Origin: Eledone cirrhosa
Taxonomy: Eukaryota
NCBI GenBank assembly: GCA_964016885.1
Contig: OZ024742.1
Coordinates: 366,048,001-366,112,000, forward strand
Direction of reading: 5' to 3'
Length of the DNA stretch: 64,000 nucleotides
The position numbers were made by a program, and so were the translations under genes. Under the pieces are notes generated by a model. The model made no database searches. It was not told where the DNA came from and worked only from the letters and a program-made list of their open reading frames with translations. This document shows positions 1 to 64,000 of the stretch, in pieces. Within the stretch, counting starts at the first letter, position 1. Each line of letters begins with the position of its first letter.

Positions 1-999
1 TGTTTTAAGGCGCCGTCGTCGTCGGCGATCGCGTCGGCGGCGGTCTCTCGTTTCGACAGTTCGACCGCCGACCGCCTCGCCGGCGTTACGATTCGCGGGG
101 TGCCGGCATCGGACGCACTTCCCCTTCGATCCGTCGTCGCGATCCGTTCCCGTCAGGCTGGATGGCGCGCGGTGTCCGCAGGTCGCAGAGCGGCGTCCCG
201 CCTAGAAAACGAACACTCCCGGTTCGCTTTCGAAGCGGGTTTCCGAAAACAGCGCTTCTCTCGACCGGGCCCGTCGCTCGGCGGCGGTTTTTTTTCCGTC
301 GTCCCAGGCACGGCTAACAGGCGGGGACGGGACAAACGCGCGTGTTCCTTTATCAGCCGCAGCGCCGTTCGTAATGCTTAGGTCGGTTTTTTATATCCTT
401 AAAATTCTGATCGGCTTTCGAGAAAGCAGCCGCCCCGTTTGCTTTTTCTCCTTTGCTCTCTTTGCGGAGCAGGCGGGAGCGGGTCGCTGGGCGGATGAGG
501 ATCGCGAGCCGTCCGCTGCTGCAAGTCTGCGACGAGCATCGGCAACCTACCCGACCCGTCTTGAAACACGGACCGAGGAGTCCCAGTCGGTTGCGAGTCG
601 TTGGAGCGAAAGAAATCGAATTTAACAAACTCCGACGGCGAAGTGAAAGCGAGAACGTGACGCGTCGTCGACGGCGGCGTTAGGGGCTGGTTTGAATTGG
701 CGGCATGCGGCATGGCCTTCGGGTGGTGTCGCTGTTGTTTTTTTCTTCTTTTTTCCGCGCTGTCGTAGGCGTTTCGAAGCATCGTTCCCGGGTCGGGTGT
801 GCGCGCGGCGTGGCGGCTTTCGGGCCGTCGGCGCGGCGCGCTCCGACTCAGGTGTAACAGGCGGCCGGGGACTCGAAAGATGGCGATTCACGCCCGGTCG
901 GGACGAAGCCAGAGGAAACTCTGGTGGAAGTCCGAAGCGCCTCTGACGTGCACATCGATCGTCAGAACCGGGTGTAGGGGCGAAAGACCAATCGAGCCG

Positions 1000-1042
<43 letters not shown>

Positions 1043-3021
1043 CGCCAGCAGCAGACAGAACGACACGCAATTCCGTCCGGTAAAGCGAACGACTGGAGGC
1101 CCCGGGGACGTTGACGGTCTCGATCTAATCTCGAACTCGGAACGGGCGAAACGGGCCGCTCTCTCTCCCGATCGGAGGCGGCCGCCGTCTCGGCGACGAA
1201 TGCACGGTGCCAAATGGGCCACTTTTGGTAAGCAGAACTGGTGATGTGGGATGAACCGAACGTCCGGCTAAGGTGCCCTACGCTTCGCCCATTAGATCCC
1301 CGAAAGGGTGTCGGTCGATATAGACAGCAGGACGGTGGCCACGGAAGTCGGAATCCGCTCAGGAGTGTGTAACAACTTACCTGCCGAATCGACCGGCCCC
1401 GAAAATGTATGGCGCTGGAGCGAGCGACCGATGCCGGACCGGCCAGGCGATAGGCGAAAAAAGGTGACACGACGTAACTTTCTTCGATGCCTGGTCGAGT
1501 AGGAAGGCGCCGCGGCGTGCACGGAAGCCGCGGGCGTGAGCCCGGGTGAAGCCGACCGCGGGTGCAGATCTCGGTGGTAGTAGCAAATATTCGAACGAGA
1601 CCTTCGAAGACCGAAGGGGAGAAGGGTTCCGTGCCAACGGCGGTCGAGCACGGGTCAGTCGGTCCTAAGAAGCGGGCGAAAGCTTGTACGAAAGGCGCCG
1701 GATCCGTTGTCGAGAAAGAGAAAGAGAAAAAAAAAATCGTTTTTTTTCTTCTCTGTTTTTGTTACGGCCGGCCTTGCATCGAAAGGGAATCGGGTTAATA
1801 TTCCCGAACCCGAACTCGGAGAGTGCTCGTCCGTCGGTGGAATTTAACGCGTCGTCGCGTCATCGAAGCCGGCGGTCGGGCGAAGCAGCGGCAACGCAAG
1901 CGAGCCCGGAGACGTTGCCGGGAGCCCCGGGAAAAGTTCTCACTTCTTCGTAAGGACCGCGTCCGTGGAATCGGCTCGTCAGGAGATACGGATATGGTAC
2001 CTGTAGAGCGCCGCGTCTAGGGCGGCGTCCGGTGCGCTCTCGGCGGCCCTGGAAAATCCGGGTCCGTAACGATTCGCAGCTCTCGAGTCGGTCCGTACCC
2101 ACCATCCGCAGCAGGTCTCCAAGGTGTACAGCCTCTCGTCGATAGCGCCAATGTAGGTAAGGGAAGTCGGCAAAATGGATCCGTACCTTCGGAAGAAGGA
2201 TTGGCTCCGAGGACCGGGTCGGTCGGGCCGTGTGTGTGTCGGCCTGTCGGCTGTCTTGCTGTTTTTTTTCAAAAACTCAGGATCGGTCGCGCGGCACGTC
2301 TGTACACGAAGCGGTGAACCGGTACGGGGCTGTAGCGTTGGCGTCGGACTCGACGTTCGAGCGTCGGTCGGGTGGCCGGTTTGCGCCCGTTTCGTTGCGT
2401 TCATTTCGTTTTTCCTTGCCCTTCTTTCGGTTGGCGGCAAGGAGAGAGAGAGGAAGAAGGCAGCGGCGGCTGCGGGTTGGTCGCGCGGTGGCGGACGGGG
2501 TTGAAAGATTACCGCGTAGGAGGGATGAAGGCGCATCATATGGAGAGGCTTGTCGCCCGTAAGGGCGGTTTGTTTTTTTACTCTGCTCGCTTTTGTTTTG
2601 TTCTTTCGGTTTTTTTTCTTTCCTTACTATTCGTCGCAGTGCCGGCGGCTCGCGCGTCGTCGTCGTCTTTTTTTCTTCGTTTTCTTCGTTTTTGTCGGTC
2701 GGAAACAAAAACGGGGGGCTTGTAGAGGCAAGCATGCGTAAGAGAGCGGCGTTTCGGTCGCTTTTTGCGACGTTCGGTGCGTAGTGGGCGCGAACAACAC
2801 GGCTCCACGCCTGGGACACCGTGGAGCGACACGGCTTCGGGCTCGTTGGCGCGTCGGTAGCTTCTTTCTTTCTTCTTCGCGAGGAGGAGGGCGGTTGCCG
2901 AGACGCGCGGCAGGCGTTCGGCCGGCGGCGAACGGTCAACTCGGAACTGGTACGGACCGGGGGAATCCGACTGTCTAATTAAAACAGAGCATCGCGTAGC
3001 CGGCCGAGCCGCATAGACGCG

Positions 3022-3053
<32 letters not shown>

Positions 3054-3070
3054 AGTGAAGAAATTCAACT

Positions 3071-3108
<38 letters not shown>
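1..3108 (+). rRNA. 28S: 28S (LSU) rRNA gene, part upstream of the R2-site insertion (begins before the window)
   Basis: Conserved LSU motifs in order: ACCCGTCTTGAAACACGGACC (554), GGGGCGAAAGACCAATCGA, TTTCCCTCAGGATAGCTGG, GGTAAGCAGAACTGG, CCGCAGCAGGTCTCCAAGGTG, TTTCTGCCCAGTGCTCTGAATGTCAAAGTGAAGAAATTCAA...GTAACTATGACTCTCTT (ends 3108). Long GC- and T-rich expansion segments lie between them. Confidence 0.98.
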
Positions 3109-4474
3109 GGTCGGCGCTACCCTTGAAGTGGGAAGAGAGCTTAAGTCCGTGGTTTGAGCTGTACGAGTGAGTCAACTTGACGCGTGTCTATGCCTTCGGA
3201 CGCGTGTCCGTACCTTCGGAAGTTCGGCTCCGTTCGGGTGTCGGGCCTGCTCGGAAGTTCGGCTCCGAGGTGCGGGTTCAGGTTGGCTCGGCAGGTTTTA
3301 CCATACTCGGGTGGTCTGCCACACTAAGGACGAACTAATTGGCGCATAAAATAATGATTGAAAGATTATTAAAAATCATTTATATCCGTACGGTAGCTGG
3401 GGGCTGTTTTAAAGCCAGTGACCGAGGGGTCGGGTTGGGCCCCTTAGGTTTACTAGGAGTTCTGTAATTTCTGCCCAGTGCTCTGAATGTCAAAGTGAAG
3501 AAATTCAACCGAGCGCGGGTAAAACGGCGGGAATAGCTATGATTCTCTTAGGTCTACCGCAGTGTGCCGTTGTGGTATCTCCGTGATGGTATTTTAGCGT
3601 GCCGTGATGGTATTTCCGCTGCCGTAATGGTTCGCTGTGGTATTTAACCACCCTTGAGGGCTGACAAGGAGCCGGGGCATGCCCTTTGGATTAGAGCTGG
3701 CTCAGATTTTTTTTTTTTGCCCTTTTTTTAATTATTTTTTTTTTTGTGTGTGGACGCGGAAGTGCCTGGAAACTCTCTTTCTAATTTTTTTTTTTAACCC
3801 GGTGAGCGGTCGGATATAATATCCGAGAAGGGAAAAGTAAGACGTCTCCGCCGTTCCGCTAGTCTGGTGGTTCGCCTTGGGAAAGCGATAGAATCACCTT
3901 ATCCCCCCGTTGCAGGGTTACGCGTCTCTTAAATTAAAGTGCTTTTTTTTTTGTATTATTAATTAACAGTTTCGTTATTTTAGGAATGAGAAGGGAGTGA
4001 CTAAATGGATTCTGGAGCGCCCCCTTTTTTTTTTAAGTACAATGGCACGACCAAGGAGTTTAGAACCTCTCTGTGCGGGGGTTCGGGCAACAGGATCTCC
4101 TCGCGGGGTTCAAGGTTCGGATTGCTCACTTGGCGCGACCAACCGGATTGACAGAATGGCACGACCAGAAGAGATTAGTACCTCGCATTGTTCGCTCGGT
4201 AGGGGGGTTCCCAGCCAACCCTCGCAGGGTCCATGGCTTGGACTGCTCTCTTGGCGTGACCAACCGGATTGACAGATGGCACGGCTGATGGCGGTTCGAA
4301 TTGCGGTCGGCGTGACATGATGACTCTGCCACGGCCGATGGGCGGTTTGGATTGCGGTCGGCGTGACCAACCGGATTGACATGGGCACACCGTTCATGCC
4401 ATAGTGTGCCACTTTAAAAGCAGGGAAAGGCATCTTATGTTTTGAGAAAAGCATAAGTTAAATGCCAGCTATCA
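3109..4474 (+). mobile_element. Non-coding insertion at the 28S R2 target site (candidate non-autonomous R2-dependent element, or two stacked insertions)
   Basis: 28S stops at GACTCTCTT (3108) and resumes at TAGCCAAATGCC (4475). The 3' junction is the canonical R2 site AAGG^TAGCC, with a small deletion of upstream target and no TSD. No RT or endonuclease ORF is present. Internal 28S copy at 3463-3552. Confidence 0.85.
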
Positions 4475-4549
4475 TAGCCAAATGCCTCGTCATCTGATTA
4501 GTGACGCGCATGAACGGATCAACGAGATTCCCACTGTCCCTATCTACTG

Positions 4550-4581
<32 letters not shown>

Positions 4582-5136
4582 AGACGGATCGGTGGGGAAA
4601 CAAGACCCTGTTGAGCTTGACTCTAGTCTGGTTTTGTGAGGGCACACGGTAGGCGTAGCATAGGCGGGAGCAATCTTGCGTCTCTCGGCAGGCGGCAGCG
4701 TCGTTTGCGGGTCGCTTGCGGCTTTGCGGCGGCGTTTGCCGTCTGTCGGGTACCGTGCGCGTTTGCGTCGAAGAAAAACCGCCACTTCCGTAGTTTCTTC
4801 GCTCACTCGATTGAGAAGGGACGGGGCCGTCGCCGAGCGGTGGTTCATTTATCTGGTGCGAAGCGTGCGGTGCATGTCACGCGCGCACACGTTGTGCGCC
4901 GACGCAGCCGATGCGCGACACTTAGTCGAGAACAGTGTCGGTCGGGGAGTTTGACTGGGGCGGTACGTCTGTCAAAGGGTAACGCAGGTGTCCCAAGGCG
5001 AGCTCAGCGTGGACGGAAACCACACGTTGAGCAAAAGGGCAAAAGCTTGCTCGATCTCGATTTTCAGTACGAATACGGACCGCGAAAGCGTGGCCCATCG
5101 AGCCTTTCCGAATAGCGGCGAGCTATGCGTCCGCCG

Positions 5137-5179
<43 letters not shown>

Positions 5180-5202
5180 GGCCAAGCGTTCGCAGCGACG
5201 TC

Positions 5203-5240
<38 letters not shown>

Positions 5241-5282
5241 CGAAGCAGAATTCGCAAAGCGTTGGATTGTTCACCCACTAAC

Positions 5283-5329
<47 letters not shown>

Positions 5330-5790
5330 TCCTACCGATGCATTGCGTGTAGGCGGCGGCGGTGGCGGCTGCAGCCACCTTCTCGAAGGCGGCTGCGGTC
5401 GGCGTCGCCGCCGGCAACGTCAACTCGGCTACGGCTATCCCGTCCAGTACGAGAGGAACCGCGGGATCAGAGCAACGGTTTGCGCGCTCGCTCGATAGAG
5501 CGGTGGTGCCAGGCTGCCTCTGAGCGATAACGGCTGAACGCCTCTAAGCCAGAACCGTAGCCGGACCCGAGCTGTTTTTCGAAAGCGTCTCAACCTTCTT
5601 AAGGCGCATGCCTTAGTTTGGCGATTGCCGTCCGTTCGGCGAAGTCGCTTCCCTTTTCGGGGTGCGCGTCGTCGTCAGGTTGTGCCAACGTTTGCCAGGT
5701 TGTGCCAACGACCCTCAAAGTTGATTAGCATCGAAAAAAGAGAGAGTTCACGGTGAATGCGACACAGCCTTGGTTCGAGTGCCGCCGATC
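4475..5790 (+). rRNA. 28S: 28S rRNA gene, 3' part (3' end approximate)
   Basis: TAGCCAAATGCCTCGTCATC, unoccupied R1 site CACTGTCCCTATCTAC, GGGAGTTTGACTGGGGCGGTAC, peptidyl-transferase motifs GATGTCGGCTCTTCCTATC and GAGCTGGGTTTAGACCGTCGTGAGACAGGTTAG, sarcin-ricin loop AGTACGAGAGGA (5446-5457). Confidence 0.96.
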
Positions 5791-6885
5791 TGTCTTCCGA
5801 GTTGGTTAGTTTTGCGTATCTCTGTGTGTTACACGTCGCCGCCGATCCGTCGTCCGTCTTCCAAGTTAGTTTTACGTGTACACAGCTTGTGTGTGTGTCT
5901 GTATGTGATACAAGCCGCCCATCCGTCGTCCGTCTTCCAAGTTAGTTTTACGTGTACACAGCTTGTGTGTGTGTCTGTATGTGATACAAGCCGCCCATCC
6001 GTCGTCCGTCTTCCAAGTTAGTTTTACGTGTAGACGGCGGAAAGGAATCCAATCCGCCGGCTAGGCGGTTCCGCCGCCGACCCGTACTTTTACGAGTCGC
6101 TGCCGGGAAAGACAGGCCGCAAGACGGCGTGTATACGCGACGCGAGGCGAAGTGACGCGACGCGACACGACGCCTTCCGTCTTCCGCCTCGAACCCGGCA
6201 CACGTTTCCTTATTCGTCCACGCCTTCCCGCTTCGATCGCGAAAAAGTACGCAACCCGCCGTCGAGGCGGTTCCGCCGCCGACCCGTAGGGTTGCGAGTT
6301 GGCAGCGGGGAATACGAACGGCAACGGCGTTTGCGACGCGGCCTATTATATAGGGTAAGCTTGATCGGATGAGCTCGAAGAAAACGATTCTGGGTGCTAC
6401 CCGTTGCGAGTTGTGAATATTCCGTTTTCAAGACGGGTACGTGCCGGCTTACCCTATGCGATGTCGGATGTCTCCGCCTCGAACGACATGCCGTCCAGAA
6501 CTCGTCCGCCCCGCCTGCACGTTAACGCCCGCCCTCCGCCTCCGATGCGTGTTCCGCCGTTGAGGCGTGCCCAGTTGGCCGCCTCCGACCCGTGTGGATG
6601 CAGGGGAATCCAGCCGATGACGACGCCCGAACGTCAGCGTGGAGTAGCTTGGTCGACGCGACGACAACACGCCGCCAACTAGCTTCCTTCGGGGAGGCCC
6701 CGTGTAGACGGCGAAAAGGAATCCAATCCGACGGCTAGGCGGTTCCGCCGCCGACCCGTACGTTTGCGAGTAGCTGCCGGGAAAGACATGCGGCAAGGCG
6801 GCGTGTACACACGACACAACGCCTTCCGCCTCGAACCCGGTAAACGTTCAGCCGTTGATGCGTGCCGAGTCGGACCCGTGTGGCG
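5791..6885 (+). repeat. rDNA 3' ETS / intergenic spacer with subrepeats, truncated
   Basis: About 2.5 tandem 76-bp units (CCGTCGTCCGTCTTCCAAGTTAGTTTTACGTGTA..., 5847-6032). A GC-rich block (GTAGACGGCG..AAAGGAATCCAATCCG..GGCTAGGCGGTTCCGCCGCCGACCCGTA) occurs at ~6029 and ~6703, with a partial copy at ~6266. Confidence 0.75.
6347..6355 (+). promoter_or_regulatory. Possible RNA polymerase I spacer-promoter initiation motif TATATAGGG
   Basis: An AT-rich island in the GC-rich spacer that matches the TATATAGGG initiation consensus known from plant rDNA. Function is inferred only. Confidence 0.3.
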
Positions 6886-9800
6886 AGTGGAGTTGACCCC
6901 TATTGGTGGGTAGACAGGGGAGTTAATCCCTCATGGTGCGAAGACATGGGAGTTGACCCCTCATGGTGGATAACTGTAGACAGGGGAGTTGACCCCTCTG
7001 TTGGGTAACTGTAGACAGGGGAATTGAACCCTCGTGGTGGGTAACTGTAGACAGGGGAGTTGACCCCTCATGGTGGGTAGATAGGTGAGTTGAACCCTCT
7101 GGTGGGTAGACAGGGGAGTTGACCACTCATGGTGGGTAGACATGGGAGTTGATCCCTCATGGTGGGTAATTGTAGACAGGGGAGATGATGCCTCATGGTG
7201 GGTAACTGTAGACAGGGGTGTTGATCGCTCATGGTGGGTAACTGTAGACAGGTGAGTTGATCCGTCTTGGTGGGTAACTGTAGACAGGGGAGTTGATCCA
7301 ACATTGTGGGTAGACAGGGGAGTTGACCCCTCATTGTGGGTAACTGTAGACAGGGGAGTTGACCCCTCGTGGTGAGTAACTGTATACAGGGGAGTTGATC
7401 CTTCATGGTGGGTAGTCAGGGGAATCGATCCCTCATGGTGGGTAGACAGGGGGTTTGTTCCCTCATGGTGGGTAACTGTAGACAGGAGAGTTGACCCTTC
7501 GTGGTGAGTAACTGTAGACAGGGGAGTTGATCCCTCATGGAGGGTAGACAGGGGATTTGATCCCTCATTTTGGGTAACTGTAGACAGGGGAGTTGCCCCC
7601 TCATGGTGGGTAACTGTAGACAGGGGAGTTGATCCCTCATAGTGAGTAGCAGAGGGGAGTTTATCCCTCATGGTGGGTAGACAAGGGAATTGATCCCTCA
7701 TGGTGGGTAACTGTAGACAGGGGAGTTGACCCCTCGTGGTGAGTAACTGTATACAGAGGAGTTGATCCCTCATGGTGGGTAGTCAGGGGAATGGATCCCT
7801 CATGGTGGGTAGACAGGGGGTTTGTTCCCTCATGGTGGGTAACTGTAGACAGGAGAGTTGACCCCTCGTGGTGAGTAACTGTAGACAGGGGAGTTGACCC
7901 CTCAGGTGGGTAACTGTAGACTGGGAAGTTGATCCCTCGTGGTGGGTAACTGTAGACAGGGGGGTTGACCCCTAGTGGTGGGTAACTGTAGACAGGGAAG
8001 TTGACCCCTCGTGGTGGGTTGCTGTAGATAGGGGACTTGATCCCTCATAGTGGGTAACGGTAGTGAGTGGGGTTGACCCCTCGTTGTGAGTAACTGTAGA
8101 CAGGGGAGTTGATCTCTGGGGTGGGTAAATGTAGACAGGGTAGTTGACCACTGGTGGTGGGTAACTGTAGACAGGGGAGTTGACCCCTCATTGTGGGTAG
8201 ACAGGGGAGTTGACCACTAATGGTGGGTAACTGTAGATAGGGAAGTTGACCGCTCGTGGTGGGTAACTGTAGACAAGGGAGTTGATCCCTCATGGTGGGT
8301 AACTGTAGAGAGGGGAGTTGATGCCTCATGGTGGGTGTATAGAGGATTTGACCCCTAGTGGTGGTTAACTGTAGACAGGGAAGTTGACCCCTCAAGGTGG
8401 GTAACTGTAGACAAGGGAGTTGATCCCTATGGTGGGTAGACAGGAAGTTGATCGCTCATGGTGGGTAACTGTAGACATGGGATTTGACCCCTCAAGGTGG
8501 GTAACTGTAGACAGGGAGTTGACCCCTCATGGTGGGTAGACAGGGGATATGACCGCTCATGATGGGTAACTGTAGACATGGGAGTTGATCCCTCGTGCTG
8601 GGTAACTGTAGACAGGGTAGTTGATCCCTCATGGAGGGTAGACAGGGGATTTGATCCCTCATTTTGGGTAACTGTAGACAGGGGAGTTGCCCCCTCATGG
8701 TGGGTAACTGTAGACAGGGAAGTTGATCCCTCATGCTGGGTAGACAGGGTAGTTGACCCCTTTTTTATGGGTAACTGTAGACAGGGGAGTTGATCCCTCA
8801 TAGTGAGTAGCCAGGGGAGTTTATCCCTCATGGTGGGTAGACAAGGGATTTGATCCCTCATGGTGGGTAACTGTAGACAGGGGAGTTGATCCCTCATGGT
8901 GGGTAGACAAGGGATTTGATCCCTCATGGTGGGTAACTGTAGACAGGGGAGTTGATCCCTCATGGTGGGTAGACAAGGGATTTGATCCCTCATGGTGGGT
9001 AACTGTAGACAGGGGAGTTGATCCCTCATGGTGGGTAACTGTAGCCAGGGGAGTTTATCCCTCATGGTGGGTAGACAAGGGATTTGATCCCTCATGGTGG
9101 GTAACTGTAGACAAGGGATTTGATCCCTCATGGTGGGTAACTGTAGACAGGGGAGTTGATCCCTCAGTGTGGGTAACTGTAGACAGGGAAGTTGATCCCT
9201 CAGGGTGGGTAACTGTAGACAGCGGAGTTGACCCCTCGTGGTGGGTAACTGTAGACAGGGGAGTTGATCTCTCGTTGTGGGTAGACAGGGGAGTTAACCC
9301 CTCATGGTGGGTAACTGTAGACAGGGTATTTTAACCCTCGTGGTGGGTAACTGTAGACAGGTGAGTTGATCCCTCATAGTGGGTAGACAGGGGAGTTGAC
9401 CCCTCATTGTGGGTAACTGTAGACAGGGAAGTTGACCTCTCGTGCTGTGTAACTGTAGACAGGGGAGTTGATCCCTCAGTGTGGGTAACTGTAGACAGGG
9501 AAGTTGATCCCTCATGGTGGGTAGCCAGGGGAGTGGATCCTACATGGTGGGTAGACAGGGGATTTGTTCCCTATGGTGGGTATCTCTAGAGAGTGGGGTT
9601 GACCCCTCGTTGTGGGTAACTGTAGACAGGGGAGTTGAACCCTTATGGTGGGAAGACATAGGAGTTGACCCCTACAGATGGGTAACTGTAGACAGGGGAG
9701 TTGAACTCTAAAGGTGGGTAGACAGGGGAGTTGATCCGTCCTTGTGGGTAACTGTAGACAGGGAAGTTGACCCCTCATCGTGGGTAGACAGGGGAGTTGA

Positions 9801-10650
9801 CCCCTCATGGTGGGTAGACAGGTATGTTGAATCATCATGGTGGGTAGACAGGGGAGTTGACCCCTCATGGTGGGTAGACAGGTATGTTGAATCATCATGG
9901 TGGGTAGACAGGGGAGTTGACCCCTCATGGTGGGTAGACAGGGAGTTGACCTCACATGGTGAGTAACTGTAGACAGGGGAGTTGACCCATCATGGTGGGT
10001 AACTGTAGACAGGGGAGTTGACCCCTCATGGTGGGTAACTGCAGACAGGGAGATTTTCCCTGATACGTGTTAGACGGGGGAGTTGACACCTCAAGGTAGG
10101 TAACTGTAGACAGGGGCGTTGACCCCTCATGGTGGGTAGACAGGGGATTTGACCCCTTGTGGTGGGTAACTGTAGACAGGGGAGTTGACCCCTAATGGTG
10201 AGTAGACAGGGGAGTTGACCCCTCATTGTGGGTAACTGTAGACCGGGGAGTTGACCCCTCATTGTGGGTAACTGTAGACAGGGGAGTTGACCACTCATCG
10301 TGGGTAACTGTAGACAGGGGAATTGATGACTCATGGTGGGTAGACAGGGGAGTTGACCCATCATTGTGGGTAACTGTAGACAGGGTAGTTGACCACTCGT
10401 AGTAGGTAACTGTAGTCAGGGGAGTTGACACCTCATTGTGTGTAGACAGGGGAGTTGACCACTAATGGTGGGTAACAGTAGACAGGGAAGTTGACCCCTC
10501 GTGGTGGGTAACTGTAGACATGGGAGTTGATCCCTCATGGTGGGTAACTCTAGACAGGGAAGTTGACCGCTCGTCGTGGGTAACTGTAGACAGGGGAGTT
10601 GATGCCTGGTGGTGGGTAACTGTAGAGAGAGGAGTTGATCCCTCATGGGG
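6886..10650. repeat. G-rich satellite with mixed 27-bp and 36-bp units
   Basis: Tandem units of consensus GGTGGGTA(ACTGTA)GACAGGGGAGTTGA(C/T)CCCTCAT, with 9- and 12-residue periodicity in the ORF track. Confidence 0.97.
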
Positions 10651-10651
10651 G

Positions 10652-12007
10652 GTCTACAGTTTCGCCGAAACACTTGTGCCCATCACCGACCAGGAAAGAA
10701 AAATCATCCTCCACGCCAGGAAGACAGTCTTACTCTTTGACAACTCTAAATGGATAAAAAGAGCTCCCGACTCACACTTCGACGTCAGCATGGGCGCCAC
10801 GGATTCGGCGGAGGTCACAGATCTTATAGGATTATTCCTAATAGCCAAACTCACCGATATGTTTCCTGCATTCGGTGGTGGATTGTACCGTGATGATGGG
10901 CTTCTTACCCTTAAAGGGTACAATCCCAGTAGTACAGATCGGGTCCGGAAACAATTAATCAGCTTCTTCCGCGACTGGGGATTTAAAATAACCCTACAAA
11001 CGTCCCTGACCCGAGTAAACTTCCTAGACGTGACCCTCGACCTCGAAAACGACCTGTACTACCCATACAGGAAACCTAATGACAACCTGCACTACATCCA
11101 CCGCCGATCAAACCATCCTAGGAACATCACCTACAACCTGGTCAAAAACATCGCCCTCCGCATATCCCGTTTGTCAGCTAATGAGCGGATATTCGATGAA
11201 CATGCGCCTTATTACAACCAGGCCCTCAAGCGGAGTGGTTTCCGGGAGGAAATATCCTACTGTCCAGCTCCCATTAGCGGAACCAGCAGGAGACACCGCC
11301 GCTCACGCAATGTAACATGGTTCAATCCTCCCCACAACGCCGAGGTGACAACCCCTATCGGGAAAATATTCTTTAGGCTCATTGAAAAACACTTCCCACT
11401 ACAACACCGCTACCACAACATAATTAACAAAAATACCATCAAACTCTCTTACAGCCCTACACCAAACTTCGCACAAAACATCGTCTCCTCTAACAACAAA
11501 AAACTCAACCCCGATGGAAGAAATAACCTAAATAGCAGTGGAGAGCCGACCAGGAGGTGCAACTGTCCGGATAGATCCATTTGCCCACTCGACAATAGAT
11601 GCAGAGATCGTAATGTGATCTACCAGTGCAACGTGAGGACGGACACCTCCAACAAAGCTTATATAGGATTAACCACATGTGACTTCAAGACCCAGCTATA
11701 CCAACATAGACATACCTTCCGAAACCCGGCCCGCCGTCACGCCACTACACTTTCGAGCCACATATGGGACCTCAAGGACAACAACATCACCTAAGATCTC
11801 ACTTGGAGATTACTGTCCAGAGCCAACTCTTACACGGGGGGACGCCGTCCGTGCAATTTATGCTCGGAGGAAACTTTACAAATGCTGTTTTCGACGGACC
11901 AACTCCTAAACAAGAAAGATGAACTGGTTACTGCATGTAAACATAGATTGCGTAGGACTTACCTCGCCCTCAAACCCCATAATGACCCGGGGGCGGGGGT
12001 AGACTAG
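10652..12007 (+). pseudogene. PLE RT + GIY-YIG endonuclease ORF remnant, 5'-truncated, one premature TAA
   Basis: The frame continues past TAA (11792-11794) as DLTWRLLSRANSYTGGRRPCNLCSEE...NKKDELVTACKHR to TAG at 12007. The first ~44 residues of the listed ORF are satellite read-through. Confidence 0.88.
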
Positions 12008-12725
12008 GGCTATAACACCCTACTTGCCGATTTTGCAATGGGTAACCCCTGCTTGCCAAGGGAGACGTAAGATCTTCTTTTTAATCGCTTCTTTTATTTC
12101 CTTCTTCCCCCCATCCCTCCTTAGTCCTTCTACCCCAGTTCTTCTTCTTTGTCGGCGTCTTTTTCTCGCCCACCCGAGGCTGCCCTTTGGCCCCTTGTAG
12201 CCTCAGTACCCCCACCCCATCCCCTAGTCTATGATAGATTTGGCGGACTCCGCTTTTTATTGCAGTTGTGTTAGACCTCGGATACTTGCCCCCTTTTCCG
12301 ACCGCTCCCCCTTTTTTCCGTGCCTTCTATATTTCTTAGTGGCACTTATGCCTTAATTTCTCGTTTCAGTATTTCTTTCTTCTCTTTTCTTTTGGGCGGG
12401 GTGGATTCTGAATTTATTTTTCCGTATTCTACCTTTACTTCGTACGAACTTTCATGTAGCTTGTATAAGAACTTTTGTAGTGTGGCGGTAGTTAGCACTA
12501 GTATATTTTTTTCGGGACTCAGAATTATTATCTCGTACTAGTTTACTTTTCTGCACTGGGTGGTTGCTGGCCTTGTGCCCGGGGTAGAAACCTTTATTAT
12601 TTATTTCGCGGTAGTTTCTTTAGTATTTTGGCCCCATTTGTTGACCCGTCACCGTATGATTAACGTACTTATACCTCTTAAAAGGGTCCTTTCCTAATCC
12701 GTCCCACCTAGTTTATTTACTTATT

Positions 12726-12769
<44 letters not shown>

Positions 12770-13321
12770 TATTTATTTATTTATTTATTTATCTAGCCTA
12801 ACAATAGCTAGAGATTTAGGTCGTAGAACTTGCTTATATATTCTTTTTTCTTTACACTTATTCGCTTTTCATCACTCTCAGTATTTTTTTTTTCATATAT
12901 ATATTTTACCCCTCATTGTTCTACCTACCGTTTTTACTTCCTCCCCTTCCCCCTCCCCAGTATCTTCTTTGACCTCATGCCCAGCTGTAGCCGGCACTAC
13001 CAACGCATGATTGGGTCTACTCCACCCCCTAACCATTTTTCTCCTACTGGCAGGTTTAGCCACCATCTCCCCTACTAATTTGCCATCACAGAATTACTAC
13101 TAACTTTTGACAATCACTTTGACCATATATGGAATTACCCCTTGAGAAGCTCGCCTATTTAAATACCAGGATAAATTTTCATTTAGTCCAGAATTAGCCG
13201 TCGAAACGGTTTGAGCTCAGCCGTCGGGGTCTTACTGGTTCCTATTACCCACTCTACTACCCTAAGTATTGAGTACTTTGGTGCGTTATGGTCCACCTGG
13301 TTCCTTACCACATTTCCTTCG

Positions 13322-13323
<2 letters not shown>
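10652..13323 (+). mobile_element. 5'-truncated Penelope-like retroelement (Naiad-like) with long 3' region, ending in a (TA)n tract
   Basis: RT motifs FDVSMGATDSAEVTDLIG and GLYRDDGL, thumb-region NFLDVTLDL / YRKPN, CxCx5Cx5C linker (CNCPDRSICPLDNRC), and GIY-YIG (VIY...YIG). The terminal ~140 bp recurs inverted at ~15197-15335. Confidence 0.9.
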
Positions 13324-13372
<49 letters not shown>

Positions 13373-13451
13373 AATAGATTTGAAGACTAAAATCCAAAGA
13401 GGGCTCGATAAGGATAAATATATATTAAATATATATGAACTGTAGAGCAAA

Positions 13452-14437
13452 TATTTATTAAAATAACAGATTAAAGTTTAAGCAAAGAATCGCTGCTTTC
13501 ACCCTTAACGGGATCTTCTGAAACTAACAAAGTCAATCTGTGAACACAGAAGTGAATATTTCAAAAAACGTTGCAACCGGAGGAAGACAGGAAGACGATA
13601 CTTTGGTTCGTGGGAACGTTCCCTGGCAAAGAACGGGAGAAAAAACGAATGTAATACGTCATTATTTGGAGCGGTGAAAAACAATTACGCGCAAAGACAG
13701 AACCACGTTTATGGCATAAAAGAAGTCGTAGACAAATATTCTATTAGGCGGTTCATAGAGACGTTCTCAGGCAATGAACGGAAAAAACGAAGATAATACA
13801 TCATATGTGGAGCGGTGAAAACAATTGCACGCAAAGACAAAACCACGTAAATGGTATAACTAAAGTCGTAGACTAAAATTCTAACTAGGAAACCGAATGA
13901 TTCTCGGCTTCAGAGTTAAAAATAAAGTAAATAAAATACAGAGTTAATTGAAATAAATACCTACACGCATCCATATACGTACATACACAAGCATACGCGA
14001 AAACACTCGCCATAGGTATACAAATACACGCTCGTACACAAAAAGAAAAAAAAAGAAAACCCACACGCACATACAGAATCCACTCAACGCCTGTACCCGC
14101 ACGCATACGAATGTATACACCAAATACACACAAAATATATATAAAAATATATATATTAATATATATATATGTGTGTGCGTGTATACATATAATTAAATAA
14201 ACGTATATAAATAAATAAAATCGTATATAACAAGCGCACACACATACGTACATGTAAATACACATATGTTCGGAGAGTACGTCAACCAAAACACGAAGTA
14301 CACATATACACACACCCTACATACGTACGAACCCGCATATTCACTTCTGTGTTCACATATTGGCTTTGTTAGTTTCAGAAGATCCTGTTGAGGGTGAAAG
14401 CAGCGATTCTTTGCTTAAACTTTAATCTGTTATTTTA

Positions 14438-14445
<8 letters not shown>
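13452..14445. repeat. Fold-back element with ~110-bp inverted arms, between (TA)n tracts
   Basis: ATATTTATTAAAATAACAGATTAAAG...CAGAAGTGAATAT (~13452-13559) is the reverse complement of ~14338-14445. An internal ~130-bp direct repeat lies at 13640-13885. Confidence 0.85.
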
Positions 14446-14469
<24 letters not shown>

Positions 14470-14475
<6 letters not shown>

Positions 14476-15162
14476 GTGGATGGATACCTCAACAGGTACA
14501 ATGTACTTGTAGAAATATTCAAGTTGTTTATAATTCATGTGGTTCAATGGCACTAATTCGAGATACCAGAACAATATAAAAGTAGCGAAGCAAGCGGTTA
14601 TTAAACAATTTTCTAAATAAAATAAAAAATCTTTCGGAATGATTAAACCGTCGGTAACAGCGTCTGAACAGGTGATTATTTAATTATTTTTTAATTTATT
14701 TAAAAAATTGTTTAATAACCGCTTGCTTCGCTACTTTTATATTGTTCTGGTATCTCGAATTAGCGCCATTGAACCACATGTATTATAAACAACTTGAATA
14801 TTTCTACAGGTACATTGTACCTGTTGAGGTATCCATCCACTTCTATAATTATTCTCCTTATGTAGAGAACAAAACATTGAATAATGCTGCTAATTTTAGT
14901 GGCAATTCGACATGTTTATAATATCCAGCTTTTATCAGCGACCTGATTATGCGTGTGTGTCATTTTAACGGCTTGACCACATGCGTTGGGCAGGGAGCAT
15001 AATATTTACTTGCTATAAGGCTTAATACCTTATGGCGTGGAAATAGGGCTGTCTGAAGATTCATTTCTTTCCATTGGAAATTCGTTGGATTTTCAATCTT
15101 TCGGAATGATGAAACCGTCGGTAACAGCGTCTGAAATTGTTTAATAACCGCTTGCTTCGCTA

Positions 15163-15166
<4 letters not shown>
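14470..15166. repeat. Fold-back element with ~160-bp inverted arms plus a terminal direct repeat (pLTR-like layout), between (TA)n tracts
   Basis: ~14470-14630 is the reverse complement of ~14685-14846. The loop sequence TCTTTCGGAATGAT.AAACCGTCGGTAACAGCGTCTGAA and part of the arm recur at 15097-15165. Confidence 0.85.
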
Positions 15167-15196
<30 letters not shown>

Positions 15197-15197
<1 letters not shown>

Positions 15198-15388
15198 CGA
15201 AGGACGTGTGGTAAGGAACCAGCTGGACTATAACGCACCATAGTACTCAATACTTAGAGTAGTAGCGTGGGTAATAGGAAAATGTTCAACCCCGACAGCA
15301 GAGCTCAAGCCGTTTCGACGGCTATTTCAGTCCAGAAATAGCCGTCGAAATGGATTGAGGTCTGCCGTTGGGGTTGAACATTTTCCTA
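15197..15388 (-). mobile_element. Detached PLE terminal repeat folded into a palindrome
   Basis: Inverted copy of 13185-13323. Positions 15276-15388 form a hairpin (TAGGAAAATGTTCAACCCC...GCTATTTC-AGTCCA-GAAATAGC...GGGGTTGAACATTTTCCTA). Flanked by (TA)n. Confidence 0.8.
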
Positions 15389-15406
15389 TATATATATATA
15401 TATATG

Positions 15407-17086
15407 CTAGCAGATTTACCCGGCGTTGCCCGGGGTTTGAAATTATGCTAAGAATATACAGCTAGGAAGTAAAAGAAAATTATTTGTCCCCAACCTGTCA
15501 AAATAAGCAGAAGTCTTCAATAATTAATGCAAACGAATATTTAGTGCAATCTTTGTACACATAAAACTATGCTGATAATGAAGGAAAACACTGAACAGGA
15601 TGTAGTTATACAAATAATTAAAGACAATACACGTTGCAAATCTGTAAAAAAACAGGCAGTTTTGCTAAAGTACAAAAAGTTGTAATGAAAGCAGAGTTGT
15701 ATACAAACAAAAAACATTGCGAGTAGAATAAGAGAAAATGTATTCTTTGAGAGCATCCTTTGCTGTGTATGGTTAAATTTTGAACTTATAATCCAAAATA
15801 TCCTGCATGAGATATTCCTTGGTATGTTTTGTAATGAGTAAGATGAAATCAAGGCAGAGCTGTAATAAGTGTTTTTGTTAACACTAAAGCACTTCAGGAT
15901 AGACGATATTCTTTGTTTTTCTTTTCGGAACAAACGCAAAGAGATTATCTCGACTGCCAACTCGTGAGCAGGCAACGTAGAATTGTCCGTGCGAAAAGCA
16001 AGGTTCATCCAAGTGAATTCCAGCGACGGACATAGTTTGACCTTGCGACTTGTTTATGGACATCGCAAAGGCAACACGAAGGGGAAATTGGGTTCGGCGA
16101 AAGAAGAAGGGAGTATCCACACCTGATGTAGTCAGGCTAATTTTTGTTATTATCATATCCTCGCCTTTTCCACATTCGGATAGAATGGTAGCGTCAATAC
16201 TAAGTAGAGACAGTTTTTTAACCACAAGGCGTGTACCATTGCATAGTTTTGGAGGAGTGATATTTCTCAGCAAAATAACTGTCGTTTTCTCTTTCCGAAG
16301 CAATGTATTAGGAGGCAAACCAGGAGGATTTAAAGAAATTAGAAATTCAACTGGATAATTGACGGCATACTGCAATTACTTGTCCTAACTGGCTTCCATA
16401 ATTTTTTCATCTCCTCACTCCTCTACTTTTTTCTACTCCTCTTCAACGTATCTTCCTACCTCTTTCCGCCACTCTTACTGACTCCGTCTCTTTCTTTCTG
16501 CTATTTTCTCTCTTTTTATATCTTATTTGCCCCATCTCTCTCTGTTTGTGTCATTTCTCCTCTCTTTCTTTTTCTCCCCCTCTCTCTCCCTGTCTCTTTT
16601 TATACCATATCTTTTCTCTCGCGCTCTCTCATTCTCTCTCTCTTTGTATTATATCTCCCCCTTTCTCTCTCTCTCTGTACCATATCTCACCTCTCTCTCT
16701 ATCTCTCTTTGTACCATATCTCCTCTCCCTCTCTCTGTAACATATCTCCTCTCTCTCCATCTGTACTATATCCCCCCTCTCCCTTTCTACCATATCTTCT
16801 TTCTCTCTCTCTCTCTCTCAGTGTTTCCTCTACCACTGATTCTGATCCCCGTGGTCTTTCATACTCTGTACACACACATCCTCGCTTTTATATATATAGA
16901 TAATTTTGCTATCGATTTTTTATTGCGCAACGTGGGTCGATTTGAAAATTTTTTGTGATGTGAATATCTTAGCGACAGGTGCAACGTGCATAGAAACTTT
17001 GGTCAAATTCGGTTGGGAATTGTAAAAGCCTTAGGTGTCCAAATTTGTCCACAGACACATCCTCGCTTATATATATATAATATAGA
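15407..17086 (-). mobile_element. Non-autonomous (internally deleted) Helitron
   Basis: Minus-strand 5' end A^TCTATA..AAGCGAGGATGTGT at 17086 (second copy at 16900). 3' hairpin CCCGGGCAACGCCGGG followed by CTAG (15407-15410). Contains a PIF1 helicase fragment. Confidence 0.9.
15884..16375 (-). pseudogene. Helitron RepHel C-terminal PIF1-like helicase fragment
   Basis: YPVEFLISLNPPGLPP, LLRN..PPKLCNGTRL, RRTQFPLRVAFAMSINKSQGQT, FSHGQFYVACSRV, TKNIVYPEVL*. Confidence 0.93.
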
Positions 17087-17877
17087 TGTGTGTGTAAGCG
17101 CATGTATTGCTTGATGAAAAGTTTTATGGGAGTCAAAGCGATGTTCTTTAGGGAGTGAGTGGTCGGGTGTTTCGCTATCTCTTCAATTTGATGACCAGCA
17201 GACGACTGGAATACTCCAACGGCCAGTAATAGCTGGTGGCTTATGTCATAATAGACACTTACAGCACCTCATCATTACAAAACTAACATCGTGACCAGGA
17301 AGCCATATTTGCCTTCATTAACGTTATTAACATTAGAACAGTGACATACGGAATCAAAGAAACGCCAACAAAGTGCGTCGATGCATGTGTGTGTATGTAT
17401 GTATATATATGTGATACTGGTAACATATAACCCAGTACAACCTGTCGGCGACTAAACCGGCAACCCCACCAAGTAAACTTGGTGAGGAGGGTGATTTTGG
17501 ACACCCTGCAGGACAAAAAACAAAACCTGACAAAGGCCGGAAGAACTCATAATAGTCAACGGCCATCCGAAAGTGTGTAAATATGTAAATATACATGTAC
17601 CGCGTGGTTAAACCACTAGGGCATTCTTCTAGGAGAAGGCAACTCAGGAAACTGGGATAACTCCGATATAAAACATACGGCTCAGTAGTTACCGATGATG
17701 TTGATCTTTTCTTCTTTTCGGGTTACAGCTACTGTTGCCAGAGAGTGGGATTGGCTCAGTGCACAGTCTTTCCTCACTTTAAAAAAATATCTTCACGCAC
17801 AGGCATTGCTCGAAAGAATTAATTAATAATGGTATATCGTGCAATGGGCATACTCGATAACGAGGGGGCAGCCATCA

Positions 17878-17913
<36 letters not shown>

Positions 17914-17968
17914 CACACACAGACACACATATATATACTCACATACACATATATACACACACATATGT

Positions 17969-18012
<44 letters not shown>

Positions 18013-18800
18013 GCACACACACACACACTTATTGATATGATATAATCTGTTTATTCATTAATCTATATAGACTTTCCGTGTGGGTGTATAATGCACTTTT
18101 ATATTCTTACTCGTAAAACATAAATATATATGTGGGTGTGTATATATCATTGTATGTACGTAAAGATATATAAATATATATTTATATATCTATTTATATA
18201 TATCTATATATCTTTACGTACATACATCGATATATATAGGTAAAGATTGCGTGTGTATATATATATATATATCTTTACGTACTTATATCGGTACACACCC
18301 ACATAATTAAATATTTACGTTTATGTCTGTGTTGTGTGTGTGTATCTATATATGTACGTAAACAAAGTTTATATACAATACACACATATATAGATATCTG
18401 ATCTAATCTATATACGTGCGCATTTACATAGAAATACACACACCCACCTACACACTCACACCCACCTACATCTATCTCATTAATATTTTATAAATATTCC
18501 AGAAGCCCTGCAGGTTATCTCATTATTTCGTCTCAGTCATTTTTACTTTCCTATCAGTAACAATCCAATGTTGAATTTGCAATCACTAATCATTATTTTA
18601 GAGAAGAAAGGAACTTAACTCATTAGAAATTACCTTGATATTACCAAGGTTCTTTACTAATTAATGTTCTTTGATCTCTAATCCAAAACTGCAGCATTAG
18701 AATAATTTCTATCAAAGTTTGCTTTCTACTTATTTTGGAATCGGGGTTTTCCAAACTTTTTACTCACGGCCAACTATAGAAGTAAGTTTTTTGGATGGTG

Positions 18801-20798
18801 TTTAACGAAAGGTATTAATAGTATTTGTTAAATGGATTAACATGGTTGTTAGATGAAATAACAAGAATAGCTGATTTACTTTATATATAAAAAAAAGGTT
18901 TACTTCACTTGAGTCAAAAAGAACAATAAACAAGTTACCACGAGTTTCGAAGGTTGACAATATTATTTTGTTGCCCAAAGGTAACGGGGAATCTTTCACA
19001 TAGCTTGTAATAGCGTACTGCTGCGATTGCTCTGTGTAAACGTGGGATGATACAGGCTTTATATATCTATCGCTTTCTGTCTCCCACCTCAAGGGATCGC
19101 CCTAGCATGAACCTGTCCGCACCGAAAAGGAAGCTGACCTAGAATTTGACTTTTAGGTGTCACCCAGGGTTCAAGGCGTGGACAGATTTCGCTACATTAG
19201 TTCCCTACCCAGATCGATGCAGGAGCAGCGATCGATTATAAAAGGGGTAGCGAAATCTGATTCCAGAAGCGTGTCCCAAAACACACAAAATATGGGTACT
19301 AAACCCGCACTTCGAGTGTAGAGAAATTTGGAGAGAGAAAAAAAATATCGTATAACTATGTATGCATGTGTGTGTGTTACATTTAGAAGAAACTGTAAAT
19401 ATACAAAGTTGTGATCATGTATTTCGAACTGTTGTGTATGGATGGATGGACGTTGGGATTACGGTATCGGATTACGATATGATAACACAGAGGACTATTT
19501 ATCTCGATGTATCATCGTACGTAAGATTCTCTTCCAGTGAGTCGAGGTTTACGCTATGACATGAGTGTGTGCAATTTTGAGTTGCGTGCTTCAGTGAGTC
19601 GAGCGAGTAGTAACCGTGGGTTGATTATCATGTGTTTAATAGCTGTTGCCGTACCTCGACGTATTATCATACGTAAGATGCTTTTCCAGTGAGTCGAGGT
19701 TTACGCTATGACATGAGTGTGTGCAATTTTGAGTTGCGTGCCTGAGTGAGACCAGGCTAGTAGTACCCGTGGGTTGATTCTCATGTGTTTAATAGCTGTT
19801 GCCGAACCTCGACCAGTTGAAAAGTGATCTCACAGAGACCCAACTGAATCCAGAATATACCATAGACAAAAAAATGTGTGACAAAGAAAATGATGTGTGT
19901 TTGATGCAAAACGTGTGTTCATACAGGCATATAATACAGTAAAAAAAAAAATAAAAAAATTAACGTTCATATATAACCTGCAAAAAAAATTTTTGTTTAC
20001 ATTTATATAATTGCTGTTTACAAAAAGTTCATTTTTCTCTTTATGTGATCGTTTTCTTGCTAGGAAGCTAGTAGTATTGTCTGTTGTTGTTGTTGTTGGA
20101 GATTACGAAGCACGTGGTGAAGTGTTTGGTAATGAATCGAAACAAAAGCGAAGTCACTGTAAATATTCCGTAGAATGGAAGTTTGGTGAATAATTTGAAA
20201 AAGTGAAGTTTTAGCATATCGTACCATATAGATGAGAAGCTTGGTAATTATATATTGCTGAGAAAATTGTTAGATGTTGGCCATGTTGAAAAAATGCTGC
20301 GTATTGTTTTGTTTTGTTTTTTTTTTATATATCACGTCGGGGTCACCAATTTAACGAAAAGTATTAATAGTATTTGTTAAATGGATTAACATGGTTGTTA
20401 GATGAAATAACAAGAATAGCTGATTTACTTTATATATAAAAAAAAAGGTTTACTTCACTTGAGTCAAAAAGAACAATAAACAAGTTACCACGAATTGCGA
20501 AGGTTGACAATGTTATTTTGTTGTTGGTTCATGAGGCTGGTGTAGTCTGCGACCGAGAGAGAGAGAGTAATTGTCTGTAGACCTCTGCGGCCTGAAGGTA
20601 GCGGTGAATCTTTCACATAGCTTGTAATAGCGTACTGATCCGATCGCTCTGTGTAAACGTGGGATGATACAGGCTTTTTATACCTGTCGTTTTCTGTCTC
20701 CCACCTCTAGGGATCGCCCACGCACCGAAAAAGATGCCGACCTAGAAGTTGACTTTTAGGTGTCACCCGGGTTCAAAACGTGGACAGATTTCGCTACA
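18801..20798 (-). mobile_element. Complete non-autonomous LTR retrotransposon (LTRs 20350-20798 and 18801-19196)
   Basis: Direct repeats begin TGTAGCGAAATCTG on the minus strand. PBS TGGTGACCCCGACGTGAT (20348-20331) is complementary to the tRNA-Trp 3' end. PPT GGGTAGGGAA precedes the 3' LTR. 4-bp TSD GGTG at 18797-18800 and 20799-20802. No gag/pol ORF. Confidence 0.92.
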
Positions 20799-20844
20799 GG
20801 TGCACTTTGTAACTAAATTCGAAAATTTATTTAAGAGATATTTA

Positions 20845-21110
20845 GATCAGGAATAAGAGAATCTCTCCAGGTAGAGCCGCTACTTTTCTGAATTGAGAGG
20901 TCACATCTCCGATATTACAGACATGTAGTTAGAATGTCTCAGGAGAGAATCGCTGGACTAATTTTACGGGAAAAAGCAACTGGCAGGAGACCCTGAGCAA
21001 GATGATTGGATAACATCCATAAGCTAGGCTAGTCTCTCCTGAGGATCCAGACGGATCAATTCGGTCCCTTCTGACAGGCCCCGCTGGAAGAAGTACTTGA
21101 TTCAGGAAAA
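20845..21110 (+). mobile_element. Degenerate RTE-clade LINE C-terminal remnant
   Basis: Manual translation gives IRESLQVEPLLF*IERSHLRYYRHVVRMSQER...TGRRP*AR*LDNI, resembling the RTE C-terminus. Confidence 0.7.
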
Positions 21111-21967
21111 AGAAATTAATTGTACTTCTTTCTTAACATATTCAGAGATGCTGCCTATCTATATATCTATTGAACATCCATAGACTGAGTCTATATATCT
21201 ATTGAACATCTATAGACTGTCTATATACCCAGTTAACATCTATAGCTGTCTATACACCCAGTTAACATCTACACTAGTAGCCCCCAAACATTTACTGACG
21301 TCATAATTTAGAAGAGTTAAATATATTTTGGCGTACATATTACTTATATTCGAAGTTTATACATGAAAGGAATTCACACTTCATATAGCATAAAGTAAAA
21401 ATATCGATGATTATAATTATACAATACAAAATAACTATTTATACTTCCTTCTTTTGTCAATAAACGGAACAAAGTTAACGATAAGCATTTGTTTGATGAC
21501 CTTTTCTAATGTGTACAATCTTAGTTTAGTTCCCATTTTTATAGTTATGAAATTTATTACAAATTTCAACTTGTATTTTTTACGTTTTGAAATAGAAACT
21601 TGCTTGTTTTCTACCTAAAGAAAGATCCAAATATGAAACTTTCCTAGTGACATCTTCTAACCAGTGATACTGCAGCCATATGATAGGATACACAGCTTAG
21701 GATTCCACTAAACTGGAAAATGTCCGTGTAGTTTATCAAACGTAAGAGAATACTCAAGCCTTTTTGTTACACGTAAGTAACGCTCTCTCACCCAAACAAG
21801 TACACAACTGCACCCGTCGCTCTACTGATATCACATTCATCAAAATGTTGCCACACAGTAACTTTGAATCTAAAATATTTATGTTCAAGGCACCAAACTT
21901 CTTGTTCAGTCGTTAGAAAAATATTAAATGAAATGTCACACATAAGCATGAGTTGTGAACAGTTCAG

Positions 21968-22160
21968 TAATTGTTTCTACTTTTGGCACAAGGCCAGCAA
22001 TTACCCCCATGTATTACTGGTACTTTATTTTATCAACCCCGTAAGGATGAAAAGCAAAGTTAACCTCGACGGGATTTGAACTCAGAATGGCAAGGGCCGC
22101 AACTCTATGCGTCAAAGCATGACGTTCGACCCTCTACAGATACTGCCAATCCACTGCCCT
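21968..22160 (-). mobile_element. tRNA-derived SINE, family A (Nin/Deu-domain-like core)
   Basis: Reverse complement of the copy at 53038-53228. Confidence 0.8.
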
Positions 22161-22269
22161 GTTCAGTAATGTACAAACATTTCATATGTCAGGGATTCTT
22201 ACATACTTTGAGATTCAGAAACTTCGAGAATGTTTGTGTGTATATATATATATATATATTCAGGACCCC

Positions 22270-22340
22270 GACGGCTGAGCTCCGGCCGTTTCAACAGCTA
22301 GTTGAGATCTAGCTGTTGAAACGGCCGGAGCTCAGCCGTC
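22270..22340. repeat. Perfect hairpin (32-bp arms) related to the PLE terminus
   Basis: GACGGCTGAGCTCCGGCCGTTTCAACAGCTAG-TTGAGAT-CTAGCTGTTGAAACGGCCGGAGCTCAGCCGTC. Similar to 13196-13230 and next to a (TA)n tract. Confidence 0.85.
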
Positions 22341-22360
22341 ACTAATGACCATGGTTTTTG

Positions 22361-22635
22361 ACAGAAAGTTTCCCTCCGAGGCACAAGTCCGGGCAAGGTT
22401 TTTTATGGAAGACCAGCAGTCACCCATGTAAACCAGTCTCCCCTGAGCAGACCACCAATGTTGTTCAAGGGAAAGGCTGATACAGTTTAGCACCAGTGAC
22501 ACCGCAACTCACTTCTACAGTTGAGTAAACTGGAGCAACCTGAAATAAAGTTTTTTGATCAAGGACACAATGCCCGGCTCGAGAACCGCACTGACAACCT
22601 ATCAATTGCATGCTCAACGCTCTAACGACTACGCA
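22361..22635 (-). mobile_element. Degenerate tRNA-derived SINE, family B-like
   Basis: Shares TTCTACAG.TGAGTAAACTGGAGCAA..TGAAATAAAG...TCAAGGA.ACAA with 33395-33661. Confidence 0.65.
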
Positions 22636-23936
22636 CATATATATTTAGTGCTGAAAATTATAAGATGAGTAAAAAATACATAGAAGATTAACATAAATAT
22701 TTTTTGCAACCTTTCTCTTTAACTATGTCTTGGGCTCTTAAGAGTTTTCATAAACCGTCGAGTCTTTCAGGTTATGTAGTACTTTAGTGATCCACTGAAT
22801 CTGTCTCCATAAACATATTTATTGGTTGTTTTCTAGAATCAAGTCGTTGCACTCTGTCATACATTACGACTAAAAACTAAAAGAATTAGCTGAGTTCTTA
22901 GGTCGTTGCATTAAATGCTTCTATGTTTGACCAACTCACAGCACTCCGAGTTCGACCGTAGCCGTGCACGAATTTGCTTTTCGTCATTTCTAGGCAGATA
23001 AAGAAAGTACCAGTCTAGTTTCAGTCTCTCTCTTTGTTACGACCTGGAAAGAGGCATGTTCCTCCAGTTTTAAAAATATCCAAGTCACACCGTGCGTCAG
23101 AACGCGACACCTACGACTTCATGTTGGGTTAAAACCTCTGAACATTTGTTTACCAATAGAAAGTTCACACCAGATGTTTTTAAACAGGATTTTCTGTCAT
23201 ATGTTTTATTTTTTATTTTTAAAATAAAGACTTTGCTTCATGTTGTCACACTGCTGAAACTGTTTGTAGTGAGGTAGTGCCCAGAACACAGCTTATTTTA
23301 CAAATTTCTTGCGCTAACTGGAAGGTAATACGTGTATAAATACAGAAATTTACAAATATTAATTCTATGAAGTTCTCTTACCGAATCACTGACTATAAGT
23401 TCTAATAATGAAGACAGTGTTAAATTATCATGCCAAGGTAATTATTCTTTGAAAATTATTTTATCAAAAGATTTAACACAATGTATTACGTCACTAGCAA
23501 ATGTTCCAATATCTGTTTCAAGATAAGATTGTCCAATAACTACTTAGTTAAGTTGCAGCTTATAAATTTAAAGTGACACTGAATTTGAAAGCTAAAGAGG
23601 GTGTGAAACAAATATTCGGTAATTTGAAGATGAATATTAACTGTTCTGAACAAAATGTTGAGGCTTAAATTTTCATTGTTGAAAGATACTGTAAATTAAA
23701 TTCCCAACGATGAAATAAAGTCCATTTGGGTGAGGGTTTAAGTTAATCCAAATAATTGTAAACATAATGGATGTAGGCGTATCCTGAGAAAACGGTAGAT
23801 GAGAGATTGTTAACTTTTTTCGGACAGAATGCCACGTCAGCCATACGGTTACCGTCAATCAATCAGAATGTATCAATATCTTTTTACAACATAAAATAAA
23901 CTGGGTTTTATTCACTGTTGTATAAAAAGAGATTTA

Positions 23937-24127
23937 ATAATTGTTTCTACTTTTGGCACAAGGCCAGCAATTACCTCAGTGCATTACTGGTACTTTATTT
24001 TATCGACCCCGTAAGGATGAAAGGCAAAGTTAACCTAGGCGGGATTTGAACTCAGATCGTAAAGGGGCGTAACTATGCTAGAAAGCATGTCCGACCCTCC
24101 ACCGATACTGCCAATACACCGCCCTTA
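23937..24127 (-). mobile_element. tRNA-derived SINE, family A
   Basis: Reverse complement of 53038-53228 (B box GAGTTCAAATCCCGCC, core ACTTTGCCTTTCATCCTTACGGGGT). Confidence 0.85.
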
Positions 24128-24149
24128 AGGAGATTTAATAATACAATGC

Positions 24150-24445
24150 TTACAGAACGAAAGCACAAACAAATGTAATATAAAGGGAAGGGAGAGGAAA
24201 AACAGAAAAAAAGGAAAGGAAAAGAAAGAGAAAAAAAAAAACATCTGGGACCACATACAAGAAAAGGCAGGCGAAAGGGGTGGACAACCGAGCCGCTACC
24301 AGAGTAAAATATGTCACGAGCAGCACTGGGATACCTCTCTCATGATATTTGTGGCAAGCCAGCACGCTCGCAGCGTTACCTCGGGTGATGACGAGGCTGA
24401 GGTGTTGGAACCACGCACCCTCACGAGCTTCACTAGTTACCTCTG
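24150..24445 (-). mobile_element. 3' fragment of a CRE-clade (restriction-like endonuclease) non-LTR retrotransposon
   Basis: Peptide EAREGAWFQHLSLVITRGNAASVLAC resembles the CRE C-terminal RE..F.QRLS..IQRGNA motif, followed by a pyrimidine-rich 3' region. Confidence 0.6.
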
Positions 24446-24728
24446 GTTTTCCAGTCGCGACCATAATAAAGTCGTGTTGTCCTTGAGCAAGACACTTTAT
24501 CTCACGTTGAGCCCACATAGCTGGCAATCATAGGTTGTACCTCTAATTCAAAGAGTCACCCATGTCAAGCTGAATCTTCCCCTATAAACTGTGAAGTGAC
24601 ACGTGTCTGTGGCGTGCTCAGGCACCTATCGTTAATTTCATGAATGTATTGTTTCATTGAACAAATACAAACATCCGTAGTCAGAACCTACGGAGCTCCA
24701 TGTTTCTACCATTTGCTAATAGATTGTA

Positions 24729-27700
24729 CCACCAGGTCAGTCAACCACACACCACCACCAGGTCAGTCAACCACACACCACCACCAGGTCAGTCAACCAC
24801 ACACCACCACCAGGTCAGTCAACCACACACCACCACCAGGTCAGTCAACCACACACCACCACCAGGTCAGTCAACCACACACCACCACCAGGTCAGTCAA
24901 CCACACACCACCACCAGGTCAGTCAACCACACACCACCACCAGGTCAGTCAACCACACACCACCACCAGGTCAGTCAACCACACACCACCACCAGGTCAG
25001 TCAACCACACACCAACACCACCACCAGGTCAGTCAACTACACACCACCACCAGGTCAGTCAACCACACACCACCACCACCACCAGGTCAGTCAACCACAC
25101 ACCACCACCAGGTCAGTCAACCACACACCACCACCAGGTCAGTCAACTACACACCACCACCACCACCAGGTCAGTCAACCACATACACACCACCACCACC
25201 AGGTCAGTCAACCACATACACACCACCACCACCAACAAGTCAGTCAACCACACACACCACCACCAACAGGTCAGTCAGCTACACACCACCACCACCAGGT
25301 CTGTCAACCACACACACACCACCACCACCAGGTCAGTCAACCACACACACACCACCACCACGACCAGGTCAGTCAGGTACACACACCACCACCACTACCA
25401 CCAGGTCAGTCAACCACACACACACCACCACTACCAGGTCAGTCAACCACACACCACCACCACCACCAGGTCAGTCAACCACACACACACCACCACCACC
25501 ACTACCAGGTCAGTCAACCACACACACACCACCACCAGGTCAGTCAGGTACACACACCACCGACACCACCACCACCAGGTCAGTCAACCACACACCACCA
25601 CCACCACCACCACCAGGTCAGTCAGCTACACACACACCACCACCACAACCACCACCACCAGGTCAGTCAACCACACACCACCACCAGGTCAGTCAACCAC
25701 ACACACACCACCACCACCGCCATGTCAGTCAACAACACACCACCACCACTTCCAGGTCAGTCAACCACACACACACCACCACCACCGCCATGTCAGTCAA
25801 CCACACACCACCACCACCACCACCAGGTCAGTCAGCTACACACCACCACCACCAGGTCAGTCAGCTACACACCACCACAACCACCAGGTCAGTCAACCAC
25901 ACACACACCACCACAACCACCAGGTCAGTCAACCACACACACACCACCACCACCACGAGGTCAGTCAACCACACACACACCACCACCACCACCACCAGGT
26001 CAGTCAACCACACACACACCACCAGGTCAGTCAGGTACACACCACCACCACCACCACCAGGTCAGTCAGCTACACACCACCACCACCACCAGGTCAGTCA
26101 ACCACACACACACCGCCACCACCACGAGGTCAGTCAACCACACACACACCACCACCACCAGGTCAGTCAACCACACACCACCACCACCACCAGGTCAGTC
26201 AACCACACACCACCACCACCACCAGGTCAGTCAACCACACACCACCACCACCACCAGGTCAGTCAACCACACACCACCACCACCACCAGGTCAGTCAACC
26301 ACACACCACCACCAGGTCAGTCAACCACACACACACCACCACCACCAGGTCAGTCAACCACACACCACCACCACCACCAGGTCAGTCAACCACACACACG
26401 CCACCACCACCAGGTCAGTCAACCACACACACGCCACCACCACCAGGTCAGTCAACCACACACCACCACCACCACCAGGTCAGTCAACCACACACCACCA
26501 CCAGGTCAGTCAACCATACACACGCCACCACCACCAGGTCAGTCAACCACACACACGCCACCACCACCAGGTCAGTCAACCACACACCACCACCACCACC
26601 ACCAGGTCAGTCAACCACACACCACCACCACCACCAGGTCAGTCAACCACACACACGCCACCACCACCAGGTCAGTCAACCACACACACACACCACCACC
26701 ACCAGGTCAGTCAACCACACACACGCCACCACCACCACCAGGTCAGTCAACCACACACCACCACCACCACCAGGTCAGTCAACCACACACACACACCACC
26801 ACCACCAGGTCAGTCAACCACACACCACCACCACCACCAGGTCAGTCAACCACACACACACACCACCACCACCAGGTCAGTCAACCACACACACGCCACC
26901 ACCACCAGGTCAGTCAACCACACACACGCCACCACCACCACCAGGTCAGTCAACCACACACCACCACCACCACCAGGTCAGTCAACCACACACACACCAC
27001 CACCACCAGGTCAGTCAACCACACACACACACCACCACCACCAGGTCAGTCAACCACACACACGCCACCACCACCACCAGGTCAGTCAACCCCACACCAC
27101 CACCACCACCAGGTCAGTCAACCACACACACGCCACCACCACCACCAGGTCAGTCAACCACACACACACACCACCACCACCAGGTCAGTCAACCACACAC
27201 ACACCACCACCACCAGGTCAGTCAACCACACACACACACCACCACCACCAGGTCAGTCAACCACACACACACCACCACCACCAGGTCAGTCAACCACACA
27301 CACACACCACCACCACCAGGTCAGTCAACCACACACACACCACCACCACCAGGTCAGTCAACCACACACCACCACCACCACCACCACCAGGTCAGTCAAC
27401 CACACACCACCACCACCAGGTCAGTCAACCACACACACGCCACCACCACCAGGTCAGTCAACCACACACCACCACCACCACCACCAGGTCAGTCAACCAC
27501 ACACCACCACCACCACCAGGTCAGTCAACCACACACCACCACCACCACCACCAGGTCAGTCAACCACACACCACCACCACCACCACCAGGTCAGTCAACC
27601 ACACACCACCACCACCACCAGGTCAGTCAACCACACACCACCACCACCACCACCAGGTCAGTCAACCACACACCACCACCACCACCAGGTCAGTCAACCA

Positions 27701-30700
27701 CACACCACCACCACCACCAGGTCAGTCAACCACACACCACCACCACCACCACCACCAGGTCAGTCAACCACACACCACCACCACCACCACCAGGTCAGTC
27801 AACCACACACCACCACCACCACCACCAGGTCAGTCAACCACACTCCACCACCACCACCACCAGGTCAGTCAACCACACACCACCACCACCACCACCAGGT
27901 CAGTCAACCACACACCACCACCACCACCACCAGGTCAGTCAACCACACACCACCACCACCACCAGGTCAGTCAACCACACACCACCACCACCACCACCAG
28001 GTCAGTCAACCACACTCCACCACCACCACCAGGTCAGTCAACCACACACCACCACCACCACCACCAGGTCAGTCAACCACACACACCACCACCACCACCA
28101 GGTCAGTCAACCACACACACCACCACCACCACCAGGTCAGTCAACCACACACCACCACCACCACCAGGTCAGTCAACCACACACCACCACCACCACCACC
28201 AGGTCAGTCAACCACACACCACCACCACCACCACCACCAGGTCAGTCAACCACACACACCACCACCACCACCAGGTCAGTCAACCACACACCACCACCAC
28301 CACCAGGTCAGTCAACCACACTCCACCACCACCACCACCAGGTCAGTCAACCACACACCACCACCACCACCAGGTCAGTCAACCACACACCACCACCACC
28401 ACCACCAGGTCAGTCAACCACACACCACCACCACCACCACCACCAGGTCAGTCAACCACACACCACCACCACCAGGTCAGTCAACCACACACCACCACCA
28501 CCACCAGGTCAGTCAACCACACACCACCACCACCACCAGGTCAGTCAACCACACACCACCACCACCACCACCAGGTCAGTCAACCACACACCACCACCAC
28601 TTCCAGGTCAGTCAACCACACACCACCACCACCACCAGGTCAGTCAACCACACACCACCACCACCACCAGGTCAGTCAACCACACACCACCACCACCACC
28701 AGGTCAGTCAACCACACACCACCACCACCACCAGGTCAGTCAACCACACACCACCACCACCACCACCACCAGGTCAGTCAACCACACACCACCACCACCA
28801 CCACCAGGTCAGTCAACCACACACCACCACCACCACCACCACCACCAGGTCAGTCAACCACACACCACCACCACCACCACCACCAGGTCAGTCAACCACA
28901 CACCACCACCACCACCACCAGGTCAGTCAACCACACACCACCACCACCACCACCACCAGGTCAGTCAACCACACACCACCACCACCACCACCAGGTCAGT
29001 CAACCACACACCACCGCCACCACCACCACCACCAGGTCAGTCAACCACACACCACCACCACCACCACCACCAGGTCAGTCAACCACACACCACCACCACC
29101 AGGTCAGTCAACCACACACCACCACCACCACCACCAGGTCAGTCAACCACACACCACCACCACCACCACCAGGTCAGTCAACCACACACCACCACCACCA
29201 CCACCAGGTCAGTCAACCACACACCACCACCACCACCACCAGGTCAGTCAACCACACACCACCACCACCACCACCAGGTCAGTCAACCACACACCACCAC
29301 CACCACCAGGTCAGTCAACCACACACCACCACCACCACCACCACCACCAGGTCAGTCAACCACACACCACCACCACCACCACCAGGTCAGTCAACCACAC
29401 ACCACCACCACCACCACCACCAGGTCAGTCAACCACACACCACCACCACCACCACCAGGTCAGTCAACCACACACCACCACCACCACCACCACCACCAGG
29501 TCAGTCAACCACACACCACCACCACCACCACCACCAGGTCAGTCAACCACACACCACCACCACCACCACCACCACCAGGTCAGTCAACCACACACCACCA
29601 CCACCACCACCAGGTCAGTCAACCACACACACCACCACCACCACCAGGTCAGTCAACCACACACCACCACCACCACCACCACCACCAGGTCAGTCAACCA
29701 CACACCACCACCACCACCACCACCAGGTCAGTCAACCACACACACACCACCACCACCAGGTCAGTCAACCACACACCACCACCACCACCACCACCAGGTC
29801 AGTCAACCACACACACCACCACCACCACCAGGTCAGTCAACCACACACCACCACCACCACCACCAGGTCAGTCAACCACACACCACCACCACCACCAGGT
29901 CAGTCAACCACACACCACCACCACCACCAGGTCAGTCAACCACACACCACCACCACCACCACCAGGTCAGTCAACCACACACCACCACCACCACCAGGTC
30001 AGTCAACCACACACCACCACCACCACCAGGTCAGTCAACCACACACCACCGCCACCACCACCAGGTCAGTCAACCACACACACCACCACCACCACCAGGT
30101 CAGTCAACCACACACACCACCACCACCACCAGGTCAGTCAACCACACACACCACCACCACCACCAGGTCAGTCAACCACACACACCACCACCACCACCAG
30201 GTCAGTCAACCACACACCACCACCAGGTCAGTCAACCACACACCACCACCACCACCAGGTCAGTCAACCACACACCACCACCACCACCACCAGGTCAGTC
30301 AACCACACACCACCACCACCACCACCAGGTCAGTCAACCACACACCACCACCACCACCACCAGGTCAGTCAACCACACACCACCACCACCACCACCAGGT
30401 CAGTCAACCACACACCACCACCACCACCAAGTCAGTCAACCACACACCACCGCCACCACCACCAGGTCAGTCAACCACACACACACACCACCACCACCAG
30501 GTCAGTCAACCACACACCACCGCCACCACCACCAGGTCAGTGAACCACACACCACCACCACCACCACCACCAGGTCAGTCAACCACACACACCACCACCA
30601 CCACCAGGTCAGTCAACCACACACCACCACCACCACCACCAGGTCAGTCAACCACACACGCCACCACCACCAGGTCAGTCAACCACACACCACCACCACC

Positions 30701-32665
30701 ACCACCAGGTCAGTCAACCACACACCACCACCACCACCAGGTCAGTCAACCACACACCACCACCACCACCACCAGGTCAGTCAACCACACACCACCACCA
30801 CCACCACCAGGTCAGTCAACCACACACCACCACCACCACCAGGTCAGTCAACCACACACCACCACCACCACCACCAGGTCAGTCAACCACACACCACCAC
30901 CACCACCACCACCAGGTCAGTCAACCACACACACCACCACCACCACCAGGTCAGTCAACCAGACACCACCACCACCACCACCAGGTCAGTCAACCACACA
31001 CCACCACCACCACCAGGTCAGTCAACCACACACCACCGCCACCACCACCAGGTCAGTCAACCACACACCACCACCACCACCAGGTCAGTCAACCACACAC
31101 CACCACCACCACCACCAGGTCAGTCAACCACACACCACCACCACCACCACCAGGTCAGTCAACCACACACCACCACCACCACCACCAGGTCAGTCAACCA
31201 CACACCACCACCACCACCAGGTCAGTCAACCACACACCACCACCACCACCAGGTCAGTCAACCACACACCACCACCACCACCACCAGGTCAGTCAACCAC
31301 ACACCACCACCACCAGGTCAGTCAACCACACACACCACCACCACCACCAGGTCAGTCAACCACACACACCACCACCACCAGGTCAGTCAAGCACACACCA
31401 CCACCAGGTCAGTCAACCACACACCACCACCACCACCAGGTCAGTCAACCACACACCACCACCACCACCAGGTCAGTCAACCACACACCACCACCACCAC
31501 CACCAGGTCAGTCAACCACACACACCACCACCACCAGGTCAGTCAACCACACACCACCACCACCACCAGGTCAGTCAACCACACACCACCGCCACCACCA
31601 CCACCAGGTCAGTCAACCACACGCACACCACCACTACCAGGTCAGTCAACCACACACCACCACCACCACCACCAGGTCAGTCAACCACACACCACCGCCA
31701 GGTCAGTCAACCACACACCACCACCACCACCACCAGGTCAGTCAACCACACACCACCACCAGGTCAGTCAACCACACACCACCACCACCACCACCACCAG
31801 GTCAGTCAACCACACACCACCGCCACCACCACCACCAGGTCAGTCAACCACACTCCACCACCAGGTCAGTCAACCACACACCACCGCCACCACCACCACC
31901 ACCAGGTCAGTCAACCACACACCACCACCACCAGGTCAGTCAACCACACACACCACCACCACCACCAGGTCAGTCAACCACACACCACCACCAGGTCAGT
32001 CAACCACACTCCACCACCACCACCACCACCAGGTCAGTCAACCACACTCCACCACCAGGTCAGTCAACCACACACACGCCACCACCACCAGGTCAGTCAA
32101 CCACACTCCACCACCCCAACAACCAGGTCAGTCAACCACACACTCCACCACCAGGTCAGTCAACCACACACCACCACCACCACCACCAGGTCAGTCAACC
32201 ACACACCACCACCACCACCACCACCAGGTCAGTCAACCACACACCACCACCACCACCAGGTCAGTCAACCACACACCACCACCACCACCAGGTCAGTCAA
32301 CCACACACACCACCACCACCACCACCAGGTCAGTCAACCACACTCCACCACCACCACCAGGTCAGTCAACCACACACCACCACCACCACCACCACCAGGT
32401 CAGTCAACCACACACCACCACCACCACCACCACCAGGTCAGTCAACCACACACCACCACCACCACCACCACCAGGTCAGTCAACCACACACACCACCACC
32501 ACCACCACCACCAGGTCAGTCAACCACACACCACCACCACCACCACCACCAGGTCAGTCAACCACACACACCACCACCACCACCACCACCAGGTCAGTCA
32601 ACCACACACCACCACCACCACCACCAGGTCAGTCAACCACACACCACCACCACCACCACCACCAT
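24729..32665. repeat. ~7.9-kb minisatellite AGGTCAGTCAACCAC(AC)n(ACC)n
   Basis: Near-invariant AGGTCAGTCAACC spacer between variable CA and CCA runs. It explains the three His/Thr/Pro ORFs. Confidence 0.98.
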
Positions 32666-32769
32666 CGTTCACTGGAGCATATGCAGATATTCAGTGAGTT
32701 GTGTGACTTTTCCATTCACCATTCATCTGTGACATCATAATGGGACATGACAACTTGGGGAGGGGGGGC

Positions 32770-33150
32770 GCAGACAGAGGGGAGAGGGTGAGAGACAGAT
32801 AGAGGGGAGAGGGTGAGAGGTTGATAGATGGGAGAGGGTGAGAGGTAAATAGAGAGAGGGGAGAGGGCGAGAGGTAGATGGGTAGAGAGAGAGGGGAGAG
32901 GGTGAGGGGTAGATAGAGAGGGGAGAGGTAGAGGGGTAGATAGAGAGAGGGAGAGGGTGAGAGCTAAATAGAGAAGGGTGAGAGGTAGATAGAGAGAGGG
33001 GAGAGGGTGAGAGGTAGATAGAGAGAGGGAGAGAGGGGAAAGGGTGAGAGGTAGATAGAGGGGAGAGGGTGAGATACAGAGGGGTAGATAGAAAGAGGGT
33101 GAGATACAGAGGGGTAGATAGAGAGATAGAGAGATAGAGAGAGGGAGACA
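32770..33150. repeat. Polypurine low-complexity repeat (GAGAGGGTGAGAGGTAGATA-like)
   Basis: Direct reading. Confidence 0.9.
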
Positions 33151-33394
33151 ACAGCCAAAATAGAACAGTTAAGAGATTTAAATTGTCAGGATTTCAGATT
33201 AACATTGTTGTAGACTGACATGGTGACACAGAACATGTTAGACACCACACCCATACACACCACCAGCTTTGCACTCACATACACACCTTTACACAGGTCC
33301 AAGCACTCACTCACACAGACATATGCACACAACACTCACACATCTTCACATATATGAGTACACACACATACTCAGATACATACACACATCTCCA

Positions 33395-33661
33395 TTGATT
33401 TCTACAGCTGGATGCCCTTCCTAACACCAACCTCATTTACAGTGAGTACTGGGTGCCTTTTTGCCGTGGCACCTCCACGACCACTTTGCAGTGGAATAGG
33501 GACCCCAGTCCCTATCATCTCATTTCTACAGCTGAGTAAACTGGAGCAATGTGAAATAAAGTGTCTTGCTCAAGGAAACAACACATCATCCGGTCTGAGA
33601 ATTGAACTCACAACCTTTCGATTGCAAAGCCAATGCTCTAACCACTAAGCCATGTGCCTCC
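33395..33661 (-). mobile_element. tRNA-derived SINE, family B
   Basis: Near-identical reverse complement of 62026-62285. Confidence 0.9.
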
Positions 33662-33766
33662 ATATACATACACACATCTCCACATGAGCACACACATACA
33701 TACTCAGGTATACACACACATCTCTGCATGAGCACATACACACATACTCATATACATACATTACGC

Positions 33767-33980
33767 AGTAATACAGAAGACCCGCCTTGCCTAAGTACAA
33801 AGCGAAACCTAGTCAGTAGGCACCTCTTACCAAAATACACCCCCGTCCCATAACCCCACCCCTTTCAATGTAAAGCTATGTTGGTACCACAACATCCAGT
33901 CCTAAACAAATGCGGTCGTGTAGGTGTCACAACAAAAAAACACAGTCCACGTTGTAATGTGGCCGTGTAGGTAACACATG
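33767..33980 (+). mobile_element. RTE LINE 3'-UTR fragment
   Basis: Matches 51869-52105 (GAAGACCCGCCTT.CCTAA.TACAAAG...CCCCTTTCAATGTAAAG). Confidence 0.75.
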
Positions 33981-34640
33981 GTGGTTATTTAACAATTTCC
34001 CACCTCTCCACACAACTCTGTATTTTCATTGAGGTCTTTTGGGTAGCATGGACTGTTTAGCAGAGAACAGATAAGGTTGTTGTGTTCCATAGTCTGGTTT
34101 GCTTCTTCACACTCGCAAGTGTCAGTCATGTAACCTCATTTGACCAAAGCTGCTTTTGGTCCCCTTGTTCTGATTCTCAGGAGATTGAGTGCTTTCCACT
34201 GATCCCACATTCTATGTCAAGAGGGATGTATTCAAAAGGTATTTTCATGTCAGTTGTTCTCAAGCCCTTAACCCATAAGAGGAGCCTGGTCTCCTCTCAA
34301 GATGTTGGCAGGCTCTGGATGTGACTGAGGAAGTATTTCTTAATTTCAGTATGAGTCCTATTTTGATAGAATGATTATAGGGTTTGCCAAGAGTCCTATA
34401 TACCACTCACTAAACTCTATAATCACAATATCTAAACATATCCTGCAACACACGGAGGTCATATGTACTGATAAATAATAGTATAGTAGAGATGGCTTGA
34501 TGGTCGAGGCTGGATAAATATCAGATCTATTTACATGCAATAAAGAATGTATAAAGTAAATACAACTGAGATTTATAATAAATTTTAATTAAAAATATCT
34601 TCTTCCCACTCTGACTTATCATTCTCTCTTCCTCATCTTT

Positions 34641-34750
34641 TCACATTTCTCCAGACTGAGAGATGACAACTGGTAATTTAGGTTTGTTATTTGGTCCTGT
34701 TGGTACATTTTCTATTTTACGTAAAACAAGTAAGCCATCAATCACTTTAC
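34641..34750 (-). CDS. PPIH: Peptidyl-prolyl cis-trans isomerase H (cyclophilin H), last coding exon
   Basis: (G)[35 protein letters not shown] matches the PPIH C-terminus. Acceptor TTCAG; phase consistent with the preceding exon. Confidence 0.96.
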
Positions 34751-35168
34751 CTGAAATAACAATATTAACAACAATTACACATATATACATACACACACAC
34801 ACACACATGTACATACACACACACACACATGTACATACACACAGACATACATGTACATACACACACACATACATGTACATACACAGATACATTATCATCA
34901 TCACCATTTAGCATCCATTTTCCACACTAGAATGAGTTAGAAGATTTGGCCCATTGTGAGACAAACCAGGTCATGTCTTGCTCATACAGATTTTGGTTTG
35001 GTTTCTGCAGCTAGATGCCCTTCCAAATACCAACCTCATTTACAATAATGACTGGGTGTTTTTGGTCGTGACACCTACATAACCACATTCACTGTGTGTA
35101 CTGGTCACTTTTTATTGTGACACCTACACAACCACTTTACAGTGTGGACGGGACACTTTTTTGTTGTG

Positions 35169-35222
<54 letters not shown>

Positions 35223-35260
35223 GAACAAGGAAGTTTCGTTTACATATAAAAAATATTTAT

Positions 35261-35358
35261 TGCATATCAACTTGTTTCGCAGAAGATTGGCTCAAGGTGA
35301 CCCATAGGAGTTGTGGACCCAACTCCAGTATTAATCTGCTCCTCCGACTGGTGATGCA
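35261..35358 (-). ncRNA. Degenerate type I hammerhead-like motif with long stem II
   Basis: CGGAGGA-GCAGA...TCTGC-GAAAC-AA-GTT-GATATGCA. Core U4 is replaced by G and stem I is imperfect. Lies next to (TA)n. Confidence 0.4.
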
Positions 35359-35511
35359 ACAAAATATATATTTTTGTTTATATATATGCTTGTATCCCGG
35401 GTTCAATTAAGGGTAACCACAGTAAGTAAGGTACTCAATACATAGCAGAGTATAAATGTTTAATATAGAAATGGCTCCTAGGGGACTACAATTGTTTCAT
35501 TCGAATGTATA

Positions 35512-35727
35512 TAATTATTTCTACTTTTGGCATAAGGCTGGAAATTTGAAGAGAAGGGGAAAGTCGATAAAATCAACCTCTGTGCATAACTGGTCCTTTA
35601 TCAAACCTATAAGACTGAAAGACAAAGCTAACCTCAGCAGGATTTGAACTCGGAATATATAGGGACTGAAACCATATGCCGCAAAGCATGTTGTACAGCA
35701 CTCTATCAAATTCCTAATCCCTGCCCT
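35512..35727 (-). mobile_element. tRNA-derived SINE, family A-related (diverged)
   Basis: B box GAGTTCAAATCCTGCTGAGGTTAGCTTTG and tail TGCCAAAAGTAGAAATAATTA on the minus strand. Confidence 0.7.
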
Positions 35728-36329
35728 TATATATATATATATATATATTTATAAATTAAAGTATAGAAATTGTTGTGAGCGTGAAGCCAACAGTATTTCA
35801 TAATATATATATATATATATATACATATATGTATATATGTATATATATTTATATATTTTATATATATATACACAATGTGGGCTGGGTACTTTTTGTTATG
35901 TTACCTATAAGACGACTTTATGAGCAAGAAATGGTCATCGGAACGTGGTTTGTCTCACAACAGAGCAACTCGTTTAAAAAAGGCTAGCATGGAAAATTGG
36001 AGGTTAAACTATGATGATGATGTTTTATATATACACACACACACACACACATATATATATATGTGTGTGTGTGTGTGTAATTAAAATAATAAAGGGTTAA
36101 AAAACATGTTTACAGTACACAGTGTTAAAATATGATTGTGATGACAATGATGTTGACATTGTAAAAATATTTTAACCTAAATAATTTAATTTCCTTTTTA
36201 AACCTTATTCATTGTCACAACCATCAGTTTCCAACATCACTACCACCACTGCCTCTACTGCCAGCACCACCTCTACCACCACCACCACCATCATCATCAT
36301 TACCACATCATTCAGCATTGCTGAAGCTA

Positions 36330-39300
36330 TCACTCCCACCACCTACAGCACCACCACCAAAACCATGGCTGCAAATACCTTCATCATTACTACCACCACC
36401 ACCACCACCACCCTAACCATAGCTGTCAATACCATCATCATTACCACCACCACCACCACCACCACCACCACCACCCTAACCATAGCTGTCAATACCTTCA
36501 TCATTACTACCACCACCACCACCACCACCCTAACCATAGCTGTCAATACCATCATCATTACCACCACCACCACCACCACCCTAACCATAGCTGTCAATAC
36601 CATCATCATTACCACCACCACCACCACCACCCTAACCATAGCTGTCAATACCTTCATCATTACTACCACCACCACCACCACCACCCTAACCATAGCTGTC
36701 AATACCATCATCATTACTACCACCACCACCACCACCACCACCACCCTAACCATGGCTGTCAATACCTTCATCATTACTACCACCACCACCACCACCACCC
36801 TAACCATAGCTGTCAATACCATCATCATTACCACCACCACCACCACCACCCTAACCATAGCTGTCAATACCATCATCATTACCACCACCACCACCACCAC
36901 CCTAACCATAGCTGTCAATACCTTCATCATTACTACCACCACCACCACCACCACCCTAACCATAGCTGTCAATACCCTCATCATTACCACCACCACCACC
37001 ACCACCACCACCACCACCCTAACCATAGCTGTCAATACCATCATCATTACCACCACCACCACCACCACCACCACCACCACCACCACCACCACCCTAACCA
37101 TAGCTGTCAATACCATCATCATTACCACCACCACCACCCGAACCATAGCTGTCAATACCATCATCATTACTACCACCACCACCACCACCACCACCCTAAC
37201 CATGGCTATCAATACCATCATCATTACCACCACCACCACCACCACCACCCTAACCATAGCTGTCAATACCACCACCACCACCACCACCACCCTAACCATA
37301 GCTGTCAATACCATCATCATTACCACCACCACCACCACCCTAACCATGGCTGTCAATACCCTCATCATTACCACCACCACCACCACCCTAACCATAGCTG
37401 TCAATACCACCACCACCACCACCACCACCCTAACCATAGCTGTCAATACCCTCATCATTACCACCACCACCACCACCCTAACCATGGCTGTCAATACCCT
37501 CATCATTACCACCACCACCACCACCACCACCCTAACCATAGCTGTCAATACCACCACCACTACCACCACCACCCTAACCATAGCTGTCAATACCATCATC
37601 ATTACCACCACCACCACCACCACCACCCTAACCATGGCTGTCAATACCATCATCATTACCACCACCACCACCACCACCACCCTAACCATAGCTGTCAATA
37701 CCTTCATCATTACCACCACCACCACCACCACCACCACCACCACCCTAACCATAGCTGTCAATACCATCATCATTACCACCACCACCACCACCCTAACCAT
37801 AGCTGTCAATACCATCATTACTACCACCACCACCACCACCACCACCACCACCCTAACCATAGCTGTCAATACCATCATTACTACCACCACCACCACCACC
37901 ACCACCCTAACCATAGCTGTCAATACCATCATTACTACCACCACCACCACCCTAACCATGGCTGTCAATACCATCATCATTACTACCACCACCACCACCA
38001 CCACCACCCTAACCATAGCTGTCAATACCATCATTACCACCACCACCACCACCCTAACCATGGCTGTCAATACCATCATCATTACTACCACCACCACCAC
38101 CACCACCACCCTAACCATAGCTGTCAATACCATCATTACCACCACCACCACCACCCTAACCATGGCTGTCAATACCATCATCATTACCACCACCACCACC
38201 ACCACCACCCTAACCATAGCTGTCAATACCATCATCATTACTACCACCACCACCACCACCACCACCCTAACCATAGCTGTCAATACCATCATTACTACCA
38301 CCACCACCACCACCACCCTAACCTTAGCTGTCAATACCATCACCACCACCACCACCACCCTAACCATAGCTGTCAATACCATCATCATTACCACCACCAC
38401 CACCACCACCACCCTAACCATAGCTGTCAATACCATCATCATTACCACCACCACCACCACCACCACCACCACCACCACCCTAACCATAGCTGTCAATACC
38501 TTCATCATTACTACCACCACCACCACCACCACCACCCTAACCATAGCTGTCAATACCATCATTACTACCACCACCACCACCACCACCACCCTAACCATAG
38601 CTGTCAATACCATCATCATTACCACCACCACCACCACCACCACCCTACCATAGCTGTCAATACCATCATCATTACCACCACCACCACCACCACCACCCTA
38701 ACCATAGCTGTCAATACCTTCATCATTACTACCACCACCACCACCACCACCACCCTAACCATAGCTGTCAATACCATCATTACTACCACCACCACCACCA
38801 CCACCACCCTAACCATAGCTGTCAATACCATCATCATTACCACCACCACCACCACCACCACCCTACCATAGCTGTCAATACCATCATCATTACCACCACC
38901 ACCACCACCACCACCCTACCATAGCTGTCAATACCATCATCATTACCACCACCACCACCACCACCACCCTAACCATAGCTGTCAATACCATCATTACTAC
39001 CACCACCACCACCACCACCACCCTAACCTTAGCTGTCAATACCATCATCATTACCACCACCACCACCACCACCACCACCCTAACCATAGCTGTCAATACC
39101 ATCATCATTACTACCACCACCACCACCACCACCCTAACCATAGCTGTCAATACCATCATCATTACTACCACCACCACCACCACCACCACCCTAACCATAG
39201 CTGTCAATACCATCATTACTACCACCACCACCACCACCCTAACCATAGCTGTCAATACCATCATCATTACTACCACCACCACCACCACCCTAACCATAGC

Positions 39301-42300
39301 TGTCAATACCATCATTACTACCACCACCACCACCACCACCACCCTAACCATAGCTGTCAATACCATCATTACTACCACCACCACCACCACCCTAACCATA
39401 GCTGTCAATACCATCATCATTACTACCACCACCACCACCACCCGAACCATAGCTGTCAATACCATCATTACTACCACCACCACCACCACCACCACCACCC
39501 TAACCATAGCTGTCAATACCATCATCATTACCACCACCACCACCACCACCACCCTAACCATAGCTGTCAATACCATCATTACTACCACCACCACCACCAC
39601 CCTAACCATAGCTGTCAATACCATCATTACTACCACCACCACCACCACCACCACCACCACCCTAACCTTAGCTGTCAATACCATCATCATTACTACCACC
39701 ACCAGCACCACCACCCTAACCATAGCTGTCAATACCATCATTACCACCACCACCACCACCACCACCCTAACCATAGCTGTCAATACCATCATTACTACCA
39801 CCACCACCACCACCACCACCACCACCCTAACCTTAGCTGTCAATACCATCATCATTACTACCACCACCACCACCACCACCCTACCATAGCTGTCAATACC
39901 ATCATTACCACCACCACCACCACCACCACCCTAACCATAGCTGTCAATACCATCATTACTACCACCACCACCACCACCACCACCCTAACCTTAGCTGTCA
40001 ATACCATCATCATTACTACCACCACCACCACCACCACCACCACCCTAACCATAGCTGTCAATACCATCATTACTACCACCACCACCACCACCACCCTAAC
40101 CATAGCTGTCAATACCCTCATTACTACCACCACCACCACCACCACCACCCTAACCATAGCTGTCAATACCATCATCATTACTACCACCACCACCACCACC
40201 ACCACCCTAACCATAGCTGTCAATACCATCATTACTACCACCACCACCACCACCACCACCCTAACCATAGCTGTCAATACCATCATTACTACCACCACCA
40301 CCACCCTAACCATAGCTGTCAATACCATCATCATTACCACAACCACCACCACCACCACCCTAACCATAGCTGTCAATACCATCATTACTACCACCACCAC
40401 CCTAACCATAGCTGTCAATACCATCATCATTACCACAACCACCACCACCACCACCCTAACCATAGCTGTCAATACCATCATTACTACCACCACCACCCTA
40501 ACCATAGCTGTCAATACCATCATCATTACCACAACCACCACCACCACCACCCTAACCATAGCTGTCAATACCATCATTACTACCACCACCACCCTAACCA
40601 TAGCTGTCAATACCATCATCATTACCACCACCACCACCACCACCACCCTAACCATAGCTGTCAATACCATCATTACTACCACCACCACCCTAACCATAGC
40701 TGTCAATACCATCATCATTACCACAACCACCACCACCACCACCCTAACCATAGCTGTCAATACCATCATCATTACTACCACCACCACCACCACCACCCTA
40801 ACCTTAGCTGTCAATACCATCATCATTACTACCACCACCACCCTACCATAGCTGTCAATACCATCATCATTACCACCACCACCACCACCACCACCCTAAC
40901 CATAGCTGTCAATACCATCATTACTACCACCACCACCACCACCACCACCCTAACCATAGCTGTCAATACCATCATCATTACCACCACCACCACCACCACC
41001 ACCCTAACCATAGCTGTCAATACCATCATCATTACCACAACCACCACCACCACCACCCTAACCATAGCTGTCAATACCATCATCATTACCACCACCACCA
41101 CCACCACCACCCTAACCATAGCTGTCAATACCATCATTACTACCACCACCACCACCACCACCACCCTAACCATAGCTGTCAATACCATCATCATTACCAC
41201 CACCACCACCACCACCACCCTAACCATAGCTGTCAATACCATCATCATTACCACAACCACCACCACCACCACCCTAACCATAGCTGTCAATACCATCATC
41301 ATTACCACCACCACCACCACCACCACCACCCTAACCATAGCTGTCAATACCATCATCATTACTACCACCACCACCCTACCATAGCTGTCAATACCATCAT
41401 CATTACCACCACCACCACCACCACCACCCTAACCATGGCTGTCAATACCTTCATCATTACCACCACCACCACCACCACCCTAACCATAGCTGTCAATACC
41501 TTCATCATTACCACCACCACCACCACCACCACCCTAACCATGGCTGTCAATACCATCATCATTACTACCACCACCACCACCACCACCCTAACCATGGCTG
41601 TCAATACCTTCATCATTACCACCACCACCACCACCACCACCACCCTAACCATAGCTGTCAATACCTTCATCATTACCACCACCACCACCACCACCACCCT
41701 AACCATAGCTGTCAATACCTTCATCATTACCACCACCACCACCACCACCACCCTAACCATAGCTGTCAATACCTTCATCATTACCACCACCACCACCACC
41801 ACCACCACCCTAACCATAGCTGTCAATACCTTCATCATTACCACCACCACCACCACCACCCTAACCATAGCTGTCAATACCTTCATCATTACCACCACCA
41901 CCACCACCACCACCACCCTAACCATGGCTGTCAATACCTTCATCATTACCACCACCACCACCACCACCCTAACCATAGCTGTCAATACCTTCATCATTAC
42001 CACCACCACCACCACCACCACCCTAACCATAGCTGTCAATACCTTCATCATTACTACCACCACCACCACCACCACCACCACCCTAACCATGGCTGTCAAT
42101 ACCTTCATCATTACCACCACCACCACCACCACCCTAACCATAGCTGTCAATACCTTCATCATTACCACCACCACCACCACCACCCTAACCATAGCTGTCA
42201 ATACCTTCATCATTACCACCACCACCACCACCACCACCACCCTAATCATAGCTGTCAATACCTTCATCATTACCACCACCACCACCACCACCACCACCCT

Positions 42301-45300
42301 AACCATAGCTGTCAATACCTTCATCATTACCACCACCACCACCACCACCACCCTAACCATAGCTGTCAATACCTTCATCATTACTACCACCACCACCACC
42401 ACCACCCTAATCATAGCTGTCAATACCTTCATCATTACTACCACCACCACCACCACCACCCTAACCATAGCTGTCAATACCATCATCATTACCACCACCA
42501 CCACCACCACCACCCTAACCATAGCTGTCAATACCATCATCATTACCACCACCACCACCACCACCCTAACCATAGCTGTCAATACCATCATTACTACCAC
42601 CACCACCACCACCCTAACCATAGCTGTCAATACCATCATCATTACTACCACCACCACCACCACCCTAACCATAGCTGTCAATACCATCATTACTACCACC
42701 ACCACCACCACCACCACCCTAACCATAGCTGTCAATACCATCATTACTACCACCACCACCACCACCCTAACCATAGCTGTCAATACCATCATCATTACTA
42801 CCACCACCACCACCACCCGAACCATAGCTGTCAATACCATCATTACTACCACCACCACCACCACCACCACCACCCTAACCATAGCTGTCAATACCATCAT
42901 CATTACCACCACCACCACCACCACCACCCTAACCATAGCTGTCAATACCATCATTACTACCACCACCACCACCACCCTAACCATAGCTGTCAATACCATC
43001 ATTACTACCACCACCACCACCACCACCACCACCACCCTAACCTTAGCTGTCAATACCATCATCATTACTACCACCACCAGCACCACCACCCTAACCATAG
43101 CTGTCAATACCATCATTACCACCACCACCACCACCACCACCCTAACCATAGCTGTCAATACCATCATTACTACCACCACCACCACCACCACCACCACCAC
43201 CCTAACCTTAGCTGTCAATACCATCATCATTACTACCACCACCACCACCACCACCCTAACCATAGCTGTCAATACCATCATTACCACCACCACCACCACC
43301 ACCACCCTAACCATAGCTGTCAATACCATCATTACTACCACCACCACCACCACCACCACCCTAACCTTAGCTGTCAATACCATCATCATTACTACCACCA
43401 CCACCACCACCACCACCACCCTAACCATAGCTGTCAATACCATCATTACTACCACCACCACCACCACCACCCTAACCATAGCTGTCAATACCCTCATTAC
43501 TACCACCACCACCACCACCACCACCCTAACCATAGCTGTCAATACCATCATCATTACTACCACCACCACCACCACCACCACCCTAACCATAGCTGTCAAT
43601 ACCATCATTACTACCACCACCACCACCACCACCACCCTAACCATAGCTGTCAATACCATCATTACTACCACCACCACCCCCTAACCATAGCTGTCAATAC
43701 CATCATCATTACCACAACCACCACCACCACCACCCTAACCATAGCTGTCAATACCATCATTACTACCACCACCACCCTAACCATAGCTGTCAATACCATC
43801 ATCATTACCACAACCACCACCACCACCACCCTAACCATAGCTGTCAATACCATCATTACTACCACCACCACCCTAACCATAGCTGTCAATACCATCATCA
43901 TTACCACAACCACCACCACCACCACCCTAACCATAGCTGTCAATACCATCATTACTACCACCACCACCCTAACCATAGCTGTCAATACCATCATCATTAC
44001 CACAACCACCACCACCACCACCCTAACCATAGCTGTCAATACCATCATTACTACCACCACCACCCTAACCATAGCTGTCAATACCATCATCATTACCACC
44101 ACCACCACCACCACCACCCTAACCATAGCTGTCAATACCATCATTACTACCACCACCACCCTAACCATAGCTGTCAATACCATCATCATTACCACAACCA
44201 CCACCACCACCACCCTAACCATAGCTGTCAATACCATCATCATTACTACCACCACCACCACCACCACCCTAACCTTAGCTGTCAATACCATCATCATTAC
44301 TACCACCACCACCCTACCATAGCTGTCAATACCATCATCATTACCACCACCACCACCACCACCACCCTAACCATAGCTGTCAATACCATCATTACTACCA
44401 CCACCACCACCACCACCACCCTAACCATAGCTGTCAATACCATCATCATTACCACCACCACCACCACCACCACCCTAACCATAGCTGTCAATACCATCAT
44501 CATTACCACAACCACCACCACCACCACCCTAACCATAGCTGTCAATACCATCATCATTACCACCACCACCACCACCACCACCCTAACCATAGCTGTCAAT
44601 ACCATCATTACTACCACCACCACCACCACCACCACCCTAACCATAGCTGTCAATACCATCATCATTACCACCACCACCACCACCACCACCCTAACCATAG
44701 CTGTCAATACCATCATCATTACCACAACCACCACCACCACCACCCTAACCATAGCTGTCAATACCATCATCATTACCACCACCACCACCACCACCACCAC
44801 CCTAACCATAGCTGTCAATACCATCATCATTACTACCACCACCACCCTACCATAGCTGTCAATACCATCATCATTACCACCACCACCACCACCACCACCC
44901 TAACCATGGCTGTCAATACCTTCATCATTACCACCACCACCACCACCACCCTAACCATAGCTGTCAATACCTTCATCATTACCACCACCACCACCACCAC
45001 CACCCTAACCATGGCTGTCAATACCATCATCATTACTACCACCACCACCACCACCACCCTAACCATGGCTGTCAATACCTTCATCATTACCACCACCACC
45101 ACCACCACCACCACCCTAACCATAGCTGTCAATACCTTCATCATTACCACCACCACCACCACCACCACCCTAACCATAGCTGTCAATACCTTCATCATTA
45201 CCACCACCACCACCACCACCACCCTAACCATAGCTGTCAATACCTTCATCATTACCACCACCACCACCACCACCACCACCCTAACCATAGCTGTCAATAC

Positions 45301-47860
45301 CTTCATCATTACCACCACCACCACCACCACCCTAACCATAGCTGTCAATACCTTCATCATTACCACCACCACCACCACCACCACCACCCTAACCATGGCT
45401 GTCAATACCTTCATCATTACCACCACCACCACCACCACCCTAACCATAGCTGTCAATACCTTCATCATTACCACCACCACCACCACCACCACCCTAACCA
45501 TAGCTGTCAATACCTTCATCATTACTACCACCACCACCACCACCACCACCACCCTAACCATGGCTGTCAATACCTTCATCATTACCACCACCACCACCAC
45601 CACCCTAACCATAGCTGTCAATACCTTCATCATTACCACCACCACCACCACCACCCTAACCATAGCTGTCAATACCTTCATCATTACCACCACCACCACC
45701 ACCACCACCACCCTAATCATAGCTGTCAATACCTTCATCATTACCACCACCACCACCACCACCACCACCCTAACCATAGCTGTCAATACCTTCATCATTA
45801 CCACCACCACCACCACCACCACCCTAACCATAGCTGTCAATACCTTCATCATTACTACCACCACCACCACCACCACCCTAATCATAGCTGTCAATACCTT
45901 CATCATTACTACCACCACCACCACCACCACCCTAACCATAGCTGTCAATACCATCATCATTACCACCACCACCACCACCACCACCCTAACCATAGCTGTC
46001 AATACCATCATCATTACCACCACCACCACCACCACCACCCTAACCATGGCTGTCAATACCTTCATCATTACCACCACCACCACCACCACCACCACCCTAA
46101 CCATAGCTGTCAATACCATCATTACTACCACCACCACCACCACCACCACCACCCTAACCATAGCTGTCAATACCATCATCATTACCACCACCACCACCAC
46201 CACCCTAACCATAGCTGTCAATACCATCATCATTACTACCACCACCACCACCACCACCACCCTAACCATAGCTGTCAATACCATCATCATTACTACCACC
46301 ACCACCACCACCACCCTAACCATGGCTGTCAATACCTTCATCATTACCACCACCACCACCACCACCACCACCACCCTAATCATAGCTGTCAATACCATCA
46401 TCATTACCACCACCACCACCACCACCCTAACCATGGCTGTCAATACCTTCATCATTACCACCACCACCACCACCACCACCACCCTAATCATAGCTGTCAA
46501 TACCATCATCATTACCACCACCACCACCACCACCCTAACCATAGCTGTCAATACCATCATCATTACCACCACCACCACCACCACCACCACCACCCTAACC
46601 ATAGCTGTCAATACCATCATCATTACCACCACCACCACCACCACCACCCTAACCATAGCTGTCAATACCTTCATCATTACCACCACCACCACCACCACCA
46701 CCCTAACCATAGCTGTCAATACCATCATCATTACTACCACCACCACCACCACCCTAACCATAGCTGTCAATACCATCATCATTACCACCACCACCACCAC
46801 CACCACCACCCTAACCATAGCTGTCAATACCATCATCATTACCACCACCACCACCACCACCCTAACCATAGCTGTCAATACCATCATCACCACCACCACC
46901 ACCACCCTAACCATAGCTGTCAATACCATCATCATTACTACCACCACCACCACCACCACCCTAACCATAGCTGTCAATACCACCACCACCACCACCACCC
47001 TAACCATAGCTGTCAATACCATCATCATTACCACCACCACCACCACCACCACCCTAACCATAGCTGTCAATACCCTCATCATTACCACCACCACCACCAC
47101 CACCACCACCACCACCCTAACCATAGCTGTCAATACCACCACCACCACCACCACCCTAACCATAGCTGTCAATACCACCACCACCACCACCACCCTAACC
47201 ATAGCTGTCAATACCATCATCATTACCACCACCACCACCACCACCCTAACCATAGCTGTCAATACCTTCATCATTACCACCACCACCACCACCACCCTAA
47301 CCATAGCTGTCAATACCTTCATCATTACCACCACCACCACCACCACCCTAACCATAGCTGTCAATACCACCACCACCACCACCACCACCCTAACCATAGC
47401 TGTCAATACCTTCATCATTACCACCACCACCACCACCACCACCACCCTAACCATAGCTGTCAATACCTTCATCATTACCACCACCACCACCACCACCCTA
47501 ACCATAGCTGTCAATACCATCATCATTACCACCACCACCACCACCACCACCCTAACCATGGCTGTCAATACCATCATCATTACCACCAGCACCACCACCA
47601 ACACCCTAACCATAGCTGTCAATACCATCATCATTACTACCACCACCACCACCACCACCCTAACCATAGCTGTCAATACCATCATCATTACCACCACCAC
47701 CACCACCCTAACCATGGCTGTCAATACCATCATCATTACTACCACCACCACCACCACCACCCTAACCATAGCTGTCAATACCATCATCATTACCACCACC
47801 ACCACCACCACCACCACCACCACCCTAACCATAGCTGTCAATACCTTCATCATCATCATC
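36330..47860. repeat. ~11.5-kb intronic minisatellite (ACC)n-CTAACCATAGCTGTCAATACC(ATC)nATT with a higher-order duplication
   Basis: Tandem units throughout. Variant units recur at offsets of ~3.38-3.47 kb. Confidence 0.98.
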
Positions 47861-47939
47861 AGTAACATTCCTGAGTCATTGACACTAATTACCTTTGAAT
47901 ACCTCAAACTATAACCATACACACCCACTTACACTCCCA

Positions 47940-48882
47940 GACACACTCACAGACACAGTTACACTCACATCCACACTCATGTAGACACAGTTACACTCAC
48001 ATCCACACAGACACAGTTACACTCACACAGACACAGTTACACTCACATCCACACAGACACAGTTACACTCACATCCACACTCATGCAGACACAGTTACAC
48101 TCACATCCACACAGACACAGTTACACTCACACAGACACAGTTACACTCACATCCACACAGACACAGTTACACTCACACAGACACAGTTACACTCACACAG
48201 ACACAGTTACACTCACATCCACACAGACACAGTTACACTCACATCCACACTCATGCAGACACAGTTACACTCACATCCACACAGACACAGTTACACTCAC
48301 ACAGATACAGTTACACTCACATCCACACAGACACAGTTACACTCACATTCACACAGACACAGTTACACTCACATCCACACTCATGCAGACACAGTTACAC
48401 TCACATCCACACAGACACAGTTACACTCACACAGACACAGTTACACTCACATCCACACAGACACAGTTACACTCACGCAGACACAGTTACACTCACATTC
48501 ACAGTTACACTCACATCCACACAGACACAGTTACACTCACATCCACACAGACACAGTTACACTCACATCCACACAGACACAGTTACACTCACATCCACAC
48601 AGACACAGTTACACTCACATCCACTCACGCAGACACAGTTACACTCACATTCACACAGACACAGTTACACTCACATCCACACAGACACAGTTACACTCAC
48701 ATCCAGTTACTCTCACATCCACACTCACACAGACACAGTTACACTCACATCCACACAGATACAGTTACACTCACACTCACAAACACAGTTACTCTCACAT
48801 CCACACTCACACAGACACCGTTACACTCACATCCACACTCACACAGACACAGTTACTCTCACATACACAGTTACTCTCACAC
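47940..48882. repeat. Minisatellite ACAGACACAGTTACACTCAC(ATCCAC)
   Basis: Direct reading; units of 20-32 bp. Confidence 0.95.
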
Positions 48883-50218
48883 AATGACAATTACTCTCAT
48901 TTAGTAGAGTGTTTCCACGGTAATGAGGCCCTTTATTAGGAAATAATTACTAAGGGATTAACAATTAACAATGGCAGTGAAATGGCAGAGTCGCTAGAAC
49001 AGATAGCTTTGTGCTATTTGTTTCAGCTGTCTGCTCTCTCAAATCTCACCAAGGTCAACTTTGCTTTTCATCCTTTTGAGGTAGAAAAAAAGTACCCGAC
49101 AAGAACTGGGGTCGATTTTTACTCTATATCTCTTTCTCTCACTCTCTATCCTTCTCTGGAATAAATCTGCTGTATTCAGACCAGGAGAAGAGATGGACTC
49201 CGCCAGGTTTCAAGATGGCCAAGAAATGTTATATGCCACTAGAGCGGCCATACAACTCCATCTGGAGTTATGGGAGTAAAGAAATACGAACCCAAGGCAG
49301 TGAATTGGTATTAGAATGTCAGATAGAGTGTTTCGTGGTATTTGTTCCAGTTCCATATAATCAGAGTTCAAATCCCACTGAGATCATTTTTGCTTTTCAT
49401 CATTTGAAGGTCAATAAAAAGAAGTATCAGTCCAGTACTCGGGTCAATTCTTCCTCTATATCTCTGGAAGAAGTTGGCAGTGTTCAGACCTGGGAGAGAG
49501 GATGACTGTCTGACTGTTTAACAAGCCTGTCAATCGACTGACCTTGGGCTGGTACCTTATTTATTGACACCTGAAAGGCAAAGATGACCTCAATGGGGCT
49601 TCAACTCAGTGTGCTGAGATCTGGATCAAATAATGAGGCATTTAATCCGCCGCTCAAACTCTGCCAATCCACCAGATAACAATGAACCAAAGATAAAAAG
49701 TTAGACTTATTGCTTTATGTTCATTTCTCCATGATTGCATGGGTTGGTTGGACAAAGTCTGGGGCCTACCCTGGTTTAATGACCATAAAACAACTGAGAA
49801 TACATGATGCCAATGTACCACAGGGGTAACTTCTAGCTGCTGCTGCTGGTACTCAGTTTTGTTGAACTGGTGGAACATGAAATGAAGTGTTTTACTCAAA
49901 GGACATGTGAGAGCTGGTCTGGGTATCAAACCCAAAACCCTAATTCCAAGGCCAAATATCTACACACTCATGAATTCCTCCTCCTTACTAAAAAACACGG
50001 TGATACCAAATAAAAGATGTTTGGAGTCCAACATGTCACATTTAGCACAACCGACAATCACATGAAATCAAGAGCTTTGCTGAGGGGTCACAACACAACG
50101 GCTGGTCGGGGATTGAACCCACAACCTTATGGTCTTGAACCTAACACACTAACCATTAGGGCATGTGCCATCACTGCTATGTATTTCCCCTTCCTTCAAA
50201 CTAAAGAATGATACTTAC

Positions 50219-50306
50219 CAAATACAACATGCTTGGAGTCTAAGAAGTCACATTTGGCACAAGTAATGAAAAACTGGCAGCCATTGGTGTCTTTTCCACT
50301 GTTTGC
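50219..50306 (-). CDS. PPIH: Cyclophilin H coding exon
   Basis: [29 protein letters not shown](G); TTCAG acceptor, GTAAGT donor; 88 nt. Confidence 0.96.
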
Positions 50307-50661
50307 CTGAAACACAGAATAGAGAAGGTTTATAGAACGGGGCTGTTAACTAGAGGTCAGTCAGTACGGAGATAGCAGGAAAATTCATAGGATCACTATA
50401 AAGTAGTGATGCTAGAGTTGTGAAATCTTGCATGCATTAATTTCAACTCTTCTATATATATATAAATATATGTAGATAAATCTACCAAAAGTTTACGGTA
50501 GTGTCCAATCCGTATGAAGAACTCAATGTAATCCGGATATCATGAAAAGAGAAGATGCATTCAAAAACTACTTTCGGTGAAAAATAAACGGAAAACAGAG
50601 TCAAGATAAATTAATAAAATAATGAATAAACAAAGAAACAGTTCCTTATATTGAAAAAAAT

Positions 50662-50803
50662 TCATCATTTTACGATCGTTTCTAGGATATATATGTGTTA
50701 GAGTTGGTATGCATATTCTATAGATCTATGTACAATATTTATACAAACTATCAGAGGGAATATACATACCTACACATATATATGCTGTCTTCAGAAATAA
50801 TGA
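50662..50803 (-). ncRNA. Type I hammerhead ribozyme motif with ~105-nt stem II (PLE-associated type)
   Basis: Stem I TCATTATTT/AAATGATGA (9 bp, one G-U), core CTGAAGA and GAAAC, palindromic stem III ACGATCGT, cleavage triplet GTA. Stem II base ATATATATGTGT/ACACATATATAT. Confidence 0.7.
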
Positions 50804-51264
50804 TATATTGAAAAAAACAAAGATTCAATACAATAGGTCTGTTTGGGAACAGGTTTTGAATTGACCAATAGAGAGATAGTGAGGGTCAGGATAGTAATAT
50901 AGTAGTAGAAGAACCTTAAATTATGGGTAGAGGAAGGTAGATTTCAGTTTTGGATGGAAAAGAATATTATGAATGAAGGATTATTTTAGGGAAGAAATAG
51001 GTCTTGAGCTGACCTCAGAAATAATTTTATTTGTTCATTGAATAAAACCAACAAAGATCTAGTATATTCTGTCTGTTTGGTAAGAGGTTTAGAATTAACC
51101 AATAGAAAGTTAATAATTGGCCAAATGGTAAAATAGTAGTAATTGAAGCTTATTTTAGGGGTGAAAATAGGTCAGGTGGTCAATAAAAGGTATACAAGCA
51201 GTTGCTGTTATAAAATAGTAATGCCAGTACAAATATCTAAGGTGACTAAAGTTTTACGATAAGA

Positions 51265-52515
51265 ATGTGCCCACAAAATACTAGCTCCTTCAACTGCGCA
51301 GAGGGTTCTATAGAAATAGTGGACAGCTTCCGTTATCTGGGTGACAAAATCAGCAGTGGGGGAGGGTGCTCTGAAAGTACAGTAGCTAGAGTCAGAACTG
51401 GATGGAAAAAGTTCAGAGAGCTTATACCACTATTAGCCGCTAGAGGGTTCTCCCTAAAAATGAAAGGCAGGTTATACGATGCCTGCATACGAACAGCAAT
51501 GCTGCATGGCAGTGAGACCTGGGCATTGTGTGCAGAGGATATATGCAGACTAGAGAGGAACGAAGCTTGCATGCTCCGCTGGATGTGCAATAGTAATATA
51601 CGTGAACGGCAAAGCATAAACGAACTAAGGAAAAAATTAGAAATAAGAGGGATCAGATGTTGTTTACTCGAGAGAAGGCTACGTTGGTACGGTCACGTGA
51701 TGCGCATGAAAGACGACAGCTGTATAACAAAGTGCAGGGCAATAAAGATAGACGGTAGCCACGGAGTAGGCAGACCCAGAAAAACATGGGACGAGCTGAT
51801 AAATTCCGACCTCACACGCTTACACCTCTCCAAGACAATGTCACTGGACCGAGACCTTTGGCGGTACTCAGTAATAGAGAAGACCCGCCTTACCTAAATA
51901 CAAAGTAAAAACCTACTACAGTCAGTAGGCATCTCTATCAAAACACACCCCCGTCCCACCACCTCCACCCCACCCACACCGCCCCTTTCAATGTAAAGTT
52001 ATGTTGGTCCCACAACATCCAGGCCGAAACAAATGAGATCGTGTAGGTGTCACGACAAAAAACACACAGTCCACGCTGTAAATGTGGCCGTGTAGGCAAC
52101 ACGGTAAAAACCTCCCAGCCCCACACTGTAAATGTGGTTGGTGTTAGGAAGGGCATCCAGCTGTAGAAAACCCGCCAGACAGTCCACGCTGTAATGTGGC
52201 CGTGTAGGCAACACGGTAAAAACCTCCCAGCCCCACACTGTAAATGTGGTTGGTGTTAGGAAGGGCATCCAGCTGTAGAAAACCCGCCAGACAGTCCACG
52301 CTGTAATGTGGCCGTGTAGGCAACACGGTAAAAACCTCCCAGCCCCACACTGTAAATGTGGTTGGTGTTAGGAAGGGCATCCAACTGTAGAAAACCCGCC
52401 AGACAGTCCTATGCGAGCAAGACAACCACTCTTGCCTCAAGTGGGAAAACCCCCGTCCAAACCCATGCAAGCGTGGAACACGGACGCTAAACCTGATGAT
52501 GATGATGATGATGAT
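51265..52515 (+). mobile_element. RTE-clade LINE, 5'-truncated (ORF C-terminus 51265-51897, 3' UTR with three 112-bp tandem units, (GAT)n tail)
   Basis: VDSFRYLG, MLHGSETW, RRLRWYGHVMR, GRPRKTW. Tail AACCCATGCAAGCGTGGAA..GGACGCTAAAC..(GAT)n. Confidence 0.92.
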
Positions 52516-52838
52516 TGTTAGTGAAAAAAATACATCTATGAAAAGAATATAAATTAATTTAATTGATGGGTATATTTATATTGATAAAATTATACTAATA
52601 CATATAGATATGATAAATAAGAGTTAGATGCAGTTGAAAAGTGCTGTTAAAGATGAGGGGAAATTAAAAGAATATAAAAATAATATATATATATATATAT
52701 ATACTTATACATATATATATATACATATATATACACATACACACATATATATATATATACACTTATATATATACATATATATATATATATACATATATAT
52801 ACACATACACACACACACACATATATATATATATACAT

Positions 52839-52870
<32 letters not shown>

Positions 52871-53037
52871 ATAGATATATACATGCATACATACACTTAT
52901 ATATAGACACACGTATACACTTATATATACATATAATTATTGGGGGGGGGGGATTAAATTTATTAGTGAGAAATAGTAAATATATATAGTTTTCAAGGAA
53001 CATAGAGTCATAACCTGAAGTTAAAGCATTATATATA

Positions 53038-53228
53038 GGGCAGTGGATTGGCAGTATCGGTAGAGGGTCGGACGCCATGCTTTCCAGCATAGTTACGTCC
53101 CTTTACGATCTGAGTTCAAATCCCGCCGAGGTTGACTTTGCCTTTCATCCTTACGGGGTTGATAAAATAAAGTACCAGTAATGCACTGGGTAATTGCTGG
53201 CCTTGTGCCTAAAGTAGAAACAATTATA
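53038..53228 (+). mobile_element. tRNA-derived SINE, family A (Nin/Deu-domain-like core)
   Basis: A box TGGCAGTATCGG, B box GAGTTCAAATCCC, core GACTTTGCCTTTCATCCTTACGGGGTTGATAAAA, tail GCTGGCCTTGTGCCTAAAGTAGAAACAATTA. More diverged copies near 48975, 49295 and 60660-60860. Confidence 0.85.
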
Positions 53229-53957
53229 TATGTTTACTTAATGGTATCAGTTTTAGGAAATGATATTTGTAAGAAGGAAAGCAAAATTATGTAGTTCATC
53301 AGTAGTAGAATATTAATTATAGGTTAACTAAATTAAAAATAGTATTATATTAATTTCTAAAGTGTATATTAATTAGGTTTATAATTTTTAAAGCAGAATT
53401 ATGTAGTTCATCAGTAGTAGAATATTAATTATAGGTTAACTAAATTAAAAATAATTTATAAATTAATTTCTAAAGTGTATATTAATTAGGTTTATAATAT
53501 TTAAAGGTTTTTCTCAGTTTATGATTACACAATATTATTAATTCCTGTCGCTTATTTAATAGGATATCCTTAGATTTCATTATTTCAAAAAGTTCTTGGA
53601 AACATAATCTACATTCATTTCTACTATTTTGATAAGGGGTGGCCCTTTTGAGCACACTCCAGGTCAGGTCATATTCTATATTCCTCTTTCTATAACTATT
53701 TATTATTTCAGCTAGAGATGTTGTATTAGCTAGTGCAGCATTTTTAAAACTATGTTTGTGGGTATTAAATCTTACCTTAAATTTGTTAGAGGTAGCTCCT
53801 GATAGTTTGTATAAATATTGTACATAGATCTATAGAATATGCATACCAACTCTAACACACATATATATCCTAGAAACGATCGTAAAATGATGAATTTTTT
53901 TAATATAAGGAACTGTTTCTTTGTTTATTCATTATTTTATTAATTTATATATAAATA

Positions 53958-55432
53958 TATCATCATCATCATCATCATCATTTTACGTCCGCTTTTCCCT
54001 GCTTGCAAGGGTGGGACGGGTCTTATTCAGCACAGCATCTCTCCACTCGTCACGGTCCCTCGTCATCTCCACCGTGAGCTTCAATGATCTGAGGTCTGTT
54101 CTCACCACCTCCGCCCATGTTTTTCGTGGTCTACCTCTACCACGTCTTCCTTCAACTGGCATTTCCTGGCACTTCTTCACCCATCGGTCATCCTCCATGC
54201 GCATCACATGTCCATACCACCTCAGTCTCCTCTCCCGTACACTACATTCTATCCCTCTCAGACACAGTTTCTCTCTCAACACATTTATGCTGGGTCGTTC
54301 ACGCACATTTACACTGCACATCCAACGGAGCATGCTTGCCTCATTTCTCTCCAGCCGTCGCATATCTTCTGCGGTAGCTGCCCATGTCTCACTACCATGC
54401 AGCATCGCGCTCCTCACACAGGCATCATACAACCGGCCTTTCGTACGCAGGGAGAACCCTTCTTCGTCAACAGAGGAAGCAGCTCCCTAAACTTCTTCCA
54501 ACCCGTCCTTATTCTAGATACTATGGCCTCGGAACACCCTCCTCCCATGCTAATCTGATCTCCTAGGTACCGGAAGCTATCCACCACTTCTATAGCGCCC
54601 TCTCGCATTTGAAAAATGTGTCTATCAGTGCGACTTCTACTGTCTAATTTCCCTGTACATCTATTGCATACATATTTCTCCCTACCTGTTAGTTTGCCTG
54701 CTATCCCGCTACATCTCTTGTGTACCCAGGACCTACATTGTGTGCATTTTATAGAATTTATGCCAGTTCCTTTTCTGCATATCGAACATGGCCATTTCCC
54801 TGACGGAATCAGGGTTTTGTCCTCTTTTCTACTCATCAACACTTTTGTCTTAGCTAGATTTACTCTCAGTCCTCTTGCTTCCAACTGCTGTTTCCATAGC
54901 CGGAATTTATTCTCTAGCTCCTCTACTGCCATAAGAGCCAGATCGTCAGCATAGAGAAGTTCCCATGGACAGCCAGTCTTAAACTCCTCTGTTATGGCTT
55001 GGAGGACTATAATGAACAAGAGCGGGCTGAGGACCGAACCCTGATGTACTCCTACTTGTATCTGGAATTCCTCACTAAACTCCATTCCTACCCTGACTTT
55101 ACTGAGAGTACCTCTGTACAAAGTTTGCACTGTCCTTACAAGCCATTCCTCAACACCCAGCTTCCTTAGGGACCACCAGATGACAGATCGGGGTACCCTA
55201 TCAAAGGCCTTCTCTAGGTCAACAAAGGCTAAGTATAGTGGCTTATTCTTCTCTAAGAACCTCTCTTGCATTTGTCTCACCAAGAAGAGGGCATCTGTTG
55301 TACTCTTCCCAGGCACAAAACCAAACTGCATCTCATCTAGTTTGACCCTTTCTCTAATTAGTTGTGCTAAAATCCTTTCTGCCACTTTCATAACCTGATC
55401 TATCAGTTTTATACCCCTATAATTGCTCCTAT
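53958..55432 (-). mobile_element. RTE-clade LINE, 5'-truncated, RT with embedded Cys-rich finger, one frameshift near 54450
   Basis: QFGFVPGKSTTDA, FVDLEKAFDRVP, GVHQGSVLSPLLF, LLYADD, CSIC..CTQC..WVHKRC..CNRC. Ends GCAAGCAGGGAAAAGCGGACGTAAAA(TGA)n. Confidence 0.95.
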
Positions 55433-55506
55433 CTATATAACCATAACCAATGCATCTGTCTAACCCATGCTAGCGTAGGAAAATGGACGTTACACAGAGA
55501 CGATGA

Positions 55507-55542
<36 letters not shown>

Positions 55543-56124
55543 TTAACGTTTTACGTCCATTCTTCCACGCTAGCATGGGTTAGACAAGTTGTCCTGTTCT
55601 ACCTAATGCTAGGTCAGGTGACCATGTTTGTTCATACAAGAGTGATTTTGGCTGGGTTTCTACAGCTGAGTGTCATTCCTAATCCCAACTTCATTTACAG
55701 TGAGTATTGGATGCTTTTTACCATGACACCGACACAACCACTTTATAGTGTGGTCTGGGTGCTTTTTGTCATGACACCTCCATGACCACTTTACATGTAT
55801 ATATGCTTCAGCTTCGACTTGTGCCTGCAGGACGTCTGGTCTTCTGTATTAGTGTGTAACACCGGAGATCTTGGCCCTGTGTTATCGCCTTTGAGAGGTG
55901 CAATTGAGTAAGGTCAGCTTTTTTTCACCTCATCCCAAGTCTTCCTGAGTCTCCCCACACCAAGGCTTCCAGGAACTTTGAGTGCTCTGTACCTTTTTAT
56001 GCAGCTGTCATCCTTCATACACATCACATGTCCATATCAACGTAACCCCCTGCACACAGCATTTCATTCCTCTTATGCCTAGTCCCACTCTCAGTTTATG
56101 CTTTGCTGATATACATATACACAG

Positions 56125-57068
56125 TAGAGGAGCTAGAGAACTGTTGCTATGGAAACATCAGTTGGAATCAAGAGGACTGAGAGTGAACATAACTAAGACA
56201 AAAGTGTTGATAAGTAGAAGAGAGGACAAAACTCTGATTCCATCAGGGAAATGGCCATGTTCGATATGTAGAAAAGGAACTGGCATAAATTCTATAAAAT
56301 GTACACAATGAAGATCTTCAGTACACAAAAGATGTAGTGGGATAGCAGGCAAACTAACAGGTAGAGAGAAATACGTATGCAGTAGATGTACAGGGAAAGT
56401 TGGCAGAAGTATTCGCAGTGATAGGCACATTTTTCCAATGCAGGTGGGTTCTATAGAGGTGGTTGATAGCTCCTGGTACCTAGGTGATCAGATTAGCATG
56501 GGAGGGGGGTGTTCTGAAGCCATAGTATCTAGAATAAGGACGGGTTGGAAGAAGTTTAGGGAGCTGCTTCCTCTGTTGACAAAGAAGGGTTTTCCCCTGC
56601 GTTCAAAAAGCCGATTATATGATGCCTGCGTGAGATGAGCGATGCTGCATGGTAGTGAGACATGGGCAGCAACTGCAAAGGATATGCGACGGCTGGAGAG
56701 AAATGAAGCAAGTATGCTCCATTGGATGTGCAGTGTAAATGTGCGTGAACGACCATGCATAGATGAGTTGAGGGAGAAAGTGGGTATAAGAGGGATAAGT
56801 TGTGGTATGCGGGAGAGAAGACTGCGATGGTATGGGCATGTGATGTGCATGGAGGATGACTGCTGGGTAAAGAATTGCCAAGAAATCCCAGTAGAAGGAA
56901 GACGCAGTAGAGGAAGACCACAAAAACATGGGTGGAGTTGGTGAGAGCAGACCTCAGATCACTGAAACTCACGGAGAAGATAAACAAAGGACTGTGACAA
57001 GTAGAGAGATGCTGTGCTGAATAGGACCCACCCTTGTAAGCAGGGAAAAGAGGATGTATGATGATGAT
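56125..57068 (+). mobile_element. RTE-clade LINE, degenerate copy of the same family, inverted relative to 53958-55432
   Basis: Same peptides (KTLIPSGKWPCSICRKGTG, MLHGSETWAATA, RRLRWYGHV) with premature stops. Confidence 0.92.
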
Positions 57069-57262
57069 ACATACACATATATATATATGTGCATACACAC
57101 ATACACACACTGAATTGGGTGTTTTAAATACAATTGTACATAAAAGCTAGAAACATTAACTGAATGAGTGCTCAATTCATGTGAGCAGAGTCTATAATGT
57201 AGTCTCTGATGAGAAAAATGACAGATTTCAAAACTTCAGCTATTGCTTCATATATATATCAA

Positions 57263-57686
57263 GGTGCATGGCTTAGTGGTTAGAGGATTGGGCTTGCAAT
57301 CAAAAGGTTGTGAGTTCAATTCTCGGACCTGGTGATGTGTTGTTTCCTTGAGCAAGACACTTTATTTCACATTGCTCCAGTTTACTCAGCTGTAGAAATG
57401 AGATGATAGGACCGGGGTCCCTATCATTCCACTGCAAAGTGGTCGTGGAGGTGCCACAGCAAAAAAGCACCCAGTCCACACTGTAAAGTGGACGTGGAGA
57501 CACCACGGAAAAAAAGCATCCAGCCCACACTGTAAATGAAGTTGGTGTTAGGAAGTACATCCAGCTGTAGAAATCAAGCCAGAATCAGTTCCCGTATGAG
57601 CTAGAGAGGGTCAGCCGACCGGACACTGCCCACAACAGGACAAGTCCCACCCTTGCAAGCAGGGAAAAGCGGACGTAAAATGATGA
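57263..57686 (+). mobile_element. tRNA-derived SINE, family B, with RTE-identical 3' tail
   Basis: A box TGGCTTAGTGG, B box GAGTTCAATTCTC, central CCTTGAGCAAGACACTTTA, tail CCCACCCTTGCAAGCAGGGAAAAGCGGACGTAAAATGATG. Confidence 0.9.
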
Positions 57687-57693
57687 AATATAT

Positions 57694-57812
57694 ATATACG
57701 GCCTTATCATGATGAAAACACTGGTTCTCGTCCGATCACCGAAGTTAAGCAACGTCGAGCCCAGCTAGTACTTAGATGGGTGACCGCATGGGAACCCTAG
57801 GTGCTGTAAGCA
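57694..57812 (+). pseudogene. 5S: Full-length 5S rRNA retrocopy (fused to an RTE-type tail ending ~57870)
   Basis: TACGGCC.TA.CA.G.TGAAAACAC.GGTTCTCGTCCGATCACCGAAGTTAAGCAACGTCGAGCCC.G.TAGTACTT.GATGGGTGACCGC.TGGGAA...GGTGCTGTA; 119 nt with several substitutions. Confidence 0.93.
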
Positions 57813-57869
57813 TTTACTTTTGTCTAACCCATGCTAGCGTGGAAGATAGATATTAAACGATGATGATGA

Positions 57870-57900
<31 letters not shown>

Positions 57901-58359
57901 GTGTGTACAACAATAATGCAGATGTTCTTTACTCTCTACCTTTTCCCCAGTTTCTCTTTTACTCTCATCAGTCAACTTTCTCCTCTCCACCGTCATCTCT
58001 TCCTTCTTTCTCCATCTTCTACTACACAACACATTATGACTACTAAATGTTAAACTAATATACCATAATTGTATTGACTTTTCTTAAACAGACAGATATA
58101 TATATATATAGAGAGACAGGCAGGGAGATAGTTAGATAGTCTGATAGACACATAGATAGATATATAGATAGACAGACAGATATATATATAAGTATATTTA
58201 TAATACATTCAAATATAATATAATCTACTTTTAAAAGATTTCGAGTGTAAAAAGTAAATACATTTCATTGTGAGCTTGATGAATTGGATTTAGTAAGGTT
58301 TCTGGCGACAAAAGATAAAATATTGAATCTAGAATTGAAGTATAGACATTAGATAGGTG

Positions 58360-58404
<45 letters not shown>

Positions 58405-58787
58405 TGTGTGTGTGTGTGTGTGTGTTATATATATACACATAAGATATGTGGTATTGAAATAACTGTCACTGCAGATGACACGCTGGCTGGAATATGAATA
58501 TTTTTGTGTAATTGTGTAAGGTGTATATGTGTATAATTACACACTGACACTACACATACATACACACTGACAGAAAATGATTGATTAAAATCAAGTATAG
58601 ATGACGATCAGATTATATTGAGACACAACAGCAGCAGCAATAACAACAACAAGTATTTTAACCTTTTCATTACCATATTTCTTATAAAAGACATGGTAAT
58701 GATTTTCAAATCATTTTGAAATTAATCAAGAATTTGGAGGGATCATCACCATCATCATTGCCACAAGATGTCACTTGAGGCTACAGT

Positions 58788-60020
58788 AAAGAGACATGCC
58801 CCAGGTTCCCTTGCTACAGTAAAGAGACTTGCCCCAGGTTCACTTGAGGCTACAGTAAAGAGACTTGACCCAGGTTCACTTGCAACAGTAAAGAGACTTG
58901 CCCCAGGTGTTACTTGCTACAGTAAAGAGACTTGCCCCAGGTGTCACTTGAGGCTACAGTAAAGAGACTTGCCCCAGGTGTTACTTGAGGCTACAGTAAA
59001 GATACTTGCCCCAGGTGTTACTTGAGGCTACAGTAAAGATACTTGCCCCAGGTTCACTTGCTACAGTAAAGAGACTTGCCCCAGGTGTCACTTGAGGCTT
59101 CAGTAAAGAGACTTGCACCAGGTGTCACTTGAGGCTACAGTAAAGAAACTTGCGCCAGGTGTTGCTTGCTACAGTAAAGAGACTTGCCCAAGGTGTTGCT
59201 TGCTACAGTAAAGAGACTTGCCCCAGGTGTTACTTGAGGCTACAGTAAAGAGACTTGCCCAAGGTGTTGCTTGCTACAGTAAAGAGACTTGCCCCAGGTG
59301 TTACTTGAGGCTACAGTAAAGAGACTTACCCCAGGTTCACTTGCCCCAGGTGTTGCTTCAGGCTACAGTAAGGGAGACTTGCCCCATGTGTCACTTGAGG
59401 CTACAGTAAAGAGACTTGCCCCAGGTGTCACTTGAGGCTACAGTAAAGAAACTTGCGCCAGGTGTTGCTTGCTACAGTAAAGAGACTTGCCCAAGGTGTT
59501 GCTTGCTACAGTAAAGAGACTTGCCCAAGGTGTCGCTTGAGGCTACAGTAAAGAGACTTGCCCCAGGTGTCACTTGAGGCTACAGTAAAGAGACTTGCTA
59601 CAGTAAAGAGACTTGCCCCAGGTGTCACTTGAGGCTACAGTAAAGAGACTTGCCCCAGGTGTCATTTGAGGCTACAGTAAAGAGACTTGCTCCAGGTGTC
59701 ACTTGAGGCTACAGTAAAGAGACTTGCCCAAGGTGTCACTTGAGGCTACAGTAAAGAGACTTGCCCAAGGTGTTGCTTGCTACAGTAAAGAGACTTGCCC
59801 AAGGTGTCACTTGAGGCTACAGTAAAGAGACTTGCCCAAGGTGTTGCTTGCTACAGTAAAGAGACTTGCCCAAGGTGTCACTTGAGGCTACAGTAAAGAA
59901 ACTTGCCCAAGGTGTTGCTTGCTACAGTAAAGAGACTTGCCCAAGGTGTCACTTGAGGCTACAGTAAAGAAACTTGCCCAAGGTGTTGCTTGCTACAGTA
60001 AAGAGACTTGCCCAAGGTGT
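58788..60020. repeat. Minisatellite GCTACAGTAAAGAGACTTGCCC(C/A)AGGTGT(C/T)ACTT(GAG), units ~33-37 bp
   Basis: Direct reading. Confidence 0.96.
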
Positions 60021-60368
60021 CAGGTGTTAGGCTCAAACCTGGGACCTCCTGATTGCAAAGCTAATATGTAAACCACTCAGACATGTTTGTATCACTCAAC
60101 AACATTGGAAGGAAGGAATGATGAGAGCAGAGAAACAATATTTCTATTGATCTTTCCATTACTGATGTTATTTGTTGGTTGTAACTCCTGACAGAGGGAG
60201 GCCACATGAAGTATTTTGCTCAAGAACATGTGTGGTCTAGGGATGACCCCTGTCCTTAAGATTGAGAGTTCAACATCCTAACCACTAGGGCATGAGCCCT
60301 GGGATGAACCAAGACACTATAAGAGAAAAGAAGAAAGTTGTTGAGTGTGGGTGTGAAATCATACTTAC

Positions 60369-60461
60369 CATGGATAGTACACCAGCACTACAATGTTTTA
60401 AGGTGAAGTTTTCATCAGCAAACACATTACCAAATATACTCATTACTCCAGTACCATCACC
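60369..60461 (-). CDS. PPIH: Cyclophilin H coding exon
   Basis: GDGTGVMSIFGNVFADENFTLKHCSAGVLSM; TTCAG / GTAAGT; 93 nt. Confidence 0.96.
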
Positions 60462-61024
60462 CTGAAATATCAAGTAATGGTGAGTGTGAGAGTGGGGGAG
60501 GGAAGAGAGAGTGGTGGTAATAATTATAATGATGAGAGATTTTATATTTGTGAGAGGGCACCAAAGTAAGGAGCCTACAAAATAAGAGAAATAAGTTGTG
60601 TGACTACGGTACAGAGGCTGAAAACACTGATTTATAATAATTATACACATATATATAATAAAGGTTTGTGATGTAGGAACAAGGCCAGCAATTTTGGGTG
60701 CAGAGAAAGTCGATGAAATCAACCTTAGCACATTACAGGTACTTTATTTTATCAACCCAGTAAGAATGAGAGGCAAAGCTAACTTCAGCAGGATTTGGAC
60801 TGACCCTAAACAGCAATAACTATATACCACAAATCATGTTGTCTGATGCTCCACCAATCCACTCAGGTATCAAAGTATCATCATTAAGTTTATTCAGGTG
60901 TGAGATATTTCACTGATCAGCTCAACGCACAAATCATTACAGTATATATATATAAATCCATGCTAGCGTGGAAGATAGACGTTAAACAATAACGATGATG
61001 ATGATGATATATATATATTATAGA

Positions 61025-61310
61025 TAACGAGGAATCAGTGATGCATCAAAACCCAATTTATTAACATATTACATGTTTCTCCGACGATCAGCTCAAGGTA
61101 AGATCTATATAACAGATCGAACCTGACTCTGCATTCAGATCAAATGGTTTCAATCGGATGAAGTGCGTTGAAAGCGCAAAACATATCTGAGGACCTTGCG
61201 AATGCAGAGTCAGGTTTGATCTGTTATAGATCCTACCTTGAGCTGATCGTCGGAGAAACATATGTAATATGTTAATAAATTGTGTTTTGATGCATCACTA
61301 ACCCCTCGTT
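61025..61310. repeat. Fold-back element with ~110-bp inverted arms
   Basis: 61025-61136 is the reverse complement of 61200-61310; adjacent to (TA)n. Confidence 0.88.
61180..61273 (+). ncRNA. Type I hammerhead ribozyme motif with ~61-nt stem II region
   Basis: Stem I AACATAT/ATATGTT (7 bp), CTGAGGA (61187-61193), GAAAC (61255-61259), palindromic stem III ACATATGT, cleavage triplet GTA. Confidence 0.65.
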
Positions 61311-61520
61311 TCTATAATATACTCTGCTCTGCGCGAGCATCGAGTGCTCAACCGGCATACTACCTACAGACGCCTTTATTGCAACCATACAACTATATAT
61401 ACATATGCAGACAGACATTTTTAGTAGTGACAAATGTGAGAATGAATACTCAATATGATGGATGAAATTAAAGTTACAAACAAATTTTTTAATGATAATA
61501 AAGAAGTTATTGAAACTTAC

Positions 61521-61563
61521 ATTGACAAAATCCCCTCCTTGGACCATGAAATCTTTGATAACT
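61521..61563 (-). CDS. PPIH: Cyclophilin H coding exon
   Basis: (R)VIKDFMVQGGDFVN; TGCAG / GTAAGT; 43 nt. Confidence 0.95.
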
Positions 61564-62025
61564 CTGCACGGTTAAGAAGAAAAAATTGTTCTTTGTTTTA
61601 AATGAAGGATATACAATTTCTTTATAGATATATAATTTTTGCCCTTCACTCCCAGCTTCTTATGACATGGTCACATGAGGTAATTGCCATGGTGTCCACT
61701 AGATCTAGGGACTAATATTAATCTATGTATGATGTGAATGTAGGGGTCCTTCCCCCAGGGACCTACTGGATCTAGGAGTGCAATATTAATCTATCTAAGC
61801 TGTGGTTATATTAGGGCTCCATTGTTGTGTATGGAGGTAGACTTGATCTGTGGTCCACCAAAGTGATGATCAGGGGTGGAGGGGGATGTCTAATATTAAG
61901 ACAACACTGCCCTCATTGGCAAAAAGTAAATAAACTGGTGGATTATTCCACATGTCTTCTCTGTGTAAAGAAAACATGAGATTAATCAATGTGGTACATA
62001 TGACAAGGCTAGACCTTTAAATAAT

Positions 62026-62885
62026 GGAGGCACATGGCTTAGTGGTTAGAGCATTGGCCTTGCAATCGAAAGGTTGTGAGTTCAATTCTCAGACCGGGTG
62101 ATGTGTTGTTTCCTTGAGCAAGACACTTTATTTCACATTGCTCTAGCTTACTCAGCTGTAGAAATGAGATGATAGGGACTGGGGTCCATATCATTCCACT
62201 GTAGAGTGGTCGTAGAGGTGCCACGGCAAAAAAGCACCCAGCACTCACTGTAAGTGAGGTTGGTGTTAGGAAGGGCATCCAAGCAGGGAAAAAGTGGACG
62301 TAAAATGAAATGATGATGATGATCCAGTCCACTCTGTAAAGTGGTTGTGTTGGTGACATGACAACAAATGCCCAGTCCAACCCGTAAAGTGGTTGTGTTG
62401 GTGACATGACAACAAGTGCCCAGTCCAACCTATAAAGAGCTTGTGTTGGTGACATGACAAAAAGTGCCCAGTCAAACCTGTAAAGTGGTTGTGTTGGTGA
62501 CATGACAAAAAGTGCCCAGTCCAACCTGTAGAGTGGTTGTGTTCGTGACATGACAAAAAGTGCCCAGTCCAACCTGTAAAGTGGTTATGTTGGTGACATG
62601 ACAAAAAGTGCCCAGTCCACCTGTAGATTGGTTGTGTTGGTGACATGACAAAAAGTGCCCAGTCCACCTGTAGAGTGGTTGTGTTGGTGACATGCTAAAA
62701 ACCACCCAGTCCATGCTGTAAATGTGGTTTGCATTAGAGACGGCATCCAGCCATAGAAACCAAACCAGAATCAGTTCTGTATGAGCAAGACATGGTCACC
62801 TGATCTGACTTGTCTCACAATGACAGGTCAACTCGTGTAACCCATGCTGGCAAGGAAAATAAACATTAAACGATGATGATGATGG
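62026..62885 (+). mobile_element. SINE family B copy followed by a ~49-bp tandem expansion of a SINE-internal segment (62325-62720) and a second RTE-type tail
   Basis: Head as at 57263. Unit CCAGTCCAACCTGTAAAGTGGTTGTGTTGGTGACATGACAAAAAGTGC resembles the SINE segment CCCAGTCCACACTGTAAAGTGG. Confidence 0.85.
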
Positions 62886-62914
62886 TGAAGCTAAACAGAA
62901 TTAAAACGACCTAC

Positions 62915-62983
62915 CTGTGGAATGTTGAGCCTCTGTAACCAACAGGTACTCCATCTTTTCTATATTCACCTGTGCAGAATTGT
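62915..62983 (-). CDS. PPIH: Cyclophilin H coding exon (most 5' exon found; earlier exons presumably lie beyond the window)
   Basis: (R)[22 protein letters not shown](R); TTCAG / GTAGGT; 69 nt. Confidence 0.95.
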
Positions 62984-64000
62984 CTGAAATACAACAGATT
63001 AAACTTAAATACTTCTCATACCATATCACCTGGAACCAACACTCGTTCTATGATACAAAACTATTTGTTGTAGGTGTTTAAATTTATCTAAAAAAAACCT
63101 TCCATTAGAATTCTTTGTTCCAAACACCAGAGAAATGAGAAATTTAGTTATATTAGAAAATTTGTCCATATTCTTCATTATTTTCAAAATGCAAAACAGT
63201 TAATTCTAAAATATTTACATTAATCTAAAATCCTTCATTCATAATTTTCTGTAAGAACCTTCATTGAGTTATGTTCCAAACAGATGAATAATGAGAAAGT
63301 TAGTTATATTATTAAAAAATCAATCAGTGTCTTTCATTAGAAATATGGTAATGAAAGGGTTAATATATCAACATATTTTCTATATTTACCTGTACAGTAC
63401 ACTCTGTAAGGTGGACACAACATACTCTCTTTACAACCATAAAGTTCCAGGTTCAATCCCACTGTACGACATCTTAACCAAATGTTATTTACCATAACAT
63501 TTGGTTGACCTTTAGGAGATTAGTATCGGTGTACATATAAAATTATTACAAAAGACAATAAATGCCGGTGTGTGTTGTGATAATGTTTTTACTTCATAGA
63601 AGTCAAAGGGATTAATATAAATGAATCATTACCCGTGGATCACAACTCCTAGGCTGAAGTGTGTAGAGAAGAACAGAGATCTTCTCTAGGAGGTGTTAAC
63701 ATCTTCTTAGGTTCTTAGGCTGCCGGTTGCATTCTTCTTGGTGGCGAAGGATTATGAGAAAGGAATCATCTCATGCTAAGGTCGCAGGTGTTACCACTTT
63801 GGAATTCAGGAGGCGAGAGAGAGAGATCGTCCTAACCTGTTCCTTTTATAGGGTCTGACCGGAAGTGACCAACAGGGAGTCTGTCACCCCCAAAGGGAAG
63901 CAACTCCAGCTACTTCCTGTCTAGAGAGCGGTGATGAGATTGTCTTGACACTGTATGTGTGTAGACAGAAACTGTTTAGAAGCCCATTAGATAGACTGTA

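Follow-up and report, generated by a model that had tools for sequence, protein, structure and literature searches.

The 28S rRNA gene contained in the stretch of Eledone cirrhosa DNA analyzed here (64,000 nucleotides, hereafter the window) is interrupted at the canonical R2 site by an insert of 1366 nt (~1.37 kb; 3109-4474), which has a precise 3' junction and is without detectable coding remnant. The insert is made of two segments, A and B, separated by a diverged copy of the 28S sequence that lies immediately upstream of the target. By site and architecture, the composite is predicted to share the layout of an R2 SIDE, namely a ribozyme and a 3' end with no ORF in between. The account that we favour, at an even balance of probability, is that the internal copy is a fossil upstream flank of B, trapped when B was fused with A in a SIDE-like composite.

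The insert and its host gene

The 5' part of the host 28S gene (1-3108, plus strand), recognized by the Rfam LSU_rRNA_eukarya model, is GC-rich, with long expansion segments containing T tracts, and ends 4 nt before the canonical R2 nick, if the GG at 3109-3110 is assigned to the insert; the 3' part (4475-5620, plus strand) restarts exactly at the R2 site. The segment sizes given in the preliminary description were recovered: A measures 354 nt (3109-3462) and B 922 nt (3553-4474), 28S sequence being resumed at 4475. Within 540-1720 and 4475-5620 the host 28S alters many near-universal positions, mostly toward G/C and often with compensation. In the 83 nt downstream of the site, 4 out of 73 conserved positions are changed (hand count), all of them unpaired and all toward G/C. 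Departures of this kind would reflect a long-branch lineage rather than decay.

Scanning of the insert in 6 frames produced no Pfam match above cut-off, and the longest frame lying wholly within it encodes 115 aa; the insert does not contain the single long ORF, with RT and restriction-like endonuclease, of an autonomous R2. Neither A nor B could be linked by sequence to any R2 in metagenome-contig and protein searches, so that the affiliation of the insert to R2 rests on site and architecture. Pattern scans gave no match either for the ribozyme core in metagenome contigs or, in metagenome and viral contigs, for the downstream 28S peculiar to this lineage. An Rfam search with E up to 10 over 3000-4600 reported LSU and 3 sub-threshold chance matches, and no ribozyme family. 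Within the 64-kb window, A, B and the duplicated 28S segment are found only once as parts of an insert, and no further copy of any of them was detected elsewhere in it. A set of 140 words from the insert is partly present in 3 of the 6 listed sequencing runs (shares 0.56, 0.45 and 0.33), all three from one sample of one study, possibly the source of the assembly itself, and these shares carry no weight in what follows; no RNA run containing the insert was found among the runs listed.

Downstream of the gene, a 442-aa open frame (10466-11794, plus strand) begins in spacer repeats. No Pfam match was obtained for its last 382 aa, and its look-alikes in the ESM Atlas, at 0.93-0.95, include RT, GIY-YIG and HTH_animal clusters; it probably represents a truncated Penelope-like retroelement, at which the rDNA array would end. 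Since spacer repeats are followed by this Penelope-like frame, and then by non-rDNA sequence, the unit would be either the last of its array or an orphan, a location where dead, rearranged units are plausible. Farther downstream lie two long minisatellite arrays with extreme strand skew (24700-32700 and 36200-48900), containing stop-free frames of up to 2698 codons, probably non-coding; a frame with RT and PHD finger (54414-55469, minus strand), placed between long inverted repeats (54121-54900 and 56146-56926); and a single 5S rRNA gene (57694-57812, plus strand), ~52 kb from the rDNA unit.

Segment A

A predicted HDV-like ribozyme was located at 3102-3345 on the plus strand by descriptor scan, shuffles and folding. 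The nested double pseudoknot is complete in all its parts, P1, P2, P3, P1.1 and P4. P1 is formed by 3102-3108, which belong to the host 28S, and 3133-3139 (7 Watson-Crick pairs); P2 by 3114-3119 and 3340-3345, with a formation probability of 0.82-1.0; P3 by 3120-3122 and 3130-3132, closed by a 7 nt L3 (3123-3129). P1.1 is a single pair, G3125-C3140, and a long P4 extends from about 3145 to 3331. In HDV-like ribozymes P1.1 is usually a C-G pair, and the G-C pair in A is therefore reversed. J4/2 covers 3333-3339 and features a putative catalytic C at 3335; this C and the U...G pair of L3 (U3123, G3128) both agree with the HDV-like motif, as defined in part after PMC3774820.

A strict descriptor matched the real sequence once and none of 1000 dinucleotide shuffles, a relaxed one matched 11 out of 3000 shuffles, and the MFE z of the ribozyme region is -3.66; the P-values derived from shuffles are optimistic, because the descriptor was written after the fold had been seen. 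We predict that A carries an HDV-like ribozyme, borrowing one strand of P1 from the host 28S. Borrowing of P1 from upstream 28S is well documented for R2 ribozymes that cut between -9 and -36 (PMC3774820). Cleavage is predicted at about -11, and in the 7-bp register this places C3102 at +1, whereas HDV ribozymes are stated to require a 5' purine (PMC11331408); because of this non-canonical C at the cleavage site, the activity of the ribozyme is uncertain. P1 might alternatively be read in an 8-bp register, with A and C paired at -12, and the published -9 cleavage site is likewise a C, by our own count on PMC3774820 and PMC4370867. Helix 69 competes for the P1 strand, as evaluated by nested folding only.

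It had been proposed that the internal 28S copy might supply a ribozyme strand. This was not borne out: the P1 strand of the single HDV-like fold is provided by upstream host 28S, and the copy, being located downstream of the ribozyme of A, has the wrong topology to be its P1. Pairing with the 3' strand of P1 is also weaker for the copy than for the host (-7.1 vs -9.7 kcal/mol). Scanning B for an HDV-like fold with the copy as P1 gave 0 strict matches; a site in B using the copy, found with the relaxed descriptor, was rejected, as 66 out of 100 shuffles also match. No match was obtained by scanning the minus strand.

Within P4, the region 3207-3277 (plus strand) is a likely second 28S-derived piece, partly duplicated and similar to host 2180-2229 (E 0.002). 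It shares 16 nt exactly with the host 28S, a length reached in 3 out of 5000 shuffles; gapped alignments were equalled in none of 500 shuffles with strict gaps, but in 48 out of 300 with lax gaps. The presence of this second piece suggests repeated capture of rRNA fragments.

The tail of A (3339-3464, plus strand) is a 42-codon open frame, which follows an in-frame stop in J4/2 and runs up to the joint with the copy. A J4/2 stop precedes the ORF in 18 out of 19 Drosophila R2s (PMC3414825), and the tail is possibly the start of a deleted R2 ORF. Open frames of this type occur in 735 out of 20000 shuffles of 3339-3461 (3.7%), a figure that rises to 2427 (12%) if any frame is considered. No real homolog of the tail peptide was found, with 0 matches among longer proteins; 11 phmmer matches were rejected as repeat-driven chance, 10 of them carrying Sortilin-Vps10/BNR repeat families and none being RT-like. 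A thus reads as a truncated 5' end, on account of an open frame that follows the J4/2 stop and is interrupted at the joint, although a frame whose peptide has no real homolog lends weak support to this reading. At 3428-3453 a 6-bp hairpin precedes 11 nt that resemble the copy/B junction (3443-3453); the architecture resembles helix 69 plus target, with a sequence similarity that is not significant. An older 28S duplicate in the tail was also considered, and rejected, since 152 out of 500 shuffles are as good.

The internal 28S copy

The host segment duplicated inside the insert (3023-3108, plus strand) corresponds to about -90 to -5 and contains helices 68-69; its diverged copy is found at 3463-3552, on the same strand. 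As anticipated in the preliminary description, local alignment shows that 3463-3549 repeats 3023-3108 with 6 substitutions and 1 extra A, and that a run of 43 nt is identical (3027-3069 = 3467-3509). By BLAST the two align with an E of 4e-30 and 91% identity over 92 columns, a match that is therefore not due to chance. The substitutions (host/copy) are 3026/3466 G>A, 3070/3510 T>C, 3071/3511 A>G, 3092/3533 G>A, 3095/3536 A>G and 3102/3543 C>T; all 6 are transitions, and none falls at a CpG site. The extra A sits in an A-run near 3521. The distal 43 nt are thus unchanged, the proximal part contains 5 substitutions and the extra A, and one change lies at the 5' edge. The edge itself is ambiguous: the copy possibly starts at 3467, and 3463-3465 would then be either a 3-nt microhomology or a chance extension. 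Compared with the pan-animal target consensus (Table 3 of PMC4370867), the end of the copy is 1 A short, and the host flank 2 A short.

The clustering of changes toward the target, already noted from the sequence, is real, but only of modest significance (P 0.01-0.07), which varies with the assumed start of the copy: P is 0.052 for 7 changes in 87 positions, 0.071 for 6 in 83, as evaluated by the longest run, and 0.010 for the first 43 out of 83 being clean. The claim that the copy has diverged apart from its flank was substantiated at the highly conserved positions of the Rfam alignment, where changes are found at 0 out of 69 in the host segment and at 5 out of 69 in the copy (hand count). 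On this basis the copy aged separately from the homologous flank, and the contrary possibility, that the flank is equally decayed, does not hold for this segment. One of the changes hits a helix 69 loop adenine, which we take to be equivalent to E. coli A1913, while the change at 3510 coincides with the Rfam consensus base; with respect to G/C, the changes are balanced, 3 in each direction. With 7 differences from the host flank, and 354 nt separating it from the latter, the copy does not qualify as a fresh R2 tandem target duplication.

At the RNA level, the copy keeps the helix 68/69 fold. On the Rfam structure, unpaired positions account for 4 substitutions and the extra A, and the remaining 2 substitutions jointly convert a G-C pair of helix 69 (host 3092/3102) into an A-U pair, so that none of the helix 68/69 pairs is broken by the 7 changes. 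With random transitions, the probability is 0.26 of breaking no pair, 0.07 of producing a compensatory pair and ~0.03 of both, statistics that are post hoc and derive from 7 changes in one copy. The predicted folding energy is -24.2 kcal/mol for the copy vs -22.6 for the host. Among our results, it is mainly this helix-preserving pattern that pure drift accounts for poorly. Two oddities are left: the target-proximal clustering of the changes, and the unbroken helices 68/69 with one compensatory pair.

Segment B

The start of B (3553-3650, plus strand) features imperfect 21-nt tandem repeats forming a hairpin (z -2.54 for 3553-3710). Its middle part (3700-4030, plus strand) is rich in T tracts, with 40% GC, and has no folding signal above shuffles (z +0.87 for 3780-4010). 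Three tandem long-hairpin units of 106-121 nt follow at 4041-4381 (plus strand), all characterized by a nearly invariant basal stem and a common 13-nt linker, with unrelated apices; no Rfam match was found for them. They are likely to represent a structure of the 3' UTR type, as predicted from their folding, and could be a conserved protein-binding element. The 3' end of B (4382-4474, plus strand) contains two hairpins (z -2.16) and no poly(A), and adjoins the canonical R2 3' junction. The last 465 nt as a whole (4010-4474) fold with a z of -3.95, for part of which the repeats account. No 28S-derived piece was found in B above shuffles.

Discussion

New elements with respect to the preliminary description are the ribozyme predicted in A, the second 28S-derived piece, and the existence of published diverged 28S duplications borne by R2 elements. 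According to the fusion account that we favour, B would be the 3' part of an R2, devoid of a ribozyme, once resident in a 28S gene. The ~43 nt beside its junction would have diverged by long residence, or arrived as an old 28S-like leader, while the distal 28S would meanwhile have been kept identical by homogenisation. A, with its predicted ribozyme, would represent the 5' end of a second R2-type element, and its truncated tail would have been joined at about -87 of B's unit by deletion and end-joining across rDNA units, possibly through a 3-nt microhomology at the A/copy joint, or, alternatively, by a template jump of the reverse transcriptase. The ribozyme of A would cleave the co-transcribed rRNA ~11 nt before the site, the structured RNA at the end of B would be bound by the R2 protein and, if the ribozyme is active, the composite could be mobilised in trans by this protein; the copy itself would need no function. 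Such are the history and the mobility that we infer for the composite.

Two stacked insertions, one of the readings originally proposed, would have had B inserted first, with a ~87-nt tandem duplication of upstream 28S, and then a mini-element A placed upstream, the trapped duplicate ageing thereafter. This reading is possible, but we consider it unlikely, and less likely than fusion. It takes A as self-contained, made of the ribozyme and a 117-nt 3' end, and finds a precedent in R2 junctions with tandem upstream duplications of 13-28 nt, one of them with 113 further nt (PMC3774820), as well as in tandem R1 arrays, which arise by insertion into duplicated targets (PMC2718515); the tandem stacking described there, however, is that of R1, not R2. 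Moreover, the ends of A and B are unrelated in sequence, the tail of A sharing nothing with the 3' end of B, folding weakly (z -1.49) and reading as an interrupted frame, as in a truncated 5' end; and decay should have been uniform in a fresh duplicate, whereas the distal 43 nt of the copy are unchanged. Decidedly unlikely, in our view, is the possibility that the copy is a selected mimic, in which the element has retained an internal homology arm or an RNA module similar to helix 68/69, while the DNA target has been disarmed against recutting by R2. The changes of the copy fall between -43 and -1, the region bound by R2 proteins. All of them are unpaired or form the one compensatory pair of helix 69, with the P of ~0.03 reported above, and the copy folds as well as the host. 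In fish R2s, a diverged sequence resembling 28S is present in the 3' UTR, and has been proposed to make integration more stable (PMC5035012). Against a mimic stand the post hoc nature of statistics based on 7 changes in one copy, the inability of the copy to serve as P1 of the ribozyme (topology and weaker duplex), and its position 354 nt inside the insert, hence away from the cDNA end; homogenisation, in addition, explains the clean distal 43 nt equally well. More doubtful still is the broadest version of the mimic, a composite non-autonomous family of R2 parasites outside Drosophila, carrying a permanent helix 68/69 mimic under RNA-fold selection and with disarmed DNA target, in which the mimic would be an internal homology arm able to spawn precise B-only insertions, and release would be due to an atypical HDV-like ribozyme, with C at +1, reversed P1.1 and an rRNA-derived P4.

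Less credence again is given to capture of the copy from a second, divergent rDNA class, either a paralogue, an older allele or the gene of a related species. Structure-preserving changes are typical of a working rRNA, the lineage does alter conserved unpaired 28S positions, as in the 4 out of 73 hand-counted downstream, and the base at 3510 is that of the Rfam consensus. The host segment, however, is invariant at the positions where the copy has its 5 changes, the helix 69 loop adenine among them, and the departures of the host are mostly toward G/C, as judged by eye, in contrast with the balanced ones of the copy. As to an assembly artefact, or a collapsed chimera at the edge of the rDNA array, we regard it as very improbable. 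Long reads typically err by an additional base in A-runs, but six transitions including a compensatory pair are unlike an error pattern. Misassembly is frequent in rDNA arrays (PMC13188248), but the junctions here are precise to the base, and pairing of the predicted ribozyme is perfect across the 5' one.

Should the fusion account be true, the insert would offer a snapshot of the birth of a non-autonomous R2 element, with the fusion point marked by an old piece of target, a relic that bears on recombination versus template jumping as the origin of SIDEs. SIDE-like elements would also become known outside Drosophila, as far as our full-text literature search reaches, most subscription journals lying outside it; the papers that it returned on such elements were two by Eickbush and colleagues and a review on ribozymes. 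The predicted ribozyme, with a cut at about -11 and C at +1, provides a cheap test of the flexibility of the HDV fold, and is relevant to R2-based templates for genome writing, where the position of cleavage matters (PMC11331408). A copy under selection, if true, would represent a new functional module for R2-type elements.

Comparison with known R2 systems

A published ~90-nt copy of the upstream target, located downstream of a complete ribozyme, was not found in our literature search, most subscription journals being again outside its range; similarly, full-text literature search found no 'helix 69' or 'target mimic' in this context. SIDEs, as described in PMC3414825, consist of a ribozyme and a 3' end without ORF; one of them holds an ITS1-derived piece with 75% identity, and recombination or template jump has been proposed as their origin. 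The insert resembles an R2 SIDE in being non-coding and located at the 28S target, with a predicted 5' HDV-like ribozyme and a structured 3' end, and resembles that one SIDE in having an internal rDNA-derived piece, ITS1 there and 28S here. It differs from R2Dwi_SIDE in size (1366 vs 529 nt), and from Drosophila SIDEs in that its P1 is contributed by the host 28S, its internal piece is the target's own upstream flank, and poly(A) is absent.

Duplications of upstream 28S are known from several R2s. Fixed ones, with 1-3 substitutions, are reported in sow bug and horseshoe crab R2s (Eickbush, Burke & Eickbush 2013, PMC3774820); R2 5' duplications described in the same paper include one of 24 bp with 1 change, and one of 21 bp in which 3 positions are changed and which is in some cases extended by 7 or 113 nt, the 113 further duplicated nt defining one horseshoe crab junction type. 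An ageing model for diverged 5' duplications of R2 is also published there. Like horseshoe crab, sow bug, earwig and sea squirt R2s, the insert carries a substituted copy of upstream 28S, with 28S as P1. Those duplicates, as far as described (PMC3774820), are 21-26 nt long and are placed right at the 5' end, within J1/2 or ahead of it; the copy in the insert, instead, is ~90 nt long, and is located downstream of a complete predicted ribozyme.

Diverged 28S-derived sequence inside the element is likewise a feature of fish R2s (R2Gs, R2Bs-A/B and others; Kojima et al. 2016, PMC5035012). In these fish elements the 28S-like sequence belongs to the 3' UTR and is accompanied by the replacement of 110-130 bp of host 28S; unlike them, the insert keeps the host segment, and its copy is 922 nt away from the 3' end.

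In stick insects, R2 junctions feature substitutions in the 28S just upstream (PMC4370867). The insert is similar to R2Br-deg of Bacillus rossius, a dead insert with an inactive ribozyme and substituted adjacent upstream 28S, which differs in being full length, no internal 28S copy being described in the excerpts of that report (PMC4370867). The spread of R2Br-deg has been proposed to occur via rDNA recombination rather than retrotransposition (PMC4370867), and could serve as a model for the ageing of the insert. The fusion history that we favour would be a variation on R2 behaviour already known, and not a new kind of system.

Follow-up and report, generated by a model that had tools for sequence, protein, structure and literature searches.

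Known R2 derivatives and the octopus family

The closest described system is R2Dwi_SIDE of Drosophila willistoni, in which an R2 5′ ribozyme is joined to an R2 3′ end without an ORF and which is inserted at the R2 site, with varied 5′ junctions and compensatory changes in its 3′ structure (Eickbush and Eickbush, 2012, PMC3414825). One pure R2 SIDE is described there among 39 Drosophila species, and such parasites are argued to be rare and short-lived. R2 ribozymes cleaving 9–36 nt upstream in the 28S sequence are described as well (PMC3774820), and 5′ junction variation with duplications of upstream 28S sequence is reported as a mark of R2 integration (PMC3414825; PMC3774820). For cephalopods, R2 elements have already been catalogued (Hassan et al., 2026, PMC13188248, Table S2).

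The window, i.e., the whole analysed stretch of 64,000 nucleotides, carries an insert at the R2 site of a 28S rRNA gene. At the DNA level, the family to which this insert belongs agrees with the R2 SIDE of D. willistoni in every defining feature of the element itself; the kind is already described from Drosophila, and the octopus family adds to a rare kind. The likeness to R2Dwi_SIDE extends to the joined R2 ends, the missing ORF, the insertion site, the varied 5′ junctions and the compensatory 3′ changes. The identity to the parent ends is similar, about 70–92% in the octopus family compared to 64% and 81% in R2Dwi_SIDE, and the size is 1.2–1.4 kb instead of 529 bp (PMC3414825). Unlike R2Dwi_SIDE as described there, the octopus family has no poly(A), has a P1 predicted to be formed from 28S, retains relics of the ORF start, and comprises several subfamilies; an internal 28S target copy occurs, and the host has two R2 families. 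Ribozyme activity was assayed for R2Dwi_SIDE (PMC3414825), whereas in the octopus family it is predicted from the sequence.

In the R2 elements of PMC3774820 the 5′ strand of P1 is likewise supplied by 28S, and upstream duplications occur at the 5′ junctions; the octopus element differs in being non-coding, and its predicted site at −11 is not among the values noted from that work (−9, −13, −25, −27, −28, −29 and −36). The cephalopod R2s of PMC13188248 are autonomous and the term "non-autonomous" is absent from its main text, in contrast to the non-autonomous octopus family. No R2 SIDE outside Drosophila was found in the literature searched, a scope ending short of Repbase, Dfam, subscription journals and four supplements of PMC13188248, and none is named in passages of PMC5786205, PMC6765202, PMC13580325, PMC10946416, PMC5035012 and PMC13188248.

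The insert and its rDNA unit

All features of the rDNA unit and the insert are given on the forward strand. On the upstream side of the R2 site, the 28S rRNA gene covers positions 1–3108 (Rfam LSU match) and breaks off after ...GACTCTCTT; downstream of the R2 nick it restarts with TAGCCAAATGCC at 4475 and extends to 5676. The insert between them (3109–4474, 1,366 bp) is a non-autonomous, internally deleted R2 derivative of the SIDE type, and its 3′ end is exactly the R2 nick. An empty site on another contig (L052) reads CTCTTAAGG^TAGCC, so AAGG (or AA) has been replaced by the window insert. This loss is a family trait, because R2-A copies (see below) lack AAGG or AA as well. No target site duplication, no poly(A) and, among three detected repeat pairs, no terminal inverted repeat were found in the insert. 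The earlier note, written from the letters of the window, had given the same insert boundaries, the same missing target bases and the same missing terminal features, and is right in all three.

Upstream the rDNA unit is complete: the adjacent stretch (L056) contains 18S, 5.8S and the 5′ end of the LSU, and the unit starts before the window. As no second rDNA unit follows downstream in the window, the unit is either isolated or located at the end of an array. Tandem arrays with repeat lengths of 36, 35 and 54 bp and a lone 5S gene follow the unit (6889–10653, 24978–32661, 36329–47815 and 57694–57812).

The downstream part of the 28S gene includes TATGCGTC at 5124–5131, which we place in H88 of the 28S map; the chance expectation of this 8-mer in the window is 0.62. 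The motif has been reported at the helix-88 rRNA break of incirrate octopuses (PMC13321053). By this 28S motif the host is probably an incirrate octopus, in agreement with the probable cephalopod proposed before.

The 28S heptamer 3102–3108, the predicted 5′ strand of ribozyme P1 (pairing scan), directly precedes the insert. Within the insert, the predicted HDV-like ribozyme body (3113–3345; descriptor scan, covariation and alignment) is followed by a decayed relic of the R2-A coding-frame start with stops inside (3346–3455), which belongs to the block 3271–3455 matching R2-A 108–266 at 133 of 175 positions. An internal stretch copied from the 28S sequence that precedes the R2 target (3463–3552, 91% identical to 3023–3112) and a second relic of the early R2-A frame (3620–3705, 58/83 to R2-A 289–371) lead to the conserved R2-A 3′ UTR block (3795–3925, 103–106 of 134–135 positions identical to three R2-A copies). 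Short internal direct repeats, which differ in number between subfamilies, occupy 4041–4381, and the R2-A-like 3′ terminus (4382–4474) contains a hairpin at 4429–4466 (fold z −3.68).

The longest stop-to-stop frames in the insert encode 115 aa on the reverse and 101 aa on the forward strand, and no relic of a reverse transcriptase or endonuclease was found by comparison with R2-A and R2-B. The initial description of an ORF-less insert without such remnants holds in this respect; it had missed the two early-frame relics, the internal 28S copy and the multi-copy nature of the insert. An Rfam scan of 3050–4520 returned LSU pieces and one chance match only. A head of the SINE type, derived from a tRNA, 5S or 7SL gene and with an internal Pol III promoter, was not found, the 5′ end of the insert being R2-derived. 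A stretch of 27 nt at about 4409 is absent from the window copy and retained in the other eight aligned copies shown.

Resident R2 families

Two R2 families, R2-A and R2-B, use the same 28S site. R2-A shares five blocks with the insert in the same order, three at the 5′ end (61/66, 133/175 and 58/83) and two in the 3′ UTR (103/135 and 89/126). R2-B has only the ribozyme core in common with the insert, and its 3′ end shows no similarity to it (best E 1.5). The R2-A protein matches RVT_1 (E 1.2e-30), and its best solved relative in the PDB is an R2 protein (E 1.6e-114). A protein database search gave one relative at 30%. Read by eye from different copies, the R2-A protein contains motifs which we take to be three zinc fingers, a Myb motif (GCWSEEE), a CCHC motif and the PD..D of the endonuclease. 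By its domains and its 28S site, R2-A is placed as a member of the R2 clade.

In 12 loci (46 of 87,517 candidates scored, in an assembly in which rDNA arrays collapse), no R2-A copy with a single frame from the zinc fingers to the endonuclease was found; the frame of L039 covers 995 aa without the endonuclease. The sole whole open frame found belongs to R2-B (L035, 1,214 aa, through the endonuclease). The short copies are monophyletic with respect to R2-A in two trees, one built from the 5′ block (25 rows) and one from a 3′ UTR block (22 rows), each with 100/100 support. From this single clade it follows that the short family arose once and then diversified. A full-length R2 family with the same termini, which the earlier note had proposed to look for, is present in R2-A, and the R2/parasite pair it had postulated would correspond to a non-coding family and the R2-A family with shared ends in one genome.

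At G000:C18:15.044–15.077 Mb (L032–L034, L060), a single 28S site carries about ten R2-A, R2-B and short elements stacked head to tail. Every later insertion is attached to the 5′ end of the one before it, whose P2 5′ strand was removed in two R2-A cases. The stack is interrupted by a different transposase-like frame. The same region contains, at a 28S junction, a 510-bp internally deleted R2-A (L032:971–1480), of which one copy was seen. Its first 396 nt are joined to its last 140 nt and it has a complete predicted ribozyme; possibly a new SIDE is arising here. Further R2 subfamilies in the genome are suggested by R2-like but divergent 3′ ends that adjoin TAGCC (L053:6404 and L055).

Predicted ribozyme and 3′ hairpin

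As Rfam matched no ribozyme family in the insert, the fold rests on our own descriptor scan. P1 is predicted between the 28S positions 3102–3108 and 3133–3139, P2 between 3113–3119 and 3340–3345, and P3 between 3120–3122 and 3130–3132 with a 7-nt L3 (3123–3129). A single P1.1 pair (G3125–C3140), a large P4 domain of ~190 nt (3141–3334) and the putative catalytic C3335, located in CUAA before P2, complete the predicted structure. An HDV-like 5′ fold, as expected of an R2 SIDE, is thereby found at the level of prediction. In nine of ten junctions scanned, 3102–3108 is the best 7-bp partner of 3133–3139; the exception is a tandemly arrayed R2-B, which is not preceded by 28S. Position 1 of P1 is a C, which is atypical of HDV-like ribozymes. 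Self-cleavage would occur just 5′ of 3102, which is 11 nt upstream of the nick of the intact site.

Of 31 cores, 30 have the J4/2 motif, and 26 of these 30 also have a P2 of 6–7 bp; the four cores failing P2 have lost their 5′ ends. For P2, both partners have changed in five of seven pairs, and 0 of 500 shuffles equalled the whole model. The test covered 20 of 30 rows, which had been selected by their J4/2 motif, and excluded five R2-B, L048 and the four damaged rows; its shuffle control ignores relatedness, and several changes stem from one divergent row. P1, P3 and P1.1 barely vary and therefore lend no support by covariation, and covariation in the first P4 hairpin is weak (297/500 shuffles, 26 of 28 rows). 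Two other assignments were rejected: a catalytic C at 3159 in GAGCU is not followed by a P2 partner, and in the motif CGGYAGGU, tried as J4/2, the position is a U in many copies. A "DELIGA" peptide that the insert has in common with R2-A reflects conservation of the J4/2–P2 RNA and not protein constraint. Read by eye, the R2 of Octopus vulgaris (PMC13188248, Table S2) has this ribozyme core too: its P1 3′ strand is identical, CUAA precedes a P2 partner, and P3 differs (GCC/GGC for CCC/GGG).

At L3 position 3127, the window copy has an A, where 22 of 26 rows have a C. For an inactive sow-bug ribozyme, L3 changes from C to A and from G to A are described (PMC3774820), and the sow-bug change is possibly at the same position. 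Taken together, the L3 change and the 27-nt 3′ deletion indicate that the window copy is probably dead, i.e., probably no longer mobile.

In the 3′ hairpin, eight of 15 pairs are changed on both sides, 94% of the cells pair, and one of 500 shuffles reached this level, in a test of 21 of the 22 ends, all but the divergent one of L038, with shuffles that ignore relatedness. The divergence among copies is 4–8% in the blocks shared with R2-A vs. 10–15% in the spacers. It is lowest among the short copies in the block 3795–3925 (4.4%), which alone folds no better than shuffles (z −0.40). The terminal 93 nt diverge by 11.6%, like the spacers, with compensatory changes in the hairpin.

Copies, site occupancy and read support

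A search of the own genome gave at least 109 matches (40 of 64 candidates scored). Sixteen full-length copies of about 1.2–1.4 kb were found on six contigs, 15 of them unsplit (1,158–1,384 bp) and one split by R2-B (L037); fragments were also seen, including a 5′-truncated copy (L012). Ten representative copies are 81–92% identical to the window copy, and the 28S sequence downstream of nine inserted units is 96–99% identical. Exact 28S upstream sites in the assembly number 22, of which 14 start with the short element, five with R2-A, one with R2-B and one with a 12-nt stub, and one is empty; as assemblies collapse uniform rDNA, these counts do not equal the fraction in the animal. A further unit (C6) holds the short element and is outside the 22 by pattern mismatch, and a candidate site on C28 was discarded as a decayed orphan 28S piece. 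The 28S unit L051 (G000:C1:80.9457 Mb) carries a 12-nt stub of non-28S sequence at its R2 site.

Thirteen of the 15 unsplit copies end directly at TAGCC (TATCC in one of them). The other two end at a CA microsatellite (L006), with clean ends and outside rDNA, and at the start of R2-B (L011). About ten 5′ junction types occur among the copies, and a single subfamily (94.6–98.9% identity) shows four, including an extra CT and upstream 28S duplications of 14 and 19 nt. The earlier note had named multiple copies that agree in their 3′ junction and vary at the 5′ junction as support for its reading, and many such copies are seen in the genome. Identical junctions are shared by three copies on C4, two on C25 and three on C12/C25, so inserted rDNA units have been duplicated passively as well. 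Elsewhere in the genome, a 70-bp tandem satellite of about 30 copies, derived from 28S just downstream of the R2 site (L054:6402–8499, G000:C6:50.985 Mb), begins at an element-like 3′ junction.

Short-read contigs from three runs of one sample, possibly the source of the assembly, match the window copy exactly in the element interior at 3556–3695 and 4089–4256 (depth 8–13). A variant contig over 3735–3925 has a depth of 132–159, and its loose end matches the L018/L020 subfamily. Depth not being equal to copy number, this only suggests that one subfamily is strongly under-represented in the assembly. In RAD-seq data from another sample and study, 28 of 92 placed reads match at ≥99%.

Origin and mode of propagation

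The insert is very probably one copy of a protein-less family composed of the R2-A 5′ end and 3′ UTR. The element would be co-transcribed with 28S by Pol I and its RNA freed by the predicted ribozyme, with 28S supplying the 5′ strand of P1. The R2-A protein, supplied in trans, would then bind the 3′ UTR of the element and carry out target-primed reverse transcription into new R2 sites, which would make the family a parasite of a parasite. Inserted rDNA units have been multiplied passively in addition, giving copies with identical junctions.

It is improbable that the family instead goes back to the single origin of a dead R2 with an internal deletion, multiplied only by unequal crossing-over or duplication of rDNA units. 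Such an origin would account for the identical junctions in repeated units and agrees with the finding of no intact R2-A in the 12 loci examined, and there is a precedent in the degenerate R2 of Bacillus stick insects (PMC4370867). R2Br-deg of Bacillus rossius is likewise a non-coding R2 derivative multiplied within rDNA; as described there it is full-length with an inactive ribozyme, whereas the octopus element is internally deleted and has varied junctions and a non-rDNA copy. Unit duplication by itself fits neither the variety of the 5′ junctions (about ten types, target duplications included) nor the compensatory changes and the lower divergence in the cis-elements. It is already weakened by the non-rDNA copy, a clean-ended full copy in a microsatellite, and another such copy stands before R2-B. 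A true non-autonomous element moved by R2-B, or by another R2 with relaxed recognition, rather than by R2-A has a slightly smaller probability still. The sole whole open frame found is that of R2-B, and both families use the same site and have a related ribozyme core; against this, both the terminal hairpin and the block in the 3′ UTR agree with R2-A and co-vary with it, and the element has no match to the 3′ end of R2-B.

The earlier note had itself named three ways in which its reading might fail, namely that the insert is only the 3′ UTR of a 5′-truncated R2, that it is unrelated DNA captured once, or that it is an assembly artefact. One 5′-truncated copy (L012) does exist, and the read support of the window copy covers the element interior. 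However, the insert carries the R2-A 5′ end, 16 full-length copies are present, and the interior is supported by exact short-read contigs and by reads from a second sample, so that these explanations retain a negligible probability. A non-autonomous family that depends on R2-A is accordingly preferred over all of them.

A diversified mollusc family at 14 of 22 assembled target sites suggests that R2 SIDEs can persist and become common, and that such elements are missed by surveys that rely on ORFs. Parent and parasite together map the RNA parts that an R2 protein would need, i.e., the ribozyme, the 130-nt 3′ UTR block and the terminal hairpin, which bears on the design of templates for R2-based gene insertion.

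Internal copy of the 28S target

The internal piece at 3463–3552 (90 nt) is 91% identical to the 28S sequence that immediately precedes the target. It occurs with shared changes in four loci, the window, L002, L037 and partly L048, and by its sequence the window copy is a member of the subfamily with this piece. The built-in landing site is the one feature that may set the family apart as a variant. In L037, a full-length R2-B lies inside the internal 28S piece, about 70 nt of which are duplicated upstream of R2-B. At its 3′ end, R2-B abuts the downstream sequence of the element itself, no more than one base off the register of a true nick. A direct insertion of R2-B into the piece is likely here, in one event, because recombination with R2-B-bearing rDNA would bring TAGCC along. 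This one event implies that about 85 nt of upstream target suffice outside the rDNA context. The literature searched gave no description of an R2 that had landed in a target site within a SIDE.

In the 3′ tree, the four piece-bearing or piece-derived copies are separated from nine others with 100/99 support. The piece is absent at three different junctions, and 9 nt of parental sequence are retained in the piece-bearing form and missing from the others; both observations hint that the piece is ancestral and was lost repeatedly. Rooting with R2-A did not separate gain from loss (AU p 0.32 and 0.087). Tentatively, and as a scenario that we consider rather doubtful, this could be an old octopus SIDE lineage in which a working internal landing site acts as a decoy for other R2s. 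The piece would have been lost several times, and a decoy-less subfamily would now outnumber its helper and fill a large share of the rDNA units, a hyperparasite shaping R2 load and rDNA turnover.

A 28S-derived sequence is also present in the 3′ UTR of a fish R2 lineage, whose insertion is described as replacing 110–130 bp of 28S (Kojima et al., 2016, PMC5035012). The octopus family shows no replacement of this kind, and its piece, unlike that of the fish lineage as described there, has served as a target for another R2. A chimeric short copy (L034:1633–2481) consists of a SIDE 5′ part, ~170 nt of unrelated AT-rich sequence and R2-A pieces, and keeps 8 nt of the internal 28S piece.
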